A DNA stretch of 64,000 bases. Source: an uncultured Bacillota bacterium (GTDB taxonomy: Bacteria > Sysuimicrobiota > Sysuimicrobiia > Sysuimicrobiales > Segetimicrobiaceae). The notes beneath the pieces were generated by a model, which made no database searches, was not told where the DNA came from, and worked only from the letters and a program-made list of their open reading frames with translations. This document shows, one piece after another, positions 1 to 64,000 of this stretch (position 1 is its first letter; each line of letters opens with the position of its first letter). Position numbers and translations under genes: made by a program. Where the stretch lies: NCBI GenBank assembly GCA_963804645.1, contig CAWDRG010000017.1, positions 736,001 through 800,000 on the forward strand, in the 5' to 3' direction.

Positions 1-1123
1 GGACCGGGCGTGCCGCCGCCGGCCCACGCGCCGTCGCCTGCTGATACCGCCACGGATCTCCGGGTTCGGGCATGCCCGGGGACGCTCGCGAGGGGTCGAT
101 CCGATCGCGCCACTCCGCGGCGTACGCCTTCGACAGCAGCCCCTCGATAGGCACCTCGACGAAGCGAGGATCTCCGTAGTAGGCATGCCGGTCGGCAAAC
201 GCCGCCTTCAGGGCCTCCACGATCAGATGCAGGCTCTCGGCGGAATTGTGGGCCAGGGACTGGAGATCGAAGCCCTCGAGGATGTTGAGCGTCTCCGGAA
301 CGACCGGGCCCTGGCACCACGGCCCGCACGCGAAGACGTCGAAGCCGCGGTAGCTCGTCCGCACCGGCGGTTCGACCGCCACGTCAAAGCCGGAGAGGTC
401 GTCGACGTCGAGGAGCCCGCCCATCTCCTGGTTCAGCGACACCATCCGCTGCGCGATCTCCCCGGTGTAGAAGCGGTCCCGCGCCGCCCGCAGGCCGGCG
501 ACGCGGCTGTGCCCCCGCTCCGCTTCAACCAGCAGGCGCAGCGTACTGCCCACGTCCCGCTGGACCAGCAGCTCTCCCGGGTGCGGCGTGCGGCCCCGGC
601 TCAGGTAGACCTCGCGGGACGCCGGCCACTGCGCCAGGCGGGCCGCGGCGCTCGCGAGATTGGCCGCGAGAAACCGGTTCACCGGGAATCCTTCCTCGGC
701 GAGCTCGATCGCAGGCGCGGCCACGGCTCCCAGGGGCATCGTGCCGTACTCCGCGAGCGCCCGCAGCCACGCGCCGATCGCCGCCGGCATCACGGTGGTG
801 AGAATCCCCCCGGACAGGTCGGCGCGCCGCTTTGTGAGCTCCTCGATCGTCGCGGCCTTCGGCCACCAGCCGAGCCCGCTGATCGTCACGACGACCCGGC
901 TTTGCGCCGTCCGGAGAATGATGGGCGCCACGCCGCCGATGTTCGTCAGATCCGGCTGCACGACGTTGAGACACAATCCGGTCGCGACGCCCGCGTCGAC
1001 GACGTTGCCGCCCATCTCGAGGACACGCGCCCCCGCCATGCTCGCCAAATAGTGTCCCGACGTCACCACGTACTTGCGGCTGAGCACGGGCGGACGCGTG
1101 GTGGGAAGCGCATCGAACTCCAT
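1..1123 (-). CDS. ggt: Gamma-glutamyltransferase family protein (3' end runs off window)
   Basis: Manual translation from ATG at 1123: MEFDALPTTRPPVLSRKYVVTSGHYLASMAGARVLEMGGNVVDAGVATGLCLNVVQPDLTNIGGVAPI, a typical GGT N-terminus. Absent from the ORF track because there is no stop in the window. Confidence 0.9.
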   Translation of the reverse strand, partial: MEFDALPTTRPPVLSRKYVVTSGHYLASMAGARVLEMGGNVVDAGVATGLCLNVVQPDLTNIGGVAPIILRTAQSRVVVTISGLGWWPKAATIEELTKRRADLSGGILTTVMPAAIGAWLRALAEYGTMPLGAVAAPAIELAEEGFPVNRFLAANLASAAARLAQWPASREVYLSRGRTPHPGELLVQRDVGSTLRLLVEAERGHSRVAGLRAARDRFYTGEIAQRMVSLNQEMGGLLDVDDLSGFDVAVEPPVRTSYRGFDVFACGPWCQGPVVPETLNILEGFDLQSLAHNSAESLHLIVEALKAAFADRHAYYGDPRFVEVPIEGLLSKAYAAEWRDRIDPSRASPGMPEPGDPWRYQQATARGPAAARPV

Positions 1124-1256
1124 CGGGCGTACCCCCCAGTTCAAGTTGCGACACGTCATGGCGGCGGGCGAGGCGCCGCCAGACTAGACGGTGCCGGGGG
1201 CGCACGCGGGTGCGCCCCCGGCCCTCAGGCGTGCATCGGTCCGAGCCCGCGAGGCG

Positions 1257-2858
1257 TTACTTGAGCGACACCAGATCCAGCCGCCACAGCCCGGTGACGG
1301 GAAACTGCACGAACCCGTCGACGTTCGCGCGGGCCGCGCGCACGAGCTGCAGGTTGTTGACAAAGATCCACGGCGCGTCGTCGTGCGTGATCGCGTTGAT
1401 CTCCTTGTACATCTCGGCCCGGCGCGCCTGATCGGTGATGGAGCGCGCCTGCGCGAACAGCTGGCTCACCACCGGATTGTGGTACCGGCCGTAGTTCGAC
1501 CCGGCAAACGCGTGCGACGCCTCGTTGTAATCAAACCGCACGCTCAGCATGTTGTCGGGGTCGCCGTTGTCCCCCGACCCACCGAACAGCGCCATCCCCT
1601 GCCAGGGGGTGTGGCGGATCTTGTCCAGGTACGCGCCGAACTCGAACTGCTGAATCCGGACGGTGACGCCCACCTTCGCGAGGTACGGCTGCACGGCTTC
1701 CGCCAGCTTGTCGCCGCCCGCCGGATTGTACGACCGCGCGCTGGAATACGTGAGCAGGTCCGTCGTGAACCCGTTCGGGTAGCCCGCCTCGGCGAGCAGC
1801 TTCTTCGCCATGTCGGGATCGTACGGGTACGGCTTCACCGCCGGGTTGTACGCCCAGTACGGGGCGGACACGGCCTGGCTCGAGGTGGCCGCGCCGGCGT
1901 AGAGCCCCTTGTTGATCGCGTCCTTGTCCACCGCGTAGTTCATCGCCTTCCGAACCCGCACGTCGTTGAACGGCGCGGCGTCGACCGCCATCCCGACTCC
2001 GAGCGTCAGCAGCGCCGGTGCCCGCATCAGCTTCAAGGCCTTGTTCCCGCTGATCCGGTCGTAGTCCGAGGGGAGCACATCGAGCACGATCTGGACCTGA
2101 TTGCGCTCGAGCGCCAGCAACCGCGTCGTGCTCTCGGGGATGATCTGAAACACCACCCGATCCATCTTCGGGCGCCCGCGCCAGTACGTCGGGTTTGCCG
2201 CCAGGGTCACGTGGTCCGACGGCGCCATCTCGACAAACTTGAACGGACCGGTCCCGACCGGATGATTGGCCATATCGCAGCCGTACTGCTTGGTCACCGC
2301 CGGGCTCATGATGCCGGACGAGACCATCGCCAGGCTCGCGAGGAACCCCGCGTTCGGCACCGGCAGCGTGAACCGCACCGTCGACGCATCAACCGCCTCG
2401 ATCTTCGCGGCCGTCCCGGCCGCCACCGATCCGAATGTGAAACCGTCAAACGACGCCACGCCTTTCAACCCCGGCACGTAGCAGGGATTCTGCGGGTTAA
2501 CCGCGCGATCAAGGTCCGCGGCGACCGCCTGCGCGGTCACCGGCGTGCCGTCCTGGAACGTCACCCCGCTGCGCAGCTTGAACGTGTACGTCTTGCCGTC
2601 CGGCGAGATCGTCCAGCTCTCCGCGAGCCCGGGCGCCGGAACGGTCGACCCCAGCTTGTAGCTGACCGGCGAGTCGTAGATGGAAGATTCGATATACCAC
2701 GATTCGTTGTCCAGGTTCGTCTGCGGATCCAACCCGGTCGGGTCCCCCTGCAGCGCCACGACAAGGGTCTTCGGCGCCTGGGCGTCCGCCAGACTCCACA
2801 ACCCGGCGGCGAACACAACCATGAGCATGATAATCAGACCTCGATGGAACATGCGCAT
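1257..2858 (-). CDS. ABC transporter substrate-binding protein, family 5 (DppA/OppA-like)
   Basis: Signal peptide; PGLAESWTISPDGKTYTFKLRSGVTFQDG and PVGTGPFKF motifs. Confidence 0.93.
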   Translation of the reverse strand: MRMFHRGLIIMLMVVFAAGLWSLADAQAPKTLVVALQGDPTGLDPQTNLDNESWYIESSIYDSPVSYKLGSTVPAPGLAESWTISPDGKTYTFKLRSGVTFQDGTPVTAQAVAADLDRAVNPQNPCYVPGLKGVASFDGFTFGSVAAGTAAKIEAVDASTVRFTLPVPNAGFLASLAMVSSGIMSPAVTKQYGCDMANHPVGTGPFKFVEMAPSDHVTLAANPTYWRGRPKMDRVVFQIIPESTTRLLALERNQVQIVLDVLPSDYDRISGNKALKLMRAPALLTLGVGMAVDAAPFNDVRVRKAMNYAVDKDAINKGLYAGAATSSQAVSAPYWAYNPAVKPYPYDPDMAKKLLAEAGYPNGFTTDLLTYSSARSYNPAGGDKLAEAVQPYLAKVGVTVRIQQFEFGAYLDKIRHTPWQGMALFGGSGDNGDPDNMLSVRFDYNEASHAFAGSNYGRYHNPVVSQLFAQARSITDQARRAEMYKEINAITHDDAPWIFVNNLQLVRAARANVDGFVQFPVTGLWRLDLVSLK

Positions 2859-2979
2859 CGTTCGTTGTTCCTCCCTCTGTTGGCCTCAGATGGTCGGGCG
2901 AGATGTGCGGTGTGTGTTCTACGCGTTCGGTACGCGGGCTCGGTCTCCTGCCCCCGGCGCCCATCCGGGCGCGGGGCGC

Positions 2980-3264
2980 CTACCCGTTCTGCCACTCGAT
3001 TCCGAACCCGCCGCGCGGCAGCCGCCAGTCGATGTTGCGGTAGGGGCAACCCAGCACGCATGTCGTGCACTCGATGCAGTTCTCGAAGGACACGGCGATC
3101 TTCTCGCCGTCCCACGCGTACACGTTGGCGGGGCAAAAGGTCGTGCAGGGGCGCTTCCACTCCCCGCCGCACCGGTCGAGGCACGTGTCCGCGCGCGTGA
3201 TCGAGATATGGCTCTGCTTGTCGTGCTTCCAGTGCAGCGTGTAGAGCTTCTCCTCGATCTTCAT
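2980..3264 (-). CDS. fixX: FixX-type ferredoxin
   Basis: CTTFCPANVY and CIECTTCVLGCP motifs, C-terminal WRLPRGGFGI; overlaps the fixC stop. Confidence 0.88.
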   Translation of the reverse strand: MKIEEKLYTLHWKHDKQSHISITRADTCLDRCGGEWKRPCTTFCPANVYAWDGEKIAVSFENCIECTTCVLGCPYRNIDWRLPRGGFGIEWQNG

Positions 3265-4568
3265 CGCATCGCCCTCCACCCGTCGATCGCGTCGTGCAGC
3301 AGCTGCCACCACGGCCGGCGTGCGAGCACGCGCCGGAGGATCCGCCGCTGCTTCTCGCGCTTGCTGGTCCCGTCGACCGTCAGCATCTCCTGCACCGCTT
3401 CATTCAGGATCGCCGGGTAGAGCTCGAGCAGCTCCGGCCGCCGCTCCGCCAGCTCCGGGAGGCGTTCGTACTTGCGCAGATCTTGCAGCACGAACGACGC
3501 CTCGAGGAGGTCCCGGTAGGTCGACAGCGTCCGCGCCGACCAGTCGCCCGCCCGCTTCGCCTGGATCGCGGTCTCGCCCGCCATGCGGCCGGCCGCCATC
3601 GCGAGGTTGCTGCCTTCGCGGTGGAGGTTGTTGACCATCATCGCCGCGTCGCCCACGACGAGCACGCCGTCGCCGTACAGCCGGGGCATCGCGCGGAACC
3701 CGCCCTCCGGGATCGCGTGGCCGAGGTACTCGCGGACCTCGCCGCCGCGCAGCAGCGGGGCGACGAGCGGGTGCGTCTTGAACCCCTCAAGCAGATCCCA
3801 GGGGGTGATGCGCGTTTGGGCGAAGTGCGCGATCAAGGCACCGATCCCCACGGACAGCGACTCTTTGTTGGTGTAGACGAACCCGTACCCCGCCATGCCG
3901 CGCGTGACCGAGCCGTAGACCTCGATCGTCGCCCCGTGTCCCGGCTCCAGGTTGAAGCGCTCCTCGATCGTGCCCGCCGGCAGCGCGATGATCTCCTTGA
4001 CGACGAGCGCCATCTCGGTCGCCTCGAGCGGCCGCGACAGCCCCGCCTTCTGCACCAGGAACGAGTTGGCGCCGTCGGCGATGACGACGAGCGACGCCCG
4101 CAGGTCGCCGTCCTCGCGCCCCGTGCGCACGCCCACGACGCGCCCCTGCTCCTGGATCAGATCCACGACGGTGGTGCCGGGAACGAGCAGCACCCCCGCG
4201 GCCTCGGCCTGCGCGGCAAACCACGCGTCGAACGGCACGCGCAGCACCGTGAACGCGTTCGGCGGATCGGCGGAGGCCGCGTGGGGCACGTGCCGCTGGC
4301 CGAGCGTGACGGCGCTGTCGGGGGTGGTCATCCACACGCGCTCGTCCGTGACGACGCGTTCGATCGGGGCCTCGGGCCAGCTGTCGGGCACCACGTCGGC
4401 CAGCATCCGGCCGTACATGACGCCGCCCATCACGTTCTTCTGGCCGGGCCGCTCCGCGCGCTCGAACAGCACGACGCTCAGCCCGGCCCGCGCCATCGTC
4501 AGCGCGGCCGACGTGCCGCCGGGGCCGGCCCCGACGACGATCGCGTCGAACTGCTCGTCGGAACCCAT
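3261..4568 (-). CDS. fixC: FixC-type FAD-dependent ETF:quinone oxidoreductase
   Basis: FDAIVVGAGPGG FAD motif, ERAERPGQKNVMGG, IPEGG, VGDAA..EGSNLAM; start MGSDEQ at 4568. Confidence 0.88.
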   Translation of the reverse strand: MGSDEQFDAIVVGAGPGGTSAALTMARAGLSVVLFERAERPGQKNVMGGVMYGRMLADVVPDSWPEAPIERVVTDERVWMTTPDSAVTLGQRHVPHAASADPPNAFTVLRVPFDAWFAAQAEAAGVLLVPGTTVVDLIQEQGRVVGVRTGREDGDLRASLVVIADGANSFLVQKAGLSRPLEATEMALVVKEIIALPAGTIEERFNLEPGHGATIEVYGSVTRGMAGYGFVYTNKESLSVGIGALIAHFAQTRITPWDLLEGFKTHPLVAPLLRGGEVREYLGHAIPEGGFRAMPRLYGDGVLVVGDAAMMVNNLHREGSNLAMAAGRMAGETAIQAKRAGDWSARTLSTYRDLLEASFVLQDLRKYERLPELAERRPELLELYPAILNEAVQEMLTVDGTSKREKQRRILRRVLARRPWWQLLHDAIDGWRAMR

Positions 4569-4579
4569 GTCGCTGGTTT

Positions 4580-6013
4580 CTACTTGAGCGCCAGGACCGC
4601 CTGCTGCACGAAGTCCCAGAACCCTCCCGGGAGGATCCCGAGCCAGAGCACCCCGACCGCGGCGAGGGCGAGCGCGACGCCGACCGGGAAGTTCGCCCGC
4701 ACCGTGACCCCCTCGGGGGTCCCGGGGCTCAGCGCGACGTAGGCGACGCGGAAGTAGTAGTACACGGAGACCACGCTCGTAAGCACCGCGACGATCGCGA
4801 GCGCCGTCTGCCCGCCGGCCAGTGCCGCCCGGAACAGATACAGCTTGCCGAGGAAGCCGCCGGTGGGCGGGAGCCCGGCGAGCGAGAGCATGCACAGCAC
4901 GAGCACCCCGCCGGCCCAGGGCGCGCGCCAGAACAGCCCCGCGAGGTCCTCGAGCCGGTCCGCCTCCTCGCCGCGGCGCTCGAGCAGCACCACCACTCCG
5001 AACGCGCCCAGGTTCATCACCGTGTACACGAGGAGGTAGTACAGCACGGCCGGGACGCCGACGGCGGCGGGCGCAGCGATCCCGATGAGCAGGTAGCCCG
5101 CGTGCGCGATGCCGGAGTACGCCAGGAGGCGCTTGAGGTTGGTCTGGAACAGCGCGGCCAAGTTGCCGAGGATCAGCGTCGCGATCGCGATCGCCGCGAG
5201 CACCGGCACCCACGTGGCGGCGAGCTGCGGCAGCGCGAGCGGAAACACGCGCAGGAGGCCGCCGAACGCCCCGACCTTCGCGACCACGGACATGAACGCC
5301 GTGGCCGGGAGCGGTGCGCCCTCGTAGACGTCGGGCGCCCACGCGTGAAACGGCACCAGCGCCGCTTCAAACCCGAGCCCGATCGTCAGGAGCGCGATGC
5401 CGACCCCGAGCAGCGGCGACAGCGGGGCCTGCCCGATCTGCGCGAGGTCGAGCGTGCCGGTCGCGCCGTAGATCAGCGCGATCCCGTACACGAAGAACGC
5501 GGTCGCAAACGCTCCCAGCAGCAGGTACTTCAGCCCCGCTTCCTGCGAGCGCGGGCTGCGCGCCGCCAGGCCCGCGAGCGTGTACAGCGGGAAGCTCAGG
5601 ATCTCGAGGCCGAGGAACAGGACGACGAGGTTGCGGCTCGCCCCCATGAGAATCGCGCCCGCGGCGGAGAACAGGACGAGCGCGTAGTACTCGCCCTGCG
5701 GCAGGTGGAACCGCCGGAGATAACCCGGGGCGAGCAGCACCGCGAGCCCCGCACCGACCAGCGCGGCGAGCGTAATCGCCTGCGTCAGGTGGTCGCGCAC
5801 GTACATGCCCCCGAACGCGACCGGATCCGCCGGCAGCCCCACGTTGAGGGCCAGCGCGACGCACACGCCGATGAGAGCCAGCCACGTTGTGGCCGGGCCG
5901 CGCGGCGCCTCGAGCCGCGGTCCGGTCGCCCACGTATCGGCCAGCAGGACCACGAACGCGGTTGCGACGAGCGCGAGCTCCGGTCCGATGTGCGCGAGAT
6001 CTCCCCAGGGCAT
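4580..6013 (-). CDS. nuoN: NADH-quinone oxidoreductase subunit N
   Basis: EAGLKYLLLG, PFHAWAPDVYEGAP, KRLLAYS; operon position. Confidence 0.95.
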   Translation of the reverse strand: MPWGDLAHIGPELALVATAFVVLLADTWATGPRLEAPRGPATTWLALIGVCVALALNVGLPADPVAFGGMYVRDHLTQAITLAALVGAGLAVLLAPGYLRRFHLPQGEYYALVLFSAAGAILMGASRNLVVLFLGLEILSFPLYTLAGLAARSPRSQEAGLKYLLLGAFATAFFVYGIALIYGATGTLDLAQIGQAPLSPLLGVGIALLTIGLGFEAALVPFHAWAPDVYEGAPLPATAFMSVVAKVGAFGGLLRVFPLALPQLAATWVPVLAAIAIATLILGNLAALFQTNLKRLLAYSGIAHAGYLLIGIAAPAAVGVPAVLYYLLVYTVMNLGAFGVVVLLERRGEEADRLEDLAGLFWRAPWAGGVLVLCMLSLAGLPPTGGFLGKLYLFRAALAGGQTALAIVAVLTSVVSVYYYFRVAYVALSPGTPEGVTVRANFPVGVALALAAVGVLWLGILPGGFWDFVQQAVLALK

Positions 6014-7552
6014 CTAGCGCGCCGCCTGTCCCGCGGGCCGGTCGGCCCGCGCCACCGCGTGCGCCGGCTGCGCGGACGCCGTCACCCGGCTCAGCAGGGC
6101 GTTGACCGTGGCCGCGCTCCGATCGAGAAACGGCTGCGGGAAGAAGCCGACCCAGAAGATCGCCGCGATGATCGGGATGAACAGCAGCAGTTCGCGTGGG
6201 CGCAGGTCGGGCATGCCGCGCAGGTCTTCCCGCACCGGCCCGTGGAACACCCGGCCGACGAACCCGAGCAGATACGCCACCGCAGCGACGACGCCGAGGG
6301 TCGCCAGCACCGCCGCCTCGGGCCGCGCCTGGAACGTCCCGAGCAAAATCAGAAACTCCCCGATGAACCCGTTCGTGCCCGGCAGCGCGAGGGAGGAAAG
6401 CACGACGATCATCGCCACCGCGGCGAGCGCCGGCACGAGCGCGGCGATGCCGCCGTACTCCTGCGTGCGCGCGCGGCCGGTCCGCTCGATGAGCATACCC
6501 GCGAGCAGAAAGAGCGCGCCCGTGCTCACGCCGTGATTGATCATCTGGATCAGGCTGCCCTGCACGGCGGTCGCGTCGAGCGCGAAGATCCCGAGCAGGA
6601 TGAACCCCATGTGGCTCATGCTGCCGTATGCGAGCAGCCGGCGCATGTCGCCCTGGGCCCACGCCACGCTTCCGCCGTAGAGGATCCCGACGATGGCCAG
6701 CCCGGAGAGCAGCGGCCCGAACGCGCGCGACGCCTCCGGGAACAGCGGCAGGCAGAATCGCAGGAGCCCGTAGGCCCCCGCCTTCGCCATGAGCCCCGCC
6801 AGCAGCACGGTCACGACCGCCGGCGCCTCCGCGTACGCGTCGGGCAGCCAGCTGTGCAGCGGCCAGACGGGCATCTTGATCGCAAACGCGACCGCGAACG
6901 CCAGGAACAGGACCGTCTCGGCGGTGCCGGTCAGCCCGAGCGGATGGGAGAGAAGCGTCGGCAGATCGAACGTCGAGCCGCCGGGTTGGTGCGCGGACTG
7001 GAGGTAGACCGCGATGATCGCCAGCAGCATGAGCACACTGCCCGCCATCGTGTACAGGAAGAACTTGATCGCCGCCGGAGAGCGCCGCGGACCGCCCCAG
7101 AGCGCGATCAAGAAGTACATCGGAACGAGCATCGCCTCCCAGAACACGTAGAACAGCACGAGGTCCTGCGCCATGAACGTCCCGAGCAGGCCGGCCTCGA
7201 GCAGCAGCAGCATCACGACAAACGCCTTCGGGCGCTCCCGCACTTGGGTGCCCGCGGCCACGAGCGCGATCGGGAACAGGAACGCGACGAGCGCCACAAG
7301 GCTCACCGACAGGCCGTCTACGCCGAGGTGGTAGCCGAGGCCGAGCGACGAAACCCATGCCGCGCGCTCCTCGAACTGCAGCGCGGCGCTGCCCGGCGCG
7401 AAGTGCGCCCAGACCCACGCCGCCGCCGCAAACACCGCGAGCATCGCGGTCAGCGCGGCGGCGCGCGCGCCGCGCTCGCTGAGGGCGCTCGCCGCCACGA
7501 CCGCCCCGAGGAGCGGCAGCGCGATGAGGAGCGTCAGCGGACCCGGCGTCAC
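6014..7552 (-). CDS. nuoM: NADH-quinone oxidoreductase subunit M
   Basis: FYVFWEAMLVPMYFLI, AIKMPVWPLHSWLPDA. Confidence 0.95.
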   Translation of the reverse strand: MTPGPLTLLIALPLLGAVVAASALSERGARAAALTAMLAVFAAAAWVWAHFAPGSAALQFEERAAWVSSLGLGYHLGVDGLSVSLVALVAFLFPIALVAAGTQVRERPKAFVVMLLLLEAGLLGTFMAQDLVLFYVFWEAMLVPMYFLIALWGGPRRSPAAIKFFLYTMAGSVLMLLAIIAVYLQSAHQPGGSTFDLPTLLSHPLGLTGTAETVLFLAFAVAFAIKMPVWPLHSWLPDAYAEAPAVVTVLLAGLMAKAGAYGLLRFCLPLFPEASRAFGPLLSGLAIVGILYGGSVAWAQGDMRRLLAYGSMSHMGFILLGIFALDATAVQGSLIQMINHGVSTGALFLLAGMLIERTGRARTQEYGGIAALVPALAAVAMIVVLSSLALPGTNGFIGEFLILLGTFQARPEAAVLATLGVVAAVAYLLGFVGRVFHGPVREDLRGMPDLRPRELLLFIPIIAAIFWVGFFPQPFLDRSAATVNALLSRVTASAQPAHAVARADRPAGQAAR

Positions 7553-9433
7553 CGCGACACCCAGTACACGAGGATCGCCAGCACCCCGACCAGCGCGTAC
7601 GCGGCGTACTGCCGCAGAAAGCCGGTCTCGAGGCGGCTGAGGTCGCGGCCCGCGCGGCCGACCCCGCGCCCGAGGCCGGTCACCGCCCCGTCGAGTTCGT
7701 CCCGGTCGAACACGGCGAGGAGCCGCGCCGTGCCCTGGACCGGCCGGACGATCAGCGCGTTGTACAGGTCCTCGATGTAGAACTGGTGCGCGAGCAGCGC
7801 GTGGATCGCGCGGGACCCGCCGCGCACCAGGCGCTTGTCATAGATCAGCCACGCGACCACCAGGCCCGCGAGCGCGACCACGACGCTCGCGCCGACCAGG
7901 ACCACCTCGCCCCGCGTCGACTCCGCGGGCAGCGGACCGGCGCCGGCGGCCAGGACCGGCGCGAGGAACCGCGCCAGATCGCCGGGGCTCGTGAACGACA
8001 GGCCGAGCAGGCCGCCGAACAGCGTGAGCACCGCGAGCACGTCCATCGGCACCATCATGATCCTGGGTGACTCGTGCGGCGCGTGCCCCGCGGCGGCCGG
8101 CTGCCGCGGGCTGCCGAGGAACGTCATCACGAACGCGCGGACGATGTAGATCGCGGTGAGACCGGCAGCCGCCAGCCCGACCGCCCAGAGGGCCACGTGG
8201 CCGTAGTGGAAGTCGGCGGAGAGAATCTCGTCCTTGCTGAAGAACCCCGTGAACGGCGGGATGCCGGCGAGCGCCAGCGCGCCGATCGCGAACAAGCAGC
8301 GTCGTACGCGGCAGCGGCCGGGCGAGCCCGCCCATCTGCCGCATGTCGGTGGTGCCCCCGAGCGCATGCATCACGCTGCCCGCGGCGAGGAACAGCAGCG
8401 CTTTGAAGAACGCGTGCGACGTCAGATGGAAGATGCCGGCGCCCCACGCGCCGACCCCGACCGCGAGGAACATGTAGCCGAGCTGGCTGATCGTCGAATA
8501 CGCGAGGACGCGCTTCAGATCGTTCTCGACGAGCGCCCAGCAGGCGGCAAAGATCGCGGTGGCGCCGCCGACGACCGCCACCACCTCCATCGCCAGCGGC
8601 GCGCGCAGGTAGACGGCGTGCAGCCGCACGATCATGAACACGCCCGCGGTCACCATCGTCGCGGCGTGGATCAATGCGCTGACCGGAGTCGGGCCCTCCA
8701 TCGCGTCGGGCAGCCAGATGTAGAGCGGCAGCTGCGCGGACTTCCCGGTCGCGCCCAGGAACAGCAGCAGGCACAGCAGCGTCGCCGCGGTGCCCCCGAG
8801 CGGCAGCCGCGCGATCGCGCTGCGGGTCAGGATCCCGAAGTCCGACGTCCCGAAGATGCCGAACGCGAGAAAGATGCCGAGCAGGAAGCCGACGTCGCCG
8901 AGCCGGGTCACGAGAAACGCCTTGACCCCCGCCGCGGCCGCCGCGGGCCGCGTGAACCAGAACGCGATCAGCAGGTAGCTGCACAGCCCGACGCCTTCCC
9001 AGCCGATGAACATCACGACGAGGTTCGCGGCCAGCACCAGCGTGAGCATCGCCGCCGTAAACAGGTTCAGGTAGGAGAAGTACCGGGCGAACCCCTCGTC
9101 GTCGGCCATGTAGCCGACGGAGTAGAGGTGAATCAGCCCGCCGACGCCGGTGACGATCAGCGCCATCGTGACCGACAGCGGGTCGATCAGGAGGCGCATG
9201 GGCACGTCGATCGGCCCGGCCGTGAACCAATGGTACAGATCCACCTGGAACGAGCGCGCCTCCGGCGGCAGCGCCTCGAGCGTGCGCAGCAGGACGACCG
9301 ACAGGACGAACGACGCGGCGACCGTGCCGCAGCCGAGCACCGCGGCGGCCCCCCGCCCCCAGCGGCGTCCCCACAGGCCGTTCGCGGCCCATCCGAGGAG
9401 CGGAAACAGCGGGACCCAGATCGCGGCGGTCAT
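7549..9433 (-). CDS. nuoL: NADH-quinone oxidoreductase subunit L, interrupted by a single-base insertion near 8295
   Basis: ORF 7838..9433 has GWEGVGLCSYLLI, GKSAQLPLYIWLPDAMEGPTPVSALIHAATMV and HAFFKALLFL; ORF 7549..8367 continues with FAIGALALAGIPPFTGFFSKDEIL. Confidence 0.92.
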
Positions 9434-9436
9434 CCG

Positions 9437-9742
9437 CTATCCCCGCAGCAGGTCGACATCGTCGACGTCCACGGTGTCGCGGGCGCGAAAGATATTCACG
9501 ATGATCGCGAGCCCGATCACGACCTCGGCGGCCGCCACCACCAGCACGAAGAACACCACGATCTGGCCGTCGACAGCCCCCCGGACCCGCGCGAACGTCA
9601 CCAGCGTGAGGTTCACCGCGTTCAGCATCAACTCGACGGACATGAACACGACGAGGGCCGACCGGCGCACGAGCACGCCGAGCGTGCCGAGCGCAAACAG
9701 GACCGCGCTGAGCCCGAGATAGCAGACCGCGGGCACGCTCAC
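9437..9742 (-). CDS. nuoK: NADH-quinone oxidoreductase subunit K
   Basis: [23 protein letters not shown]. Confidence 0.95.
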
Positions 9743-10287
9743 CGCCCGACGACCCCGCGCCGCGCGGGCGGCGCGCCCAAGGGCGCCGGGCGCTTGCTGA
9801 GCGCCACCGCGCCGATCATCCCCACGATCAGCACGATCGACGCGGCCTCAAACGGCAGGGCGTACACGGTGAACAGCGCCCGGCCGACCTGCTGCACCGT
9901 GCCGTAGTCCGCGCCGACGGAGGCCGCCGGGCCCCGCACGGTGGCGGCCGCGGCGACCAGCAGCGCGGCGAACGCGGCGCTCAGCACGATCGCGAGCGCC
10001 GGCGGCAGCACGCGGTCGGGACGCCCCTCGCCGCTGCGCGTGTTCAGGAGCATGACGATAAACACGAACAGGACCACGATGGCACCGGCGTAGATGATCA
10101 CCTGGAGCGCGGCGATAAACTGCGCGCCGAGCAGCAGGTAATCCGCGGCGAGGCTGATCAGCACGAGCAGCAGGCCCAGCACGCTGTGCACCGGCTCCCG
10201 CGCCGCGATGACGCCCACGCCGCCGGCGAGCGCGAGCACCGCCGTGACGGCGAACAGGACCCCTTCCACGCAGTACGCCTCCCCCAC
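9739..10287 (-). CDS. nuoJ: NADH-quinone oxidoreductase subunit J
   Basis: [29 protein letters not shown]. Confidence 0.94.
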
Positions 10288-10323
10288 GCGCCCCCGTCCC
10301 CCGGCCGGGCCGGGCGGGCGGCG

Positions 10324-10845
10324 CTAGACCTCGCGGTGCGGATCTCGCCCGGATTCCCCCGGATAGCTTTCTTGCAGCCGGTCCTTCGTGTAGATCAGCG
10401 ACTCCCGCGTGTACCCGCTCAGCTCGTACTCGTGCCCCAGCACGATGGCGCCGGTGGGACACGCCTCCTCGCACATGCCGCAGAAGATGCAGCGGAGCAT
10501 GTTGATCTGAAAGTCCGCCGCGTAGCGCTCCCCCTTGGAGTGCGGCGCGAGCTCGTCGTTTTCCGCGGCCTTGACGAAGATCGATTGGCTGGGACACACG
10601 ATCACGCACAGCTCGCACCCGACGCAGCGCTCCATGCCGTCGGCGAACAGCGTGAGGTAGTGGCGCCCCTTGAACCGCGGCTTGACGACCGTGTGCTGCT
10701 CCGGATACCGGATCGTGACCGGCGGGCGGAAGAAGTACCGGCCGACGATGACGAGGCCGCTCAGCATCTTCCACGCCCGGTGGATGTGCCGCAGCGCCTT
10801 CAGCACCTTCCACGCCCGGCCGACGCGCCGCAACTCCTCGCCCAC
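10324..10845 (-). CDS. nuoI: NADH-quinone oxidoreductase subunit I
   Basis: CVGCELCVIVCP and CIFCGMCEEACP 2x[4Fe-4S] motifs; start taken at GTG 10845 just after the nuoH stop. Confidence 0.93.
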   Translation of the reverse strand: MGEELRRVGRAWKVLKALRHIHRAWKMLSGLVIVGRYFFRPPVTIRYPEQHTVVKPRFKGRHYLTLFADGMERCVGCELCVIVCPSQSIFVKAAENDELAPHSKGERYAADFQINMLRCIFCGMCEEACPTGAIVLGHEYELSGYTRESLIYTKDRLQESYPGESGRDPHREV

Positions 10846-10847
10846 CG

Positions 10848-11834
10848 CTACACCCCTCCCCGCCACACGATCAAGGCGCCGGTGACGGCCAGGTTCAGCA
10901 CGCCGAGCGGGATCAGCACTTTCCAACCGAAGCCCATCAGCTGATCGTAGCGCAGGCGCGGCAGCGTCGCGCGCACGAGGATGAAGAAGCAGACGACCGC
11001 AAACACCTTGATCGCAAACCAGAGAAACGGCCAGAGCCAGGGCCCCTGCCAGCCGCCGAGGAACAGGGTCGTGACGAGCGCGCCCACAGTGATGATCCCG
11101 ATGTACTCCGCGAGGTAGAACATCGCGAACTTGAAGCCGCCGTACTCGGTCTGGAACCCGGCGATCAGCTCCTGCTCCGACTCCGGCAGATCGAACGGCG
11201 CGCGGTTCGTCTCGGCAAACGAGGCGATCAGGAACAACACGAACGCGAGCGGCTGCTTCAGGATGAACCACCCGTGCGCCTGCGCGTGAACGATGTCGAC
11301 CAGGCTCAGCGAGTTCGCGACCAGGACGACCCCCAGCACCGCGAGCCCCAGCACCAGCTCGTAGGAGATGACCTGCGCGCTGCTGCGGAGTCCCCCGAGG
11401 ATCGCGTACTTGTTGTCGGACGCCCAGCCGCCGAGGATGATGCCGTACACGCCGACGCTGCTTGCGCCGAGCACGAGCAGGATCGCCACGTTCACGTCCG
11501 CGACGTACAACGTGATTTCGCGGCCGAACAGGTGGATCGGGGGGGCAATCGGGATCACGGCGTAGACGAACAGCGCCGCGACCGCGGAGATCAGGGGCGC
11601 GACCTGATAGACCAGCGGGTCGGCGCCCCCCGGCATGAAGTTCTCTTTAAAGATGAGCTTGATCCCGTCGGCGAGCGGCTGCATGAGGCCGAACGGGCCG
11701 ACCCGGTCCGGGCCGATGCGGAGCTGAAACTTCGCCAAGAGGCGCCGCTCCAGCAGCGTCACGTAGGCGAACGCGGTCAAGACGCCGACGAGGATGACGG
11801 CGCTCCGGACGACGTCGATCGCGAGGCTCACCAC
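10848..11834 (-). CDS. nuoH: NADH-quinone oxidoreductase subunit H
   Basis: [42 protein letters not shown]. Confidence 0.96.
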
Positions 11835-11853
11835 CGGCCCCGCTCCCTCCCGT

Positions 11854-14319
11854 TCACGCCGCGCCTCCGACCGGACGCACGGTGACCTCGACCGGCCCGC
11901 GCTCGTCCAGCAGGCTGGAGACCGGCGCGCTCTCGTAGCCGCGCGGCACGTACGCGTGCCCGGGGTGGAGCGTCGGGAGCACGCGCGCCGGAAGCCGCAG
12001 CGCCCCGCGTGCGGAGCGCACGTCGCACACCATCGCGTCCGCCACGCCGAGCCGGGCCGCGTCGTCGGGATGCAGCCCGACGAACGGCTCCCCCGCCTGG
12101 CCGCGGATCCCCGGACAGCGCAGCGCCATCGTGCCCCGGTCGAAGAGCCGCGTGCCGACCACGAGCGCGAGGCCGCCGTTCCGCACCGGCGCCGGCGGTT
12201 CGCCCGCGGCCGACGGCGCGGCCGCGGCGGAACGCGGCGGGGTGAGGCACGCGTCCTCCGCCCACCCGGGGATCAAACGCGCGATCTCCGAGCCGACGTC
12301 GTCCGGCGACGCGAACGCGAGCACATCGCCGAGGCGCGCCGCGAGCGCGGAGAAGATCTGGCCGTCCGATCGCGCGGTGCCGGGGCCCTGGACGGCGGCG
12401 TCCTGCCGCTGGATCCGGCCCTCGATGTTCCCCACGGTCCCGCTATGCTCGGCGTAGGTCAGGACCGGCAGCACGACGTCCGCCTCCCGGGCGGTGCGCG
12501 TCAGAAACAGGTCGTGCACGACGAGCAGCCCCAACCGGGCCCGCGCCTCCGCCCACGCCCGCGCGTCCGGATAATCCAGCGCCGGGTCCGCGCCCACAAC
12601 GTAGAGCACGCGCAGCGCGCCCGCTCGCGCGGCCTCCAGCATGCCCCGCGCCGTCCGGCCCGGCGCCGGCGGGATCGGCCGGCCCCAGACCGCCTCGACC
12701 GCCGCGCGCGCCTGCGCATCCGCGATCGGGCGGTACCCCGGCAGCATGTCCGGCAGCAGGCCGAGCGCCTGCGCGCCGCCGCTGTTGCCGCGTCCAGCGA
12801 GCAGCCCCGACTGCAGCGCGGGCAGCGAGGACCGCATCGCGTCGAGCGCCGCGAGCACGTCGGCGGCGCCGGGACGCTCAAGCGCCCCGCGTCCGATCAA
12901 CACGAGCGGCCGAGCCGCCCCCGCGAGCGCCTGCTGCGCCGCGCGCAGGAGGTCCGCGGGCACGCCGGTCGCCGCGGCCGCATCTTCCGCGGTCAGGCGG
13001 CCAGCGAGCGCGTCGAGCAGCGCGCGTTCGGTCCCGGCCCGGTGGGTCAGCGAGTGGGTCGCCCACCGCGCGATCTCCAGCTGCCACGGGTTGGCGATGA
13101 TGAGGCGCGCCCCCCGATCGACGGCCTTCTTCACGCGCAGCCAGATGATCGGGTACTCTTCGGTCAGGTCGCAGCCGACGACGACGATCGCGTCCGCGCG
13201 CTCGACGTCCGCGATCGAACCCGGCAGCCCCCAGGGCGCGTCCGCGGTCGGCAGCGGGTGGGCGGTATCCGACCGGAAGTCGATGGAGTTCGTCCCCACC
13301 AGGCCGCGGAAGAACCTGAGCAGCAGGTAGTTGTCCTCGTTGGTCGAGCGCGTGCCGCCGAGCACGCCGACCGCGTCCCCCGGCGTGTCTCGAAGGGACC
13401 CGGCGATCCGGTCGAGCGCCTCGTCCCACGTCGCTTCCACCAACTGTCCGTCGCGGCGCACGAGCGGGGTGCGGAGGCGCTCCGGGCTGACCACGAAGTC
13501 GTACCCGAAGAACCCCTTGTCGCACAGCCAGACGTCGTTCGTCTCCGGATGCTCGCGCGACCGCGTCCGCGTCAGGTCGTTGCCGCGGACGTTGAGGGTC
13601 GTGGCGCAACCGCACCCGCAGTGCGGGCAGATGCTCTTGACGGCCGTGTTGTCCCACGGCCGAGAGCGGAAGCGGTAGGTCGCGCTCGTCAGCGCGCCGA
13701 CGGGGCAGATCTCCATCGTGTTGCCGATGAACTTACTCTGCACCGGGGCCATCCCCGGCGTAGCGATCTGATCGTGGAAGCCGCGCTCGAACCCCTGGAG
13801 CGCGTCGTCGCCGGCGATCAGCTCCCCGAAGCGGACGCAGCGCCAGCACAGGATGCACCGCTCGCGGTCCAGCACCAGCACCGAGCTCATCCGGATGTGC
13901 TTCCGGAACGTCCGCTTGACCTCGACGAACCGGCTCTCGCCCGGCCCGAACTTGAGCGTGTTGTCCTGCAGCGGGCACTCGCCGCCCTTGTCGCAGATCG
14001 GGCAGTCGAGCGGGTGATTCGCCAGCAGCAGCTCGAGAATCGACCGCTGGCCCGCCCGGGCCTTCTCCGACGTCGTGTGGACGACCATCCCGTCCGCGGC
14101 GTCGAAGCTGCACGACGCGGCCAGCTTCGGGGCCTTCTCGATCTCGACGAGGCACACCCGGCACGCCCCGAGCGGCGCCATCCGGTCGTGGTAGCAGAAC
14201 GTCGGAATCTCGATGCCCGCCTGATGCGCCGCCGTGTAAATCGTCGTCCCCTTGGGCACGACGACCTCGCGGCCGTCGATCGTGAGGCGGATCATCGGGA
14301 TCGCCGGGGCGCTGCTCAT
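11854..14319 (-). CDS. nuoG: NADH-quinone oxidoreductase subunit G
   Basis: IPTFCYH..GACRVC, NHPLDCPICDKGGEC, CILCWRC, CPHCGCGC. Confidence 0.95.
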   Translation of the reverse strand: MSSAPAIPMIRLTIDGREVVVPKGTTIYTAAHQAGIEIPTFCYHDRMAPLGACRVCLVEIEKAPKLAASCSFDAADGMVVHTTSEKARAGQRSILELLLANHPLDCPICDKGGECPLQDNTLKFGPGESRFVEVKRTFRKHIRMSSVLVLDRERCILCWRCVRFGELIAGDDALQGFERGFHDQIATPGMAPVQSKFIGNTMEICPVGALTSATYRFRSRPWDNTAVKSICPHCGCGCATTLNVRGNDLTRTRSREHPETNDVWLCDKGFFGYDFVVSPERLRTPLVRRDGQLVEATWDEALDRIAGSLRDTPGDAVGVLGGTRSTNEDNYLLLRFFRGLVGTNSIDFRSDTAHPLPTADAPWGLPGSIADVERADAIVVVGCDLTEEYPIIWLRVKKAVDRGARLIIANPWQLEIARWATHSLTHRAGTERALLDALAGRLTAEDAAAATGVPADLLRAAQQALAGAARPLVLIGRGALERPGAADVLAALDAMRSSLPALQSGLLAGRGNSGGAQALGLLPDMLPGYRPIADAQARAAVEAVWGRPIPPAPGRTARGMLEAARAGALRVLYVVGADPALDYPDARAWAEARARLGLLVVHDLFLTRTAREADVVLPVLTYAEHSGTVGNIEGRIQRQDAAVQGPGTARSDGQIFSALAARLGDVLAFASPDDVGSEIARLIPGWAEDACLTPPRSAAAAPSAAGEPPAPVRNGGLALVVGTRLFDRGTMALRCPGIRGQAGEPFVGLHPDDAARLGVADAMVCDVRSARGALRLPARVLPTLHPGHAYVPRGYESAPVSSLLDERGPVEVTVRPVGGAA

Positions 14320-14341
14320 CGGTACGACTCCTTCGGGGCCG

Positions 14342-15628
14342 TCACGCCGATCCCCCGGCGGCGGCGACCGGCGCGGGGGTCACCCCGCAGCTGCCCGTCT
14401 TGATGTGGTAGACGTATTCGTCGCGGAAGTACCGGAGCGACGCGCGCAGCGCCGGCGGGATGCTCTCGCCGAGCGCGCACAGGCAGAGCCCCGTGATGTT
14501 CTGCGCGACGCTGTCCATCAGGTCGAGGTCCTCCATCCGCCCGTGCCCGTCGAGGATCCGGTCGAGGACCTGGGACAGCCAGACCGAGCCCTCGCGGCAC
14601 GGCGTGCACTTGCCGCACGATTCGTCCCGGTAGAACTCGATCGTCCGCCGGATCACCGCGGGAATGCACGTGGTGTCGTCCATGACGATGATCGCGCTCG
14701 ACCCGAGCATCGACCCGATCTTCGCGAGCGAGTCGAAGTCCGCCGGCGTGTCCAGGTACTCGGCGGTCAGGATCGCCGCGGACGATCCGCCCGGAAACAC
14801 CGCCTTGAACGTCCGCCCCGGCCGGAGACCGCCGGCGTGCTCGAAGATGATCTGGCGCAGCGGGGTGCCGATCGGCAGCTCCTTGACGCCCGGCCGCATC
14901 ACGTGCCCCGAGACGGAATACAGCACGGGCGGCCCGTACGCCTTGTAGCCGTCCGGGCCGAGCGCCACGATGTGCGGGATGTGGGCCATCGTCTCGGCGT
15001 TGTTGAGCACCGTCGGCCGGTCGTACAGACCCCGTACCGCGGGGTAGTAGGGCGGCTTCACCCGGGGCTCGCCGCGGCGGCCCTCGAGGCTCTCGAGGAG
15101 CGCCGTCTCCTCGCCGCACTCGTACGACCCGGCGCCGCGGTGCAGGACGACGTCCAGATCGAACCCGGTCCCGAAGATGTTCTTGCCGAAGAACCCCCGC
15201 GCGTAGGCGCCCTCGAGCGCGCGGCTCAGGCGCGCGCCCCCGAGGAACATCTCCCCGCGCACGTAGATGAACGCCTTGTGCACCCCGTTCGCGTACGCGG
15301 AGATCAAGACGCCCTCGAGGATCTGGTGCGGATCGCCTTCGATCAGCGTGCGGTCCTTGAACGTCCCGGGCTCACCTTCGTCGGCGTTGACGACCAGGTA
15401 CCGCGTATCGCCCTCGCGCTTCGGGGTCAGCTTCCACTTCCGGCCCGTCGGGAATCCGGCGCCGCCCCGCCCTCGGAGCCCGGACGCCTCGACCATCGCG
15501 ACCAGCTCGTCCGGCGTCAATTCCTTGAGCGCCCGCTCGGCGGCCCGGTACCCGCCGGTCGACACGTACACGTCGACCGAGTCGCGGTCCGGCTCCCCGA
15601 CGTACTTCATCAGCAGCAGCCCGGGCAT
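14342..15628 (-). CDS. nuoF: NADH-quinone oxidoreductase subunit F
   Basis: GLRGRGGAGFPTG, NADEGEPGTFKD, GEETALL, ESCGKCTPCREG. Confidence 0.96.
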   Translation of the reverse strand: MPGLLLMKYVGEPDRDSVDVYVSTGGYRAAERALKELTPDELVAMVEASGLRGRGGAGFPTGRKWKLTPKREGDTRYLVVNADEGEPGTFKDRTLIEGDPHQILEGVLISAYANGVHKAFIYVRGEMFLGGARLSRALEGAYARGFFGKNIFGTGFDLDVVLHRGAGSYECGEETALLESLEGRRGEPRVKPPYYPAVRGLYDRPTVLNNAETMAHIPHIVALGPDGYKAYGPPVLYSVSGHVMRPGVKELPIGTPLRQIIFEHAGGLRPGRTFKAVFPGGSSAAILTAEYLDTPADFDSLAKIGSMLGSSAIIVMDDTTCIPAVIRRTIEFYRDESCGKCTPCREGSVWLSQVLDRILDGHGRMEDLDLMDSVAQNITGLCLCALGESIPPALRASLRYFRDEYVYHIKTGSCGVTPAPVAAAGGSA

Positions 15629-16101
15629 CAGGACAGCCCCCGCAGCAGCTCGTCAAGCGCGGTGGTCGTCACCCGCGGGCGGCGGTCCTCATCGACCAGC
15701 AGGACCGGGGCCTCCTCGCACGCGCCTAGGCACTCGACGGCCTCGACGAGCACGCGCCCATCGGGCGTGGTCTCGCCCGGGCGCACGTTCAGGCGCGCAC
15801 ACACGTGGTGCAGGACCTCCTCCGCCCCGTTCAGGTAGCAGGACAGGTTCGTGCAGACCCGGATCTTGTGGCGGCCGACGGGCTCGGTGAAGAACATCGT
15901 GTAGTAGCTGGCGACCGACGCCACCTCGGGCAGCGTGAGGCCGAGGGCGTCGGCCACGTCCTCCATCGCGTCCGGAGGAAGGTAGCCGACCTGGTCCTGC
16001 GCGAGGTGCAGCGCCGGCAGCAGCGCCGATTGCGCGCGCGGGTACAGCGCCCGGGCCCGGGCGATTCGCTCGAGCGTCGACGGACTGAGCACGCGCGCCA
16101 C
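15628..16101 (-). CDS. nuoE: NADH-quinone oxidoreductase subunit E
   Basis: VCTNLSC and ECLGAC [2Fe-2S] motifs. Confidence 0.95.
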   Translation of the reverse strand: MARVLSPSTLERIARARALYPRAQSALLPALHLAQDQVGYLPPDAMEDVADALGLTLPEVASVASYYTMFFTEPVGRHKIRVCTNLSCYLNGAEEVLHHVCARLNVRPGETTPDGRVLVEAVECLGACEEAPVLLVDEDRRPRVTTTALDELLRGLS

Positions 16102-17273
16102 TAGCGGTCCACGTCCCCGAGCACGATGTCGATGCTGGCGATCGCCACGACGACGTCGGCGAGCGGCCGGTCCTTCAGCATCACCGGCAGCGTCTGGAGA
16201 TTGTAGAACGAGGGCGCGCGGACGTGCACGCGCACCGGCTTGTTGCTGCCGTCGCTCACGATGAAATACCCTTTTTCGCCCCGCGGGGACTCGGTCGCCA
16301 CGTAGCTCTCCCCGGCCGGCGGGTGCATCCCTTCGCTCACGAGCTTGAACTGGTGAATCACCGCCTCCATGCTGCGCGCGAGCTCGGCGCGCGGCGGGAG
16401 CGCGATCTTGCGGTCGTTCGTGATCCAGGGTCCGTCCGGGAGGCGGTCGAGCGCCTGCTGCGCGATCCGCCGGGCTTGGCGCATCTCTTCGATCCGCACC
16501 CGGTAGCGCGCGTACGCGTCGCCGCCGGTCTCCACCGCGACGTCGAACTCGAACTCCTCGTACCCGCCGTACGGCGCGAGCTTCCGGAAATCATGCACCA
16601 CCCCGGAGCCCCGCAGGACCGGCCCGGTGGCCCCGAGCGCGATCGCGTCCTCGCGCGAGAGGGGCGCCACGCCCTCGAGGCGCTCCCGCCAGATCAGGTT
16701 GTCCTTCAACAGCCGCTCGTACTCGTCGAACCGGCCCGCGAGATAGTCGAGGTAGTCGCGCGCCGCGGGGATGAACTCCTCCGGGACGTCCTCGGCGACC
16801 CCGCCGGCCCGGAAATAGCCCGGCATCATGCGCTGGCCGCTGACCATTTCGGAGAGGTCCAAGAACCGCTCCCGGTCCTGGATGCAGTACAGAAACAGGC
16901 TGCTGACGTTCAGGTCCATGCCGCCCGCGCCCAGGTAGATCAGGTGGCTCGCGATTCGGGCCATCTCGCACATCAGGACGCGGATGTACTTCGCGCGGCG
17001 CGGCGGCTCGATGCCGAGCAGGCGCTCGAGCGATTGGAAGTACGCCATCTCCTCGTTGTAGTTGGCGAGGTACTCGATCCGGTCGACCAACGTGACGTTC
17101 TGGTGGTAGGTGCGGGTCTCCATTTCCTTCTCGATCCCGGTGTGGAGATAGCCCATCACCGGCGTGCACCCGCGGACGATCTCCCCTTCGAGCTCGAGGA
17201 CGAGCCGCAGCACCCCGTGGGTGCTCGGGTGCTGCGGCCCCATGTTGATCGTCAGCGTTTCGGTCGTCGGCAT
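16101..17273 (-). CDS. nuoD: NADH-quinone oxidoreductase subunit D
   Basis: NMGPQHPSTHGVLR, GYLHTGIEK, ESPRGE, DIVLGDVDR. Confidence 0.96.
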   Translation of the reverse strand: MPTTETLTINMGPQHPSTHGVLRLVLELEGEIVRGCTPVMGYLHTGIEKEMETRTYHQNVTLVDRIEYLANYNEEMAYFQSLERLLGIEPPRRAKYIRVLMCEMARIASHLIYLGAGGMDLNVSSLFLYCIQDRERFLDLSEMVSGQRMMPGYFRAGGVAEDVPEEFIPAARDYLDYLAGRFDEYERLLKDNLIWRERLEGVAPLSREDAIALGATGPVLRGSGVVHDFRKLAPYGGYEEFEFDVAVETGGDAYARYRVRIEEMRQARRIAQQALDRLPDGPWITNDRKIALPPRAELARSMEAVIHQFKLVSEGMHPPAGESYVATESPRGEKGYFIVSDGSNKPVRVHVRAPSFYNLQTLPVMLKDRPLADVVVAIASIDIVLGDVDR

Positions 17274-17278
17274 CCGGG

Positions 17279-17839
17279 TCACCCGCGCACGGGGGGCGTC
17301 TCGCCGCCGGAGCCGGACGGGCTGTGCGGCGGAAAGTACGGGATGATCTCGCTCGGCACTTTGGGCGTGTGCCCCTTGAACTCGACCGGCTCCTCGAACA
17401 GCGCGAAATCGCGCCGCAGCGGATGGCCTTCCCAATCGTCCGGCATCAAAATGCGCCGGAGATCCGGGTGGCCCTCGAAGCGGACCCCGTACATATCGAA
17501 GACCTCGCGCTCCGGAAACCCCGCCCCCGGGTAGATCCCGGTCGCGGTGGGCAGGGTCGGCGGCTCCCCCTCGGCGAGCGCTTTGACGGTCAGCCGGTCG
17601 GCGGTCCCGGCGCGGCCGAGCAGATACAGCACCTCGAAGCGCGGCTCGACGGGCAGCCGATCCCACGCCGTGACGTCCACGCACATGTCGAGCCCGAGCG
17701 CCTCGCGCGCGGCGCGCAGGACGTCGAGCAGCACGTCCACCGGTACCAGCACGGTCGCGCGTCCGCGGTCGTCCCGCGGAGTGAGACGGTCCCAGGGCAC
17801 ATGGGGGCGCAGCCGCTCGAGGATCGACGTTTCGCTCAT
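17279..17839 (-). CDS. nuoC: NADH-quinone oxidoreductase subunit C
   Basis: EREVFDMYGVRFEGHPDLRRILMPDDWEGHPLRRDF. Confidence 0.95.
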   Translation of the reverse strand: MSETSILERLRPHVPWDRLTPRDDRGRATVLVPVDVLLDVLRAAREALGLDMCVDVTAWDRLPVEPRFEVLYLLGRAGTADRLTVKALAEGEPPTLPTATGIYPGAGFPEREVFDMYGVRFEGHPDLRRILMPDDWEGHPLRRDFALFEEPVEFKGHTPKVPSEIIPYFPPHSPSGSGGETPPVRG

Positions 17840-17852
17840 CGGATCGGCCGGC

Positions 17853-18344
17853 TCAGGTCGCGCGCGCGGCGGGAGTCCCCTCTTGGATCTTCTGCTGGAG
17901 CATGCGCAGGCCGTGCAGCAGCGCCTCGGGGCGCGGCGGGCAGCCGGCCACGTAGACGTCGACCGGCACGATCTTGTCGACGCCCTGCACGATGGCGTAG
18001 TTGTTGTAGAGGCCGCCCGTGCTGGCGCAGTCGCCCATCGCGATGACCCATTTCGGCTCCAGCATCTGATCGTAGATGTGCCGGAGCACCGGCGCCATCT
18101 TCTGGCTCACGCGCCCGGAGACGATCAGCAGATCGGACTGCCGCGGCGAGGCGCGGAACAGCTCCGATCCGAAGCGCGAGATATCGAACCGCGGCGCGGC
18201 CGCGCACATCATCTCGATCGCGCAGCAGGCGAGCCCGAACTGCGCCGGCCACACCGAGTTCCCGCGCGCCCACGCGACCAGCTTGTCGATCGTCGTCGTC
18301 AGGACGTTGCGCTCGAGATCGCGTTCGGAGGTGCTCACTCCCAT
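17853..18344 (-). CDS. nuoB: NADH-quinone oxidoreductase subunit B
   Basis: [32 protein letters not shown]. Confidence 0.96.
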
Positions 18345-18688
18345 TGCAGCGCTCCCCGCTTGAGGACGTAGAGATAGCCGAGAACGAGGATCGCAAGGAA
18401 CGCGAACATTTCCCCGAGCCCGAGCCGCCCGAGTTCCCGCAGCAGCACCGCCCACGGGTACACGAACACGATCTCGACGTCGAACAGGATGAACAGCATG
18501 GCGATCAGGTAGTAGCGAACGGGCACCCGGTCCCGCGCGCTGCCGGTCGGCCAGACGCCCGACTCGTAGGGCAGCTCCTTCTGGAGCGTCGGACGCCGCA
18601 CCCCGACGAGGAAATGCAGGCCCAGCACCGCGCCAGCGATCAGAACGGCGACGACCAGGTGCACGAGCACGGGGACGTATGCCGACAT
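18335..18688 (-). CDS. nuoA: NADH-quinone oxidoreductase subunit A
   Basis: [27 protein letters not shown]. Confidence 0.95.
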
Positions 18689-18767
18689 CGCAACCTCTTC
18701 CGACGGCGCCAAACTCGCGGGCGCCGGACACCCCTCAACGCGTCAAATCAATGAAACCAGAAGGGCC

Positions 18768-19922
18768 TCACGGTGTCAACGACGGCGCGCCCTGGCGCAC
18801 CGACGCCACGACGCGCCGCAGCGCCCCGATCGCGTAGTCGACGTCCGCCTCGGTCGTGTGCCGCCCGAGCGTCAACCGCACGCCACCCGCGGCGAGCTCC
18901 GGGGGCAACCCAAGCGCGAGCAGCACGTGCGAGGGGTCGAGGCTGCCCGCGCTGCACGCCGATCCCGAACTGCCGGCGACCCCCTGCAGATCCAGTCCGA
19001 TCACGAGCGACTGGCCGTCCGTCCCCTCGAAGGACACATTGACGTTGTTCGGCAGCCGAGGCTCCCGGGCGCCGTTGAGCCTCGCCCCGGGGATCGCGAG
19101 CGCCCCCTCGATCAACCGGTCGCGGAGCGCCGAGACGCGGACCACTTCCTCCGCCATCTCGTCCGCCGCGATCCCGAACGCCGCTCCCAACCCCACGATC
19201 CCGGGCACGTTCTCCGTGCCCCCACGGCGGCCCCGCTCGTGGTCCCCGCCGTGCTGGACGCGTGCGAGCGGCGTGCCGGCGCGCACGTACAGCGCGCCGA
19301 CGCCCTTCGGCCCGTACCGCTTGTGGCCCGACAGCGACAGCAGGTCCACGCCCAACTCCCCCACCGACATCGGGAGCGCGCCCGCCATCTGCGTCGCATC
19401 GCTGTGAAACGGGATGCCCCGTTCCCGGGTCAGCCGGCCGATCTCCGCGATCGGCTGCAGCGTGCCCACCTCGTTGTTCGCGGCCATGATCGACACCAGC
19501 GCCGTGTCCGCCCGCAGCGCCTGCCGCACATCGTCCGGATCAATCAAGCCTCCGCCGTCCACCGGCACGTAGGTCACGGTCCACCCGCGGCCCTCGAGAA
19601 ACCGGCACGCCTCCAGCACCGCGTGGTGTTCGATGCCCGAGGTCACCAGATGGCGGCCCCGCGCCTCCTGCGCCAGCGCGACCCCGATCACCGCGAGATT
19701 ATCGGCCTCCGTGGCCCCACTCGTGAACACGATCTCGCCCGGGCGGGCCCCGATGACCGCGGCCACGCGGACCCGCGCCTGATCGACCGCCGCCCGCGCG
19801 TCCTGGCCGAACGCGTGGAGACTGCTGGCGTTCCCCGGCACCGCCGTAAAGAACGGCAGCATCGCCTCGAGCACCCGGGGCTCGACCGGCGTGGTTGCGG
19901 CGTGGTCCAAATACACGCGCAT
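18768..19922 (-). CDS. iscS: Cysteine desulfurase (IscS/NifS group I)
   Basis: VYLDHAATTP, NNEVGTLQP, SGHKRYGPKG, SSGSACS. Confidence 0.93.
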   Translation of the reverse strand: MRVYLDHAATTPVEPRVLEAMLPFFTAVPGNASSLHAFGQDARAAVDQARVRVAAVIGARPGEIVFTSGATEADNLAVIGVALAQEARGRHLVTSGIEHHAVLEACRFLEGRGWTVTYVPVDGGGLIDPDDVRQALRADTALVSIMAANNEVGTLQPIAEIGRLTRERGIPFHSDATQMAGALPMSVGELGVDLLSLSGHKRYGPKGVGALYVRAGTPLARVQHGGDHERGRRGGTENVPGIVGLGAAFGIAADEMAEEVVRVSALRDRLIEGALAIPGARLNGAREPRLPNNVNVSFEGTDGQSLVIGLDLQGVAGSSGSACSAGSLDPSHVLLALGLPPELAAGGVRLTLGRHTTEADVDYAIGALRRVVASVRQGAPSLTP

Positions 19923-19930
19923 TCCGGACC

Positions 19931-20275
19931 CTACACCCGTCCCTTTCGCTTGGCGCTGCGCGGAAGCGATACCGCCACGACCCGGCGATACCGGGGAAGC
20001 GGCTTCGGCCGCTCGACGATCCGTTTGGCGTGGACTTCCGCCCCCGCCCGATCCCGTAACAGGAGCCGCTTGACCTCGGCCAGGGGGAGCCGCCGCGTGC
20101 GAACCAGATGGGCGGCGCGCTGCAGGGCGTCGACGTCGGCCCACGAGTACGCGGCACCCGAGCGCCGGCCTGGCGGGATCCCGAGCGCCTCCCACCGTGC
20201 CAGGGTCCGGCGGGACAGACCCGTCAGGCCCGCCACCACGGGCGCCTGCAGAACGCGGGACTCCAGATCCTGCAT
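19931..20275 (-). CDS. MerR-type HTH DNA-binding protein
   Basis: VAGLTGLSRRTLARWEALG...YSWADV MerR-like HTH; GGAGG RBS upstream. Confidence 0.7.
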   Translation of the reverse strand: MQDLESRVLQAPVVAGLTGLSRRTLARWEALGIPPGRRSGAAYSWADVDALQRAAHLVRTRRLPLAEVKRLLLRDRAGAEVHAKRIVERPKPLPRYRRVVAVSLPRSAKRKGRV

Positions 20276-20611
20276 CGAGGACCTCCCAAATCGGTGTTCT
20301 GGGGAGAATGGACTGCTAGTATATCAACCGTTAATGGGTGCGGACAGGGGTGTTGGCCGAGATTTGGAAAAAATGTGGCACGCGGCGGGAGACCCGCACG
20401 ACGGTTCGATGGTCGGCCGCGTGCCTGCGCCGTCCGGGGAGGGTGCGTCAGCCGGGGATCGCTCCGGTAGCCCGCCGCGGGCGGACGGACGGCGCCGGAT
20501 CACGGCAGGAAGACCCGCATAAAGCTCCGAACTGGCCTCCCCGAGCCGGTACGCCACGGTGCGGCGAGGTCGAATGCGCGGCGATCGCATCCGCGAACGC
20601 GGGGAGGCACC

Positions 20612-20758
20612 ATGACCGACACCGATACGGACGCCGCCCGCACCACCCAAACGTTGCGGCGCCTCGACGCGGAGACCGACGCCGTCGAGTCCGCGCAGCC
20701 ACGCGTGGCGCACGCCGGCGGGCGTCCGCCGGTCAGGGCACCGAGACCGCCGGTCTAA
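20612..20758 (+). CDS. Putative 48-aa small protein
   Basis: GGGGAGG RBS 4 nt before ATG; MTDTDTDAARTTQTLRRLDAETDAVESAQPRVAHAGGRPPVRAPRPPV; stop 22 nt before the next gene. Confidence 0.4.
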   Translation: MTDTDTDAARTTQTLRRLDAETDAVESAQPRVAHAGGRPPVRAPRPPV

Positions 20759-20780
20759 TCCGTCAAGAGCATCCCCGACG

Positions 20781-21158
20781 ATGGCCGACGAGGCGCTCTC
20801 GCTCGAGGACGTGCAGCGGATTCTGACCGACCTTTACGCGGCACTCCGCGATCCCGCATCCCAACGCCTGCACTCGTCGCGGATCGACGACCTCGCAACG
20901 GAGATCCAGGCGAAACTGTCGGAGCTGCAGGCGCTCGTGGTCTCGCTGCGGGACCTCGAGCGCCGCGATCCCCTCGACAACGATCCCGCCGCGATCGCCC
21001 AGCGGTACCGGCACACCATGATGATCAGTGAGGTCGAGCGCTACTGCGAGACGGAACTGAAGGCAAAGACCGACTCGCTGCAGAATGACCTGCTGCCGAT
21101 GCCCGACGCCGAGGCGCTCGCAAAGAAGATCCAGGAGATCCTCCGGGGCGACGAGTGA
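20781..21158 (+). CDS. Hypothetical helical protein
   Basis: Protein-like composition with host-like codon usage; no recognised motif. Confidence 0.7.
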   Translation: MADEALSLEDVQRILTDLYAALRDPASQRLHSSRIDDLATEIQAKLSELQALVVSLRDLERRDPLDNDPAAIAQRYRHTMMISEVERYCETELKAKTDSLQNDLLPMPDAEALAKKIQEILRGDE

Positions 21159-21302
21159 GGCCGCGCGGGTACACATCGAGCACGACCGGCGCGGCGCCGC
21201 GTGGGGAGTTGCCGCGCCGCTAAGGACGGGCACCGCGCGAGGCAGAGGACGGATGGAACCGCAGGGGTCGGACCGACGCCGGCATGATGCGTCCGGGAAA
21301 GG

Positions 21303-21968
21303 GTGACTCGCATGGCGACTTGGGAAGAACTGTTCGCGCAGCGCATCCCCGTGGAACAGGCGGCGCCGCTCTTGTCCCGAGCCGGCGCCGATCTCGACGG
21401 GCTCCTCGCCAATACGCCCCACGTGGAGGAGCACGTGCTCGCCATCCTCGAGAAACGGCTCGGCGGCACGATCGACGCGGACACGTGGACCGCGGTGGAC
21501 GCCGCCCTGGCGAACTATCTCGGGGGCGCGGCGGCACTCGTGTCGTGGGTCGGCAGGGCCGACCAAACGAATCGGCTGCATGAGGCGGAAACGCGGGTCC
21601 CACCCCTCGTCGCCGGACTGCTCCGGACGATCCTTGGCCTATACGGCCGCGAGCTGCGGCTGGCCTACGAGCGCTGGCGCGAGCTTCCGAACGACTGGGT
21701 CCGCATGAACCGCGACGTGTTCTACGACGAAATCGAAAAGCGCTACCTGCTGCGCGTCGCGATCGAGAAACAGAACGGCGAGACGTTCGTTCTCGAGGCC
21801 CGACCCGGCTCGATGCTGCGGCTGATTACCTCGCTCGTGGTCACCGCAAAACACGCCAGCACGCCGGGGGCGTTCGACCCTCCAAGCATCACGGCGTTCA
21901 ACGAGGCGGTCGGCCAGCTGCAGCAGCTGTTCGCGCCGCCGCCGGACCAGCCGACGCCGGCGCCCTGA
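21303..21968 (+). CDS. Hypothetical protein
   Basis: Protein-like composition (start may be ATG 21312, MATWEELF); no recognised motif. Confidence 0.75.
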   Translation: MTRMATWEELFAQRIPVEQAAPLLSRAGADLDGLLANTPHVEEHVLAILEKRLGGTIDADTWTAVDAALANYLGGAAALVSWVGRADQTNRLHEAETRVPPLVAGLLRTILGLYGRELRLAYERWRELPNDWVRMNRDVFYDEIEKRYLLRVAIEKQNGETFVLEARPGSMLRLITSLVVTAKHASTPGAFDPPSITAFNEAVGQLQQLFAPPPDQPTPAP

Positions 21969-21981
21969 ACCGCGGGGGACG

Positions 21982-22824
21982 CTACGCGAGCGGGCGCATC
22001 GTGCGCGTGCGCCGCGCGAACGTCGCGGTCTCGCCGTAGCCGGCGGCGCGCGCGACCCCGACGGCACGATCGAAGTCGCGAGCGACGTCCTCCGGCAGGT
22101 GCGCGTCGGAGTTGATGAGCGTCGGCACGCCGGCCCGGAAGCATGCCCGCAGGAACGCCGGCGCCGGGTAGATCTCTCCGACCGGCTTCCGCCAGCCCGC
22201 GGTGTTGATTTCGACGCACACGCCCGCCGCCGCGAACGCGCGGGCGGCCGATTCGTAGAGATCGGTGACGTCCTCGGCGGGCCGATGGCCGAAGACCTTA
22301 ATGACATCCGCGTGGCCGATCCAATCGAAGAACCCGGTGCCCGCGGCGGCCTCGATCAGCCGGAAATACTCCCGGTACACCTGGAGGGCGTCCCGGCGCG
22401 CCCACTCCCCGTCCCAGTCCGGGTTGTCGAAGCCCCACCACGGATCGCCGGGCGCGTCCGGCGGAATCCAGTGCACCGATCCGATCGCATAATCCCACGG
22501 GTACGCGCGGAGCACCCGCTCGAGCGCGGGCTCGTAGCCTGGGAGAAAATCCCACTCCAGGCCGAGCTTGACCGGCATCCCCGCGCGGCGCGCGTCCTCG
22601 ATGAGCCGCAGATAGGACTCCAGGCTCTCGGTGCACTCGCGGTCCACCCACCCGCCGGCGGCGTCGCTCGAGGGATACATCGCGCGGCACTCCCGAAACC
22701 GGTGCGGGTGCTCGCTGAACCCGATCTCATCGAGTCCCTGGGCGCGCGCCCGCTCGACAAACCGGCCGAGCCACTCGAGTGTCCAGGGGCCCCGTTCCAG
22801 ATGCATGTGGTAGTCGGTGCGCAC
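21982..22824 (-). CDS. PHP-family histidinol-phosphatase-like protein (HisJ/HisK type)
   Basis: TDYHMH, GFSEH, GLE, IGSVH, GHAD, EINT, NSDAH metal motifs; GTG start at 22824. Confidence 0.88.
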   Translation of the reverse strand: MRTDYHMHLERGPWTLEWLGRFVERARAQGLDEIGFSEHPHRFRECRAMYPSSDAAGGWVDRECTESLESYLRLIEDARRAGMPVKLGLEWDFLPGYEPALERVLRAYPWDYAIGSVHWIPPDAPGDPWWGFDNPDWDGEWARRDALQVYREYFRLIEAAAGTGFFDWIGHADVIKVFGHRPAEDVTDLYESAARAFAAAGVCVEINTAGWRKPVGEIYPAPAFLRACFRAGVPTLINSDAHLPEDVARDFDRAVGVARAAGYGETATFARRTRTMRPLA

Positions 22825-22829
22825 CGCGG

Positions 22830-23534
22830 CTACTCCATCCGGCCCGCGCGGACCCGCTGCGCGAACGTGCTGCCGGCCGGATGGTCGCTCGCCGCGAGTT
22901 CCTGGGCGACCGCTTCGGCGTCGTAGGTCACCCGGACGATCTCCGCGCGCCACCGTCCGCCGTCGAGCGTGAGGATCGCCCACGCCGGACGCGGGATGCC
23001 GTCGAAGGGCAGCCCAACGCTGCCGACGTTGACGACCGTCCCTTCCGGAACCTCCCGGACGTACGGCCGGTGAATGTGTCCGTAGGCGAGGGTCTGGGCG
23101 CGCGCCTCCCGCAGCATCCCGGTCAGCACGTCGGGGGGCGCGTCCGGATTGACGGAGTCCGTGGTACTGGTGGGCGTCGCGTGCACCAGCACGAGCGTCG
23201 GTCCGCCGGCCGGCTCGATGCGCCTGGACATCGGCAGCGCCCGAAGGGCCGCGAGATCGTCGTCTGTCAGCTTCGCGCGGGTCCACTCCGTCATCGCGAG
23301 CGCGGGACCGGGCGGCGCGGCGAGCCCGGCGACCCACTGGTCGGTGTTGCCGATGATCGCCGGGAAGTTCCGCGCGCGCAGCAGCGCCATCGCCTCGCGC
23401 GGCCGGGGCCCGCCGAAGGCGAGGTCTCCGCCGTTCAGGATCTGGTCGAAGGGGCCGCGGGCCCGTACGTCGGCGAGCACGGCCTCGAGGGCCCGCACGT
23501 TGCCGTGGACGTCTGAGAGGATCGCGATGCGCAT
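22830..23534 (-). CDS. Metallophosphoesterase (YfcE/calcineurin-like)
   Basis: MRIAILSDVHGN, GD, GNTD, HA, GHIH, NVGSVG motifs. Confidence 0.9.
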   Translation of the reverse strand: MRIAILSDVHGNVRALEAVLADVRARGPFDQILNGGDLAFGGPRPREAMALLRARNFPAIIGNTDQWVAGLAAPPGPALAMTEWTRAKLTDDDLAALRALPMSRRIEPAGGPTLVLVHATPTSTTDSVNPDAPPDVLTGMLREARAQTLAYGHIHRPYVREVPEGTVVNVGSVGLPFDGIPRPAWAILTLDGGRWRAEIVRVTYDAEAVAQELAASDHPAGSTFAQRVRAGRME

Positions 23535-23550
23535 CGGCGGCTCCTTGTGT

Positions 23551-24225
23551 CTATCCGACCTGCCCCGGGCGCGCCGGGGGAACGCCAAACACCGCGTGCA
23601 GGAACCCGGCGATGATGCGGGCCGTGGCGCCCCAGACGACCTGCGGGCCGATCTGATAGAAGTACAGCACCACCGGGTCGCCCTTCCACTCCTGCAGTTC
23701 GGCGCGAACGTGCCGCGGGTCGAGCAGCACCGCGAGCGGCGCCAGGATGACGGCGCGCACCTCACGGGCACTGAGGCGCAGCCGGGTGGGATACGGAATC
23801 TCGCAGACGAACGGGCTGATGACGAATCCGGAAACGCGCACATCCGCATCGTCGAGCCGGCCGAGCAGCCGGACGTCACTCGGGGGGACTCCGATCTCCT
23901 CGGACGTTTCGCGCAGCGCGGCCGCGAGCGGAGCCTCGTCGCCCTCCACCCGCCCGCCCGGAAACGAGATCTGGCCTTTGTGGTGCTCGAGCGTCTCGGT
24001 ACGCTGGGTGAGCACGAGCGCGGGGCCATCGGGAGTGAAGATCACCGGCACGATCACCGCAGCCCGGCGGGCTCCCGTGGCACCCGGATCGGTTCGGGGC
24101 TCGCGGCCCGCGAGGGCGGCCTCGATGCGCGCTCTCAGCGCGTCTGGATCCCGCAGTACCTCGCGGATCTGTGCGGGCGAAGCGTCAGGGCTCGTCACGA
24201 ACACCTCCCGAAACGATGTCATCAT
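23551..24225 (-). CDS. Nudix hydrolase, CoA pyrophosphatase type
   Basis: LTQR..HKGQISFPGG..AALRETSEEIG, VWGATARI. Confidence 0.9.
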   Translation of the reverse strand: MMTSFREVFVTSPDASPAQIREVLRDPDALRARIEAALAGREPRTDPGATGARRAAVIVPVIFTPDGPALVLTQRTETLEHHKGQISFPGGRVEGDEAPLAAALRETSEEIGVPPSDVRLLGRLDDADVRVSGFVISPFVCEIPYPTRLRLSAREVRAVILAPLAVLLDPRHVRAELQEWKGDPVVLYFYQIGPQVVWGATARIIAGFLHAVFGVPPARPGQVG

Positions 24226-24323
24226 AGCACAAGACCGCGCGTGCCCAGAAATGGAAAGGAGTTCGGCGACGTAGTGCGGTATAATGGTCCCGGTGTGACG
24301 ATGAGCCGAAGGAGGCCGCGCGG

Positions 24324-24614
24324 ATGACGTACGTGATCACGGAGCCCTGCGTCGGGACGAAGGACCGGTCGTGCGTGGAAGTGTGCCCGGTGGACTGCAT
24401 CCACCCGAAGGCGGACGAAGACCAGGGTGAGGTGCACCTCTTTATCAACCCCGAGGAGTGCATCGACTGCGGCGCGTGCGAATCGGTGTGTCCGGTGACG
24501 GCGATCTTCGCCGAGGGCGACGTCCCCGACCAGTACAAGAAGTACGTGGAGGAAGGCGCGGACCACTACAAGCTCAGCAAGGAAGAGTTCGAGGCGAAGC
24601 ACGGGCACGTCTAA
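24324..24614 (+). CDS. fdxA: Dicluster (7Fe/8Fe) ferredoxin
   Basis: MTYVITEPCVGTKDRSCVEVCPVDCI, CIDCGACESVCPV; AAGGAGG RBS. Confidence 0.93.
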   Translation: MTYVITEPCVGTKDRSCVEVCPVDCIHPKADEDQGEVHLFINPEECIDCGACESVCPVTAIFAEGDVPDQYKKYVEEGADHYKLSKEEFEAKHGHV

Positions 24615-24759
24615 TCCGCGACACGCCAGTCCCGAGAGAACGTTACGGGGGCCCGTCGAGGGCCCCCGTCCTGCTGCACGTGCGCCGCACACTCCTGACC
24701 ACCGAGCGAGATCGCGCCGGCCGTTTCCGGCCGCGCGTCAACGGATCCGGCCGCCAGCC

Positions 24760-25821
24760 CTACTCCCCGGCCGCGCCGGCACGCGCCTTCCCGAGTACTT
24801 CCTGCGCGACCGCGACCGCCCGCTCCACGTCAGTCTGTGACACGTCGAGATGGGTTACCGCCCGGATCCGCGTCGGGCCGCTGGCGCCCATCCGGACGCC
24901 CCGCGCCGCGAGCCGATCCACGACCTCTTTCGCCGTCAGCCCCGTCCCGGCGACATCGAAAAACACCAGGTTCGACTCCACATGGGCGACGTTGAGCGCG
25001 ATGCCCGGAATCTCGGCGAGCCCGCGGGCCAGGATCTTGGCGTTGGTGTGGTCTTCGGGAAGCCGCGCGATGTTGTGGTCGAGCGCGTACAGTCCGGCGG
25101 CGGCGATGATCCCGGCCTGCCGCATCGCCCCGCCCAACAGATGCTTGTACCGGCGCGCCTCCTTGATGAACTCACGATCGCCGGCAACGAGCGCACCGAC
25201 GGGGCAGCCGAGGCCCTTGGTCAGGCAGAACGTCGCCGAGTCATAGCCCAGGGCCTGCTCGTGCGCGGGGATGCCGGAGGCCGCCGCGGCGTTCATAATC
25301 CGCGCGCCGTCCATGTGCGTCGCGAGGTGGTGTTTGTGCGCGGTCTCCGCCACGGCCCGCAGCCGCTCAATCGGCCACACCGTCCCGCCGGCACGATTCG
25401 CGGTCTGTTCGACACAGACGAGGCGCGTCCGCGGACAGTGCGGATCGTCCGCGCGAATCGCGTCGACGACCTGCTGCTCCGTGAACACCCCGCGCACGCC
25501 GTCGATCGGACAAAACGTCGCCCCGGACAAGATCGCCGTTCCGCCGGTCTCCGATGTCGCGATATGCGCGGTGCGCTCCAGGACGACCTCGTCGGTTGGA
25601 CGCGTGTGGACTTTGACCGCGATCGCGTTCGCCATCGTCGCCGACGGCAGGTAGAGGGCCGCCTGCTTGTGCAACAGCGCGGCGACACGCTCCTGCAGCG
25701 CATTCACCGAGGGGTCCTCCTGCCGCTGCTCGTCGCCCACAAGCGCCTGCGCCATGAACGCGCGCATCGCCGCGGACGGCCGGGTCGCGGTGTCGCTACC
25801 GAGATCGATCAGCGTTGTCAC
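24760..25821 (-). CDS. ltaE: Low-specificity L-threonine aldolase (PLP-dependent)
   Basis: IDLGSDT, HMDGARI, CLTKGLGCPVG, GGAMRQAG. Confidence 0.9.
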   Translation of the reverse strand: MTTLIDLGSDTATRPSAAMRAFMAQALVGDEQRQEDPSVNALQERVAALLHKQAALYLPSATMANAIAVKVHTRPTDEVVLERTAHIATSETGGTAILSGATFCPIDGVRGVFTEQQVVDAIRADDPHCPRTRLVCVEQTANRAGGTVWPIERLRAVAETAHKHHLATHMDGARIMNAAAASGIPAHEQALGYDSATFCLTKGLGCPVGALVAGDREFIKEARRYKHLLGGAMRQAGIIAAAGLYALDHNIARLPEDHTNAKILARGLAEIPGIALNVAHVESNLVFFDVAGTGLTAKEVVDRLAARGVRMGASGPTRIRAVTHLDVSQTDVERAVAVAQEVLGKARAGAAGE

Positions 25822-26039
25822 GACTACCTCCTCCGGATTCGATCGTGGTCGGCCGGCTCGACCGCCGGATCACACGGCGCATTCGGCGGCACGCCCTCGT
25901 TTCTCCGCACCGCGAGACGGCACCTCCCGCGCGAACACGAGGCACCGCACAGACGTGGGGATGTCGGCCCGCGGCGGCGCCGCGCGAGCGAGCCCCCCAG
26001 CAGCTCCCCTGAGCAACCCGCTCCCCGGAGCAGGCGGGG

Positions 26040-26723
26040 TCAGCGGATCTCGAACCGCTCCCCAGGTTTGAGGACCGCGACCTTCGAGGTCGTGGACGAT
26101 TCCACGCGGCGCTTGAACGCGTCGGCGTCCTGCTTGATGATCGGCCAGGTGTTGTAGTGCTGGGGAATCACGGTGGTGGCCCCCAGCAACTTCGCCGCAG
26201 CCGCCGCGTCTTCCGGACCCATCGTAAAGTTGTCGCCGATCGGCAGGATCGCGACATCCAGCCCGCCCTCGCCGGTCAACCGCATATCCGAGAACAGCGC
26301 GGTGTCGCCCGCGTCGTACACCCGCTTCCCGTCGGTCTCGATCAGCACGCCGCCCGGCATGCCCCCGTACGTTCCATCCGGGAACGAGGACCCGTGAAAC
26401 GCGATGGTCAGCTTCACGCGCCCAAACGGAAAGGCGGCGCCGCCGCCGATATGCAGCGGGTGGGCCTTCTCGACCCCCTGCTTCTGCGCGTAGTTGACGA
26501 TCTCGAAGTTCGCGATGAGCGTGGCCCCGGTCCGCTTGGCGAGCTCGACGGTGTCCCCATAGTGGTCGCCGTGCGCGTGCGTGACGATGATGTACGACGG
26601 CGTGACGTCGGCCGCGGTGACGGGCGCCAGCGGGTTGCCGGTGAAGAACGGGTCGATGAGAATCGTCGTGCCTTTGGTGTCGAGCGCCCAGGTTGAGTGC
26701 CCGTAATACGTGAGCGTGGCCAT
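26040..26723 (-). CDS. Metal-dependent hydrolase, metallo-beta-lactamase fold (UPF0173)
   Basis: LTYYGHS, IDPFFTGNP, THAHGDH, AGDT, LPIGDNFTM, PQHYNTW. Confidence 0.9.
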   Translation of the reverse strand: MATLTYYGHSTWALDTKGTTILIDPFFTGNPLAPVTAADVTPSYIIVTHAHGDHYGDTVELAKRTGATLIANFEIVNYAQKQGVEKAHPLHIGGGAAFPFGRVKLTIAFHGSSFPDGTYGGMPGGVLIETDGKRVYDAGDTALFSDMRLTGEGGLDVAILPIGDNFTMGPEDAAAAAKLLGATTVIPQHYNTWPIIKQDADAFKRRVESSTTSKVAVLKPGERFEIR

Positions 26724-26751
26724 GCAGTCTCCCTCCGTCGAGTGGCGCGGT

Positions 26752-27387
26752 CTACTTCTTGCGGGGCTCGCGCGTCTGCGTGATGAGGTACCGGCACCGA
26801 GGCGACCCGGCGAGGATGTGGTCCGTCCGGACCACGTCCGCCCCGAGGGCGTCAGAGAACAGCGCGATCTCACAGGAACACACCTGATGGTACGCGTCGG
26901 CGACGCTGCGGATGGGACAGTTGTGCTCGACCAGGACGAACGTGTCCTTGTCGTGCCGCTCGGCCTCCGCGAGAAAGCCTTCCTCGTTGCGAATCTCGGC
27001 GAGCGCCGCGACCCGCTCCCCCAGGTCCTTGCCGGCGAGCCGAAGCCGGTATTGCTCGAGCAGGCGCTTGCGCCGGTGCTCGAACAGCGCGGTTACCTTC
27101 GCGTCACCGTCGAGCGCGCGGACATCGTCGAGCAACTCGGTCGCGACCTGTTCGTAGGTACGTGGGAAGACCTTATCGCCCTCCGCGGTGATGCTGTAGA
27201 CCCGGCTCGGCCGGCCTTGGCCGCGCCGGACGCCGTCGGACCGTACCTGGGCGTCACGTTCGAGGATGGCCAGGTGCTGCCGCACGCCCATCGGCGTGAT
27301 GGCCAGCCGCTGGCTCAGCTCCTGCACGGTCATCGGACCGTGCCGCTTGATGAGAGAGAGAATTTCACCGCGTGTCGTCGAGGTCAT
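26752..27387 (-). CDS. SufR-like ArsR/DeoR-type wHTH regulator with C-terminal Cys ligands
   Basis: ITPMGVRQHLAILE..GRPSRVYSIT..FP; HNCPI...VCSCE...RCRY pattern. Confidence 0.8.
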   Translation of the reverse strand: MTSTTRGEILSLIKRHGPMTVQELSQRLAITPMGVRQHLAILERDAQVRSDGVRRGQGRPSRVYSITAEGDKVFPRTYEQVATELLDDVRALDGDAKVTALFEHRRKRLLEQYRLRLAGKDLGERVAALAEIRNEEGFLAEAERHDKDTFVLVEHNCPIRSVADAYHQVCSCEIALFSDALGADVVRTDHILAGSPRCRYLITQTREPRKK

Positions 27388-27410
27388 CGTCCGGCACCTC
27401 GCGTTAGCCT

Positions 27411-27446
27411 CTACAATATTGTAGCAAAAGCTTCGAGGGTTGGCAA
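27411..27446 (-). promoter_or_regulatory. Sigma70-type promoter of the SufR-like gene with an overlapping perfect palindrome
   Basis: Minus strand TTGCCA-17 nt-TACAAT; palindrome CTACAATATTGTAG (27411-27424) covers the -10. Confidence 0.7.
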
Positions 27447-27653
27447 AGAAATCATAGTTCATAGTTTACTAATAAGCGCGGGCACGGCTACGGGATACCT
27501 CGGAGGCGCGTGACGCCACTCCTGGTCGAGGGACCCTAGCGCAGGACGCCGGTCGACGCGGCCTGGGTCGTCCGACTCGCGCCCACGCGACCTTTCAACT
27601 TCTGCGCTACAATGGGGGGCGTGACAGCCGCAAGGCCCTCGACGCGGGGAGCG

Positions 27654-28094
27654 CTAGCGATCGTACCAGAGGGTCTGGGGGCGCAGGTTCCTGGAGATCC
27701 CAAGCTGGCTCGCCATCAAGGCGGTCCACGACAGGAACCCTTCGATCATCGCCAGCGCCTCGTCCTCAACCTCATCCGGGTCGAGTGCCGACTGCTGCGC
27801 GTTTCCCAGGAGGTCGCCGATGCCGCCGCAAAACGTCCGCACATCGAGGAGCAGCTCGGTCGCGACGCGCCGCGCCGGCACCCCGACGGTGCGCGGCCGA
27901 TTGGGCGTGGCCCGCAGCCGGGCGCTCTGGGCCGCGGACCACTCCGACAGATCCTCGAGGGCATAGATGGCCTCCCCGGGACCGCGCTCGACGACGACCG
28001 CGACAAAGCCCTGGCACGCCCGCCACACTTGGCGGATGAGACCGGCCAGAAACCGCTTCTCGTATGTCGTAAACCCCTTGACCTGTTTCGGCAC
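27654..28094 (-). CDS. Hypothetical protein
   Basis: Protein-like ORF MPKQVKGFTTYEKRFLAGLIRQVW... Confidence 0.65.
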   Translation of the reverse strand: MPKQVKGFTTYEKRFLAGLIRQVWRACQGFVAVVVERGPGEAIYALEDLSEWSAAQSARLRATPNRPRTVGVPARRVATELLLDVRTFCGGIGDLLGNAQQSALDPDEVEDEALAMIEGFLSWTALMASQLGISRNLRPQTLWYDR

Positions 28095-28181
28095 GCAGCG
28101 CCTCGGCGCGGGCGGTTCCCGCGGCCGGTTGGTGTTCGACGCCGCGCCGAAGCCCTCCTGTGACCGCGATCGGATGACGGC

Positions 28182-30485
28182 GTGGCAGACCTAGCGGCGA
28201 TCCTCACGGGCGTCGGCGAGGCGCCCGCCGCTCCGTTCGTCCCGGCCCCGTTCCAGCGCGACGCGCTGGACGCGATTGGGCGGGGCGACGTCGTCGTCTC
28301 CGCGCCCACGGGCAGCGGAAAGACGTGGATCGCGGAGGAGCACATCGCGAGAACGCTCGCGGCCGCGGTGCAGGCGAAGACGGGGCCGCGCCGGGTCTGG
28401 TACACGACGCCGCTCAAAGCCCTATCGAACCAGAAGTTTCGGCGGTTCCAACGGCTGTACGGTGATACCTCGGTCGGCCTGCTCACGGGCGAGCGCCGGA
28501 TCAACGCCCGGGCGCCGGTGCTGGTCGCGACGACTGAGATCCTTCGGAACGTCCTCTACGACGCGCGCACGCAAGATGCGCCGCCGGGCACGATCGTGCT
28601 CGACGAGGCCCACTACCTCTCCGACCCCGAGCGGGGCACCGCGTGGGAGGAGATCCTGCTGCTCGCACCGCGGGAGACGCGCCTGCTCCTCCTGTCGGCA
28701 ACCATCCCAAACGCCGACGTCCTGGCCGCGTGGATGGGGACCGTCCGCGGGCGAGCGCCGGACGTGATCACCCTTGCGGAGCGTGCCGTTCCGCTCGCGG
28801 TCATCCTGACGGACGGGGCCGGGCAGCTGCTCGCGCCCGATCCCGGACGCGTGCGCACCCGGGCGCGCCAGCCGCGGTGGCTGCACGCGGTCAGCGACGC
28901 CCTGGACGCGCACCGCCTGACCCCGGCGATCCTGTTCTACCCAAGCCGGCGCGAGTGTGACGACGCGGCGCGCGCGCTCGGCTCCAAGACCGCCCCGCGC
29001 GCCGGGGAGCGTGCGGCGCGGATCGAGCAGTGGGTCGCGCGCACGCCCCAGCTCGCCACCCACCCGCTGCTGGCCCCGCTCCGCCGCGCCGGAGTGGCGT
29101 CCCATCACGCGGGGCACCTGACGAGCTGGCGGCTCCTCGTCGAGGAACTGCTCGAGGCCGGCCTCGTGCGCGTCGTCTGCGCGACCACGACGCTCGCCGC
29201 GGGGCTCGACGTGCCCGCGCGCACCGTCGTGCTGTCGACGCTGTACCGTCACGGCCCCGCCGGCTCGGAACCGCTCACGCCGACCGAGTTTCACCAGATG
29301 ACCGGCCGTGCCGGACGGCGCGGCCGGGACACGCTCGGGATCGCGGTCGTCGCCTGCGATACCCCGGAGGACGCCCGGGAGGGCCTGGCACTCGCGGATG
29401 CCTCGCCCGATCCCGTCGTCTCGAGATTCACGCCGTCCGACTCGCAGGTGCTCAACCTGCTGGCCCGCGCGCCGATTGCGGACGCCGAGGTCATGCTGCG
29501 CCGCTCGTTTGCCGCATTCCTGCGGGCTCCGGAGATCGCGGCCGCGCGCGCGCGGCTCGCGGCGCTGCCGCCGGACCCGCTCCGCGAGCGGCCCTGCGGC
29601 GACCGGCTCGCCACCCGGGCGAAGTTCGACGACCTCCTGCACCAGCTGCGGCGCGCGCGCCGGCGCAAGGAGGAGGCCGCGGACGAGATTGCGCGCCTCG
29701 GCCAGGCGGTCGTCGCCATGCCGTGCACCGGCTGCACCGTCGTCGACCGCTGCCTGAAGAGCCTCAAGGAACTCGCGATCACGGAACGAGAGCGCCGAGC
29801 GCTGCGCCGCGAACTCGCCGCGCTCGAAGACCGCGAGGTCGGCGAGTTTCGGGCGCGGGCCGGCATGCTGCGCGATCTCGGCTACCTCGACCAGGCCTAC
29901 CGGCTGACCGACGCCGGTCACACCGCGTCCCGCATCCGGCACCCGAGGATGCTGGTCATCGCGGAGGCGATCCGCGCGCGCATCTTCCCGACGAAACCGG
30001 CCGGGCTGGCGTCGGTCGCGGGTGCGCTCGGCACGGAACGGCTCGTCGTGCCGCGCATCCGCCCGCTCATCCGCCACGGCGCGGGGACCGGCCCCGCCCA
30101 GCGTGCGGCGGACCAGATGTGGGACGCCGGGCCCGCGCTCGAGGACGTCACTCGCGCGCTCGCGGCGCTCCGCCGGATCGTCGCGCGCCTCAACGCGGCG
30201 CGGCGGGACGCCGGGCTGCCGCCTGACCCGCTGGAGGACGAGCTGACGCCGACGGGCAGCCAACCCGCGCAGGCGATGTGGCGGGCCTCCGCCGTCGGCG
30301 CGTGGGCATCGGGACGGGCATGGGGAAGCATCACAGCACGCCACCACGTTCCTGACGGCGACCTGCAGCGCCTCATCTGGCAGGCCGCGGAGATTCTCAC
30401 GCAGATGGAGGACCTGCCCGGACATCTGCTCGTCGCCCCGGCCCGAGACGCGCGCACCGGCCTCCTGCGCGCGCCGGTGGTCTGA
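28182..30485 (+). CDS. Ski2/HelY-like DExH helicase
   Basis: APTGSGKT, TPLKALSNQK, TTEILRN, DEAH, SAT, HHAG, QMTGRAGRRG; DSHCT-like C-terminus GDLQRL. Confidence 0.9.
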   Translation: MADLAAILTGVGEAPAAPFVPAPFQRDALDAIGRGDVVVSAPTGSGKTWIAEEHIARTLAAAVQAKTGPRRVWYTTPLKALSNQKFRRFQRLYGDTSVGLLTGERRINARAPVLVATTEILRNVLYDARTQDAPPGTIVLDEAHYLSDPERGTAWEEILLLAPRETRLLLLSATIPNADVLAAWMGTVRGRAPDVITLAERAVPLAVILTDGAGQLLAPDPGRVRTRARQPRWLHAVSDALDAHRLTPAILFYPSRRECDDAARALGSKTAPRAGERAARIEQWVARTPQLATHPLLAPLRRAGVASHHAGHLTSWRLLVEELLEAGLVRVVCATTTLAAGLDVPARTVVLSTLYRHGPAGSEPLTPTEFHQMTGRAGRRGRDTLGIAVVACDTPEDAREGLALADASPDPVVSRFTPSDSQVLNLLARAPIADAEVMLRRSFAAFLRAPEIAAARARLAALPPDPLRERPCGDRLATRAKFDDLLHQLRRARRRKEEAADEIARLGQAVVAMPCTGCTVVDRCLKSLKELAITERERRALRRELAALEDREVGEFRARAGMLRDLGYLDQAYRLTDAGHTASRIRHPRMLVIAEAIRARIFPTKPAGLASVAGALGTERLVVPRIRPLIRHGAGTGPAQRAADQMWDAGPALEDVTRALAALRRIVARLNAARRDAGLPPDPLEDELTPTGSQPAQAMWRASAVGAWASGRAWGSITARHHVPDGDLQRLIWQAAEILTQMEDLPGHLLVAPARDARTGLLRAPVV

Positions 30486-30596
30486 CGGCAGGATGGACGG
30501 GTCAACGCGCACCGCCCATGACGCCGGTCCCAACAGGGACGGTCCCCGCCGCGGCGGAATCTCTCCAGGGGGATCGACCACCCCGGCAGATCAACC

Positions 30597-31796
30597 ATGA
30601 CGACCGCATCCGGCCCGCTGACCGGCCTCACCGTCCTCGACCTCTCGACCATCGTCTCGGGGGGAACCGCGACATCCATGCTCGCGGACTTCGGCGCGCG
30701 CGTCATCAAGATCGAGCATCCCAAGGCCGGCGACCCGCTGCGGTCGTGGGGGCCGTTTGCCGGCGGCCAGTCGCTGTGGTGGAAGATCATGTCCCGAAAC
30801 AAGCAGTCGATCACGCTGAACCTGAGCCAGGCGCGCGGCCAGGAGCTCCTCGGGGCCATGACCGAGCGGGCCGATCTCCTCGTCGAAAACTTTCGCCCGG
30901 GCACGCTGGAACGATGGGGACTCGACCCGGACCGCCTGCGCGAGCGCGCCCCGCGGCTCATCGTCGTGCGCATCTCCGGCTTCGGACAGACCGGCCCGTA
31001 CCGGCACCGGCCGGGGTTTGGGACGATCGCCGAAGCGATGAGCGGGCTGGTCGCGATCAGCGGCTTTCCGGACTCGCCGCCGCTCGTCCCCGCGCTGCCG
31101 CTCGCCGACGAGATCGCCGGTCTCACGGGCGCCATGGCCGCGATGATGGCCGTCCATCATCGCGATGTCACCGGACGGGGCCAGATCGTCGACGTCAGCC
31201 TGTACGAACCGCTGTTCCGCCTGCTCGTGCCGTACGTGACCCAGTACCACTCGCTCGGGATCCGGGCGCAGCGGATCGGGAACGCCTTCCCGGACGCCGC
31301 GCCCCGCAACCTGTACCGGGCCCGCGATGACACGTGGATCGCCCTCTCGGCGACGAGCCAGCGCGTGTTCGAGCGGCTCGCCGCGGCGATCGAGCGGCCG
31401 GATCTCCTCTCCGACGCCCGGTTCGCGGACAACGCCGGACGCGTGCGGCACCGCGACGCGCTGGACGCGATCATCGCGGAGTGGATGGCCGCCCGCACCG
31501 GGGATGAGGCGCTCGCGCGCCTCGAGGAAAGCGGGGCCGTGGCCGGCCCCGTATACGACGTCCCGCGCATTCTCGAGGATCCCCACTACGCGGCCCGGGA
31601 CGATATCATCGCGGTACCCGACGCGGACGCCGGCGAACTGCGCATGGTCGGCGTCGTGCCGAAGTTCTCCGAGACTCCGGGCGCCGTGCGCACGGCCGGT
31701 CCGGCGCTCGGCGAGCACAACCGCGAGATCTACGGCGGGTGGCTTGGGCTCAGCGACGACGAGATCGCACGGCTTCACCACGAGGAGGTCATCTAA
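30597..31796 (+). CDS. CaiB/BaiF family III CoA-transferase
   Basis: PLTGLTVLDLS, RNKQSITLNL, ENFRPG, SGFGQTGPY. Confidence 0.93.
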   Translation: MTTASGPLTGLTVLDLSTIVSGGTATSMLADFGARVIKIEHPKAGDPLRSWGPFAGGQSLWWKIMSRNKQSITLNLSQARGQELLGAMTERADLLVENFRPGTLERWGLDPDRLRERAPRLIVVRISGFGQTGPYRHRPGFGTIAEAMSGLVAISGFPDSPPLVPALPLADEIAGLTGAMAAMMAVHHRDVTGRGQIVDVSLYEPLFRLLVPYVTQYHSLGIRAQRIGNAFPDAAPRNLYRARDDTWIALSATSQRVFERLAAAIERPDLLSDARFADNAGRVRHRDALDAIIAEWMAARTGDEALARLEESGAVAGPVYDVPRILEDPHYAARDDIIAVPDADAGELRMVGVVPKFSETPGAVRTAGPALGEHNREIYGGWLGLSDDEIARLHHEEVI

Positions 31797-31797
31797 C

Positions 31798-33270
31798 ATG
31801 GCCACACGACGGCGGCCCACCCCGACGAAGCCTCAGCGACGCTCCCGCCCGGCCGCGCCGAAACCGGCGGCGCGGCGCGTGCGGACGCGGCGGGCCCCCG
31901 CCGCAACGCCCGCAGGCGCGCACGCCACCCGGACGCTCGCGGAGTGGGTCGCATCCCGCCACGCGTTCCCGGACGCGACGATCGCGATGGCCCGCCGGTG
32001 CGTACTGGACTGGCTCGGCGCCGGCTTTGCCGGCACTGCCCTGCCGCCCGCGCGGATCGCGGCCCACCTCGCGAGGCAGCTTGGGGGACCGGCGGAATCG
32101 ACGATCCTCGCCGGCGGCCGCGCCGCGGTCACGGGAGCAGCGCTGGCCAACGGCGTCGCGTCGCACGCGGTCGAAATGGACGATCTGCACCGGCCGTCGG
32201 TCATGCATCTGGCCGTCGTCACGATACCCGCCGCGCTCGCCCTCGCCGAACGGGAGCACGCCCCTGGCCGGCGCCTGCTCGAGGCGATCGTCTGCGGGTA
32301 CGAGGTCGGCGCGCGGGTCGGCGAGGCGCTGGGGCAGCCGCACTACGATTTCTGGCACACCACCGGGACCGCGGGGACGTTCGGCGCCGCGGCGGCGTGT
32401 GCCAAGATCCTCGGGCTCTCGCCCGATGAGACGCTGCACGCGCTCGGCACGGCCGGCACCTTGTGCGCGGGCCTCTGGGAGTTCCTCGCCGACGGGGCGA
32501 TGAGTAAGACGCTGCACGCGGGACGCGCGGCGGAGACCGGCGTGTTGGCCGCGCTGCTCGCCCGCGACGGATTCACCGGCGCGTCGGCGATCCTCGAGGG
32601 GGACAAGGGCGTGCTGCGGGCGATGGCCGGCGGCGGCCAGCCCGCGCGCCTGGTCGAGGGCCTCGGGACGGCGTTTCGGATCGACGGCAACTCGTTCAAG
32701 CTGCACGCCGCGTGCGGGCACACGCACCCCGCCGTCGACGCGGCGCTCGAGCTCCGCCGCCGGGGGATCCGCGCGTCCGAGATCACCTCGATCCGCGTCG
32801 GCACGTTCCGGACCGCCCTCGAGGTCACGTCGATCCGCGACGCCCACAACCCGTACCAGGCAAAGTTCAGCCTCCCGTTCTGCGTCGCGCTGGCGCTGGT
32901 GCGCGGCCGTGTCGGACTGGGGGAGTTCACGCCGGCCGAGCTCGCCGACCCCGAGCTGCGCGCGGTGTCCGGCCGCGTCGTGCTCGCGGAAGACGGGGTG
33001 TCCAACCGGGCATATCCCGGACGGTGGCAGGCATCCGTGACCGTCGCGCTGACGGGCGGCCGGCGCGAGACCGTCCGCGTGGACGCGCCTCGGGGCAGCC
33101 CGGAGAATCCGGCATCCGACGAGGAACTGCGGGAGAAATTCGACGGACTGTGCGAGGGACGCATCCCGTCCGAGCGGCGCGACGCGATCGCCCGGGCCGT
33201 CGAACTGCTCGCCGACACGCGGGACGTCGCCGCGGTCGCGTGGGGCGCCGATGCGAACGGTCACCACTAG
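31798..33270 (+). CDS. MmgE/PrpD family protein
   Basis: AALANGVASHAVEMDDLH, HTTGT, KTLHAG, FKLHAACGHTH, AKFSLPF, RGSPENP. Confidence 0.9.
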   Translation: MATRRRPTPTKPQRRSRPAAPKPAARRVRTRRAPAATPAGAHATRTLAEWVASRHAFPDATIAMARRCVLDWLGAGFAGTALPPARIAAHLARQLGGPAESTILAGGRAAVTGAALANGVASHAVEMDDLHRPSVMHLAVVTIPAALALAEREHAPGRRLLEAIVCGYEVGARVGEALGQPHYDFWHTTGTAGTFGAAAACAKILGLSPDETLHALGTAGTLCAGLWEFLADGAMSKTLHAGRAAETGVLAALLARDGFTGASAILEGDKGVLRAMAGGGQPARLVEGLGTAFRIDGNSFKLHAACGHTHPAVDAALELRRRGIRASEITSIRVGTFRTALEVTSIRDAHNPYQAKFSLPFCVALALVRGRVGLGEFTPAELADPELRAVSGRVVLAEDGVSNRAYPGRWQASVTVALTGGRRETVRVDAPRGSPENPASDEELREKFDGLCEGRIPSERRDAIARAVELLADTRDVAAVAWGADANGHH

Positions 33271-34093
33271 CGACCTCACGGCCGCGGTCCGCGACCTGTG
33301 CATCACGGTGAATTACCGGATGGGCGACGACATGCTCCAGGCGCTCGCGCGCGCGAAAGAGGTGGAGGAGAGCGACCTCGGGCGCACCGTACTGACGCGC
33401 CTCCTCGAAAACGCGCGGGTCGCGCGGACCGACTGGTACCCGATCTGCCAGGACACCGGCCAGGCGGTGGTGTTTGTCGACCTCGGCCAGGACGTGCATG
33501 TCGAAGGCGGCGACCTGGACGCGGCGATCGACGAGGGAGTCCGGCAGGGATACCGCGAGGGGTACCTCCGGGCGTCGGTCGTGGAGAGCGCGCTGCACCG
33601 CGTCAACACGGGCGACAACACCCCGTCGATCATCTATACGCGCATCGTGCCCGGCGACTGCATCACGCTCGGCCTGCTGGCCAAAGGGGCGGGCTGCGAC
33701 AACATGAGCCGTCTCGCGATGTTGAAGCCGTCCGACGGGTACGAGGGTGCGGTCGAGTTCATCGTGCGTGCCGTCTCGGAAGCCGGCCCGAACCCAAGCC
33801 CGCCGCTCGTCGTCGGGGTGGGCCTCGGCGGCACCTTCGAGCGGGCGGCGCTGCTCAGCAAGCGGGCGTTGCTGCGGCGGGTGGGCGATCCCAGCCCGGA
33901 CGCTGCGCTCGCCGCGTTCGAGGCCGAGCTGCTGCGGCGGATCAACGAGTTGGGAATCGGCCCGGCCGGCTTTGGCGGGCGGGTGACGGCGCTCGCGGTG
34001 CACGTCGAGAGCCATGCGACGCACATCGCGAGCCTGCCGGTCGCGGTGAACCTGGATTGCCACTCCCACCGTGCGGGGCAGGTCGTGCTGTAG
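33251..34093 (+). CDS. Fe-S hydro-lyase (fumarate/tartrate dehydratase) alpha subunit
   Basis: PICQDTG, GYLRASVV, NTGDNTP, KGAGCDN, HIASLPVAVNLDCH. Confidence 0.92.
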   Translation: MRTVTTSDLTAAVRDLCITVNYRMGDDMLQALARAKEVEESDLGRTVLTRLLENARVARTDWYPICQDTGQAVVFVDLGQDVHVEGGDLDAAIDEGVRQGYREGYLRASVVESALHRVNTGDNTPSIIYTRIVPGDCITLGLLAKGAGCDNMSRLAMLKPSDGYEGAVEFIVRAVSEAGPNPSPPLVVGVGLGGTFERAALLSKRALLRRVGDPSPDAALAAFEAELLRRINELGIGPAGFGGRVTALAVHVESHATHIASLPVAVNLDCHSHRAGQVVL

Positions 34094-34178
34094 TGCGAAT
34101 GGGTCCGGGCACATCGGATCCGAGGCACACGCGCGGCGGCCGCGAACGCCGTACGGGTCGGCACCGGCGGGGCGGCTC

Positions 34179-34745
34179 GTGACTCGGTCGCTCGAGCTTA
34201 TCAGCCCGTTTAGCGTCGCGCAGGCCGAGGCGCTCCGTGCCGGGGATGAGGTGCTGTTGTCGGGGGTCGTCTACACGGCGCGCGACGCCGCGCACGAGCG
34301 ACTCGTGGAGATGCTCGGCGCCGGGCGAACACTCCCCGTGGATCTTCAAGATCAGGTCATCTACTATTGCGGTCCCACGCCGGCGCGACCGGGACGTCCG
34401 ATCGGCTCGGCCGGACCCACCACAGCCTCCCGGATGGACGCGTATGCACCGTACCTGCTCCGGGCGGCGAGGATCCGCGGCATGATCGGCAAGGGCAAGC
34501 GCTCCGAAGAGGTTCGCGCGGCTATCGTGGCGTGCCAGGCCGTGTATTTCGGCGCGATAGAGGGCACGGCCGCGCTGTTGGGCGAACGCGTCAAAGAAGC
34601 CGCGGTGGTGGCCTTTCCAGATCTCGGTCCCGAGGCGATCTACCGGCTGGTGGTCACCCGCTTCCCGGTGATCGTGGTCAACGATATATACGGGCGTGAC
34701 GTCTACGAGGAAGGTCGCGCGCGGTATCAACGATCGTCAACGTAG
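34179..34745 (+). CDS. Fe-S hydro-lyase (fumarate/tartrate dehydratase) beta subunit
   Basis: YTARDAAH, GSAGPTTASRMD, MIGKG, DLGPEA. Confidence 0.92.
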   Translation: MTRSLELISPFSVAQAEALRAGDEVLLSGVVYTARDAAHERLVEMLGAGRTLPVDLQDQVIYYCGPTPARPGRPIGSAGPTTASRMDAYAPYLLRAARIRGMIGKGKRSEEVRAAIVACQAVYFGAIEGTAALLGERVKEAAVVAFPDLGPEAIYRLVVTRFPVIVVNDIYGRDVYEEGRARYQRSST

Positions 34746-34969
34746 ACTCGTCTCCGGCTCCCGAAGCAGTTTCGCCCCGAACGCGCGGTCGCCGGCGTCA
34801 ACACGGTCTTCCCGTTACGTGACGCGGTGTCGCGCGCCGGGTTCCGGTCGGAACGCTCTCGAAGCGACCCGCCGCAAGGTCGATGATGCCATCGAGGAGC
34901 AATCCGTGATCCGCGTATAACGCGGGCCCCAAATCGCGGGATGTGTCGACGAATGTCAGATCGGCCGCG

Positions 34970-36268
34970 TTACTGCCGTACCTGGGTGCGCAGCACCTCG
35001 AGCGCCCGTGATAGGTAGGGCGCCGCTTGAGACGGACGCCTGCACTTGAGCAGGAGGTCGCCGAGCGCATTGGATGCGCGGGCGAGGTCCGCGCGCATGT
35101 GAAGGGCTTCAAACGAGCCGATGGCCACCTTGTACCAGCGAATCGCCTCTGAAGTCTGCCCGCTGGCGTCCCGAAGGCCCGCACGAGCCAGCTCTATCCT
35201 GGCGAGCTCGGTCACGTCCCCGAACCGTTTGGCAAGCCGCTCCGCCTCGTCCAGCGCCTCGTCCGCCTGGTTGAATATGCCTTTAAGAGTCAGCGCACGC
35301 CCCAACTCGGTCAACGTGCGGGCGCGTCCGGGATCGTCGCCGATCTGTTCCTTAATCCGAAGGCTCGCCTCAATATGCTCAATCGCGCCGTCCACCTTCC
35401 CCGCGGCGAGCAGCGTGATTCCGATGCTGTTGTGAGCCCATCCGAGGAACCGCGTATCGTTCAGCGCTTCGAAGAGGTGTTGGGCCCTCGTCAGGTGCTC
35501 AAGCGCCGCGTCGAAGTCACCGCGCTCACGCCGGGCGACGCCCAGTTGGACGTGGACGAGTCCCACGCGATGGAGATCCTCTGCGGACTCCAGCAGGGGC
35601 AGGGCTTGTTGATACCAATGGATTGCGTCCGCATAATCCCCGAGCTCCAGATACGTGTTTCCCAGATTGTACAGCAGCGCCCCGCCGAGGCTGCGGTCGG
35701 GATGGTCGCACAACTGGAAGCGGCGATAGCCTTCGGCGAAGTGTTCGCGTGCCTTCGAGAGATCACGTTTGTAATATTCGATCAGCCCGAGAACGTGATG
35801 CACGCGCACGAGGTGGCGTTCGGTCCCCAGGGCTTCCGCGATCTCCCTGCCGAGTTCGACGTTGTGGCGGGCGAGATCGTATTGTCGCAGACCGGCCAGT
35901 GCGTAGGCCAAGCCGACATAACACTCCGCCTGACTGGCCTTATCCTGCTGCCCGATCGCCAAGGTGAGCGCTTCATTGAACGCCTCGGCGGCTCCGGTGT
36001 AATCGCCCGGCTTCGCCTTGGCCCAGGCCGCCGCAACGTTGACCTGCAACACCTTCGCACTCAACGTCGCGTCGTCATCCAAAATGTACGCGGGCGACAC
36101 CTGCAGGCGCCGCGCGATGAGGACCAAGGTCGCAGGTGACGGCCTGGCGCGCCCAGCTTCGAGTAAACTGACGAATCCTTTGGTCAGATCGCTACCGCCG
36201 AGCTCGGTCTGCGTGAGACCGAGCTCTTTCCGTCTTGCCCGAATGCGTTCACCCAGTGAAGACACCAC
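34970..36268 (-). CDS. XRE-HTH + TPR transcriptional regulator (RRNPP-like architecture), paralog 1
   Basis: LGERIRARRKELGLTQTELGG..FVSLLEAGRARPS HTH followed by multiple TPR repeats (LLYNLGNTY, WAHNSIG); GGGGGA RBS. Confidence 0.88.
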   Translation of the reverse strand: MVSSLGERIRARRKELGLTQTELGGSDLTKGFVSLLEAGRARPSPATLVLIARRLQVSPAYILDDDATLSAKVLQVNVAAAWAKAKPGDYTGAAEAFNEALTLAIGQQDKASQAECYVGLAYALAGLRQYDLARHNVELGREIAEALGTERHLVRVHHVLGLIEYYKRDLSKAREHFAEGYRRFQLCDHPDRSLGGALLYNLGNTYLELGDYADAIHWYQQALPLLESAEDLHRVGLVHVQLGVARRERGDFDAALEHLTRAQHLFEALNDTRFLGWAHNSIGITLLAAGKVDGAIEHIEASLRIKEQIGDDPGRARTLTELGRALTLKGIFNQADEALDEAERLAKRFGDVTELARIELARAGLRDASGQTSEAIRWYKVAIGSFEALHMRADLARASNALGDLLLKCRRPSQAAPYLSRALEVLRTQVRQ

Positions 36269-36496
36269 AGGTCCCCCGATGCGAAACCTACGAGACGCCG
36301 ATGCGCCTCTCGGCGATCCCTTGCCCTGCTTTTTGCAAAGTTTAGTGTATCACCTAGTCTAGATTCCTGCTACTAGAACAGCTCAAGCCATCTCAAGCCA
36401 ACCCGAGCCCGTCGACGCAATGGAACCCCTGCAAGGACCCAGATCGAGCCCTTGCCTCCGATGAGACCCGGATTCAGTTAGAAGCTTCGCGGCTCG

Positions 36497-37009
36497 CTAA
36501 GCGCCGCCGTTGTCGTCGCCCGCGGGAACCAGCGGCGGCATGCCGTAGACGCTGCTCCCGCCGTTGTCGTCGCCTGCGGGAACCAGCGGCGGCACGCCGT
36601 AGACGCTGCTCCCGCCGTTGTCGTCGCCCGCGGGAACCAGCGGCGGCACGCCGTAGATGCTGCTCCCGCCGTTGTCGTCGCCCGCGGGAACCAGCGGCGG
36701 CACGCCGTAGATGCTGCTCCCGCCGTTGTCGTCGCCCGCAGGAACCAGCGGCGGCACGCCGTAGACGCTGCTCCCGCCGTTGTCGTCGCCCGCAGGAACC
36801 AGCGGCGGCACGCCGTAGACGCTGCTCCCGCCGTTGTCGTCGCCCGCAGGAACCAGCGGCGGCACGCCGTAGACGCTGCTCCCGCCGTTGTCGTCGCCCG
36901 CAGGAACCAACTGTGCGGCGCCCGCCGGAAGACTTGCTGCAAACAGATGAACACCAGACGTGCTGAGAACAAGCGCCCCTACCGCGACAAACATCCATAT
37001 GCGACGCAT
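36497..37009 (-). CDS. Secreted tandem-repeat peptide precursor (signal peptide + 8x LVPAGDDNGG)
   Basis: AGGGGGTG RBS before ATG 37009; MRRIWMFVAVGALVLSTSGVHLFA signal-like N-terminus; 18-aa repeats LVPAGDDNGGSS[V/I]YG[V/M]PP. Confidence 0.82.
   Translation of the reverse strand: MRRIWMFVAVGALVLSTSGVHLFAASLPAGAAQLVPAGDDNGGSSVYGVPPLVPAGDDNGGSSVYGVPPLVPAGDDNGGSSVYGVPPLVPAGDDNGGSSIYGVPPLVPAGDDNGGSSIYGVPPLVPAGDDNGGSSVYGVPPLVPAGDDNGGSSVYGMPPLVPAGDDNGGA
36503..36910. repeat. 54-bp tandem repeat, 7 full units + 30-bp partial unit
   Basis: Unit containing GCCGTAGA[C/T]GCTGCTCCCGCCGTTGTCGTCGCC recurs every 54 bp with no spacers. Confidence 0.97.
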
Positions 37010-37279
37010 AGTACTACACCCCCTATTTTGATTTCTCGAGCACTCGAGTACCAAGCCAGGAAACTTCATGCGAGATCTGATTTCGCGGACTCGAAGCTTT
37101 CACGGACACAAATCTTGATCGCGCCCCACACGAGAAATGGCGTGCTATGGCGCCAAGGTTGCAGTCAATACGTGGCGTACGGTATCGAACAACCGAACGC
37201 CATATGTCCTTATGTACCTATGTACCTCCCTCGCCGAAATTAGACGTCCCCCGTCTAACTAACTGCCCACTGCCCCAGG

Positions 37280-37524
37280 GACTTAGCCGACGCCCGAGGA
37301 GAAGGGCTGCCGTGTGGCTGAAGTTTTATCAACTGCGCCGCACCTTCGCACGTCAACTAATGGAGGTCGGGCCCCCCCATCGCCACCGTACAGCGCCTCT
37401 TTGGCCATGGCAACCTGCAGAGCATCTAGTGGTATCGGTCCCTGCCAGAGCAATCATCCGCCGCAGCTACGATACGGCGGTAACGCGGTTGCTGGGCACG
37501 ACGACCACGGACCCTGACGCGTGA
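37280..37524 (+). pseudogene. Decayed tyrosine recombinase (XerC/D/integrase) C-terminal remnant
   Basis: With a frameshift in the C7 run near 37375 it reads RRRAAVWLKFYQLRRTFARQLMEVG.PIATVQRLFGHGNLQSI*WY...IRRSYDTA, matching box II (HxLRHxFA..LLGH..TxxY). Confidence 0.7.
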
Positions 37525-38064
37525 GCGCAGTCGCCGTACACCGACCCGCGAGGCCAGGCGACGCGCCAAACACCAATCGGGTAAGCGTGCTACGCGTAGC
37601 GCTGGCCGAGGACTGATATTTAGTTGACAAACGTCAAGAATTGGTGCCGTCTGCGCGCCCTGCACAAAAAGAGACTTAGAAACGGTCCGGCTTGGCCAAC
37701 AGCCCCCCATTGCAGAAAGTTGAGTAGAGCGGTAGACTTGTGAAACAGGTAAACTTGTGGGGGGGAGCCCGCAACTCGTCCTGTAACCTCTGCGGCATTA
37801 GTACGGCCACTAGCGACTTGAAGTGACTAAATCATCGGCAAGGGGGGGACACGGAGGGCACTCAAAACTTCATATCGGGCGGGATCCGAGCGGTACCGGG
37901 CTCGGCGGCATTCCAAGCCGCAACGCCTTTCGCGGACGCCGACGTGCAGTCGACGCGGGAGGCCGAAGACGATGGCTGACGTCCATAACCGTAGCACTGC
38001 CCGACTCAGATCTAGCGCGCACAAACCAACGTAGCCGAGGACACGGTCAGCGGCGCTTACACTG

Positions 38065-39438
38065 GTGAACGGCAAGTGCGCATGTGCCAAGCAATCGCGG
38101 ACTGCCGGGATGCGTGTAGTAACATGGCAGGCGACGGCGGCAATAGTGATAGGAAGCTATCAACTACCGCTCGGATTCCCGCTCGCCCATGACCAGATGC
38201 GAGTACATTTTCGTGAGCTTCAGGATTCTTTGCAGGCGTTCTGCGTTGTCCTCTGCGCGTTCGCGCTGGCGGCGTCATTTTTGCCCTGCCTCACAGTCAC
38301 CCGCTGATTGTCATCGGACTGGCGGTTATCTTCGCCGCCACATGCCTCGTTAGACCGATACCGAATCCCTCTGGCGGGAGCATTTTTCCGACCAACAGCG
38401 TGAAAATCGTGGCCGCGCTCCTCTGGATGCCGCAGGACGTACTGATCGGTGTCGCATGTGGGGTCGTTTCTTGGGTTGCTCCTCTTCCAAGGAGCGAGAT
38501 CTGGCGAGCGGCGAGTCAATGGTGCTGGATGGGGACTGGCCTCTGCGTCAGCGGCGCTCACGGCCCACCTCGTGCAGGGCGCGATCGAGCCCAGGCCTGG
38601 TGCAATTGACCGCGGCAGCCGTTGCGGCGGTGGTAACGAATCGCGTCATCAACGAAGGGATTTTCTCGATCTACAGATCCTTGCGATTTGGCTTTCCTAT
38701 TTCTGCCGACTTGGCGCCAAAACGTGCTCGACCAGTGGATGAGTCAGCTTCTTGCCGCGCCGATGGGGATCGTACTGGCGGCAGCGGCCGGTCGACTCGC
38801 AGCCACGTGGTCCTCCCTGGCGCTAACGGCCGTGTCCGCGCTGGCGTTACCTGATTCCACGCCAGGAGCTGGCCTATTACCATCGTGCCCAGGAAGCCGT
38901 GGCCGAAGTCGTCGAGGCGGTCGTCCGCGCACTGGAAGGGATCGATCAGAATACGCGGGCGCACGGTGACCGGGTCAGCCAGCTCGCGGGGGCGGTCGGA
39001 CAGCGTCTGCGGATGCCGGAGGCGGACCTCCGGGCCCTTCGCTTGGCGGCGCGTCTGCACGACGTCGGCTTCCTGGCGGGACCCGACGGGTCGGCGCCCA
39101 ACGACCACCACGCGGTCGCCGGCAGCCGGATCCTCGCCCAGTCGCCGGATCCGCTGATCGCAAGAATCGTACGGGCTCATCACGAACGGTGGGACGGCAC
39201 CGGAGTCCCGGACCGAACCGCCGGGCAGGCGATCCCTCTCGGTGCACGGGTCATCGCAGCAGTGGAAATCTACGATGAGGTCTGCTTCGGGATCGGCGAG
39301 GGCGGCAGCACCATGCCGCCCACCGACGCGCTCGGGCGCGTCCGCGGACTGGCCGGCACCGCGCTCGATCCGCAGGTCGTCAGCGCGCTCATCAGCGTCG
39401 TCGAGGAACAGGAACTCCAGGCCGCGGTGACGCGGTGA
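38065..39438 (+). pseudogene. Membrane-anchored HD-GYP-type protein broken by multiple frameshifts (HD domain intact at 38899-39438)
   Basis: Hydrophobic segments continue across successive frames into IPRQELAYYHRAQEAVAEVVE..HGDRV..LHDVG..HHERWDGTGVP; 5' boundary uncertain. Confidence 0.65.
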
Positions 39439-42041
39439 GCTTGAACGGGGCCGGGATGCGCGCGTCAGCCTCCGCGCTCCCGTTGTTCGTTTGGTTCCTC
39501 GTCGCGGCCGCACTCGGCTCCCTCATCGCGGGGCTGCGCGCGATGGTGGTCGGGCAGATCCCTGAAACACTCGTGATCGCGATTACCATCGCGATCCTCG
39601 ATCTGTATCCGATCTACCTCGATCCCACGGGTGAAATCCCGCTGACCCCCGTCATCACCGTGGGGGCGGTGGTGCTGTTTGGGTGGGCGCCGACGATCGT
39701 CGGCGCCGCTGTCGGCACGCTCTTCGGGCTGTTCAGGCACCCCGCGCGGGAGGTCGTGGTCAACGGCAGCATCCGGCTCGGCGCGCTCATCGCTGCCGCC
39801 GGTCTCGCCAGCGTCGCGCCCGCGATGGGTTCGAACCGCGATGTGAGCGCGGTGATCGCGGTGCTCTATGCCGGCGCCGGGTACTGGGCGGCGTCTGTGT
39901 TCCTGTCCGCGGCCCGCCTGTGTACCGAAGACGCGGTCACGTGGCAGCGTGCCGTCAGATTCCAGCTGGCGGCCACGACGTTCCACCTGGCCGTGTTCAC
40001 CCTCGCGGCCGCCGTCGCGGTGTGGGTGATCAGCAACGATCCGTCGCGGATCGACCTCCTGCTCGTCCCTCCGCTCGCCGCCACGTTGGTGCTCCAGCTC
40101 TACCTGCCTCGAATTCTGCGCGGCGAACAACAGCGCCGCGCGCTCTCCTCGGTGTCGGTGCTCGCGGCCGCGGTCGACGCCAAAGACCCGTATACTGCCA
40201 ACCACTCGGCCGCGGTGGCCGAACTGTCCCGGCGCGTCGCGAGAGTGCTCGACCTCGACGAGCCCGACGTGCACCGCGTCTACCTCACCGGGCTGCTCCA
40301 CGACGTCGGCAAGACCGTCGTGCCGCCGGAGATTCTCCTGAAAACCGGAAAGCTGACGGAGGACGAATGGCAGGTAATGCGCTCGCACGTCGAGGCCGGC
40401 GTTCGGATCGTCCAGTCGATTGGCGGGCTGGCGGAGATCGCCCCATTCGTCGGGGCCAGCCACGAGCGCCTCGACGGGGCCGGCTACCCGGCGGGCCTGG
40501 CCGGCAACGCCATTCCCCTGAGCTCCCGCATCAATCTCGTGGTCGACGCGTACAACGCGCTGACGACGAACCGCCCCTACCGCCCGGCCCGTCCGCCTGA
40601 GGCGGCGCTCCGCGAGCTCGAAGCGCACACGGGAACGCAGTTCGACCCGCGGGTGGTCACGGCGATCCGCACCGCCCTCGGATTGAGCCGGGCGCTTCCT
40701 CCGCAGCGCGACGCGCCGGATCCGCGGGTGGTCGCGACGCTTCGTACCGCGCTCGGGCTCAAGCGCGCCCCCGAAACGCGCGAGGACGCACCAAACGCGT
40801 TGACGTTGTTCCGGCAGCCGGCATTCGCGCTCCTGTGGATCGGGCAACTCGTGAGCTTCCTCGGCGATGAAGTTTTCTTCATCGCCCTATCGCTCTGGGT
40901 CTACCGGCTCACCGGATCCGCGACGATCCTCGCGGTCGCGCTGATCGCCGCGACCGTGGGCCAAGGCCTGCTGGGACTGCTGGCCGGCGCGCTCGCGGAC
41001 CGGATGGACCGTCGCGGAGTCATGATCGCCGCTGACCTCGGGCGGGCGGTCCTCGTGGGCATGCTCCCCTTTGTCATTCTCCGGTCGCTGCCCCTAGGAT
41101 TCCTCGTCCTCGTGGTGTTGAGTGTCGGCACCGTGTTCTTTCGCGCCGCGGTCTACGGGTTGATCCCGTCGATCGTCACGCGAGCGCTCCTCCCGTCTGG
41201 CAATGCGCTGTTGCAGACGACCGAGCGCGTCGCCGAGATCGTCGGCGGGGTGTTGGGGGGGGTGATTGTGCTCACGCTCGGCTACGTCGCGGTGTTCTAT
41301 CTGGACGCCCTGAGCTTTCTCGTGAGCGCGGTGTGCATCGGCCTGATGCCGGTGGCATGGCGGGCGGGTCTCGCCGCGACCGGCCCCAAACACATCGCCA
41401 CGGACATTAAAGAAGGCCTCGACTACATCCGACACACGCCGCTGCACTGGGCGCTGGCACTCTTGATTATCCCAGGGTACCTCACGCTCGCGTTTACCGG
41501 TCTCAGAGCGCCGATGATCATCAAGGCGGCGGCGCTGCCGGCGGTCGCCTACGGCGTCGTCAACAGTGTGATCGGGGTCGGCAAGCTTGTGTCCGCGCTG
41601 TCGCTGGCCGCGATCCCGCGCGGCTGGAGCAACGTGTCGTTCGTGGTCGGATCGTTCCTCCTGACGGCGCTCGGGATCCTGCTGTTCGGCGCCACCACGT
41701 CGTACTCGGTGCTCCTCATGGGGGCGTTCCTGTTCGGCGCCGGAAATATCGCCTCGAACATCGCCAACGCGTCCATTTCCCTGTCCAACACGCCGTCCGG
41801 GATCGTGGGCCGACTGATGTCCAGCCGACAGGTCTTCATCGCCGGCACCACGCTGGTCGGCATGTTGATCTTCGGCAGGCTGGCCGACGTCGCCGGCCCG
41901 CCGTTCGCGCTCGTGATGCTGGGAGCCGTCTCGGCCGGGGGCGTGCTGATCGTGTGGTTCACCATCGGCCGCCGGGTCGCTCCGCCAACCTCTCAGGACG
42001 TGCCTCGCAGCGTCACCGTGCCGTCCCAGCGCAACGCATAG
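39435..42041 (+). CDS. Fusion: N-terminal multi-TM domain + HD-GYP phosphodiesterase + MFS transporter
   Basis: DAKDPYTANHS..LLHDVGK..HERLDGAGYP..GTQFDP; then FALLWIGQLVSFLGD..AGALADRMDRRGVMIAADLGR (MFS motif A) and further TM helices. Confidence 0.88.
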   Translation: MSLNGAGMRASASALPLFVWFLVAAALGSLIAGLRAMVVGQIPETLVIAITIAILDLYPIYLDPTGEIPLTPVITVGAVVLFGWAPTIVGAAVGTLFGLFRHPAREVVVNGSIRLGALIAAAGLASVAPAMGSNRDVSAVIAVLYAGAGYWAASVFLSAARLCTEDAVTWQRAVRFQLAATTFHLAVFTLAAAVAVWVISNDPSRIDLLLVPPLAATLVLQLYLPRILRGEQQRRALSSVSVLAAAVDAKDPYTANHSAAVAELSRRVARVLDLDEPDVHRVYLTGLLHDVGKTVVPPEILLKTGKLTEDEWQVMRSHVEAGVRIVQSIGGLAEIAPFVGASHERLDGAGYPAGLAGNAIPLSSRINLVVDAYNALTTNRPYRPARPPEAALRELEAHTGTQFDPRVVTAIRTALGLSRALPPQRDAPDPRVVATLRTALGLKRAPETREDAPNALTLFRQPAFALLWIGQLVSFLGDEVFFIALSLWVYRLTGSATILAVALIAATVGQGLLGLLAGALADRMDRRGVMIAADLGRAVLVGMLPFVILRSLPLGFLVLVVLSVGTVFFRAAVYGLIPSIVTRALLPSGNALLQTTERVAEIVGGVLGGVIVLTLGYVAVFYLDALSFLVSAVCIGLMPVAWRAGLAATGPKHIATDIKEGLDYIRHTPLHWALALLIIPGYLTLAFTGLRAPMIIKAAALPAVAYGVVNSVIGVGKLVSALSLAAIPRGWSNVSFVVGSFLLTALGILLFGATTSYSVLLMGAFLFGAGNIASNIANASISLSNTPSGIVGRLMSSRQVFIAGTTLVGMLIFGRLADVAGPPFALVMLGAVSAGGVLIVWFTIGRRVAPPTSQDVPRSVTVPSQRNA

Positions 42042-42237
42042 GGCCGCCGGGCGCGGAGTCGGCCGGCCCTGGCGTACGCGCCGCCTGCCTCAGAGGTCTA
42101 GAACCCCACCCCCCAGTGTACACACGGGATGGCCGGCACCAGCGCGCGCCGGCTCAGTTTAGGCACGTCGGAGCAGTGCACGGACCTGCCGGACGCCATA
42201 CGCAGCAGCCGCCACACCAGGATGGGGGAGACGTCAC

Positions 42238-43998
42238 ATGAGATCCGATCGAACGCTCGCCTGCATGCTCGTCGTCCTGCTCATTGTCCTCGTCGCGGGC
42301 GCCGCGGCCAGCGGGGCCGGAGCGCCCGTGAACAATCCGGGCACGTTCGTCACCGAGCGCCTGGCGGATCCGCAGAGCCTCGATCCCGCCTACGCGTACG
42401 ATACCGCGAGCGAAGAGATCATCTACCCCAACGTCTACGAGACCCTGATCGGGTACGACGGCAGCGTCCTGTCCCACTATGTGCCGGTGCTGGCTGCCCA
42501 AGTGCCGAGCGTGGGCAATCACCTGATCACGCCGGACGGGCTCACGTACACGTTCCCGATCCGCGCCGGGGTGCGGTTTCACGACGGGTCCGTGATGACT
42601 CCCGAGGACGTGCGCTATTCGATCTTGCGCTTCATGCTGCAGGACCGCGACGGCGGCCCGTCGTGGCTGCTGCTCACGCCCCTGCTCGGGACCGAGAGCA
42701 CGCGCGACGCCAAGGGCAACATCGCCGTGACGTACGCGCAGGCCGCCAAGGCCGTAACGGTCGAGGGGCACAACGTGGTCTTCCACCTCGCCCATCCGTA
42801 CGGCGCGTTTCTGAGCATCATGGCGGCGTGGTCGTTTGTCCTCCCGCGCGCGTGGGCCGCGGCGCACGGTGACTGGGACGGCAGCCCGGCGACGTGGCAG
42901 CGCTACAACAACCCGAAGCTCCAGGACCGCTACGCGTTCGACCATATGAACGGCACCGGGCCGTTCCTGCTGCAGCAGTGGGACCGGCAGGCCAAGCAGA
43001 TCATTCTGGTCCGGAACCCGCAGTACTGGCGCGCGCCGGCCCGGTTGTCGCAGGTCGTGATCCGCACCGTCCCCGAGTTTGGGACGCGCCGCCTCGAGCT
43101 CCAGCGCGGCGACGCCGACCTCATCGACGTCCTGCGCCCGGATCAGCCCCAGGTGGCGGGACTGGACGGCGTGACGATCCGTGACGGCCTTCCGCAGCTG
43201 GCGCTGCTGGCCCTCGACTTCAACCTGCAGATCGACCCCACCGCCAATCCCGATATCGGCAGCGGGAAGCTTGATGGGAACGGGATCCCGCCGGACTTCT
43301 TCAGCGACGTCCACGTCCGCCAGGCGTTCGCGTACGCGTTCGACTACGGGACGTTCATCCGGGACGGATACCGGGGGGACGCGGTCCAGCCGAACGGCCC
43401 CATCATCCAGGGCCTGCTCGGATACGATGCGTCGATGCCGCGGTACACGTTCGACCGGCAGAAGGCGATCGCGGAGTTCAAGGAGGCGTGGGGCGGGAAG
43501 CTGTGGGACGTAGGGTTCCGCTTCACCGAAACGTACAACACCGGCAATGTGATCCGTCAGGTCGCCGCGCAGATCCTCAAGGACGAGGTCGAGTCGCTCA
43601 ACCCGAAGTTCCGGATCGACATCCGCGATCTCGCTTGGTCGTCGTTCCTCCAGATGGTCGGCCAGCATCGGGGCACGCTGTACGGCATGGCCTGGACGGT
43701 CGACTATCCCGATCCCGACGACTTCGCACAGCCGTTCATGGCGAGCAACGGTTCCTACCCGAAGCGGGACGGCTTCAGCGATCCCGCCGCGGACCAGCTG
43801 GTCGCGGAGGCGGCGGCCATGTCCGATCCCGCCAAGCGCGCGGCGATCTACCAGCAGCTGTCCAAGCTCTCGTACACCGACGCGCCCAGCATCTACATCG
43901 CGCAGCCGACCGGGTTCGCGGTGATGCGGACGTGGGTCCGCGGATGGTACTACAACCCGGTGATCGTGCAGGACTACGGCCCGCTGTTCAAGCAGTAG
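42238..43998 (+). CDS. ABC transporter substrate-binding protein, family 5 (peptide-binding)
   Basis: Signal peptide; SLDPAYAYDTAS, YTFPIRAGVRFHDG, NGTGPF, WTVDYPDPDDF. Confidence 0.92.
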   Translation: MRSDRTLACMLVVLLIVLVAGAAASGAGAPVNNPGTFVTERLADPQSLDPAYAYDTASEEIIYPNVYETLIGYDGSVLSHYVPVLAAQVPSVGNHLITPDGLTYTFPIRAGVRFHDGSVMTPEDVRYSILRFMLQDRDGGPSWLLLTPLLGTESTRDAKGNIAVTYAQAAKAVTVEGHNVVFHLAHPYGAFLSIMAAWSFVLPRAWAAAHGDWDGSPATWQRYNNPKLQDRYAFDHMNGTGPFLLQQWDRQAKQIILVRNPQYWRAPARLSQVVIRTVPEFGTRRLELQRGDADLIDVLRPDQPQVAGLDGVTIRDGLPQLALLALDFNLQIDPTANPDIGSGKLDGNGIPPDFFSDVHVRQAFAYAFDYGTFIRDGYRGDAVQPNGPIIQGLLGYDASMPRYTFDRQKAIAEFKEAWGGKLWDVGFRFTETYNTGNVIRQVAAQILKDEVESLNPKFRIDIRDLAWSSFLQMVGQHRGTLYGMAWTVDYPDPDDFAQPFMASNGSYPKRDGFSDPAADQLVAEAAAMSDPAKRAAIYQQLSKLSYTDAPSIYIAQPTGFAVMRTWVRGWYYNPVIVQDYGPLFKQ

Positions 43999-44022
43999 GC
44001 CGCGATCGGGCTCGCGCGGGCG

Positions 44023-44051
44023 GAGGCCCCCGGGAACCTCGGGGGCCTTTC
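44023..44051. terminator. Hairpin terminator between convergent genes
   Basis: AGGCCCCCG-GGAACCT-CGGGGGCCT followed by TT. Confidence 0.7.
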
Positions 44052-44055
44052 CGTG

Positions 44056-45351
44056 CTAGCGGGGCGAGTCGGCGCGCAGCACCTCAAGCGCCCGCGAGAG
44101 ATACGGCGCGGCCTGCGACGCGCGGCCGTGTTTCAGGAGTAGATCGCCGAGCGCGTTGCACGCGTTCGCGACGTCCGCCTGCATCCCAAGCGCGGTGAAT
44201 CCGTCGATCGCCTGCTTGTAGCAGCGAATCGCCTCCGGCATCCGGCCGGTCGCCGCCCGGAGCTGGGCGCGGGCGGCCTGAATGCGGGCGCCCTCGGTGA
44301 CATCCTTGAACCGGTCGGTCAGCCGCTCGGCCTCGTCAAGCAGCGCATCCGCCGAGGCGAACTCGCCTTTTGCGATCATGGCGCGTCCCAATTCTGTGAG
44401 CGACCGTGCCCGCCCGGGGTCGTCGCCGGTCTCCGCCTTGATCCGGAGACTCGCCTCGATGTGCGCGATCGCGTCGTCGACCTTCCCCTCAGCCAAGAGC
44501 GTGATCCCGATGCTGTTGTGGGCCCATCCGAGCAGCCGCCGGTCTTCGAGCACCTCGAACACGTGCTCCGCCCGGTTCAGATGCGCCAGCGCCGCGTCGT
44601 AGTGCCCTCGCTCGCGCTCGGCCACTCCGAGCTGGACGTGCACCAGACCGAGCCGGTGCATGTCCCCGGTCGACTCCAGCAGGGCCATCGCCCGCTCGTA
44701 CCAGCGGGCGGCCTCCACGTGGTCGCCCATCTCCATGTGCGTGTTGCCGATGTTGTACAGTAGAATGCCGCCGAACCCGCGATCCGGGTGATCGAACTCT
44801 TCGAACCGGCGGTACGCCTCGGCAAAATGCCCGCGCGCCTCAAGCAGGCGGCGCTCCTGGTACGCGATCATGCCGAGCACGTGGTGGATGCGCACGAGGT
44901 GATGCGAGGCCCCGGCCGTCTCGGCAAGGTCCCGCCCGCGCTCCACGTTCCGACGGGCCAAGTCATGCTGCCGGAGACCCGCGAGCGCCGTCGCGAGCCC
45001 GATGCAGCATTCGGCCTCGAGGGCTGGATCGTCGTCCCCCGCGGCCAGCGCGAGCGCCTCGTTGAACGCCTCGGCGGCGCCGGTATAATCGCCCTGCTTG
45101 ACCTTGACCCAGCCCGCGGCCACGGTGACGCGAACCGCTTTGGCCCCGAGGGTCGTGCCTCGCTCCAGAAAATAGCCGACGGGCCTCTGCAGGCGGCCGG
45201 CGAGCACGCCCAGGGTGTCCAGCGACGGCTTCGCGCGGCCTTTTTCGATCAGGCTGATGAACGCTTTGCTGACGTCAGCGCCGCCGAGTTGGGTCTGAGT
45301 CAGGCCCAACTCCTTCCGTCGGGTCCGAATGCGTTCCCCCAAGGAAGACAA
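44056..45351 (-). CDS. XRE-HTH + TPR transcriptional regulator (RRNPP-like architecture), paralog 2
   Basis: Colinear with and clearly similar to 34970..36268 (SSLGERIR.RRKELGLTQ, GWAHNSIGITLLA, GDDPGRAR.LTELGRA, QAAPYLSRALEVLR); TTG start at 45351 with GGGGGA RBS. Confidence 0.88.
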   Translation of the reverse strand: MSSLGERIRTRRKELGLTQTQLGGADVSKAFISLIEKGRAKPSLDTLGVLAGRLQRPVGYFLERGTTLGAKAVRVTVAAGWVKVKQGDYTGAAEAFNEALALAAGDDDPALEAECCIGLATALAGLRQHDLARRNVERGRDLAETAGASHHLVRIHHVLGMIAYQERRLLEARGHFAEAYRRFEEFDHPDRGFGGILLYNIGNTHMEMGDHVEAARWYERAMALLESTGDMHRLGLVHVQLGVAERERGHYDAALAHLNRAEHVFEVLEDRRLLGWAHNSIGITLLAEGKVDDAIAHIEASLRIKAETGDDPGRARSLTELGRAMIAKGEFASADALLDEAERLTDRFKDVTEGARIQAARAQLRAATGRMPEAIRCYKQAIDGFTALGMQADVANACNALGDLLLKHGRASQAAPYLSRALEVLRADSPR

Positions 45352-45521
45352 CGTCGATCCCCCGGTCTCGCGTCGGTGCGCGCCCATCCACTACCGCGAA
45401 GCGCTCGGTACGGCTGGTATCTGATACTGGATCCCGGGTCTCGAACCCTTGTGCATTCGCAGCACCCGGCCAGCCCGGGGGCCGGCCGGCAGTCGGATCG
45501 GGATCGGGGCGGCGAGGCCGG

Positions 45522-46928
45522 TCAGAAGAGACTGAGCGTCACGAGCGCGTGCGCGCGGCTGGTATGGGGGGTCAGATCCACGGGCTGCACGTGGCGGACC
45601 GTAAACCCCTCTTTCGAGAGCGCGACCACGTCGCGGACCAGCGCGCCGAGGGCCCCTCCGAGGTACACGATGTGCCGCACCCCCGCGAGTTTCAGGGTCC
45701 GGCCCGCCGCCGCGGGCAGCCCGATGCCGGAGGGGTGCAGGAACGCAAGCCGGGTGGCCTCGCCGCGAATCGCGTCATGCCAGTCGCTGCCGAATCCGTC
45801 GACGACGAAGGTGACGTTGGCGAAGTCATCGAGCGCCGCATTCGTCCGTGCGGTGTCCAGGTCCCGCTCCGACGTCACCGCGATGACCCTGCCCACGTCA
45901 AGCGCGAGGTGGAAGGTGAACGCGCCGATCCCGGCGTTCAGCTCGACGAGCGCGTCCGCGCGGGACCCATCGAGCTCTCCGAGGATCATTTCGAGGAGTC
46001 CCGGGAATGCGCGCGCGTTGATGGGAAAGTCCGCCAGCGGAGGGACCTGCAGCCGGACCCCCAGCACCTCCTTCCGGAGATGTCCCCTGCCCCACAGAAG
46101 GCTGCTGTCATACTCCTCGACCCCATGCGCCCCGGGACGCGGGATGAACTCCACGAGGCCGGTCAACCCGGGGATCTGGTCCAAGACGGCGTCCACGACC
46201 CGCTCCCGGTCGTCCGACGACATCGCGTGCCGCACGACGAACCCGACCATGAGGTCGCCGGTCGTCTCGGCGACTCGAAGCCGCACGCCGCGAATCGCGC
46301 CGGGGCTCTGCCCGTATGGCGCAAAACGGGCCGGCCACACCCTCCGCAAGGCGTCGAGCGCCTGCACCAGCGCGGGGTGGCTGGTGCTGCACTGCCGGAT
46401 GTTCACGAGGTGATCGGACCCCCATGCGTGGAGTCCGAGTATCAGCTCGTCGCCCCGCGCGCCCACAAATACGTTCATCTGCGTCCGGTACTCCCACGGA
46501 GGCTCCCACCCGACCGCCGGCGGCATCGACAGATCCGGGTACCCGGCGTCCCGCAGCGCATCGCGCACGAGGTCCTGTTTCTGCTCGAGCTGCACCGTAT
46601 ACGCGAGATGCTGCCACTGGCAGCCTCCGCACACGCCAAAGTGCGCGCATCGAGGCTGCACGATGTGGGGGGACGACCGCAGCAGCTTCACGAGCCGGCC
46701 GCGGAGCGTGCCGCCGTCCGAGGCAACGATGCGGACGACGGCACGGTCGCCCGGCGCGGCGTACGGAACGGCCAGCGTCCGACCGCGGAGGGCGGCCAGC
46801 GCCTCCCCCCCGGCGCCCATGCGGTCTATGCGTACGGTCACCTGCCGGCCGGGGAGTGGGGTCGAACGCGGCGCGGTATCGCCGAGCGGGCGCGTCATGC
46901 GCGCACCGTCCGGCGGGATCGCGGGCAC
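45522..46928 (-). CDS. RlmD/TrmA-like TRAM-domain RNA methyltransferase homolog with degenerate catalytic motifs
   Basis: TRAM-like N-terminus, CAHFGVCGGCQWQH Fe-S motif, VDLTPHT C-terminus; canonical FxQxN, DPPR and SCN motifs altered. Confidence 0.82.
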   Translation of the reverse strand: MPAIPPDGARMTRPLGDTAPRSTPLPGRQVTVRIDRMGAGGEALAALRGRTLAVPYAAPGDRAVVRIVASDGGTLRGRLVKLLRSSPHIVQPRCAHFGVCGGCQWQHLAYTVQLEQKQDLVRDALRDAGYPDLSMPPAVGWEPPWEYRTQMNVFVGARGDELILGLHAWGSDHLVNIRQCSTSHPALVQALDALRRVWPARFAPYGQSPGAIRGVRLRVAETTGDLMVGFVVRHAMSSDDRERVVDAVLDQIPGLTGLVEFIPRPGAHGVEEYDSSLLWGRGHLRKEVLGVRLQVPPLADFPINARAFPGLLEMILGELDGSRADALVELNAGIGAFTFHLALDVGRVIAVTSERDLDTARTNAALDDFANVTFVVDGFGSDWHDAIRGEATRLAFLHPSGIGLPAAAGRTLKLAGVRHIVYLGGALGALVRDVVALSKEGFTVRHVQPVDLTPHTSRAHALVTLSLF

Positions 46929-47081
46929 GGCGTGCCGCTGCCGGCGTGCCCGCGGGACACGCCGTGCGCGAGACTCCGTACTGGACGGCCCGCCAATCTC
47001 CGAGACGGCATCGGCTCGCTCAGTCTTCGGTTTATTCGCGCGCGGGTTGGAACTCCAGCCGGCGCGGCGTGGGAACGACGG

Positions 47082-47942
47082 CTACCGTAGGCGCTCGAGC
47101 AGCGGTTCGACGTCCGCTCCGCTAAGCTCCCGCGGCCACATCGGGAGCCGCTTGGCCTCCGGCTTCGGCTGAGGATTCCGGTAGATGATCCCGAGCGGAA
47201 GCTTTTCGCGGCGTCTGAAGTCCTGGATCAAGTCGCGCGCCGCATCCTTACTCGAGGGATCGTGGTCCGCGGGGACCGCCTCGACGTGCGCCCGGAACCA
47301 GTCGTAGGTGTTGATCTTATTATAGGTCACGCACGGGGAGAAGTCGTTGACGAGCGCGAACCCGTGGTGCCGCACGCCTTCGACGATCATCTGGGAGGCG
47401 TGCTTCGGATCTCCCGAGAACGACTGCGCGATGAACGTCGCCCCGCAGGTCAGCGCGATTTCGATCGGATCGATAAACGGCGGATGCTCCTCCGACGACC
47501 GCCAGTTCGGCTGGCCGAGCCCCGCGGACGGAGAATCCTGCCCCTTCGTCAACCCGTACACGCCGTTGTTCATGATGACGAGCGTCACGTTGGGATCGCG
47601 CCGGCAGATGTGCACGAAGTTCTCGATCCCGATCGCCAGCGTGTCGCCGTCCCCGGCCATGACCAAGACGGTCAGCTCCGGGTTCGCCATCTTGGCGCCG
47701 AGGGCGTACGCCAGGGCGCCCCCGTGCGTGCCGTAAAACGAGTTGCCGTTCAGGTAGTTCCGGATCTGCCCCGAGCACCCGATCCCGCCCACGAGCAGCA
47801 CCTCCGACGGCGTCAGCTCGAGCGTCGTCAGGGCCGCCTTCGCCGCGTTCAGGAGGCCGAAGTCGCCGCATCCGGGACACCATTGGATGCGGTGCCGCGG
47901 TGCCGCATTCTGCTCCCAGACGGACTTGGTCGCTTCAGCCAT
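47082..47942 (-). CDS. 2-oxoacid:ferredoxin oxidoreductase beta subunit
   Basis: WCPGCGDFG, GIGCS, GDGD..NNGVYGLTKGQ TPP motif, SPCVTYN. Confidence 0.93.
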   Translation of the reverse strand: MAEATKSVWEQNAAPRHRIQWCPGCGDFGLLNAAKAALTTLELTPSEVLLVGGIGCSGQIRNYLNGNSFYGTHGGALAYALGAKMANPELTVLVMAGDGDTLAIGIENFVHICRRDPNVTLVIMNNGVYGLTKGQDSPSAGLGQPNWRSSEEHPPFIDPIEIALTCGATFIAQSFSGDPKHASQMIVEGVRHHGFALVNDFSPCVTYNKINTYDWFRAHVEAVPADHDPSSKDAARDLIQDFRRREKLPLGIIYRNPQPKPEAKRLPMWPRELSGADVEPLLERLR

Positions 47943-49809
47943 CGATGCTCACCTCGACCATCACCGGATCCTTCCCGCCGAGCCGGACCGCGGCCGCCCC
48001 GTTGTGGGTGACTTCTCGGACCGCGCGGACGACCTCCGACGGGTAGAGGGGACGTCCGTTGTACTTGAGGACGCGCCGCGCCGGCACGAGACAATGGGCC
48101 TGGATCAGATCGGCGAACTGGCCCAGGTAGTTGTGCTCGCAGACGACGACCGCCTGCCCGTTGTCCAGCAGCGGTTTGGCCAGGTGGGTTGGAAACGGCC
48201 ACAGGTGGGTGAAGTGCACCACCGCGGCCTGCACGCCGTCTCTGACCAGGCGCTCGCGCGCGTCGAGCAGCGCCAGCTTCGTGCCGCCCCACCCGACGAG
48301 CGTGGGCCCCCTCCCCACCTCGCCGTAGACTTGGGGAGGCTTCGCGTCCTGATGGAGGTACGTGTGCATCTTCCGCATCCGCTTATCCATCTGCGCGACC
48401 CGCATCGCGGGATCGGTGGTCACGAACCCGAACTCGTCGTGCTCGGTGCTGCTGATCTTGGAGATTCCGCCTCGCTGGCCCGGGATCAGGCGGGCTGAGA
48501 TCCCCGAATCGGTCAGGCGGTACCGCAGGTACCGCTCCCCACGCACGTCGGCCTCGGCCGCCACGTACCGTTCCACCGGGCGCGCCGCACGCCCGAACAC
48601 CGCCTCGGGGAGAGTCGTCAGCCCCTCGCTCAGATCGAGGTCGGTCAGGAAAAAGACCGGGCACTGGTAGCGGTCCGCGAGCATGACCGCCTCGCCCATC
48701 AGCGTATAGCACTCCTCGATCGTCGACGGCGCGAGCACGATCCGCGGAATCTCCCCGTGGCCGCCGCCGGTCACGAGGAACAGGTCCCCCTGTTCCATCT
48801 TGGTCGGCATGCCGGTGGACGGCCCGGCGCGCATCGCATCCACGATCACCAGCGGCGTCTCGGTCGTCCCCGAGACGCCGATCTCTTCGACCTTCAACGA
48901 CAGGCCCGGGCCGCTCGTGCCGATCATGCTCACGATCCCGACGGCGCTGGCCCCGAGGGCCGCCCGGATCGATTCGCGCTCGTTGGCGCCCTGCAGGACT
49001 CGGCCGCCGTACCCCGGCAGGTGCTCCTCCATGTATTCGAGGATGCCGGACGCCGGCGTGATCGGGTACCCGGCGTAAAAGCGCACCCCGGCGCGGATGG
49101 CCGCGATCGACAGGGCTTCGTTGCCGCTGACGTAGACGGCCGGCGCGGCCCCGGCCACCGGCTCAAGCCGGTACCCGACCGATGTCCACTCCCGGGCCTT
49201 CAGGTGCGCCTCGACCAGATCGCGCCCGCGGCGCGCCGCCTCGATGTTCAGATCCACGACCGCGGGCCCCTTGCGGCCAAACCGCTCCTCCAGGAGCTGC
49301 CGGAGCCACCGCTCGTCCTGGTCAAACTCCAGCAGCCGAAACAACGCCCCCGTCACGATCAGGTTCTTCACGACCTCCTTCTTGAGGTCGCGCACCGCGA
49401 TATCGCGGGCCGGAATCGGGAACACGTGGATGCCGCGCGCCTCGAGGTCCTGGGTGTCCACCGGCGCGCCGGAGCTGTCGTAGAGCAGCACGCCGCCGTC
49501 GACGAGGTGGTGGCCGTGCTGCAGGATCGTGTCGCGGTTGGGCTGCGTCGCAGCGTCGGGATTGCTGTCGTACTCGAGCCCGACGAGGACATCGATCGCC
49601 TGGTCCCCCCACGACAGGGGCGGCGTTCCGGAGATCATCAGCGGATCGTACTGGTGGGCCCCGTAGATCGTGGACGCGAAGCCCCGTTCCACTCCGAGGA
49701 CATACAATCCCGCGCGACTGAGAATGCGGCCGGTAAGATCGGCGACCGTGGACACGCCGTCCCGGAGCTGCACGCCGCCGACCAGCAGCTTCATCCGATT
49801 GACCTTCAT
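47935..49809 (-). CDS. 2-oxoacid:ferredoxin oxidoreductase alpha subunit (gamma-alpha fused)
   Basis: SGNEA, YAGYPITPAS, TSGPGLSL, RAGPSTGMPTKMEQGD; AGGAGG RBS before ATG 49809. Confidence 0.93.
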   Translation of the reverse strand: MKVNRMKLLVGGVQLRDGVSTVADLTGRILSRAGLYVLGVERGFASTIYGAHQYDPLMISGTPPLSWGDQAIDVLVGLEYDSNPDAATQPNRDTILQHGHHLVDGGVLLYDSSGAPVDTQDLEARGIHVFPIPARDIAVRDLKKEVVKNLIVTGALFRLLEFDQDERWLRQLLEERFGRKGPAVVDLNIEAARRGRDLVEAHLKAREWTSVGYRLEPVAGAAPAVYVSGNEALSIAAIRAGVRFYAGYPITPASGILEYMEEHLPGYGGRVLQGANERESIRAALGASAVGIVSMIGTSGPGLSLKVEEIGVSGTTETPLVIVDAMRAGPSTGMPTKMEQGDLFLVTGGGHGEIPRIVLAPSTIEECYTLMGEAVMLADRYQCPVFFLTDLDLSEGLTTLPEAVFGRAARPVERYVAAEADVRGERYLRYRLTDSGISARLIPGQRGGISKISSTEHDEFGFVTTDPAMRVAQMDKRMRKMHTYLHQDAKPPQVYGEVGRGPTLVGWGGTKLALLDARERLVRDGVQAAVVHFTHLWPFPTHLAKPLLDNGQAVVVCEHNYLGQFADLIQAHCLVPARRVLKYNGRPLYPSEVVRAVREVTHNGAAAVRLGGKDPVMVEVSIDG

Positions 49810-49962
49810 TGCCGACGCCTTCCTCCTGGGGAGCCGCAGGGCGCGACCATCCGTGCCACCCGAGCGTCGCGGCTCGAGCTTCTGAGATAGCATAGTAACA
49901 TGTTTCTTACCGCAGCGTCTATTGCCGATCCGGGGCCGGGATCGGGGCGTCGCAGAACACAG

Positions 49963-50000
49963 AGCGGGTCCGCAGGGCGCCTCTCCCCTGCGGACCCGCT
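49963..50000. terminator. Strong hairpin downstream of hup
   Basis: AGCGGGTCCGCAGGG...CCCTGCGGACCCGCT inverted repeat. Confidence 0.7.
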
Positions 50001-50015
50001 GCGTCCGACCGGCGC

Positions 50016-50303
50016 CTACTTGACGGCCAGCTTCAACTCCTTGGCCGCCGTAAACCGGGGCACCGTCCGCGCCGGAACGCGCACGGGCTCACCCGTCTGG
50101 GGATTCCGCGCGATGCGCGCCTTCCGCTTCGACACCTTGAAGCTTCCGAAGCCGGGGAACCGAACCTTGTCCCCCTTCTTGATGGTAGCGGTCACGAGAA
50201 TGGTAATCTCGTCAACAATACGCCCAGCCTCCGCCTTGCTGACCACCCGGTCCTTGGTGGACAGTTTGTCGGCGAGCTTGGCCGCGAACTGTGCCTTCGT
50301 CAT
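50016..50303 (-). CDS. hup: HU family DNA-binding protein
   Basis: MTKAQF..GFGSFKVSKRKARIARNPQTGE..PRFTAAKELK; GGGAGG RBS. Confidence 0.95.
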   Translation of the reverse strand: MTKAQFAAKLADKLSTKDRVVSKAEAGRIVDEITILVTATIKKGDKVRFPGFGSFKVSKRKARIARNPQTGEPVRVPARTVPRFTAAKELKLAVK

Positions 50304-50564
50304 ACGTCCCTCCCGCTCAAGTCGTGTCGAGTCTATTCGGGAATAGGGGGTTCGGGGAACGCGCGCCGTTTCCTCCCATCCACCGCGAGATCTGCCTGAT
50401 AATTCTGCCTCCGAGGGCAATCGGCCGTCGCCACGGCCGGACCCGAGAGAGCGCTCCGGACCGGGCCGGCCGGCAGGAATAGGACCGTCGGCCTCGAACG
50501 GTCCTCACGGCTACCCGTCGCACCAGACATCGCAGCAGCGGACGCCACAAGGAGGGACGCACCC

Positions 50565-51158
50565 ATGCGCCGCATCATCGCGCTCGCAGCCTGCATCGCG
50601 CTCGTACCCGCCGTCGCATTCGCCGCAGTACCGCCGCCCCCGCCAGCTCCGTCCGCCCCGTCCTCGCTCCTGCCCGCCTCGATGGGCACCACCGCCATCG
50701 TCGTGCCCATCGGCACGAAAGTGCCGCTCCGGTTCCTGACCGCGGTCGACTCGGCCACCGTCAAGCAAGGCACCGCCGTGAAATTCGAGGTGGCCGCCGA
50801 TGTCCTCATCAACCGGGACATCGTCTTCCGCATGGGGACGCCCGCGCAGGGCGTCGTCACCGACGTGTCCCCGCCCGGCATCTTTGGCAAGAACGCGAAG
50901 GTCCACATCGCCTACATTCAGACCGCGGCGATTGACGGCCGACCGGCCGGGCTCTCGCCGCTCGACGTGACGCCCCAGACGGTCCAGCAGGTCAAGGATG
51001 TCGGCGCCGCGGCCGGCACGGCCGTGGCCGGCGCCATCCTGCTCGGGCCGATCGGGATCGCGGCCGGGGCACTCTGGCACGGCGGGCAGGTCACGGTGCC
51101 CGCCGGCGCCGTCGGCACGACGGACGTCGCCGAGCAGCTCCAGATCTACGCGCCGTAG
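50565..51158 (+). CDS. Hypothetical secreted/envelope protein
   Basis: Signal peptide, Pro-rich linker, beta-rich domain (VPIGTKVPL..DSATVKQG) and Gly/Ala-rich hydrophobic hairpin. Confidence 0.8.
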   Translation: MRRIIALAACIALVPAVAFAAVPPPPPAPSAPSSLLPASMGTTAIVVPIGTKVPLRFLTAVDSATVKQGTAVKFEVAADVLINRDIVFRMGTPAQGVVTDVSPPGIFGKNAKVHIAYIQTAAIDGRPAGLSPLDVTPQTVQQVKDVGAAAGTAVAGAILLGPIGIAAGALWHGGQVTVPAGAVGTTDVAEQLQIYAP

Positions 51159-51173
51159 GGAAATCCGAACGGT

Positions 51174-51206
51174 CGCAGCGGGCGGGGGCGTCCCCCGCCC
51201 GCTGCG
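51174..51206. terminator. Hairpin between convergent genes
   Basis: CGCAGCGGGCGGGGG-CGT-CCCCCGCCCGCTGCG perfect 15-bp stem. Confidence 0.7.
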
Positions 51207-51247
51207 GCACACCTCGGGCCGCTGATCTCCGGGGAGTCCTAGCTCTA

Positions 51248-52282
51248 TTAGTAGAAGCGCTCGCGGTCAAACACGTTCAGCAGCGGCTCCCCGCGAAGAT
51301 ACCGTCCGAGATTGTCGCAGAACAGATCCGTCAGCTTGGCGTTCTCGGTGTCGGCCGTGCTCGCGGAGTGCGGGCTGACGATCACATTCGGCATGTCCCA
51401 CAGCGGGCTGGTCGAGGGGAGCGGCTCTTTCGCGAACACGTCCAGCACGGCGCCGCACAGATGGCCGTCACGCAGCGCCGCGATCATCGCCGCCTCGTCC
51501 ACCACCGCGCCGCGGGCGATGTTGATGAACAGCGCCCCCCGCTTGAGGGTCCGGATCTCACGCTCGCCGATCAGGCCGACGGTTTGCGACGTGCGCGGGG
51601 TGCAGAGGATGAGCGTGTCGGCGGCGCGCAGCAGCGTGGGAAGCTCGGAGACGGGGACCATCTGATCCACGTCCTGGTCCGGCTCCGACGAGACCGTCCG
51701 CTTGGTGGCGACGACCCGCATCCCGAGGGCGCGGCACGACCGCGCGACCTCGCGTCCGATCCGCCCGAGGCCGACGATCCCCACCGTCGTGCCGCGCAAC
51801 TGGCGGCCGCAGTAGCGCTCCCAGTGGTGCGCCGCCTGATCGCGGGCCATCCGGAACGCGTCCTTCGCGAACGCGAGCATCCCCCACAGGCAGAACTCCG
51901 CGAGCGGCGTCACGTGCACCCCGCCCGCGGTCGTGAACACGATGGGGCTGTCAAGATACTTCCACCGGGCGAGCGCCTCACCGATGCCCGCGCTGGTCGC
52001 CTGCACCCATCGGAGGGCCGGCGCCAATTCGAGCAGCCGCCCCGCGTTGGTGTGGTCGAAGTCGAACATCACCTCGGCCCGCGCGAGGTACCCGCGCCAA
52101 CGACGCTCCTCCTCGGGGGTCCGCTGAAACGACGCGGCGCCGAAATGGTGGTCGGCTTGATACAGGGGCTTCGGCAACAGCGCGGGGTCGTACAGGACTT
52201 CGACGCCGGGCACCGCGGCGATGCGCTCGACGTGCTCCGGCTCCAAGTAGGACGCGATCAATACGACCGTCGACTTCGTCAC
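51248..52282 (-). CDS. D-2-hydroxyacid dehydrogenase family protein
   Basis: GIVGLGRIG, INIARG, LDVFAKEPLP, SPH. Confidence 0.92.
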   Translation of the reverse strand: MTKSTVVLIASYLEPEHVERIAAVPGVEVLYDPALLPKPLYQADHHFGAASFQRTPEEERRWRGYLARAEVMFDFDHTNAGRLLELAPALRWVQATSAGIGEALARWKYLDSPIVFTTAGGVHVTPLAEFCLWGMLAFAKDAFRMARDQAAHHWERYCGRQLRGTTVGIVGLGRIGREVARSCRALGMRVVATKRTVSSEPDQDVDQMVPVSELPTLLRAADTLILCTPRTSQTVGLIGEREIRTLKRGALFINIARGAVVDEAAMIAALRDGHLCGAVLDVFAKEPLPSTSPLWDMPNVIVSPHSASTADTENAKLTDLFCDNLGRYLRGEPLLNVFDRERFY

Positions 52283-52338
52283 CTCAACACCTCACAGACT
52301 GTTGCCTGCCGTCTCCGATCCCCGCGTCGTGAATCGGC

Positions 52339-52926
52339 TCACCACGCGACCGCGCCGCACCGGACGAGTGCCTCCACGACTTCCGCGAGCGGCAGCCCGA
52401 CGACGTTGGTGTAGGATCCAACGATCCGCTCGACCATCGACGCCGCGCCCTCTTGAATCCCGTACCCACCGGCTTTGTCGAGCGGTTCGCCGGTGGCGAC
52501 GTACGCGGTGATCTCTGGGGCCCGCAGCCGCCTGAACCAGACTTCGGTGGACACCACCGCGCCGACGCCCCGACCGGCGGTGCGGTCGAACACTTCGAAC
52601 CCGGTAATCACCTCATGGACGCGTCCGGAGAGCCGGAGCAGCATCGCGGCGGCCTCGGCGCTGTCCGCGGGCTTCTCCAAGATCGCCCCGTCCAGCACTA
52701 CGACCGTGTCCGCGCCGAGATAGAACCGCGCGGAAATCCTCGACGCCACGTCCCGCGCCTTCGCGCCGGCGAGTCGCCGGACGTAGGCCTCGGGAGGCTC
52801 ACCGGGCCGCACCGACTCGGCGATCCCGCTCGGCACCACCCGCGCTTCGATCCCCGCAGACCGCAGCAGCTCGGCCCGACGCGGAGACGCGGACGCGAGC
52901 ACGATGGTCTCGGTGGCACGTGCCAT
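52339..52926 (-). CDS. maf: Maf-family nucleoside triphosphate pyrophosphatase
   Basis: LASASPRR, GADTVV, EPLDKAGGYGIQ, NVVGLP. Confidence 0.95.
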   Translation of the reverse strand: MARATETIVLASASPRRAELLRSAGIEARVVPSGIAESVRPGEPPEAYVRRLAGAKARDVASRISARFYLGADTVVVLDGAILEKPADSAEAAAMLLRLSGRVHEVITGFEVFDRTAGRGVGAVVSTEVWFRRLRAPEITAYVATGEPLDKAGGYGIQEGAASMVERIVGSYTNVVGLPLAEVVEALVRCGAVAW

Positions 52927-52952
52927 CAGGCCCGGCCCGATCCGCGGCGGGG

Positions 52953-54083
52953 CTACCCGGCGAGCACGAGCCCCTGCAGCCCCGGCGTCAGCAGGTCAAA
53001 CCCGTCGTCGGTCATGTGCACGACGTCGCACTGCGCGTACCCGCCAAACCCGGCCACCGACAGCGCCGGTTCGATCGCCAGGACCATCCCCGCCAGGACC
53101 CGGTCCTTGCTGCCGGCGCCGAGCCGGGGCGACTCGTGAATCGAGAGGCCGACGCCGTGCCCGATGCTGTTCCGCCAGTACCCGAGCAGGTCGCGCCGCG
53201 CGTACTCGGCGTGGGCCGCCTCGAGCAGGTCCGCCGACGTCACGCCGGGCCGCAGGCGCCCGAAGATCGCGTCGCGGGCGGCAAGATATCCGTCCTGGAG
53301 CCGCCGCAGCTGGGCCGGCGGTTCGCCCGCGCACACCGTGCGCACGACGTCCGCGGTGTACCATTCGACCATCGGCCCGTACGCGATGCGCAGCGGGAGC
53401 CCCCGCTCGACGGGCCGGGCGAGCGCCGGCGAGTGCGCGGCCAGCATCTTCACCCCGCACGAGACGAGCGTCGGATAGCCGAATCCGTCCGCCCCCTGGC
53501 GCCGCGCGAACCCGTCGAGCTCGACCGCGACCTCGAGCTCCGTCGTGGGTCCGGAGGCGACAAGGGCCTGCGCCCGGCCGATCCCCGCCATCGCGATGCG
53601 GTTCGCCGCGCGCAGGTACGAGACTTCGACCGGGGTTTTGATGACCTTGACGGCATCGATCTGCGCCGCGACGTTCACGAGCCGCACGCCGGGGCACGCC
53701 TGCTCGATGACGGCGGCGTCGACCAGCTTGATGGAATCGACGCCGAGCCGCCGCACGCCCTGCAGGAGCGGCGCCACCGCGGCCTGCGGAGTCGGCGCGA
53801 CGTCCGGATGGGTCCCGTGGTACACCACCCGCTCCGTCCAGGGGGGCGACCAGACCCGGCTCGTGACAAGGGCCCGGTCGACGCTCGACGCGACCAGCGC
53901 GGGCGGGTCCGGCTCGTCAAACCGGACCACCGCGGCGGCGAACCGAGTGTACAGCATCGTGCGAAACCCCGTCAGGAAATAGATGTTCTCCGGGCTCATG
54001 CACAGGAGCGCGTCCACCTCCCCGCCCAGCTGCGCCATGAGCCGCCCGATGCGCTGCTTCCCATCCTCCGCCGACACCGCCAC
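52953..54083 (-). CDS. M24-fold (Xaa-Pro peptidase/creatinase-like) hydrolase
   Basis: ENIYFLTGF, IKTPVE, DVVRT, GHGVGLSIHESP, AIEP. Confidence 0.85.
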   Translation of the reverse strand: MAVSAEDGKQRIGRLMAQLGGEVDALLCMSPENIYFLTGFRTMLYTRFAAAVVRFDEPDPPALVASSVDRALVTSRVWSPPWTERVVYHGTHPDVAPTPQAAVAPLLQGVRRLGVDSIKLVDAAVIEQACPGVRLVNVAAQIDAVKVIKTPVEVSYLRAANRIAMAGIGRAQALVASGPTTELEVAVELDGFARRQGADGFGYPTLVSCGVKMLAAHSPALARPVERGLPLRIAYGPMVEWYTADVVRTVCAGEPPAQLRRLQDGYLAARDAIFGRLRPGVTSADLLEAAHAEYARRDLLGYWRNSIGHGVGLSIHESPRLGAGSKDRVLAGMVLAIEPALSVAGFGGYAQCDVVHMTDDGFDLLTPGLQGLVLAG

Positions 54084-54232
54084 GCGTGTGCCTCCCCGCC
54101 GCGCCGGCCCACGTCGCGCCCGAGACGGACGCGGCCAGATCGCGGCGCCGAATGGTTTCGGCGGCGCGGCAGCCCCCTTCCTTCCGCCGATCGACGGCGG
54201 GCGCGGGAACGCCGTGACCGCCGACCGTGAGG

Positions 54233-55003
54233 CTACCCGGCGCTCAGCTGACGGCGGATCTCCCCGGCAAGATGGTCCGACAACCGCTCGAGCACGGCCG
54301 CGCCGACCGCCGGGGTGGCGAGCGTCGCGTCCCCGGCGATGCCGTTGGGCGTCACAGCCCGGAAGCCCTCGCGAAACAGCCGATCGGCGTCGATCCGGCC
54401 CAGCAGTCCGCGCTCGAGCCGGTCCGTCGCGACAAGCGCCGGGTGCCGCACCATCATGATCGAGGTCTCCGTCGCATCGGCGTGGATGGCGTCCACGTCC
54501 TGCGGCGCGCCGAGGGCCGCCGCCGTCTCCACCATCACCCGCATCATGCTGAGGAGCGCCTGACGGCCCACGGTGCCGACGATGCGCACCCCCTTCGCCC
54601 CGTACTCCTCGCGCAGCGCGCGCGCGGCCACGTCGAGGGTGTCGAAGTTCCCGCCGTGCGACGACAGCAGGGCAAATGTATCGAAGCCGTGCGGCCACAG
54701 GGACCGGACGTAGGCGCGGATCGTCGCGATCAGAACCTCGGGCGGGATCGAAATGCTCCCCGGAAACGCGAGGTGATGGTCCGAGCAGCCGGGCCGCACC
54801 ACCGGCGCGAGCAGCGCGCGGCCGAGCTTCCGCGCCACGAGTTCGCCGACCGCATATCCGATCGCTGTGTCGGTCATCGTCGGAAGGTGCGGCCCGTGCT
54901 GTTCGATTGAAGCTGCCACGATCACGATCGTGCGCACGCCGCCCCGCACGGCCGCCTCCACCTCGGGCCATGAGAGCTCCTCGAGCAGTACCGAATCCTT
55001 CAT
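54233..55003 (-). CDS. Creatininase family amidohydrolase
   Basis: SIEQHGPHLP..TD, GCSDHH..FPG, SHGGN, HADATETS. Confidence 0.9.
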   Translation of the reverse strand: MKDSVLLEELSWPEVEAAVRGGVRTIVIVAASIEQHGPHLPTMTDTAIGYAVGELVARKLGRALLAPVVRPGCSDHHLAFPGSISIPPEVLIATIRAYVRSLWPHGFDTFALLSSHGGNFDTLDVAARALREEYGAKGVRIVGTVGRQALLSMMRVMVETAAALGAPQDVDAIHADATETSIMMVRHPALVATDRLERGLLGRIDADRLFREGFRAVTPNGIAGDATLATPAVGAAVLERLSDHLAGEIRRQLSAG

Positions 55004-55177
55004 GGGCGTCCCCCCACGCGAAATCCCGGCCTGGACACCGGCGCGTGACTTGCTTCTCAGCACGCCCGTACCCCCCCTGCCGGACCGTCGGGGGAGGCGT
55101 GGCGCGCGCAGGATTCCCGCCGAGGCGCGCGAAGGGGTGGCGTCAAGTCATGTGCCTGAGACGGAGAGGGGGCAGTC

Positions 55178-55429
55178 GTGCACCCCTATCTGCTTGTGCT
55201 GCTGATCCCCCTCGCGACCGTCACGGGGCTCGTGGTGACCGTGTGGACGCTCGTCGCCGATCATGACGGGTATACGCCCGTCGAACGCCATCGGCTCGCA
55301 TTCAGGGCACTGCTGCTGCTCGCCCTCTCGCTGGGGGCCGTTCTCTGGATCGTGCAGGACGTGCACGAGAACTGCTCGTACGGATCGTTCAACGAGTTCG
55401 TCGATTGCTTTAGCGTGCTCCACAGCTGA
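55178..55429 (+). CDS. Small two-TM membrane protein
   Basis: Two hydrophobic helices; GGAGAGGGGG RBS before GTG. Confidence 0.6.
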   Translation: MHPYLLVLLIPLATVTGLVVTVWTLVADHDGYTPVERHRLAFRALLLLALSLGAVLWIVQDVHENCSYGSFNEFVDCFSVLHS

Positions 55430-55560
55430 GCGGCGGGGCCGGGCACGGGCGGGCGCCCAAACCCTGCGATGCAGTCCACGACCGCGCTCCCGCCCTGACA
55501 AGGCTGGCGCGGGAACCTCAGACGGGCGGGCACACAGATCCTCAAGGGAGGGATGGGACG

Positions 55561-57162
55561 ATGGCCAAGCACACGCGCACGCAGGCGGGACGGACGACGC
55601 GGCGGGGGTTTCTCACAACGGTCGCGGCCGCCGGCATCGGCGCGGCGTCATCCGCGTGGCTCGCTACGGCAGGCCCCGCGGGGGCGCTCGCGGCAGCTCC
55701 GATGCGCCGAGGCGGCACGCTCAAGATCGCCGAGATCGGTGAGCCGTTGACGCTCGACATCCCGTCCACCACGGCGGGGCTCACGACCAATCTCACCCTG
55801 CCGGTGTTCGAAGAGCTGTTCGCGTTCGACGCCAGCTGGCGGATCCAGCCGTCGCTGGCGGCCGGGTACAGCGTCAGCAAGGACGGGATGACGTATACGT
55901 TTACCCTGCGCAGCAACGTCCCGTTCCACAACGGCAAGATCATGACCGCGGACGACGTGGTCGCGTCCCTGAACCGCTGGGGCAAGGTCAGCCCGTACGG
56001 GGCGGTCCCGTACAAGTCGGTCGAGTCGGTGACCGCCGCCGGCAACACGGTGGTCATGAAACTCACCGCGCCGTCCGCGCCGCTGCTCGCGTTTCTGACG
56101 TTTCCCGTGGGGGCCGCCGCGATCATGCCGAAGGAAGTCATCGATGCGGCCGGGACGGGACCCCTCAAGCAGTTCATCGGGACGGGACCCTATAAGTTCG
56201 TGGAATGGGCGCCGGACCGATACGTCCACCACACTCGGTTCGATCAATATGCGGCGCGCTCGGAACCCGGGAACGGCATGGCGGGCCGGAAGGATGCCCT
56301 GGCGGACGACCTCTTCTACTACCCCGTCTCGCAGGTCGCGACCCGGCTCGCGGGCGTCCAGAGCGGCGACTACGACATCGCGGATCAGATCAATACCGAC
56401 GCGTACGCCCAGCTGAAGCAGGATCCGCGGGTCCAACCGGGCGTCGTGCCCGGCACGTTCCTCACGTTCTTCTTCAATAAACGCCAAGGCGTGATGACGA
56501 ATGAGAAGCTGCGCCAGGCCGTCGCCGTGGCCATGGACATGCAGCCAATTATGGAAGCGACGTTCGGCAACCCCGACCTCTTCACGATCGACTCGAGCAT
56601 CTACCCCAAGGGCACGCCGTGGTATACGAACGCGGGCGGCACCTGGTACAACGTCCACAACACGGACCAGGCGAAACAGCTGGCCAAGGAGGCCGGGTAC
56701 TCGGGACAGCCGATCCGGTGGCTGTCGACGCAGGAGTACGACTACATGTTCAAGAGCACGGTCGTCGCCTCGACACAGCTCAAGGAGGCCGGCTTCAACG
56801 TGGACCTGCAGGTCGTGGAGTGGGCAACGCTGCTCGACCGCCGCGCCAAGGCGGACGAGTGGGACATGTTCGTGACGTCGCACTCGTTCGTCCCCGACCC
56901 GTCCCTGATCACCGTGTTCAGCTCCGCGTACCCCGGATGGTGGGACACCCAGACGAAAAACGCGCTGTTCGCGCAGTTCAACGCGGAGTCGGATCCGAAG
57001 AAGCGCATCCAGCTGTGGGCCAAGCTGCAGACGTTGATGTACCAGGAGGAGCCGATCGTGCGGCCCGGCGGATTCAGCGCCCTGCTGCTGAGCCGTAGGG
57101 GGCTGCCCGGGTTTCAGCCGTCGGCCTGGATCGTGCCGTGGAACGTGCAGGCGGTCAAATAG
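55561..57162 (+). CDS. Tat-exported ABC substrate-binding protein, family 5
   Basis: TRRGFL twin-arginine signal; YTFTLRSNVPFHNG, IGTGPYKF. Confidence 0.92.
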   Translation: MAKHTRTQAGRTTRRGFLTTVAAAGIGAASSAWLATAGPAGALAAAPMRRGGTLKIAEIGEPLTLDIPSTTAGLTTNLTLPVFEELFAFDASWRIQPSLAAGYSVSKDGMTYTFTLRSNVPFHNGKIMTADDVVASLNRWGKVSPYGAVPYKSVESVTAAGNTVVMKLTAPSAPLLAFLTFPVGAAAIMPKEVIDAAGTGPLKQFIGTGPYKFVEWAPDRYVHHTRFDQYAARSEPGNGMAGRKDALADDLFYYPVSQVATRLAGVQSGDYDIADQINTDAYAQLKQDPRVQPGVVPGTFLTFFFNKRQGVMTNEKLRQAVAVAMDMQPIMEATFGNPDLFTIDSSIYPKGTPWYTNAGGTWYNVHNTDQAKQLAKEAGYSGQPIRWLSTQEYDYMFKSTVVASTQLKEAGFNVDLQVVEWATLLDRRAKADEWDMFVTSHSFVPDPSLITVFSSAYPGWWDTQTKNALFAQFNAESDPKKRIQLWAKLQTLMYQEEPIVRPGGFSALLLSRRGLPGFQPSAWIVPWNVQAVK

Positions 57163-57322
57163 CGGGGCGGGACGTGCGCGCGCAGCGGGGCGGGTCGGAC
57201 CACCCGACGCACCCCGCGCGCGCCGATCGATAACCCGCGCGCCGACGCCGGCGGTCGAGGCCCGATCCGTGTCCCTCGACCGCCGGCGCCCGCAAATCGG
57301 CGCGGGTCGCGGTGCGACCCGC

Positions 57323-58081
57323 TTATCGCCCGGGGTCTCGCCGGACACCCCCCTCACGCTCCGGCGCCTCGTCGTCGAACCGCACGCCGTAGCGGTGCCT
57401 CGCGTAATCGAACATGTGATCCGTAAAGCGTGCCGGATCGGTGAACCCGCGGTGCGCAGGTTTGATCTCGGAGAGCTGAATCATGAACCGGGCGTCCCCA
57501 TTCTCATAGAAGAAGTACAGCGACCACCGTTCGTCGCGCTCGAGCACCATGTAGTCGGACGCGTACCCCTGCGCGCGCACGTGCTGCCACGCAGCGTCCA
57601 GATCATCGACGACCACCCCCAGGTGATGCACGCGGGACGGAATGCCGGGATTCAGCGGTCCCGGCTCCGTGTCGAACAAGAAGATCGCCGTCAGCCCGGT
57701 GGTCACCACCGTCTGGTGGGCATCGTCGCGCACGACGGTAAAGCCCAGGCCGTCCACAAGCAGACGCCGGGCGTCTGCCCGGTCCCGGACGGCGAGCGCC
57801 AAATGATCGACGCCGAGGCTCCGCCACGGACGCGTCCCACCGCGCAGCGGCTCGGAGCGCACCGTGAACTCCTCCGTCCGGAAGTGCGCGACCGTCTCTC
57901 CGACAAACATATCGGGATAGACGGGATCCCCCGCCGGCGTCCGGATCGTCACGCGCCGCCCGACGCGGAGCGCCTCCGGCAGCAAACGCTCCAGGGCTGC
58001 GTGAAAGACGTCGGCGGCCGGGAACTGCCCCTCGAAGCGTCCGTCGTCGGTGACGAAGACCAGGCGCACGGTGGTCGACAC
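57323..58081 (-). CDS. VOC (glyoxalase-like) family protein with extra N-terminal domain
   Basis: GVDHLALAVRD, HHLGVVVDDLDAA, YFF..IQLSE; GAGGAGG RBS before GTG 58081. Confidence 0.78.
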   Translation of the reverse strand: MSTTVRLVFVTDDGRFEGQFPAADVFHAALERLLPEALRVGRRVTIRTPAGDPVYPDMFVGETVAHFRTEEFTVRSEPLRGGTRPWRSLGVDHLALAVRDRADARRLLVDGLGFTVVRDDAHQTVVTTGLTAIFLFDTEPGPLNPGIPSRVHHLGVVVDDLDAAWQHVRAQGYASDYMVLERDERWSLYFFYENGDARFMIQLSEIKPAHRGFTDPARFTDHMFDYARHRYGVRFDDEAPEREGGVRRDPGR

Positions 58082-58558
58082 GGTATCTCCCTCCTCACGC
58101 ACTCACGCCCCCGGTCCCCGCACCCCTTGCGATCTGATGCGGGTGCGGAGCGGACGGCCGGCGCATCACGCGGTCGCGCGCGCGGCTCTGACCGATGCCG
58201 TTCGTCCTGTGAGCTCGTCCGGCGGGGGGACCGGGGAGACGGGACCCCGGGCCGTCGGGCGTTGGCCCTGGGGCACCGCGGCGTGCCACGCGTCCGGCGA
58301 GCCGCGGACGGCGAATCGGACGTGCGCCCGCCCGAGTGTTCCGCTTCCGTGGCTCAACTCCTCCGGCCGGAGAAGCCCGGCCGCCCGTGCGTCCCGATAC
58401 CGCCGAGCGCATGCGGCACAAAAGTGCTTGGGTCCACCCAGGCGATGTCCTATGCTTTGGGTGCATCATTCCGGCGATGCCGTGTGCACCCGGCCGGACC
58501 GCCCCGCGCACGAGGCGAATCACCGACACGAGACTGGTTGTGGGGAAGAGGGTGAGCC

Positions 58559-59677
58559 GTGACTCGACACTCGATACCGGTGGCGCGGATCTTCGGAATT
58601 TCTATCGGCCTCGATTACTCGTGGTTTCTGATTTTCGTCCTCTTCACGTGGGGACTCGCGACCAACTACTATCCGGCCTCGTATCCCGCGTGGCCCCGTA
58701 CCGAGTACTGGATCCTCGGCGCGGTCTCGGCATTGATGCTGTTCGCGTGCGTGCTGCTGCACGAATTGGGGCATTCGGTCGTGGCCATGCGCTACCACAT
58801 TCCGGTGCGCAACATCACCCTCTTTCTCTTCGGCGGCGTGTCGCAGATCGAGGGGGAACCGCCCAGCGCCCAGGCGGAGTTCTGGATCGCGATCGCGGGG
58901 CCCGCGGTCAGCGGTGCGCTGGCCGTCCTCTTCGCGCTGCTGCGGCCGGCCGTGGCGGCCGTCAGTCCGCTGCTCGCCCTGACGTCGTACCTCGCCTACA
59001 TCAACGGCGCCCTGGCGGTCTTCAACCTCATTCCGGGCTTCCCGCTGGACGGCGGCCGGGTGCTTCGAGCCATCCTCTGGAGCTCGACGCACAGCCTCCG
59101 CAAAGCCACGCTGACGGCCGCCACCGTCGGCCGCTTCATCGGGTTCGTGTTCATCGTCTTGGGCGCCTCGCAGATTCTCGGGGGAAACTTGGGCAACGGG
59201 CTGTGGATCGTCTTTATCGGATGGTTCCTGGAAAGCGCGGCGACCGCCCAGGTCCAGCAGCAGGTCGTCGGAGGCCTGCTGGCGGGGCATACGGCGGCGG
59301 AAGCCATGAACCGCCGTTACGTCAGTGTTCCTGCGGACACCACGCTGCAGGACCTGGTGGACCACCATATTCTCGGGAGCGGAACCCGGACGGTGATGGT
59401 CACGCGTGACGACGACCTCGTCGGTCTCACCACCGTGCACCAGATCGCGGCGGTGCCCCGGGACAAATGGGGCGCGACGACCGTCGCGGATGCGATGACG
59501 CCGATCGCGCGCGTGAAACAAATCACGCCCGCCACTGGACTGTGGGAGGCAATGACGGCCATGGATCGCGACGGCGTGAATCAGCTGCCGGTCACGGACG
59601 ACGGCCGAATTGTCGGAATGCTCGCGCGCGCGGATGTGATCAGCTATCTCAACACCCTCAAAGAGTTGGGCCACTGA
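58559..59677 (+). CDS. Site-2 protease (M50) with tandem CBS domains
   Basis: LHELGH, IAIAGP, FNLIPGFPLDGGR, C-terminal CBS pair. Confidence 0.93.
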   Translation: MTRHSIPVARIFGISIGLDYSWFLIFVLFTWGLATNYYPASYPAWPRTEYWILGAVSALMLFACVLLHELGHSVVAMRYHIPVRNITLFLFGGVSQIEGEPPSAQAEFWIAIAGPAVSGALAVLFALLRPAVAAVSPLLALTSYLAYINGALAVFNLIPGFPLDGGRVLRAILWSSTHSLRKATLTAATVGRFIGFVFIVLGASQILGGNLGNGLWIVFIGWFLESAATAQVQQQVVGGLLAGHTAAEAMNRRYVSVPADTTLQDLVDHHILGSGTRTVMVTRDDDLVGLTTVHQIAAVPRDKWGATTVADAMTPIARVKQITPATGLWEAMTAMDRDGVNQLPVTDDGRIVGMLARADVISYLNTLKELGH

Positions 59678-59720
59678 CGCATGGCGGCGTGTCGGCGGCT
59701 ACCTCGCGGCCGCCCCGCGC

Positions 59721-60416
59721 GTGATGACAGAGCGGGTTGACTCAGATGCTGGCAGGTGCGCTGGCTGTCGTGGATCTCGTCTGGCTCCATGCACTCAGTA
59801 CGTGGTCGACCGTCACGTGGGATCACGTGCAAACAGCCGCGCCCAGGCCGGGCCGGGAGCCCCCGCGGCGTCGATCCTCATCACGATCTTGAACACGTTT
59901 CTTCCGTTTCCGACGGACCTCATGATCGTCGCCAACGGCGCGGTCTTCGGGTTTTGGAACGGCCTCCTCGTGTCGATGATCGGCGCGATGGCCAGCGCCT
60001 GTCTCGCCTTCGGGCTCGCACGCCTGGTCGGACGGGGGCCCGCGCGGCGTCTGGTCCCGGCACATATGCTGGCGTGGGTGGACGACACCGTCACGCACGG
60101 GGGATGGCGGTCGGTGCTGCTGATCCAATTCATCCCGCTGCTACCGTACAGTTTGCTCAACTTCGCGTTGGGCCTGACCTCCGTTCCGTGGACGACGTTC
60201 TTGTGGGCCACGGCCGTCAGCATCCTGCCGACGGACCTCATCCTTGTCGGACTGGGACACGGCGTGGCGCGAACCCGGACCGTCCTCTACGGGACGATCG
60301 CGGCCCTTCTCGTGCTGACGATCGTCACGATGTGGCTCCGCCGCCGGCTGGCCCGTGTCCTGAAGATCCCCACGAAATTGGCGGAGGTCCCATCGCCTCG
60401 AAGCACCGCGACGTGA
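59721..60416 (+). CDS. TVP38/TMEM64 (DedA/VTT) family membrane protein; probable frameshift near 59840
   Basis: PFP..ANGAVFG..G, IPLLPYSLLNFALGLT..FLWAT; the hydrophobic N-terminus (MLAGALAVVDLVWLHA) lies in another frame. Confidence 0.82.
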   Translation: MMTERVDSDAGRCAGCRGSRLAPCTQYVVDRHVGSRANSRAQAGPGAPAASILITILNTFLPFPTDLMIVANGAVFGFWNGLLVSMIGAMASACLAFGLARLVGRGPARRLVPAHMLAWVDDTVTHGGWRSVLLIQFIPLLPYSLLNFALGLTSVPWTTFLWATAVSILPTDLILVGLGHGVARTRTVLYGTIAALLVLTIVTMWLRRRLARVLKIPTKLAEVPSPRSTAT

Positions 60417-60533
60417 GCCGCGGGCGCGCCCGCGCCGCGATCGACCGAAGCCGGGCGTTGTGCGTGCCGCGTCGGCGGGCCATGGTGCTCCCGTTACCTC
60501 TCCCGCGGGACAGGCGACGCACGTGGTGCCCCT

Positions 60534-61013
60534 ATGAACGTGGAGTATCTGATGCGTTCGAACGTACGCCGCGCGCGGGTGTCAGATGGCACGGAGCTGG
60601 CGAAGCTGTGGGTGCTACTCTGGCCTGATGCATCGCTCGACGACCACCTCGCGGAACTCGGCGCGATCCTGAGCACGGGGACCAATCGGACCGTGCCGAT
60701 GGTCATTCGGGTGTCACACGATGACGCGGGAACCTTAACCGGGTTTCTTGAGGTCGGCCTGCGTTCCCACGCGGATGGGTGCGACCCCGACCGCCCGGTC
60801 GGCTTCGTGGAAGGGTGGTTCGTGACGGAAGGGCTTCGACATCAAGGAATTGGCAGACGCCTCATGCGCGCCGCCGAGGAGTGGGCCCGTCAACAGGGCT
60901 GCCGGGAGATGGCGTCGGACGCGTGGATCGATCACGACGAGTCGCAGCGAGCGCATCAAGCGCTGGGGTTCGAAGTTGTGGACCGGTGCGTACACTTTCG
61001 CAAGACGCTGTAG
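60534..61013 (+). CDS. GNAT acetyltransferase, aminoglycoside 6'-N-acetyltransferase-like
   Basis: LWP, FLEVGLRSHADGC..PVGFVEGWFV..RHQGIG, EMASD..S.RAH.ALGF..FRK. Confidence 0.82.
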   Translation: MNVEYLMRSNVRRARVSDGTELAKLWVLLWPDASLDDHLAELGAILSTGTNRTVPMVIRVSHDDAGTLTGFLEVGLRSHADGCDPDRPVGFVEGWFVTEGLRHQGIGRRLMRAAEEWARQQGCREMASDAWIDHDESQRAHQALGFEVVDRCVHFRKTL

Positions 61014-61078
61014 GGTCCGCGGTCCATTCGCATGATACCGCGATCTCCTCGGCCGCGGTACCGTGCGCGCTGCGATTG

Positions 61079-61498
61079 CTACGCCGGCGTTCCCGGGTCC
61101 GGAATGTCGCAGAGCACGACGCTCTCCTGCTCGTTTGGATCAGTGCGGGCGAGGACAGCGACGCAGGGCTCCGTCATGCTTCGATTGTAGGGCAGGTGCG
61201 GCACGTTCGCCGGAATGTACACGAACTGCCCGGCTCGCGAGATCAGGTGCTGGCGGAGGTCCCGCCCGTGCCACATCCCCGCTTCCCCGGACAGCACATA
61301 GATCACCGTTTCGTGATGCTCGTGGAGATGCGGTTTGGCGCGGCCTCCGGGCGGGATGGTGAGCCTGTGCATGCAGATGCCCGTGGCCCCCACGCTCTGC
61401 GCTGAAATGGCGCCGACGTAATCAAACCCCTGCTTGCCGCGAAACGACTCGTCGGCGGAGAGGACTACGCACGCAGGTTCGTGTGGACGTTGAGACAT
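61079..61498 (-). CDS. Cupin domain protein
   Basis: IPPGGRAKPHLHEHHETVIYVLSG, YIPANVPH, ARTDPNEQESV. Confidence 0.88.
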   Translation of the reverse strand: MSQRPHEPACVVLSADESFRGKQGFDYVGAISAQSVGATGICMHRLTIPPGGRAKPHLHEHHETVIYVLSGEAGMWHGRDLRQHLISRAGQFVYIPANVPHLPYNRSMTEPCVAVLARTDPNEQESVVLCDIPDPGTPA

Positions 61499-61629
61499 GA
61501 GAAATGCCTCCGTGAGGGTGGCGTGCCGTGCTTGCCCATCAGCGATGCTATCCGCGAAGCCTTGCGAAGCCGTTGCGAACCCCTTGCAACTCCCGGAACA
61601 CGAGCGCACGCGGACACGCGTAAGAGGGG

Positions 61630-61705
61630 TGGTGCCGGGAGACGGAGTTGAACCGCCGACACGGGGATTTTCAGTCCCCTGCTCTACCACCTGAGCTATC
61701 CCGGC
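61630..61705 (-). tRNA. tRNA-Phe (GAA)
   Basis: GCCGGGATAGCTCAGGTGGTAGAGCAGGGGACTGAAAATCCCCGTGTCGGCGGTTCAACTCCGTCTCCCGGCACCA: cloverleaf, GAA anticodon, encoded CCA. Confidence 0.97.
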
Positions 61706-61830
61706 ACGCCAGCGAACGCCTCCGAGTATAACGAATCGCCGCTCCCCGGGGCAAGGGGACGGCCCTCGGGTGCGTGCCGTACAATCGCGACCGCACCGCG
61801 GGATAAAAGCCGAGCGAGGAGGTAAGCCGC

Positions 61831-62098
61831 ATGGTGACCACGAGAGACATCGAGAGATATCGTCAGGTGATCCAGGAAGCCGTCGCCGATCTTGGGCGCG
61901 AGGACATGGGGGTCGGCGACGTTCGGGTCGCGCAGCACGGGGTGCTCGCCGTCGAGTTCCGACGGGGCACCCACGCGGGATGTCCGCGAGATTCCGGTCA
62001 ACGAACCGCAGAACCGGGAGAGTGCGCACCAGGCGGTCATGAAGGCGATCCGGCCGCTGAGTAAAGCCATCGAGCAGGACGAGATGCGGAACGCGTGA
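61831..62098 (+). CDS. Hypothetical protein, split by a probable single-base insertion near 61978
   Basis: GAGGAGG RBS; MVTTRDIERYRQVIQEAVADLGRED..RRGTHA continues in the next frame as DVREIPVNEPQ..AIEQDEMRNA. Confidence 0.6.
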
Positions 62099-62180
62099 CA
62101 TCGCGGCAATTCCCGCGGGGACGTCGTGTGGCCGGCCCTGACGGGCCGGCCACACGCGCGCTCCGCCGCATCGAGATCGG

Positions 62181-63437
62181 CTACTGGATCGTCACTTGGA
62201 TGCTCGACGGGTCCGACTGCATCCCATCGATGATCTGGGTCGCCGTCACCACGTACGGGAATGAGACGGCCGGCAGGGACTGCACGTTGAGCGACACCGC
62301 CCATGCTCCGGCACCGTCGGCCTGCGTCGTCCCCTGAACCGTCCGTCCCAACAGTCGCGGCTCGGCCGTGACGACGATCGTGGCGCCGGGCCGCGCCCGG
62401 CCGCTGACCACAAACGTGTTGCCGACGGTCGCGTTGTTGGTCGGCGCGCTGATCCCCGGTGCACTGAGACCGACCGGGACGGGCACCATCGTCGAGACCG
62501 GGAACGTCACGGCCACCTCATACGCTTGGTTGGTGCCCTGGACCAAGGAGAACTGCGCGTCGCGTCCGGGCTGGATGACCTCGAATCCCGCGCTCTGCCC
62601 GTTCAGCGTGATCTGCGCGTCGGGCAGCACCACGTACGTCTGCCCGTTCGCCAGCCGCACCGTCCGGTTGGTCACGCCCGCGATGCGGCCGCCCAGGAGC
62701 GCTTGGTACGTCGCCGTAATCTTCGCCGCCTGGCCCCGGTCGTTCATCTGGACCGCCACCATGTCCCCGCTGCGCAGCGCGCCCAGCGCCGCGGAGCCGC
62801 CGGCGTTCGTCCCGGCATTATTCCGATAGATCGCGGTGCCCGCGGTCACAGGGACGGTGACGTCCTGCCCGCTGGTCCGCACGACAATCGAGGGGGTCGG
62901 CCCCATATTCACGGCCACCAACCGGCCGGAGATGGCCGGTGCCTGCGCGACGGGCGGAAGAGTGCTCGGAACCGTCACCGGGATCGAGGCGGCCGCGCCA
63001 CTCGCATTGATGAGGATGGTGTCATTCGCCGCGACCCACTGAACTTCGGCGCCCAACCCCGCGCTGATGAACCGAAGCGGCACCATCGTCCGTCCGCTGA
63101 TGGTAAACGCGGGGACGCCGAGCATCTCGGGCACGCCGTTCACCATCGCCTGACGCGACCCCACGGTCAGTTCCACATTCTGCGAGCCGTCCGTGACGTT
63201 AATCTGCTGGGTCAGGGGATTGTAGTCTACGGTCGCACCGAGGCTCTCGAAGATCCCGCGCATCGGTACGAGAACGCGACCCTGAATCACAGTGGGGGGC
63301 ACGTCGAAGTTGACGACGCGTCCGTTCACGTAGACCGTGATTGGGGCAACCGGCTGGGCGAACCCCGTGCCGGGTGCAATGAGGGCACCCACAACCACCG
63401 CCAGAAGAACCACGCCAAGTCTCTGTTTCATGCGCAT
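62181..63437 (-). CDS. Secreted protein with copper-amine-oxidase N-terminal (stalk) domain
   Basis: Signal peptide; ITVYVNG..FDVPP..GRVLVPMRGIFESLGA..GRTMVPLRFIS..LGAEVQW; Ig-like C-terminus. Confidence 0.88.
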   Translation of the reverse strand: MRMKQRLGVVLLAVVVGALIAPGTGFAQPVAPITVYVNGRVVNFDVPPTVIQGRVLVPMRGIFESLGATVDYNPLTQQINVTDGSQNVELTVGSRQAMVNGVPEMLGVPAFTISGRTMVPLRFISAGLGAEVQWVAANDTILINASGAAASIPVTVPSTLPPVAQAPAISGRLVAVNMGPTPSIVVRTSGQDVTVPVTAGTAIYRNNAGTNAGGSAALGALRSGDMVAVQMNDRGQAAKITATYQALLGGRIAGVTNRTVRLANGQTYVVLPDAQITLNGQSAGFEVIQPGRDAQFSLVQGTNQAYEVAVTFPVSTMVPVPVGLSAPGISAPTNNATVGNTFVVSGRARPGATIVVTAEPRLLGRTVQGTTQADGAGAWAVSLNVQSLPAVSFPYVVTATQIIDGMQSDPSSIQVTIQ

Positions 63438-63677
63438 CCCATCTTTCTCGCGGTCGTCGCACCCGCTTGGTCTGTGTGCCTTAGCGTACCGGGGCGAGCA
63501 TGTCCCGTCTGTTCAATTGCGCACACTCGTTCGGACGCACGTCCTGCGAATCACACTGTAACGATACCCGCCTCCCCTGCAAGGCAAACGCGACGGCCGT
63601 GCCCCGCCGAAGGAGTGGGCGCCGCGTGCGCGAATGCTCTCGTCGCGGATGGTCGCGCCACCAGGAGGTGTCGAGAC

Positions 63678-64000
63678 ATGCTGACACGCGGCTACCAACG
63701 TCCACTGGCGCGCGTAACGCAGCCCCTGATCCGCCGTGCCGGTCACCTCGAGCCGGCAACCTGGCACGACGCGCTGGACCTCGTGGCGAACCGCTTCGAC
63801 GAGATCCGCCGGACCCACGGCGCAGACGCGTTCTGCTGCTTCAGCTGCTCCAAAGCGTCCAACGAGATGAACTTCGCCGCCCAGAAGTTCATGCGGACGG
63901 TGATCGGCACCAACAATATCGACAGCTGCAACCGGACCTGACACGCGCCCAGCGTCTCCGGTCTGGAGACGGTGTACGGCGCGGGCGGCGGGACGACGTC
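63678..64000 (+). CDS. Selenocysteine-containing formate dehydrogenase (molybdopterin oxidoreductase) catalytic subunit, 5' part
   Basis: AGGAGG RBS; RVTQPLIR..ATWHDAL..SCSKASNE.N..QKF.R..GTNNIDSCNRT-UGA-HAPSVSGL; the frame continues past TGA 63939-63941. Confidence 0.9.
63953..63971 (+). promoter_or_regulatory. Bacterial SECIS element
   Basis: CGTCTCC-GGTCT-GGAGACG perfect 7-bp stem with GGUCU loop starting 11 nt after the in-frame UGA. Confidence 0.82.

Follow-up and report, generated by a model that had tools for sequence, protein, structure and literature searches.

A candidate RRNPP-like peptide-signalling cassette with a multi-copy propeptide in a bacterium outside Bacillota

Results

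The genes analysed here form a block within a 64-kb window (64,000 nucleotides, the whole stretch of DNA that was analysed). The block is bounded, as a preliminary description had stated, by two paralogous XRE-HTH and TPR genes, named R1 and R2 in this study. R1 (34970..36268, minus strand) encodes a candidate cytoplasmic receptor of 432 aa with an XRE-type HTH and nine TPRs; its start codon is GTG, with GGGGGA ahead of it. Upstream of R1 and co-oriented with it lies the propeptide gene (36497..37009, minus strand), which encodes 170 aa from an ATG at 37009. This ATG, with GGGGGTG ahead of it, is the likely start as read from the sequence, and the start of the mechanical ORF at 37069 is not favoured.

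The propeptide consists of a hydrophobic, signal-peptide-like N-terminus, 7 x LVPAGDDNGGSS[VI]YG[VM]PP and a closing LVPAGDDNGGA-stop. The repeat unit, LVPAGDDNGG(SSVYGVPP), is 18 residues long and has the invariant core (L)VPAGDDNGG. The gene and orientation reported for an eight-copy precursor were thus recovered, the copies being seven full units and a truncated eighth that closes the protein. The hydrophobic N-terminus, as the sole basis for this assignment, suggests a secreted precursor of Sec type. Dibasic sites are absent from the precursor, and searches of Pfam and NCBIfam returned no match to a known family.

At the DNA level the repeats form a 54-nt tandem array (36504..36909, minus strand; TRF period 54, 7.5 copies, 98% matches). 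Among the seven full units, three nucleotide columns vary in the core and all are synonymous, while the two variable columns in the spacer part give conservative replacements. The array of the nearest relative, L009, has 12.5 copies of the 54-nt unit and keeps the C-terminal ...GDDNGGA-stop. With 7.5 copies here, 12.5 in L009 and 1-5 elsewhere, propeptide copy number shifts quickly. Selection on the peptide reading frame is demonstrated at the level of sequence comparison. The array might instead be a non-coding satellite or an assembly artefact beside an ordinary TPR regulator, as it is open in all three frames, its copy in L009 has frame breaks and short-read contigs end within it. This explanation is very improbable: the hydrophobic N-terminus occurs in one frame only, whose stop is conserved, variation in the core is exclusively synonymous, homologous peptides are encoded by different DNA in many genomes, in some of them as single, repeat-free copies, and the opposite-strand control given below speaks against chance.

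Two non-coding spacers flank the propeptide gene. The spacer between its stop and the start of R1 (36269..36496, 228 bp) contains no inverted repeat of at least 12 nt; in a related peat strain a 10-nt deletion is located inside it, at 36383. The spacer between the propeptide gene and the divergent first HD-GYP gene (37010..38196, 1.19 kb) is non-coding and of lower GC (0.58-0.64). It can be aligned with L009 with indels, and its substitutions (19/15/15) lack codon periodicity. An Rfam search of 37010..38196 gave no match, its RNA fold z-score was 0.31 and a promoter scan was at chance level. This spacer is presumed to be the promoter region of both genes; neither an operator nor a regulated gene was found by the promoter scan of 37010..38196 and the inverted-repeat search.

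Pfam analysis of R1 identified HTH_3 (2.4e-10), TPR_12 (4.9e-31) and other TPR models; the N-terminus is the HTH, with no signal sequence. No specific family was identified for R1, as sequence profiles reached generic TPR families only and no NCBIfam model passed its cut-off. A profile search of PDB sequences likewise returned generic TPRs, with Rap at 2.4e-13, and several R1 homologues carry the JGI label 'quorum sensing regulator NprR'. The AF2 model of R1 (mean pLDDT 92.3) comprises five N-terminal helices and 18 repeat helices, which make up the nine TPRs. Its best VIA matches were RapJ-peptide (4gyo, Z 32.5), phi3T Rap-peptide (8rsv, 32.4) and RapF-PhrF (31.5); apo NprR (5dbk) scored Z 29.1 with rmsd 5.9 over 352 aligned positions of a 355-residue chain, and NprR-NprX (4gpk) scored Z 27.5. 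Sequence identity between R1 and NprR in the structural alignment is ~13%. The earlier proposal that the TPR protein is RRNPP-like is in line with VIA, where Rap structures lead; the eukaryotic TPR protein LGN comes close to them (Z 29.8), between RapF-PhrF and apo NprR, and takes the top rank in Foldseek. Because LGN scores near the RRNPP receptors, likeness of fold is no proof of common descent or of peptide sensing. Foldseek matched PlcR weakly (TM 0.37, normalised to the query). Within these limits, we show that the predicted fold of R1 belongs to the Rap/NprR class.

In one study, two RNA libraries yielded contigs that match R1 with 0-3 differences; DNA carry-over is possible, and these contigs give a weak hint of expression.

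R2 (44056..45387, minus strand) encodes a 443-aa XRE-HTH and nine-TPR paralogue (HTH_3 1.2e-8 in Pfam) that is 67% identical to R1 across 426 residues and is placed as its sister in the receptor tree (SH-aLRT 98). No propeptide gene was found upstream of R2 or upstream of its 91% orthologue in L009, so that the preliminary picture of a two-receptor island was not upheld. R2 may be a recent duplicate whose own peptide gene was lost or never present, and it would then probably respond to the R1 peptide, unchanged or as a variant. The R1 orthologue in L009, also 91% identical, has the upstream peptide gene.

Three further genes lie between the spacer and R2, and we treat them as neighbours only. 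The first (38197..39438, plus strand) encodes a membrane and HD-GYP-like protein (HD_5 2.3e-20) with GVP in place of GYP. Compared with its intact L009 counterpart it has five frame changes, from 38197 to 38979, and its last 179 codons alone form an ORF in this assembly. Short-read contigs from near-identical strains have indels within this gene, for example at 38854. The second (39435..42041, plus strand) encodes an 868-aa fusion that starts with a membrane region, continues with HD_5 (4.6e-37) and ends in an MFS (MFS_3 2.2e-21); it retains the HD dyad (...HDVGK...) and the GYP signature (...HERLDGAGYP...) and is a predicted phosphodiesterase. The two genes had been described as divergently transcribed membrane HD-GYP genes. 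They stand in tandem on the plus strand and diverge from the peptide-R1 unit, not from each other, and only the 868-aa MFS fusion agrees fully, the first gene being frameshifted and reading GVP. The third gene (42238..43998, plus strand) encodes the family-5 solute-binding protein noted before (SBP5; SBP_bac_5 8.6e-65), with no permease genes beside it.

This arrangement had been interpreted as a possible integrated island, with export of the peptide by the MFS half of the fusion, re-import through SBP5, reception by R1 and R2 and a change in c-di-GMP brought about by the two HD-GYP proteins. The genes are indeed adjacent in the window and, SBP5 excepted, in L009; the HD-GYP pair diverges from the peptide-R1 unit over the 1.19-kb spacer, the 868-aa protein keeps both signatures, and receptor paralogues stand on both sides of the pair in two genomes. 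Comparison with relatives nevertheless makes the island improbable and, as far as gene content can tell, largely refutes it as a conserved system. G001, G002 and G006 have a backbone of fumarase, HD-GYP, HD-GYP-MFS and pyruvate:ferredoxin oxidoreductase (POR) genes, with R1, peptide, SBP5 and R2 all absent from the site and the peptide-receptor pair located elsewhere. Full-length HD-GYP-MFS homologues (67-70%) lie at receptor-free loci in five other genomes of the genus, and the gene is present in 60 of 61 relatives, including all 12 of family f4, where the receptor is found in 0/12. In L009 the HD-GYP-MFS gene borders directly on R2 and SBP5 has no match at this site; in the present genome SBP5 is one of 133 SBP_bac_5 matches, three of them within the window. 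In addition, the Sec-type N-terminus of the precursor makes the MFS unnecessary, and the first HD-GYP gene, as noted, is frameshifted with a GVP signature. On this comparative evidence we regard the HD-GYP pair as resident backbone, and the pair and SBP5 as bystanders, not parts of the system.

Receptor-propeptide pairing is the sole association of the block that survives comparison. The receptor family is present in 75 of 94 species genomes of the phylum, and 76 receptor genes, all from this one phylum, were surveyed. Upstream of 52 of them lies a small ORF in the same orientation whose product begins with a hydrophobic stretch and carries a short Gly/Asp(/His)-rich motif; none was detected for 22, among them R2 and the tRNA-Thr-linked subclade described below, and two loci were not assessable. 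Most homologous loci have the adjacent, putatively secreted small-peptide genes that were to be expected; in these, receptor and precursor stay together, and the HD-GYP part of the proposed synteny does not, being unlinked in G001, G002 and G006. As a strand control, a signal-like ORF with the motif was scored on the same strand in 46 and on the opposite strand in 3 of 74 loci, using a motif pattern composed only after the peptides had been looked at and a signal-peptide test that is a crude hydrophobicity filter (alone 67 versus 61 of 74 loci, non-discriminating). Homologous ORFs also precede the receptor orthologues of G001-G006.

Across loci the precursors carry 1 to 12.5 motif copies. Single-copy precursors measure 38-70 aa, signal sequence included, and their motif forms the last 9-12 residues in clade A and in some members of clade B (e.g. 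...LVPAGDDPGGH-stop). Other clade-B precursors continue for 8-11 residues beyond the motif, and most units of multi-copy precursors lie away from the C-terminus. Three receptor clades were resolved, each with SH-aLRT 100 and its own peptide motif: GDDxG in clade A, GHG[GD]GELL-like in clade B and FDGQDGSGQ in clade C. Within a subclade of receptors linked to tRNA-Thr, no nearby peptide gene was detected (8/8). Judged by these comparisons, we show that the receptor-propeptide pairing is conserved and diversifies together phylum-wide.

The peptide-receptor pair sits at an amidase locus, without an HD-GYP gene, in G001, G002, G003 and G006; in this genome it is absent from that locus and is found at the present site. 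The cassette thus appears to be mobile as one unit. The genes next to the pair vary between genera and include no conserved modifying enzyme, protease or dedicated exporter.

Discussion

The host belongs to a phylum of 94 species in one order, probably CSP1-3/Sysuimicrobiota. Genes for LpxC and Omp85 are present in its genome, and no Spo0A_C match was found there. It is not an ordinary Firmicute and lies outside Bacillota, in agreement with the first impression from the sequence.

RRNPP systems are recognized by a TPR-type sensor, an N-terminal HTH and a small, putatively secreted propeptide gene adjoining the receptor, and all three occur here. Rap proteins have no HTH and act through protein-protein contact or as phosphatases, and the other RRNPP subfamilies carry an N-terminal HTH effector domain. 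R1, whose best structural matches are Rap proteins, differs from them in having the HTH. NprR-NprX, QssR and Rap form RRNPPA clan B, with non-degenerate nine-TPR folds (10.1101/2023.09.19.558401). R1 resembles NprR in its N-terminal XRE-type HTH, nine canonical TPRs and length of ~430 residues, and in the adjacent Sec-type propeptide gene; it differs in sequence (the ~13% identity), in its acidic and Gly-rich peptides and in a host outside Bacillota with LpxC and Omp85. In Bacillales systems the propeptide gene is described as lying immediately downstream of the receptor (PMC9765709), whereas the gene is upstream and co-oriented here and in all 52 positive loci. PlcR-PapR likewise joins an HTH-TPR transcription factor to a secreted peptide that, as in classical pheromones, has its active part at the C-terminus (PMC9765709), the position taken by the conserved motif in the single-copy precursors of clade A and some of clade B; PlcR, of clan A, has five TPRs (10.1101/2023.09.19.558401) and R1 nine, and the Foldseek match was weak. 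'Eavesdropper' receptors without a peptide gene are included in RRNPPA (PMC9765709), and the orphan R2 and the tRNA-Thr-linked subclade, found alongside receptor-peptide pairs, resemble them.

Multi-copy propeptides are already known in Bacillota, and those of the phi3T and phi105 Rap-Phr systems are tandemly duplicated (PMC11343458). Several putative pheromone copies per precursor are therefore shared with Rap-Phr, but the copies here are far more numerous (8, and 12.5 in L009), near-identical and in a regular 18-residue period. Several copies in one precursor imply that cleavage is needed on both sides. Yeast alpha-factor and neuropeptide-type precursors also carry several identical signals with short spacers and yield several signals per translation; alpha-factor-type precursors are eukaryotic, are cut by Kex2-type proteases at dibasic sites and act on a membrane receptor. 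The likeness lies in the multi-copy secreted precursor, and the difference in the missing dibasic sites.

We consider it probable that R1 and the propeptide gene constitute an RRNPP-like peptide-signalling cassette. Sec would export the 170-residue precursor, from which extracellular or periplasmic proteases would release up to eight copies of a short acidic peptide that would build up as cell density rises; the tandem copies would most likely increase signal yield per transcript. With LpxC and Omp85 encoded, a released peptide would need two outer-membrane crossings. Re-uptake may proceed via one of many oligopeptide-type ABC importers, for which the 133 SBP_bac_5 matches indicate capacity alone. 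The peptide would then dock on the concave face of the nine TPRs of R1 and toggle DNA binding by its XRE-type HTH. Two cassettes may have inserted on either side of the resident HD-GYP pair, which could be their local target.

A different explanation is that the regulator governs a secreted peptide and responds to some other ligand, the peptide being a metal/calcium-binding, antimicrobial or adhesive product or a multi-core RiPP precursor. Such a relation of regulator and target predicts the conserved adjacency just as well. The motifs (GDDNGG, GHGDGELL, DGQDGSGQ) have the Gly/Asp-rich composition that occurs in metal-binding loops, 22 of the 76 receptor genes have no detected peptide gene beside them, and some RiPP classes typically have multi-core precursors. 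We judge this explanation unlikely, though less so than the island: the pair has no conserved modifying enzyme, protease or dedicated exporter and changes its neighbours from genus to genus, R1 shares the fold class of the peptide-binding Rap/NprR, single-copy precursors are too small for a structural product, and the co-variation of receptor clade and motif is more directly predicted by a ligand-receptor relation.

Conclusions

The receptor-propeptide pairing resembles the peptide quorum sensing of Gram-positive bacteria and is kept in outer-membrane bacteria across a little-known soil phylum. The chances are about even that RRNPP-type signalling is native and old in this non-Bacillota phylum with outer-membrane genes, that receptor and propeptide have co-diversified into at least three specificity classes and that precursors were repeatedly amplified to multi-core forms of up to ~12 copies. 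If this is true, RRNPP-type signalling would be no Gram-positive speciality, and it would have to work across the outer membrane or as a periplasm-to-cytoplasm circuit.

Organization of the locus

The G+C content is about 70% across the region, with a dip to 0.58-0.65 at about 34.5-38.5 kb. Genes for fumarase subunits (33251-34745, + strand) are followed by the first receptor candidate R1 (34970-36268, - strand), which encodes 432 aa with HTH_3 and TPR domains, and by a repeat-containing ORF for the putative propeptide (36497-37069, - strand), with translation probably beginning from the ATG at 37009, preceded by GGGGGTG. Beyond a spacer of 1.19 kb lie a membrane plus HD-GYP-like gene (38197-39438, + strand), an open reading frame for an 868-aa fusion of membrane, HD-GYP and MFS parts (39435-42041, + strand), a family-5 solute-binding protein gene (SBP5, 42238-43998, + strand) and the second receptor candidate R2 (44056-45387, - strand; 443 aa). 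A TRAM-domain protein gene and then genes for pyruvate:ferredoxin oxidoreductase subunits come after R2. The preliminary description had placed two receptor paralogues at the ends of this block and a secreted multi-copy precursor upstream of R1, and both points were borne out: R1 and R2 are 67% identical, and the precursor, whose secretion is suggested by its hydrophobic N-terminus (MRRIWMFVAVGALVLSTSGV...), carries seven full units and a truncated last one. GC3 was 0.75 in R1 (0.73 in its copy at L009, the locus of the nearest relative) versus 0.86-0.91 in R2 and the flanking genes; the lower-GC patch corresponds to the cassette of propeptide gene and R1 together with the spacer, which is odd given that R1 is sister to R2.

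The propeptide and its repeat array

The seven full units are of 18 residues each, LVPAGDDNGGSS[VI]YG[VM]PP, and the last unit reads LVPAGDDNGGA-stop. TRF described the array with a period of 54, 7.5 copies and 98% matches. The seven full units differ from one another in five nucleotide columns: three lie in the core and are synonymous, and two lie in the spacer and produce V/I and V/M; at the sequence level, the putative propeptide reading frame is shown to be under selection. At L009 the array runs to 12.5 copies, and its reading frame is broken in the assembly available for that locus. RNA-library contigs from two libraries of one peat study matched R1 with 0-3 differences, and one of 84 nt fell on the repeat array with 7 differences; this gives only a hint of transcription. 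The cover consists of Logan contigs, which carry no start, strand or level information and whose uncovered stretches have no meaning.

Predicted structure of the receptor

The AF2 model of R1 (61 aligned sequences, mean pLDDT 92.3) contains 5 N-terminal and 18 repeat helices, and as modelled R1 is an HTH plus nine TPRs. Pfam, NCBIfam and a PDB sequence profile returned generic TPR or HTH matches only for the receptor. Foldseek with the R1 model placed the eukaryotic TPR protein LGN on top, then Rap and PlcR. The model was rescored with a second structural aligner, whose Z values were 32.5 for RapJ with peptide (4gyo; rmsd 4.2, 348 aligned), 32.4 for phi3T Rap with its pheromone, 31.5 for RapF-PhrF, 30.5 for RapI, 29.8 for LGN, 29.1 for apo NprR (5dbk; 352 aligned, in a chain of 355 residues), 27.5 for NprR-NprX and about 24 for AimR. 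Clan B of a structural phylogeny is described as comprising QssR, NprR and Rap, with non-degenerate 9-TPR folds (10.1101/2023.09.19.558401). On these Z scores the modelled fold of R1 is of the non-degenerate 9-TPR class (clan B), with a small margin over the generic TPR protein LGN. On the proposed likeness to RRNPP receptors, Rap and NprR are at the top by Z (32.5-29.1), but LGN reaches 29.8 and came first in Foldseek. A co-folding run, without controls, of the final 33 precursor residues and residues 64-432 of R1 (the latter with an alignment) scored 0.01 against a mark of 0.32, which speaks neither for nor against binding. For phage carriage, a scan of viral contigs with the receptor alignment gave 20 loci matching the HTH part only (query residues up to 129) and no full-length receptor relatives.

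Distribution and co-diversification of receptors and propeptides

A phylum-level search covered 94 species genomes of one order and seven families. Receptor matches (E 1e-25 or better) were present in 75 of them, namely 22/22 in f1, 21/22 in f2, 29/34 in f5, 1/1 in each of f6 and f7, 0/12 in f4 and 0/1 in f3; these tallies take in the unpublished genomes G034 and G078, each with a match, and become 73/92 without both.

For 76 receptor genes, the preceding 700-1100 nt were read for peptide ORFs, and 52 genes had one (25 multi-copy), 22 had none and 2 were not assessable. Among the 27 clade-A genes (f1, 46-100% to R2), 14 had a peptide ORF of GDDxG type (6 multi-copy), for 12 none was found and 1 was not assessable. 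The group at 32-38% (38 genes from f2, f5, f6 and f7) had peptide ORFs in 35 cases (16 multi-copy), mostly AGHG[GD]GELL with the variants AGDGNIEVI, AGRGDMDSFG and AGHPDADFFG, none in 2, and 1 not assessable. Three of the 10 clade-C genes (f1, 28-36%) had a peptide ORF (PLVPFDGQDGSGQ), all multi-copy, and 7 had none; the distant receptor copy of this genome, L003, also had none. Single-copy precursors in clade A and part of clade B end in the motif at the C-terminus (e.g. ...VLVPAGDDPGGH-stop and ...KIAGHGGGELL-stop), and some clade-B precursors have 8-11 more residues beyond it.

A quick IQ-TREE receptor tree of 56 rows, which left out 20 loci of the 32-38% group and L030 (< 400 aa), recovered clades A, B and C with SH-aLRT 100 each, and the motif class was particular to each clade. 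Sixteen of the 18 included members of the 32-38% group fell in clade B, with L035 and L066 outside. In a control of 74 loci, a signal-like ORF with the motif occurred in 46/74 on the receptor strand versus 3/74 on the opposite strand. By itself the hydrophobicity filter did not discriminate, passing 67 versus 61 of the 74 loci, so the counts combine the filter with the motif and with inspection of the ORFs; the motif pattern was composed post hoc from peptides already seen, and six ORFs counted by eye fall outside it. The comparison shows a predicted receptor-propeptide pairing that is conserved and co-diversifying, and we regard the pair as a real and well-supported candidate; RRNPP-like signalling would be unexpected in such a host.

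Eight clade-A receptor genes without a peptide gene (L048-L054 and L057) form two starred groups, one of 6 rows and one of 2, where the tree is unresolved. A divergent tRNA-Thr(GGT) adjoins all eight, and most of their contigs stop just past it, where frame translations read as a putative start of tuf. That contig ends near receptors represent unassembled peptide repeats was considered and rejected, the ends in this orphan subclade coming after the divergent tRNA-Thr (8/8). At two clade-C loci (L074 and L075, in G012 and G016), a co-oriented upstream secreted protein of 146-156 aa, which by eye looks cupredoxin-like, stands where a small peptide gene is expected.

Cassette movement and neighbouring genes

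L009 (CAWBBU010000005.1) carries 91% orthologues of R1 and R2 in the same gene order; it lacks the family-5 binding protein, and its HD-GYP-MFS gene directly adjoins R2. In G001, G002 and G006, which belong to the same genus, the backbone (helicase, CoA-transferase, (PrpD), fumarase, HD-GYP, HD-GYP-MFS, POR beta, POR alpha) is present without R1, peptide, SBP5, R2 and the TRAM gene. Full-length HD-GYP-MFS homologues occur in all six genomes of the genus besides this one, and a match was found in 60/61 relatives, including 12/12 of f4, where receptors are 0/12. The peptide-receptor pair of G001, G002, G003 and G006 is at another site, with a thioesterase gene on one side and a phosphoesterase / Amidase_3 / deacetylase row on the other; the same amidase locus is present in this genome and the pair is missing there. 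In the receptor tree R1 and R2 are sisters (SH-aLRT 98) within the genus clade. From the backbone, the amidase locus and the sister relationship it follows that the cassette moved and was duplicated in the ancestor that this genome shares with G004 (the nearest relative), onto both flanks of the resident HD-GYP pair. Gene-order comparison shows the putative cassette to be mobile. SBP5 was either gained later or lost in G004.

SBP_bac_5 matches number 133 in the 5.3-Mb genome, roughly one every 40 kb and an extreme expansion of peptide/nickel-type binding proteins; three are inside the window (1533-2639, 42484-43755 and 55843-56901), so one beside the cassette is expected by chance. The block had been read as an integrated island of receptors, peptide, HD-GYP effectors, MFS and binding protein. 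This reading was abandoned, the HD-GYP pair standing at the same site without R1, peptide, SBP5 and R2 in three congeners and the binding protein, one of 133, having no counterpart at L009. The wider "island" is accidental, the product of insertion beside resident genes. Of the conserved synteny envisaged for receptor, precursor and HD-GYP, the receptor-precursor part holds (52/76), and the HD-GYP part fails in the three congeners that have these genes at this site without the other two.

At the usual locus of the genus (L041 8318-12037, L042 8300-12005), a phosphoesterase-family gene lies 1-19 bp past the receptor gene and is followed by an AMIN + Amidase_3 cell-wall amidase and a YibQ-type deacetylase; this row is a possible co-transcribed output there.

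The HD-GYP gene pair

The two HD-GYP genes had been called divergently transcribed; both are on the + strand, and the first has no open frame in this assembly. Against its intact L009 counterpart it shows 5 frame changes in 38197-38979, each segment being 72-95% identical, and peat-metagenome contigs assembled from short reads, of strains 95-99% similar, have indels within the same stretch (e.g. a base missing at 38854, in contigs of two runs). Because of this within-segment conservation and these indels, the frame switches are probably assembly errors; the gene may alternatively be a pseudogene. The first gene has GVP in place of GYP, and the second retains HD and GYP.

The pair, in which a membrane + HD-GYP gene precedes a membrane + HD-GYP + MFS fusion, is kept in the genus and family (38197-42041 in the window; L078-L080 in G001, G002 and G006), and full-length matches are 46-70% identical. 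Open frames of ~1245 aa suggest that all three parts are fused in G012, G014 and G019, and in other families HD-GYP-part and MFS-part matches lie 2-3 kb apart on one contig. It is unusual for a transporter to be fused to a c-di-GMP phosphodiesterase domain.

Intergenic regions

Across three spacers a single 12-nt palindrome was found (38071-38088), which is missing in L009, and promoter and terminator scans of the locus were at chance level; no operator is claimed from these searches. The block 37845-38140 is 88-94% identical to L009. A structured RNA or small gene was rejected here, with zero Rfam matches (E up to 0.1), a fold z-score of 0.31 and substitutions against L009 that lack codon periodicity, and the block is read as ordinary non-coding DNA between close relatives.

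A block GCCGTTCGGC (flanked by AATAC ... TAC), which could be a promoter, leader or operator element, was seen about 30-55 nt 5' of the peptide start codon in 10 of the 14 clade-A loci compared (L030, L039-L043, L045, L047, L055 and L056), and was absent from the window, L009, L044 and L046.

Host, proposed mechanism and implications

To our knowledge, the host group has no cultured representative. The host probably belongs to CSP1-3/Sysuimicrobiota. The closest ESM-Atlas cluster is mostly labelled Candidatus Sysuimicrobiota, the phylum being known for 27/215 of its members; the nearest public record bears a Firmicutes label. A high-GC Firmicute (Limnochordia or Symbiobacteriia) was considered as host on account of that label, and set aside because the 94 species of the phylum fall in a single order. 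Spo0A_C was not found in the genome (96.8% complete), and LpxC (285 bits) and Omp85 (110 bits) are encoded 4 kb apart on the same contig (506836-511900, contig coordinates), which suggests that the lineage has an outer membrane with lipid A. The CSP1-3 study describes 113 species, which form a single class and order with seven families, with 62-74% GC, genomes of 2.1-4.8 Mb and a topsoil family as the largest (PMC11962464).

In the mechanism we propose, the precursor would be exported via Sec and proteolysis would release up to eight peptides from each; an oligopeptide permease would take the peptide up, and its binding in the TPR groove would switch DNA binding of the receptor.

RRNPP(A) systems are regarded as characteristic of Bacillota and of the mobile elements found in them. 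An mBio survey, in the part cited here, records RRNPPA genes in Firmicutes genera only, Bacilli save one genus (PMC9765709). The largest screen, RRNPP_detector, is described as covering complete Firmicutes and virus genomes and propeptides of 10-100 aa only (PMC10075063), so that a 170-aa precursor would escape it. Experiments on multi-copy propeptides are described for two phage Rap systems (PMC11343458). The literature searched gave no link of RRNPP to the host phylum or to diderm lineages, and the word "quorum" was absent from the main text of the CSP1-3 literature searched.

Peptide quorum sensing would extend beyond its known range if uncultured soil bacteria with LPS and BamA genes have a receptor-propeptide family that co-diversifies across their phylum, and it would then have to be asked how a peptide signal crosses an outer membrane. 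The natural series of 1 to 12.5 copies offers a test of tandem pheromone amplification, and the loci provide concrete synthetic peptides and receptors for an uncultured group.

Follow-up and report, generated by a model that had tools for sequence, protein, structure and literature searches.

The locus described here is probably a peptide-signal/receptor cassette built like RRNPP(A) quorum-sensing systems. It lies in a 64,000-nucleotide stretch of DNA (the window) from a genome labelled G000, and consists of a gene for a repetitive propeptide followed by a gene for an HTH-TPR regulator. We infer for this cassette a route of export, cleavage, uptake, binding and regulatory output. The 170-aa propeptide would be exported by Sec and lose its signal peptide, after which extracytoplasmic proteases would cleave it at the repeated junctions, giving up to eight short acidic Gly-rich peptides containing GDDNGG per translation. 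The peptide would build up, be re-imported by a peptide ABC importer, of which there are many, and bind the neighbouring regulator on the concave surface of its TPR domain, switching its DNA binding. Targets of the regulator probably include the propeptide gene, with the divergent HD-domain genes as possible further ones. In one genus the 54-bp unit ranges from 1 to about 13 tandem copies, and such amplification would provide more signal per transcript.

The propeptide gene (36497..37009, minus strand) encodes 170 amino acids plus a stop codon, and its ORF and translation suggest an exported precursor resembling a poly-pheromone. The translation is made of a 33-aa N-terminus, seven units of the form LVPAGDDNGGSS[V/I]YG[V/M]PP and a terminal LVPAGDDNGGA, followed by the stop. 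On the minus strand, residues 1-33 are encoded at 36911..37009, the seven 54-bp (18-aa) units, LVPAGDDNGG-SS[V/I]YG[V/M]PP in the unit table, at 36533..36910, and the eighth, truncated unit at 36500..36532, with the stop codon at 36497-36499. Tandem Repeats Finder reports a period of 54, 7.5 copies, 98% matches, no indels and a score of 756, and the repeat is far beyond chance expectation. Translation and repeat search thereby agree with the layout given for this precursor in an earlier note on the window. The copy number of 8 comes from one assembly, and the contigs of an independent DNA run break within the repeat.

A Shine-Dalgarno-like GGGGGTG is found 7 nt 5' of the start ATG at 37009. 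A longer start, ATG 37069, has no counterpart in the sequence of the closest relative. Judged by inspection and with a hydrophobicity heuristic, residues 1-33 resemble a signal peptide (MRR, a 13-residue hydrophobic stretch, A-G-A/A-x-A sites) with a short pro-region, and according to the heuristic this layout is common to all homologues. The product belongs to no Pfam or NCBIfam family.

Residue changes in the array (I in units 4 and 5, M in unit 7) fall in SS[V/I]YG[V/M]PP alone while LVPAGDDNGG is unvaried; on this point the unit table confirms what was first noticed. In the DNA, all four variable sites of the core are synonymous (4/4) and both variable sites of the SSVYGVPP part are non-synonymous (2/2). 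The exact probability of this 2x2 table is 0.067, so the contrast between core and spacer within the gene is only suggestive.

Homologues of the propeptide are present in all six other genomes of the genus, with a repeat copy number ranging from 1 to about 13, the latter in G004. The G004 copy contains two apparent frameshifts, and there is almost no RNA evidence for the repeat, as would be expected if the ORF were spurious or decaying, a tandem DNA repeat that is open by accident. This explanation is extremely improbable, given that seven species of the genus, and others outside it, keep the reading frame, an N-terminus resembling a signal peptide, the Shine-Dalgarno-like run and the position of the stop, that the GC3 of 0.78 matches that of the adjacent genes, and that the changes in the core are all synonymous. 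For the repeat, the RNA libraries hold a single 84-nt contig with 7 mismatches; however, these data are contigs, which break in repeats, so the absence of coverage of the propeptide proves nothing. Three peat metatranscriptome libraries contain contigs that match stretches of the regulator gene at 99-100%, which is not proof of transcription.

Across the species of the genus P-x-G-D-D-N-G is invariant. The spacer is also kept, as x-x-V-[YFL]-G-x-P-P, and therefore it probably either guides processing or forms part of the product. The description of the spacer as the variable part holds within this gene but does not extend to other species, and since VYGxPP is conserved too, a simple division of the unit into core and junk may not apply. 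The last unit halts just after the core in five other precursors (G004, G009, the second G005 cassette, P0003 and P0033), as it does here; however, in six relatives it consists of LVPQ and six unrelated residues, so the reading that the last unit keeps the core alone applies to some members of the family only. One relative, G005, has two cassettes with different cores, whose receptors are 31% identical.

More distant cassettes contain single-copy ORFs of 41-59 aa with signal-peptide-like N-termini, directly 5' of the regulator. Their C-termini show an acidic Gly-rich motif of the same class as the core (..LVPAGDDHGGSG, ..LVAAGDDNPAGG, ..LEPAGDDNDGSH, ..VADGDMGDGL, ..VAGGDPPDGG, ..VADDGGSGAGG, ..IADGDMGGGL). 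As these propeptides terminate in the motif, the active part is placed in the core, and together with the five truncated last units they uphold the earlier view of LVPxGDDNGG as the functionally important piece. The V-P-A cleavage and the mature (A)GDDNGG of the earlier note are conjectural. According to the sections of PMC11343458 that we consulted, RRNPPA pheromones are typically located at the propeptide C-terminus, as is the core in the single-copy relatives.

Among 1.84 billion representatives, the propeptide obtained 47 matches, mostly unrelated-looking low-complexity repeat proteins, as judged from ten sequences that were read. Three of these ten (P0003, P0004, P0033) are clear family members and one (P0038) is a possible fragment. 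Weak precursor matches (E > about 0.012) were treated as chance: the eight examined (L019-L026) have no adjoining regulator, and in the four of them whose ORFs were scanned the motif is absent.

The propeptide gene is located 228 bp 5' of the regulator gene on the same strand. The spacer between them (36269..36496, minus strand) has no convincing terminator or promoter on that strand, and its counterparts in relatives measure about 210-270 bp. The pairing is conserved: in 9 of the 9 precursor loci fetched from relatives, a regulator homologue (31-91% identity) lies directly downstream on the same strand. The proposed tie to an HTH+TPR gene is thus confirmed, and the finding that the earlier note had set against its own idea, homologues that are surface proteins unlinked to TPR regulators, was looked for and did not emerge. 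Seen from the receptor side the pairing is looser: of 19 close regulators (at least 49% identity) that could be assessed, 9 have no upstream propeptide gene, among them a tRNA-adjacent group and a paralogue within this window. The receptor family hence has no strict need for an adjacent peptide. The orphan paralogue (44056..45387, minus strand; 66-67% identity), which has no propeptide gene upstream, is the sister of the paired regulator in the tree, and G004 carries the same pair of paralogues. A family-5 binding protein beside the orphan paralogue was considered as a part of the system and rejected, as it is missing from G004. As to the capacity for peptide uptake, SBP_bac_5 has 133 matches in the genome, one of them within the window (42163-43998).

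The unpaired regulators leave room for a different reading, in which the propeptide acts uncut, as a repeat protein of the periplasm or envelope. Rich in Asp, Gly and Pro, flexible, acidic and perhaps able to bind Ca2+, it might for instance serve as a linker or as part of a coat, and the regulator would control its gene without sensing the product. In favour of this, the host is probably diderm, which would make the periplasm the destination of the product; the two halves of the unit are each kept across species; and the repeat number varies, as in many surface proteins. We nevertheless consider this unlikely. At 41-81 aa, the relatives that have a single core or just one unit retain only 15-50 residues past the signal peptide, too short for a structural role, and these short relatives still keep the pairing with the regulator and the C-terminal motif. 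Propeptides with 1-3 units or one core span 41-120 aa. In addition, the translation contains no anchor, lipobox, cysteine, sorting signal or known domain, and the other matches among the representatives were judged to be unrelated low-complexity proteins from the ten sequences read.

The second partner of the putative cassette, the candidate cytoplasmic receptor-regulator (34970..36268, minus strand), has 432 aa. It contains an XRE-type HTH at residues 9-62 (HTH_3) and an all-helical TPR superhelix at about 66-432, which Pfam detects as TPR_12 (4.9e-31) and TPR_MalT (2.5e-24). In the AF2 model (pLDDT 92.7) 18 paired helices follow the HTH. When this model is aligned with VIA-align, the top nine rows are all Rap and NprR receptors, the best being RapJ-PhrC, Rap phi3T with pheromone, RapF-PhrF and NprR (Z 28-33). 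The individual values are Z 33.2 for 4gyo (rmsd 3.8, 348 aligned), 32.9 for 8rsv/8rst, 32.1 for 4i9c and 29.6 for 5dbk. However, the TPR domains of LGN/Pins reach Z 28-29.6, nearly equal to NprR, and in Foldseek against PDB the LGN/Pins proteins rank first with Rap appearing from rank 32, so the fold match alone is not specific. Among the best 60 of 177 matches in a sequence-profile search of PDB there are generic TPR proteins and one Rap (6.6e-10), and NprR is not among these 60. NCBIfam gives just sub-threshold generic TPR and HTH rows for the regulator. In distant relatives the HTH is more conserved (43-58%) than the TPR part (11-37%). A complex prediction with regulator alignment A2 and precursor residues 134-170 gave scores of 0.02, 0.43 and 0.02, which, coming from runs without controls, have no bearing on binding.

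Among characterised systems, the NprR-NprX pair of the Bacillus cereus group has a receptor of the same build and size, with an N-terminal XRE-type HTH and a long superhelix of roughly nine TPRs in about 420-430 aa. The regulator aligns to apo NprR (5dbk) with Z 29.6 over 352 residues and to the NprX-bound form (4gpk) with Z 27.8, at 13% identity and with LGN/Pins scoring as high. NprX comes from a single-copy propeptide encoded downstream of nprR. Rap proteins lack an HTH, have an N-terminal three-helix bundle and act on proteins (response regulators), whereas the regulator here has HTH_3 at 9-62; the Rap alignments begin at residue 66-74 of the regulator model and show 12-14% identity over the structural alignments. 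The gene order differs from Rap-Phr as well, the propeptide gene being upstream of the receptor, and the host is not a monoderm Bacillus.

The propeptide itself is closest to Phr. In the parts of PMC11343458 available to us, the Rap-Phr systems of phi3T and phi105 are described with a Sec-type propeptide gene adjoining the gene of a cytoplasmic TPR receptor, and with several identical or near-identical putative pheromones per propeptide, in which cores are conserved and linkers less so. The deviating last copy of some relatives resembles the 'pseudo-repeats' of Phr in the same text. These propeptides differ in having 1-4 repeats in 50-120 aa, compared with 8 in 170 aa and a period of 18 aa here (PMC11343458, same sections). 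The earlier likeness to fungal pheromones accordingly gives way to Phr propeptides, with their 1-4 pheromone repeats, as the closer bacterial analogues (PMC11343458, as far as consulted). Tandem pheromone repeats are already known from Rap-Phr; new are the copy number, the length of 170 aa and the probably diderm host.

Several features used by RRNPP_detector, as given in the portion of PMC10075063 that we consulted, are found in the cassette. The receptor, with 432 aa, falls in the range of 250-500 aa, it has TPRs of the type called peptide-binding, according to Pfam and the AF2 model, and the receptor and propeptide genes are direct neighbours with a 228-bp gap. The signature also calls for Sec export of the propeptide, for which the charged N-terminus with its hydrophobic core and A-x-A sites is a candidate signal. 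The propeptide, at 170 aa, is longer than the 10-100 aa of the signature, the excess being the repeat, so a strict RRNPP search would skip the cassette. The survey in that paper was limited to complete genomes, of Firmicutes and viruses, according to the same portion of the text.

Fungal multi-copy pheromone precursors and multi-core RiPP precursors also carry many short peptide copies with conserved spacers in one translation product. They need dedicated processing or modifying enzymes, and they are not known to be paired with a gene for a cytoplasmic TPR-HTH receptor. Conserved recognition sequences between cores are known from cyanobactin-type and fungal KEX2-type precursors, and the conserved spacer and the LVP flanks could serve as such sites here. 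The units might be modified and excised by enzymes encoded elsewhere, and the result would be a natural product instead of an unmodified signal. We regard this as very unlikely. A Pfam search of 23 reading frames at 22.8-52.3 kb detected no domain of a maturase, whether of the radical SAM, YcaO, lanthipeptide, peptidase or another type. To about 15 kb on each side of the cassette in G000, neither a maturase nor a protease or dedicated exporter was found, and the ORFs tested next to the cassette in the loci of eight relatives showed none either. This agrees with the earlier note, which had seen no RiPP enzyme nearby. The core furthermore lacks Cys, a Ser/Thr pattern or an aromatic residue typical of common modifications, a putative Sec-type signal peptide stands where a RiPP leader would be, and the TPR regulator is the sole constant partner.

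The envelope of the host affects how a peptide signal would work. Comparison of RpoB points to CSP1-3/Sysuimicrobiota as the host lineage, to which the genome probably belongs. LpxC (285 bits) and Omp85 (110 bits) are encoded on the same contig as the window, and LpxC is present in 29 of the 31 genomes of the order; the host is therefore probably an LPS diderm, and departs from the usual RRNPP(A) hosts, which are monoderm Bacillota or their mobile elements. In such a cell, Sec export would put the propeptide in the periplasm, and to act between cells the peptide would have to cross the outer membrane twice. The word 'secreted' in the earlier note consequently fits the signal-peptide-like N-terminus but goes too far as to the destination, and its interpretation as a whole is partly supported.

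The outer membrane also suggests a private, cell-autonomous loop, with periplasmic cleavage and re-import into the same cell, in which the regulator would report periplasmic protease activity or the state of the envelope, not density. The LPS and outer-membrane genes of the genome and its order and the very numerous peptide-binding importers speak for such a loop, as do five species in which the cassette lies in front of cell-wall genes, namely an AMIN-domain amidase and a polysaccharide deacetylase. The neighbours in G000 and G004 differ from those in the other species, so no conserved target is visible and the gene context of the five species does not extend to these two genomes. With a mass of about 530 Da, obtained by arithmetic, the core hexapeptide could get through general porins, given their size limit. 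The loop shares every step with quorum sensing except the escape through the outer membrane and the present data do not separate the two, but we think it improbable.

Quorum sensing proper would mean a true pheromone/cytoplasmic-receptor system in an LPS-diderm phylum outside Bacillota, CSP1-3/Sysuimicrobiota, with an acidic Gly-rich signal of about 0.5-1 kDa that passes porins both ways and a poly-pheromone copy number (1 to about 13) tuned by repeat expansion. This fuller proposal is tentative, plausible but a little short of probable. Signalling by imported pheromones and cytoplasmic TPR receptors is regarded as a hallmark of Gram-positive Bacillota, their phages and plasmids, and here the cassette family occurs in an abundant uncultured soil lineage, in a phylum with no cultured member. 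If the proposal is true, RRNPP-type communication is not restricted to monoderms but reaches diderms, and tandem amplification could be a route for the evolution of signal dosage. The family would then offer a natural series for studying the effect of pheromone copy number, and a defined peptide/receptor pair to probe the behaviour of the phylum. In the full-text literature, as far as its contents were accessible, nothing joining 'RRNPP' with 'diderm' was found apart from a plasmid review. In bioreactor, soil and sediment sequencing runs the shares are <0.2, which is not evidence of habitat.

A gene-poor stretch of 1.9 kb (37010..38898), unique in the genome and of lower GC (0.57-0.65 versus about 0.70), separates the propeptide gene from the divergent HD-domain genes. 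It must hold the promoter of the propeptide. The part at 37558-38898 shows 78% identity to G004, and none of its reading frames is conspicuous. No Rfam match was found in 36000-39200, and promoter and terminator scans at the propeptide locus gave results at chance level. As an operator in this locus CCGTTCGGCGG was rejected, as it is absent from G000 and G004 and occurs at chance frequency in the window (with one mismatch, 10 matches versus 8.6 expected). In eight of the ten cassettes examined, CCGTTCGGCGG is located 25-40 nt 5' of the propeptide start.

The precursor gene lies on the minus strand, with an ATG at 37009, 170 codons and a TAG stop at 36499-36497; a GGGGGTG run is located 7 nt 5' of the start. 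The first 33 residues of the product hold MRR, A-x-A-type sites and a hydrophobic stretch of 13 residues. They are followed by seven units of 18 residues, LVPAGDDNGG-SS[V/I]YG[V/M]PP, and by an eighth that is shortened to LVPAGDDNGGA. Below, LVPAGDDNGG is called the core and the remainder of the unit the spacer. An earlier note described a secreted precursor with eight copies, and the reading frame, its translation and Tandem Repeats Finder (period 54, 7.5 copies, 98% matches, 0 indels) all agree with the repeat as described. The copy number comes from a single assembly, and in an independent DNA run the contigs are interrupted inside the repeat. The protein matched no family in Pfam or NCBIfam. 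Within the array, all four variable sites of the 30-nt core are synonymous and both variable sites of the 24-nt spacer are non-synonymous, a contrast that is suggestive only (2x2 table, exact probability 0.067).

We searched for the precursor in 61 genomes of the same order and obtained clear matches in all six other genomes of the genus and in two other genera of the family. A homologue of the neighbouring regulator, an HTH and TPR protein, is present at each of the nine loci with real precursor matches (31-91% identity), by coordinates directly 3' of the precursor, on the same strand and after a gap of 210-270 bp. Weaker matches (E > ~0.012) were discarded: none of the eight that were checked (L019-L026) has an adjacent regulator, and the motif is absent from all four that were scanned for ORFs.

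The closest homologue, in genome G004 (L029:7452-8233), is built from LVPAGDDNGG ST[V][Y/F]GVPP and, like the gene in the window, ends with the core plus A. It holds about 13 cores over three reading frames, counted by reading across two apparent frameshifts; these are either a repeat assembly error or a sign of a decaying gene. Six relatives have LVPQ-type ends, G003 (LVPQGDDNG[P/S] GAVYGLPP, 5 copies), G006 (LVPQGDDNGP GAVYGVPP, 3 copies), G001 (LLPQDGDDNGP GAVYGLPP, 3 copies), G002 (LVPQGDDNGP GAVLGVPP, 2 copies), the first cassette of G005 (LVPQGDDNGP GAVLGIPP, 1 copy) and the metagenome protein P0001 (LVPQGDDNGG ASVYGVPP, 3 copies). The array ends with the core in G009 (LVPF(D)GQDGSGQ with a longer spacer, 4 copies), in the second cassette of G005 (LVPFDGQDGSGQ AVGTLP, 3 copies) and in the metagenome proteins P0003 (LVPQGDDNGS MSTYGLPP, 3 cores) and P0033 (IVPFGGDGSGS DIQSTPP, 3 cores). 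The two G005 cassettes thus differ in their cores, and their receptors are 31% identical to one another.

The idea that the shortened last unit stops after the core therefore stands for the window's gene, G004 and these last four arrays, and fails for the six LVPQ-ending relatives, where LVPQ is followed by six unrelated, species-specific residues, a tail as long as the core. Such tails resemble the non-identical terminal 'pseudo-repeats' of Phr, as described in PMC11343458. Three observations speak for the core as the active part, as the earlier note had it: P-x-G-D-D-N-G is invariant across species, the motif is C-terminal in single-copy genes, and the shortened last units of the window's gene and the five others end with it. 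The spacer is kept between species as x-x-V-[YFL]-G-x-P-P, and the single-copy peptide of G011 has ..VPP immediately ahead of LEPAGDDNDG. From these two observations, the end of the spacer plus LVP seems to act in processing or recognition rather than as filler. A mature (A)GDDNGG, with a putative cut after V-P-A, is a guess.

With the regulator alignment as query, GTDB species genomes yielded 308 relatives, and 80 of them were retained. Distant regulators (25-61% identity) are preceded by single-copy ORFs that encode 41-59 aa and begin with a signal-peptide-like stretch. Their C-termini belong to the same motif class (..ILVPAGDDHGGSG, ..HLVAAGDDNPAGG, ..LEPAGDDNDGSH and ..MRVADGDMGDGL, and further ..MQVAGGDPPDGG, ..QIVADDGGSGAGG and ..VQIADGDMGGGL); at one locus a similar 64-aa ORF is downstream of the regulator, not upstream. 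This single C-terminal motif beside distant regulators suggests that the ancestral precursor resembled a short propeptide of the ordinary kind, with an acidic Gly-rich peptide at its C-terminus; the multi-copy genes look like expansions of that end. At L059, L060, L062 and L063 the place of the short propeptide upstream of distant regulators is taken by a conserved, exported protein of roughly 155-163 aa. A CCGTTCGGC(G/A)G motif is found 25-40 nt upstream of the propeptide start in eight of the ten loci examined (L030, L031, L032, L033, L034, L037, L046, L054), in many cases with GTAAAG and TAAAGTGT-like boxes ahead of it. It is absent from the window's genome and G004, and may be an operator or 5'-UTR element of the precursor family.

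The regulator (36268..34970, minus strand as the precursor, 432 aa) starts 228 bp downstream of the precursor. According to Pfam, residues 9-62 form an XRE-type HTH and the remainder consists of TPR repeats. The AlphaFold2 model, from a 30-sequence alignment, has a mean pLDDT of 92.7 and consists of the HTH and then an unbroken superhelix of paired helices. Foldseek places LGN/Pins TPR domains at the top and Rap proteins from rank 32. A second look with VIA-align orders the matches differently: RapJ-PhrC (4gyo) is first with Z 33.2, rmsd 3.8 and 348 aligned residues, followed by the phage phi3T Rap with pheromones (8rsv and 8rst, Z 32.9), RapF-PhrF (4i9c, Z 32.1), Rap phi105 (Z 30.3), RapI (Z 30.0), apo NprR (5dbk, Z 29.6) and NprR-NprX (4gpk, Z 27.8). 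The LGN rows are at Z 28-29.6, so the fold match alone is non-specific; the modelled fold fits a peptide-pheromone receptor. NprR also has an HTH ahead of a long TPR domain of comparable size. The most likely reading, which we hold with moderate confidence, is a poly-pheromone precursor paired with an NprR-like receptor, and we infer all mechanistic steps after translation. The same pair could be read as a structural repeat protein whose gene is simply under the control of the neighbouring gene's product, which we consider unlikely.

A paralogue of the regulator with 66-67% identity to it (44056..45387, minus strand) has no propeptide gene that we could find upstream, where a TRAM-domain gene ends at a distance of 135 bp. 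G004 has these same two paralogues, and the tree places the two orphans as sister group of the two paired regulators (support 99/96). Among 19 assessable regulators with at least 49% identity (L051 was left out for insufficient upstream sequence), ten have an upstream propeptide gene and nine do not; pairing is therefore frequent, not obligatory. Seven of the nine unpaired regulators (L042, L047-L050, L052, L053; 49-60% identity) adjoin tRNA-like sequence about 350-450 bp away, as called from six-frame translation. L047 contains a possible propeptide remnant with GDDNQG, without a signal peptide.

RRNPPA propeptides are described, in PMC11343458, as 50-120 aa long, Sec-exported and encoded right next to the receptor, on either side; the pheromone is usually C-terminal, and some Phr hold 1-4 repeats. 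The RRNPP_detector signature, as outlined in PMC10075063, combines a 10-100-aa propeptide, Sec secretion, a receptor of 250-500 aa, TPRs and adjacency, and was surveyed in complete Firmicutes genomes and viruses. The cassette agrees in receptor length, TPRs and adjacency, and plausibly in secretion; its precursor is too long purely through the repeats, and its host falls outside the surveyed range. By this comparison it would be RRNPP-like in operation, yet should not be filed as a plain RRNPP member. Our literature search joining RRNPP with diderm hosts gave nothing beyond a plasmid review, and wider searches led to the two surveys cited here.

Two distant cassette carriers are Candidatus Fervidifonticultor, classed under Candidatus Sysuimicrobiota. 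This phylum, the former CSP1-3, has one class and one order according to PMC11604079, and PMC11962464 reports a surface-soil family 'NP-7' and a phylum GC of 62-74%. A 608-aa RpoB segment of the window's genome is 88% identical to that of an ANGP1 MAG, 79% to Fervidifonticultor and also 79% to a genome classed in the same order. We infer, without proof, that the window is from CSP1-3/Sysuimicrobiota. Whatever its name, the host has LpxC (285 bits) and an Omp85-family gene (110 bits) on the window's own contig, at G000:C17:506836-507630 and 511043-511900; in controls, these profiles matched diderm genomes only. LpxC is found in 29 of 31 genomes of the order (28 of 30 without the unpublished G034), including all 22 of high quality, so the host is most likely an LPS diderm. 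The public titles of relatives are Firmicutes, Bacillota, Armatimonadota or 'Bacillati bacterium ANGP1'; those of close relatives are, despite LpxC, Firmicutes or Bacillota.

In a diderm, Sec export would deliver the propeptide to the periplasm. A private periplasm-to-cytoplasm loop would share every step with the poly-pheromone reading except escape from the cell, and we regard it as rather improbable. The 5.3-Mb genome has 133 matches to SBP_bac_5, the peptide/oligopeptide-type ABC binding proteins (one at 42163-43998, plus strand), a very large expansion of peptide-uptake receptors, so uptake capacity would not be limiting.

Pfam was run on 23 reading frames between 22.8 and 52.3 kb. The matches are fumarase, PrpD-type and CoA-transferase genes, a helicase, two HD-domain proteins, a family-5 binding protein, a TRAM-domain protein and a 2-oxoacid:ferredoxin oxidoreductase; no RiPP-type enzyme, protease or dedicated exporter is among these frames. 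The absence of a nearby RiPP enzyme, as the earlier note had it, thus holds here and argues against a RiPP precursor, which would have its enzymes encoded at a distance and is very unlikely. In five species with LVPQ-type units (L030-L034), a phosphoesterase-like gene (Pfam match in three) lies after the cassette on the same strand, together with genes for an AMIN-domain AmiC-like N-acetylmuramoyl-L-alanine amidase, an M17 aminopeptidase and, in divergent orientation, a polysaccharide deacetylase. They are candidate targets with a connection to cell-wall remodelling. The context differs in the window's genome and G004, and no conserved target gene can be named across these species.

Three peat metatranscriptome libraries hold contigs that are 99-100% identical to the regulator gene within 35147-36217, and the repeat is touched by one 84-nt contig only, with 7 mismatches. 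As DNA may occur in such libraries, these matches prove transcription of neither gene.

The 1.9 kb at 37010-38898 have no convincing gene, a GC of 0.57-0.65 against ~0.70, and are unique in the genome. The part at 37558-38898 and its counterpart in G004 are 78% identical, conservation is the same in all six frames, and the stretch has no match in Rfam. A long regulatory region, a decayed gene and an unknown RNA are all conceivable. Beyond it, on the plus strand, Pfam identifies a small HD_5 (HD-GYP-like) protein at 38899-39438 and, at 39435-42041, an 868-aa protein in which an N-terminal membrane region, HD_5 and a C-terminal MFS transporter are fused. Both HD_5 genes are divergent from the propeptide gene and lie between the two paralogous regulators, an arrangement shared with G004.

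Follow-up and report, generated by a model that had tools for sequence, protein, structure and literature searches.

The gene studied here occupies positions 39435..42041 on the forward strand of the window (the whole 64,000-nucleotide stretch of DNA that was analysed). It runs in one frame of 868 amino acids from a GTG start, with no internal stop, and the start overlaps the stop of an upstream ORF by 4 nt (GTGA). An alternative ATG lies seven codons inward, at 39456, and would give 861 amino acids; this start is plausible because a database protein of 98% identity (P0002) has exactly that length. The initial annotation had described an uninterrupted 868-residue ORF that joins a membrane domain, an HD-GYP domain and a full MFS transporter. 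The frame is as described, and the tripartite architecture is borne out by Pfam, an AlphaFold2 model and Foldseek. The model of the 868-residue protein (mean pLDDT 88.2, pTM 0.61) is laid out as 8 helices (residues 14–250), an HD-GYP fold, a low-confidence linker and 12 MFS helices (462–843). The motifs that had been quoted are found as LHDVGK (288–293), SHERLDGAGYP (342–352) and MFS motif A, GALADRMDRR (518–527).

A frame of this kind could be produced by mis-assembly, or by a sequencing error that erased a stop between two genes, and six single-nucleotide indels in the upstream gene that are absent from public contigs make local assembly quality questionable. Against this, HD_5 and MFS (PF13487 and PF07690) occur together in one protein in 82 of the 83 best database matches (P0002–P0084, 44–98% identity), which come from many independent assemblies; the sole exception, P0082, has 580 amino acids. 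The window's own genome is one of 16 in family f1 in which a single open frame also runs through both halves. A 1,659-nt public peat-metagenome contig spans positions 40258–41916 with 8 substitutions and 0 gaps; it comes from run X3, which is possibly the sample from which the window was assembled. The junction, where the initial annotation had looked to a stop or frameshift as the sign of an error, is thus intact both in this contig and in the 82 database proteins. No insertion or deletion was seen within 39435–42041 in any public peat-metagenome contig aligned to the window. The fusion gene is genuine: an artefact is extremely improbable here and, for the protein family, already refuted.

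Immediately upstream lies a paralogue, which we call A (MASE9 plus a degenerate HD-GYP domain; 38277..39438, forward strand). It was located by tblastn with the intact A of genome G065. In this assembly the gene is broken: the membrane part is split over three frames, and the sole open piece is a 179-residue HD-GYP remnant ORF (38899..39438) with a Pfam HD_5 match at 2.3e-20. That this ORF is left over from a membrane HD-GYP paralogue had gone unrecognised. The gene differs from that of G070 by six 1-nt indels, at 38458, 38491, 38517, 38586, 38699 and 38854. Public contigs are un-shifted at all six places, at most of them in three of the four runs aligned (support by place from X1, X2, X3 or X5, with X3 alone at 38586 and X1 and X3 at 38699). 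Where A is intact, it is the gene directly upstream of the fusion and overlaps it by 4 nt. As a separate observation, chimeric joints and loose ends occur among the aligned public contigs, each from single low-depth contigs. One metatranscriptome run contained a fraction of 0.05 of the words sampled.

Further upstream is a repeat-protein gene (36497..37069, reverse strand). The suggestion that a neighbouring peptide takes part in the function of the fusion is not supported, as G000 and G070, its closest relative, are the only genomes in which this gene adjoins the fusion. In G065–G068 its best match lies on a contig other than the fusion's, and the search in genera g2, g3, g4 and g6 yielded no copy, though most of their genomes carry the fusion.

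Domains of the fusion protein

The N-terminal membrane domain (residues 1–235; 39435..40139, forward strand) was classed as divergent MASE9-like from the AlphaFold2 model and hhalign. Its helices, positioned from the model, lie at residues 14–36, 39–55, 72–82, 84–100, 104–131, 135–165, 170–199 and 205–250, and those at 72–82 and 84–100 are short. No Pfam family matched residues 1–240, and MASE9 (PF20972) matched none of 14 B-type N-termini (after the unfused gene B described below), the window's included, in Pfam at E up to 1. Profile–profile comparison was chosen after this result. With hhalign, the B-type N-termini aligned to those of MASE9-positive A paralogues over 167 columns (probability 95.7%, E 9.6e-9). 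The top ESM Atlas matches were MASE9 clusters (scores 0.92, 0.91 and 0.90), which we treat as a lead only. The profile comparison indicates that the domain is homologous to MASE9, though it falls below the reach of the Pfam model. The MASE9–HD-GYP proteins TM1467 of T. maritima and HdgA of S. venezuelae, as described in the census by Galperin and Chou, appear to be built alike, with HD-GYP behind a membrane domain of 8 helices, two of them short; they differ in that the B-type N-terminus lies under the Pfam MASE9 threshold. Averaged over 78 aligned fusions, identity to the window protein is 69% in the HD-GYP domain, 61% in the MFS and 40% in the N-terminal domain; conserved residues of each of the three parts persist across the family.

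The HD-GYP domain (residues 236–415; 40140..40679, forward strand) was delimited by Pfam, solved relatives and invariant columns. Pfam HD_5 (PF13487) covers residues 242–407 with E 4.6e-37 and 127.8 bits (cut-off 27.2), over profile positions 2–170 of 170. The HD-GYP metal ligands H257, H289, D290, H318, H343 and D371 are present. Together with K293 they correspond to H189, H221, D222, H250, H277, D305 and K225 of PmGH, an equivalence drawn from alignment to 4mcw and the ligand list in PMC4159591. All 78 fusion proteins share H257, H289, D290, K293, H318, H343, E344, G348, G350, Y351, P352, D371 and MFS motif A without exception.

The canonical HHE reads SHE, in which the first His is Ser342. 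The initial annotation had recognised the domain correctly from HERLDGAGYP; the preceding Ser in place of the canonical His went unremarked. Position 342 is Ser in 74 of the 78 fused proteins, Thr in three and Asn in one, and never His. HHE is kept in all nine unfused B orthologues examined and in distant fusions, including those of Dormibacteria and Chloroflexi. The census by Galperin and Chou takes the complete HHExh(D/N)GxGYP motif as its criterion; the window protein has SHERLDGAGYP instead, of which the GYP part is invariant. The alignment indicates that the fused lineage exchanged one metal-ligand His for Ser and kept the other catalytic and GYP residues. Bellini et al. (PMC4159591) report that Ala at the equivalent position (H276A) abolishes PmGH activity. 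The domain may still be a fully active phosphodiesterase, because Ser can hold a metal or water ligand.

By sequence, the closest solved relatives of residues 235–422 are V-cGAP3 of Vibrio cholerae (5z7c, E 3.5e-44) and PmGH of Persephonella marina (4mcw, E 1.9e-30); Foldseek matched the domain to 9rbz, 4mcw and 4r8z. V-cGAP3 and PmGH are active HD-GYP phosphodiesterases with the same fold. At the position of PmGH E185 the window protein has Tyr, like V-cGAP3 and the 'Y/F' subfamily, which according to PMC4159591 has no carboxylate bridging two of the three irons of PmGH. V-cGAP3 also has a weakly matching N-terminal HD-GYP-like region beside its catalytic one, which recalls the A and B gene pair. 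Both solved chains are without an MFS part, whereas the domain of the window protein is membrane-anchored at either end, with Ser in the place of PmGH H276. Because the best solved relative is specific for 3'3'-cGAMP, c-di-GMP is not assured as the ligand. The genome (96.8% completeness) has 7 GGDEF, 8 HD_5 and 0 EAL matches. This gene content makes c-di-GMP signalling in the host plausible, with HD-GYP as the only c-di-GMP phosphodiesterase class found in the genome.

Between the HD-GYP and MFS domains runs a linker in which residues 420–424 and 443–451 have pLDDT below 50. The spacing from D404 to L467 is 36–37 residues in 50 of the 78 fusion proteins (median 37). In P0001 and P0002 alone it is 62 residues, and only these two of the 78 aligned proteins carry a diverged tandem duplication of 2 × 75 nt (40644..40793, forward strand; residues 404–428 and 429–453). 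The duplicated unit comprises the final HD-GYP helix and the linker, with 48 of 75 nt identical between copies. It was seen by pairwise alignment and not reported by Tandem Repeats Finder, and the public contig runs through it without gaps.

The MFS domain (residues 456–843; 40800..41963, forward strand) is complete, with 12 helices, and was assigned from Pfam, NCBIfam and the model to an efflux type (DHA3/EntS/Mef-like). Pfam MFS_3 matches residues 456–840 (2.2e-21, 76.4 bits against 27) and MFS_1 also matches (1.9e-20, 73.5 bits against 33.4). In the model the 12 long helices of residues 462–843 fall into six and six around residues 637–668, with one short helix (654–667) between them. Motif A lies between helices 2 and 3; its residues D522, R523, D525, R526 and R527 are invariant in the 78 fusion proteins, and charged residues are conserved within the helices (D534, R537, R570, R598, E601, D624 and D818). 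A sequence search of the PDB found no relative of the MFS part; its top Foldseek match was the drug/H+ antiporter MdfA (TM-score to target 0.78). The best NCBIfam matches are to DHA3/EntS/Mef-type exporters (TIGR00900, EntS, Mef(A)/(C), Tet(V) and Tap), which it resembles in its 12 helices and motif A; unlike the window protein, these are without a signalling domain. TIGR00900 scored E 4.8e-50 and 170.9 bits against a cut-off of 319.6, and EntS (NF007792) 6.4e-16 and 58.4 against 324. No named NCBIfam transporter family has a curated cut-off that the domain reaches; because these scores lie so far below, no substrate can be transferred from the DHA3/EntS families.

Origin and distribution of the architecture

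Across a phylum set of 94 genomes, single-frame fusions are confined to family f1. At all nine loci fetched from other families, separate genes of one cluster follow each other as MFS, A, B: an MFS gene, a degenerate MASE9–HD-GYP gene (A) and a canonical HD-GYP gene (B). Pfam confirmed the domains in all five unfused loci scanned, and in four of them a BTAD-AAA-TPR regulator comes next. MASE9 was detected in A at all nine unfused loci at E below 1e-3, at seven of them above 24.3 bits. In the MFS tree, fused and cluster-linked sequences form one clade (100/99) apart from three other MFS paralogues of the genome, and the fused sequences are monophyletic (100/99). The tree and gene order indicate that the fusion arose by joining B and the cluster-linked MFS, which are separate neighbours elsewhere in the phylum. 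NamZ was considered as a clue to the substrate, being encoded divergently beside the MFS gene in four of the five Pfam-scanned unfused loci; the idea of cell-wall recycling was dropped for the fused form because NamZ lies on other contigs in this genome. A relative at 60% identity is recorded as Candidatus Segetimicrobium / ANGP1, of the lineage Candidatus Sysuimicrobiota.

Transmembrane helices, HD_5 and MFS also occur together in at least four further 50%-identity clusters and in P0086, at 28–33% identity. One of those clusters is recorded as a Candidatus Dormibacteria metagenome-assembled genome (MAG), and a Chloroflexi MAG encodes a fusion of 855 amino acids. In two Chloroflexia MAGs an HD-GYP gene is followed after 3 nt by a DUF5317–MFS gene, and AAA and BTAD genes lie upstream of the pair in L038, the Chloroflexia locus scanned with Pfam. 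The number of fusions outside the phylum is a lower bound: among the matches listed, 77 of 80 loci comprised the N-terminal and HD-GYP part only, and the contig search for distant fusions used the HD-GYP motif as its sole pattern. The initial annotation knew of no characterised HD-GYP–MFS fusion. The architecture is conserved across database relatives, and literature searches found neither a characterised example nor a published description of a membrane domain, HD-GYP and MFS in one protein. Nor did they turn up any account of an MFS transporter linked to a cyclic-dinucleotide domain. The words MFS, transporter and permease have 0 occurrences in the main text of the HD-GYP census (bioRxiv 10.1101/2021.11.05.467447).

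Candidate mechanisms and their implications

Coupling between transport and a second messenger, as first proposed from the ORF itself, gains support from comparative genomics, since the two parts are neighbours when unfused and are fused or adjacent in two other phyla; which way the coupling runs, and what is transported, are matters of inference. Our tentative preference is for a membrane protein in which HD-GYP would be a dinucleotide switch between a MASE9-like sensor and an efflux-type MFS, coupled to export. It would be a single inner-membrane protein, its cytoplasmic HD-GYP domain held between the MASE9-like intramembrane sensor and a proton-coupled MFS. HD-GYP would work as a 'trigger'- or receptor-type switch that senses a dinucleotide, most likely c-di-GMP. 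Its occupancy, combined with signals from the MASE9-like domain, would reach MFS helix 1 by way of the short tether and there gate small-molecule export. With Ser in place of His, hydrolysis would be slowed or lost, as would suit a sensor. The degenerate paralogue A would probably be a regulatory-subunit partner of the fusion protein, an idea weakened because A is broken in this assembly. A parallel is DvhD of Desulfovibrio vulgaris (9rbz), a fold and sequence match to the window domain; as described in PMC13090378, it is membrane-anchored, its HD-GYP domain binds c-di-GMP without hydrolysis, and it controls a membrane-associated output, which is a periplasmic protease there and a fused transporter here. 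In DvhD, SQ stands in place of HD and MN in place of the double His. HD and the second His are both retained in the window protein, which makes a loss of activity far less certain there than in DvhD.

The reverse direction, which the initial annotation leaned towards, is credible and in our judgement somewhat doubtful: HD-GYP would be an active phosphodiesterase regulated by transport or membrane signals, with the MFS as a second input beside the MASE9-like domain. The MFS would then be a 'transceptor' or a reporter of the transport cycle, and flux or membrane state would set the local cyclic-dinucleotide level. HD-GYP is usually an output domain behind membrane sensors, as the census states (Galperin and Chou, bioRxiv 10.1101/2021.11.05.467447). 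K293, the GYP motif and every metal ligand except one are invariant, the active site is fully canonical in the unfused B orthologues and distant fusions, and the lack of EAL matches leaves HD-GYP as the only c-di-GMP phosphodiesterase class found in the genome. The receptor reading cannot cover the architecture in general, given that distant fusions keep HHE. What weighs against an active enzyme in the fused lineage is Ser fixed where Ala kills PmGH activity, in the mutant reported in PMC4159591. Motif A and the helix charges are kept as in a working transporter, which also counts against it, though a sensing role is still compatible.

Neighbourhood and fusion speak for a shared function and not for a mechanism, so the parts might merely be co-localised, with no allosteric coupling: a phosphodiesterase placed at an exporter to shape the local pool, or an MFS that exports the dinucleotide or a breakdown product. 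MFS pumps of Listeria have been reported as c-di-AMP exporters. We consider co-localisation alone improbable, as the short, length-conserved tether (36–37 residues in 50 of 78 proteins) and the anchoring of HD-GYP in the membrane at both ends suggest a fixed geometry. Gating and sensing each have a model logic in other families that have neither HD-GYP nor MFS: BcsA–PilZ is a c-di-GMP-gated export machine with a fused receptor domain, and SSS–histidine kinases such as CbrA join a transporter-like sensor to a signalling enzyme.

Known direct targets of c-di-GMP include PilZ domains, degenerate GGDEF and EAL domains, transcription factors and secretion ATPases. The preferred switch reading can be extended further: no earlier case would then be known of an MFS transporter gated directly by a nucleotide second messenger, with HD-GYP–MFS_3–BTAD/AAA as a conserved, undescribed signalling–export module. 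HD-GYP, shifted from enzyme to receptor by the His-to-Ser change, would open or close the exporter on c-di-GMP or another cyclic dinucleotide. Such a module would span Sysuimicrobiota-like bacteria and Chloroflexota, with the HD-GYP–MFS fusion also in Dormibacteria. We rate this extension as rather unlikely.

The fusion and its ancestral gene neighbourhood offer a concrete hypothesis of physical coupling between a second messenger and a secondary transporter, and the natural His-to-Ser variant would provide a built-in comparison of enzyme and sensor. The fusion extends the HD-GYP census by one membrane-protein architecture and offers a way into the signalling of a phylum that is uncultivated and common in soil and peat.

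One open frame with three domains

The fusion protein is encoded by a single frame of 868 codons (39435..42041, + strand), the GTG start of which shares 4 nt with the stop of the upstream ORF. A database protein of 98% identity (P0002, 861 aa) has a length consistent with an ATG start 7 codons downstream of the GTG. Pfam matched HD_5 at residues 242–407 (4.6e-37) and MFS_3 at residues 456–840 (2.2e-21; MFS_1 also matched), and no Pfam family matched residues 1–240. An AlphaFold2 model built from 78 homologues (mean pLDDT 88.2, pTM 0.61) predicts eight helices within residues 14–250, the final one continuous with the HD-GYP domain, then the HD-GYP fold, a low-confidence linker and 12 MFS helices at residues 462–843. 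Foldseek matches of the model include MdfA, a drug/H+ antiporter (TM-score to target 0.78), as well as the HD-GYP structures 9rbz, 4mcw and 4r8z.

The initial annotation had described one uninterrupted ORF across the HD-GYP–MFS junction, and this was borne out by both proteins and metagenome contigs. Of 8,000 candidates scored in a word-indexed search over 5.8 billion proteins, 467 were matches, and PF13487 and PF07690 occur together in 82 of the 83 best (P0002–P0084, 44–98% identity), the sole exception being P0082 (580 aa). We also aligned contigs from four public peat-metagenome runs, among which may be the source sample of the window, to positions 38100–42100. No indels inside the fusion gene were reported in these contigs, and one of 1,659 nt from run X3 spans 40258–41916 with 8 substitutions and no gaps, a stretch that begins in the HD-GYP domain, takes in the linker and ends in the MFS domain. 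The long frame is not an artefact.

The three-part architecture exists, and conserved residues of all three parts are retained across the family. MFS motif A is invariant in the 78 aligned fusion proteins, as are the charged residues D534, R537 and D818 inside model helices; R570, R598, E601 and D624, likewise charged and inside helices, are at least 90% conserved. The top NCBIfam match of the MFS part was TIGR00900 (H+ antiporter, DHA3; 170.9 bits against a cut-off of 319.6), followed by the EntS and Mef pumps, every score falling under its cut-off. Fifty of the 78 proteins have a spacing of 36–37 residues between the invariant D404 and L467; a spacing of 62 is unique to the window protein and P0002. 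In this pair alone, a diverged 25-residue tandem duplication (40644..40793; 48 of 75 nt identical) repeats the linker and the last HD-GYP helix, and so lengthens the tether to 62 residues, against about 37 elsewhere.

Origin and recurrence of the HD-GYP–MFS partnership

Across the phylum set of 94 genomes, single-frame matches over both halves were confined to the family of the window. They were present throughout genera g1 (7/7 genomes), g2 (6/6) and g4 (1/1), and in genus g6 in G076 and G077, with a copy in pieces in G075. The query used did not find the fusion in G064, G073, G074, G078 or G079, and G072 holds only a contig-end fragment. No single-frame match was listed among 71 genomes of other families, a tally that includes the unpublished records G017 and G025, which were used nowhere else. 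P0071 (60% identity) is recorded as Bacillati bacterium ANGP1 / Candidatus Segetimicrobium, of the lineage Candidatus Sysuimicrobiota.

The fusion is derived from conserved adjacent genes. All nine unfused loci, with ORFs called from the first start, have the order MFS (~500 aa), A (425–479 aa; a paralogue with MASE9 and a degenerate HD-GYP domain) and B (403–468 aa; a canonical membrane HD-GYP protein). Pfam confirmed these domains in the five loci scanned, in four of which a BTAD-AAA_16-TPR regulator of ~1,200 aa follows B. B is the counterpart of the N-terminal half of the window protein, with 43–52% identity in the HD-GYP part. In a maximum-likelihood tree of 26 MFS sequences (midpoint root only; four duplicate loci of represented genomes omitted), cluster-linked and fused MFS domains formed one clade (100/99), separate from three other MFS paralogues of the window's genome, and the fused domains were monophyletic (100/99) on a long branch. 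The simplest reading of these sequences would be one fusion event, between B and the cluster-linked MFS gene, at the base of the family.

A stand-alone MFS paralogue in G059 (L029, 12850..14103), 53% identical to the MFS part of the window protein and ~6.5 kb from the fusion of that genome, falls inside the fused clade. The gene that follows the fusion in genus g2 (L030, 8115..11633, in G060) encodes a 1,173-aa PAS-GAF-SpoIIE-HATPase_c_2-STAS protein, which takes the place of the BTAD-AAA-TPR regulator of unfused loci. NamZ (exo-beta-N-acetylmuramidase) lies divergently beside the cluster-linked MFS gene in four of the five Pfam-scanned unfused loci (L021–L024), an adjacency that hints at a link of the ancestral cluster to cell-wall recycling; in the window's genome, NamZ is found on contigs other than that of the fusion.

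The unfused loci also bear on the N-terminal membrane domain. A-type N-termini matched Pfam MASE9 in 9/9 loci at E < 1e-3, seven of them above the cut-off, and none of 14 B-type N-termini matched this family. Profile–profile comparison aligned the B-type with the A-type N-termini over 167 columns (probability 95.7%, E 9.6e-9), and an ESM Atlas feature search, taken as a lead only, returned MASE9 clusters at 0.92, 0.91 and 0.90. The preprint of Galperin and Chou describes MASE9 as having eight predicted segments, of which two are too short and form an intramembrane hairpin; the short helices 72–82 and 84–100 of our model are in line with this description.

The HD-GYP/MFS partnership recurs in other phyla. 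We searched 1.84 billion cluster representatives exhaustively with phmmer, and the best 150 matches included at least four more full-length proteins (P0132, P0149, P0184 and P0204; 28–33% identity), all with HD_5 followed by MFS_3/MFS_1. The record of P0149 names a Candidatus Dormibacteria MAG. P0086, from the 5.8-billion-protein search, has the identical HD_5 plus MFS architecture. When each species was scanned through one genome, at least 80 loci emerged, at least three of them matching over the full length; both counts are lower bounds. The loci listed include an 855-aa fusion in a Chloroflexi MAG and, in two Chloroflexia MAGs (L037, 5878..9348; L038, 5863..9333), a membrane HD-GYP gene (474–478 aa) followed after a 3-nt gap by a gene of 676–680 aa. 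In L038, the one locus of this pair analysed with Pfam, the downstream product is DUF5317, a membrane domain of unknown function, joined to MFS_3, and AAA and BTAD genes lie upstream. DUF5317-MFS_3 is a second fusion type within the partnership.

A ligand substitution fixed in the fused lineage

The closest solved relatives of the HD-GYP part are V-cGAP3 (3.5e-44) and PmGH (1.9e-30). The PmGH study (PMC4159591) lists eight metal ligands (E185, H189, H221, D222, H250, H276, H277 and D305) and reports that alanine at each kills activity, E185 and D305 excepted, and that K225A and D183A are likewise inactive. The equivalent residues H257, H289, D290, K293, H318, H343 and D371, together with the GYP motif, show no variation across the alignment of 78 fusion proteins. 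The position of E185 is Tyr in 69 of the 78, a residue common to V-cGAP3 and the Y/F subfamily. The position of H276 is never His (Ser 74, Thr 3, Asn 1). Since HHE is present in all nine unfused B orthologues and in all five distant fusions, this one ligand substitution is both fixed in and specific to the fused lineage.

The partner A would be a non-catalytic protein. Aligned to B, it retains HHE..GYP in the unfused loci and keeps HD, with Glu at the D305 position, and lacks equivalents of D183, K225 (M, L or F instead), R314 and K317; the prediction rests on these missing residues and the PmGH mutagenesis. Five of the nine unfused loci have a 4-nt overlap between A and B, and the three fused loci with A called have it between A and the fusion; in the four unfused loci left, the ORFs as called either lie 3 nt apart or share more than 4 nt. 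The one part of A still open in the window is an HD-GYP remnant of 179 aa (38899..39438), and homology to the membrane part of A is scattered over three frames from ~38277, with six 1-nt indels relative to G070 within 38277..38900. Public contigs carry the un-shifted form at 38458, 38491, 38517, 38586, 38699 and 38854 (three of four runs at most places). Either A has only recently become a pseudogene in the window strain, or the assembly is locally of poor quality. G+C is 0.58–0.60 around 37000–38700, compared with ~0.70 nearby.

The window's genome, 96.8% complete, has 7 matches to GGDEF, 8 to HD_5 and none to EAL, and HD-GYP appears to be its sole class of c-di-GMP phosphodiesterase. On the basis of this GGDEF and HD_5 content, c-di-GMP is the likeliest ligand; the best solved relative, however, is cGAMP-specific.

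Near the fusion are genes for an OppA/DppA-like SBP_bac_5 binding protein (42238..43998, + strand), two paralogous HTH_3-TPR regulators (34970..36268 and 44056..45387, both − strand) and a 2-oxoacid:ferredoxin oxidoreductase, the last also located close to the fusion in three other loci of the family. Directly upstream of an HTH_3-TPR regulator gene, 36497..37069 (− strand) encodes a 190-aa protein with a signal-like hydrophobic N-terminus and 7.5 near-perfect 54-nt repeats (unit LVPAGDDNGGSSVYGVPP; TRF, 98% matches). The repeat protein is present in 6/6 other genomes of the genus, and elsewhere gave a single weak match, in genus g5. Together with the HTH_3-TPR and SBP_bac_5 genes, it makes up a set reminiscent of RRNPP-type peptide signalling, in which the propeptide would be multi-copy. 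The suggested functional tie between this peptide and the fusion found no support.

Proposed coupling of the HD-GYP domain to the transporter

Short connections tie both ends of the HD-GYP domain to the membrane, so that it would most likely be coupled allosterically to the transporter. We tentatively favour a direction in which HD-GYP would act as a dinucleotide-sensing switch that gates export, because the change is fixed at a ligand essential in PmGH and because there is a precedent: the membrane protein DvhD (PMC13090378) has an HD-GYP domain that binds c-di-GMP but does not hydrolyse it. The reverse direction, an active phosphodiesterase under the control of the transporter and the MASE9-like domain, is possible and nearly as likely. 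A third and less likely option is that the two activities are simply co-localised, or that the transporter exports the dinucleotide or its product.

The three domain families are individually known, and the MASE9–HD-GYP combination is described in the HD-GYP census (Galperin and Chou preprint). The view that no characterised HD-GYP–MFS fusion was known held in the literature searched: a full-text search, judged on titles and abstracts, found no description of one; the main text of the census has no occurrence of MFS, major facilitator, transporter or permease; and the papers retrieved on c-di-GMP, MFS transporters, PilZ and efflux included none on it by title. In public records the fusion is labelled automatically, for example as 'MFS transporter' or 'HD-GYP domain-containing protein.../MFS family permease'. 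The fusion is a conserved, uncharacterised architecture with a functional implication that is testable.
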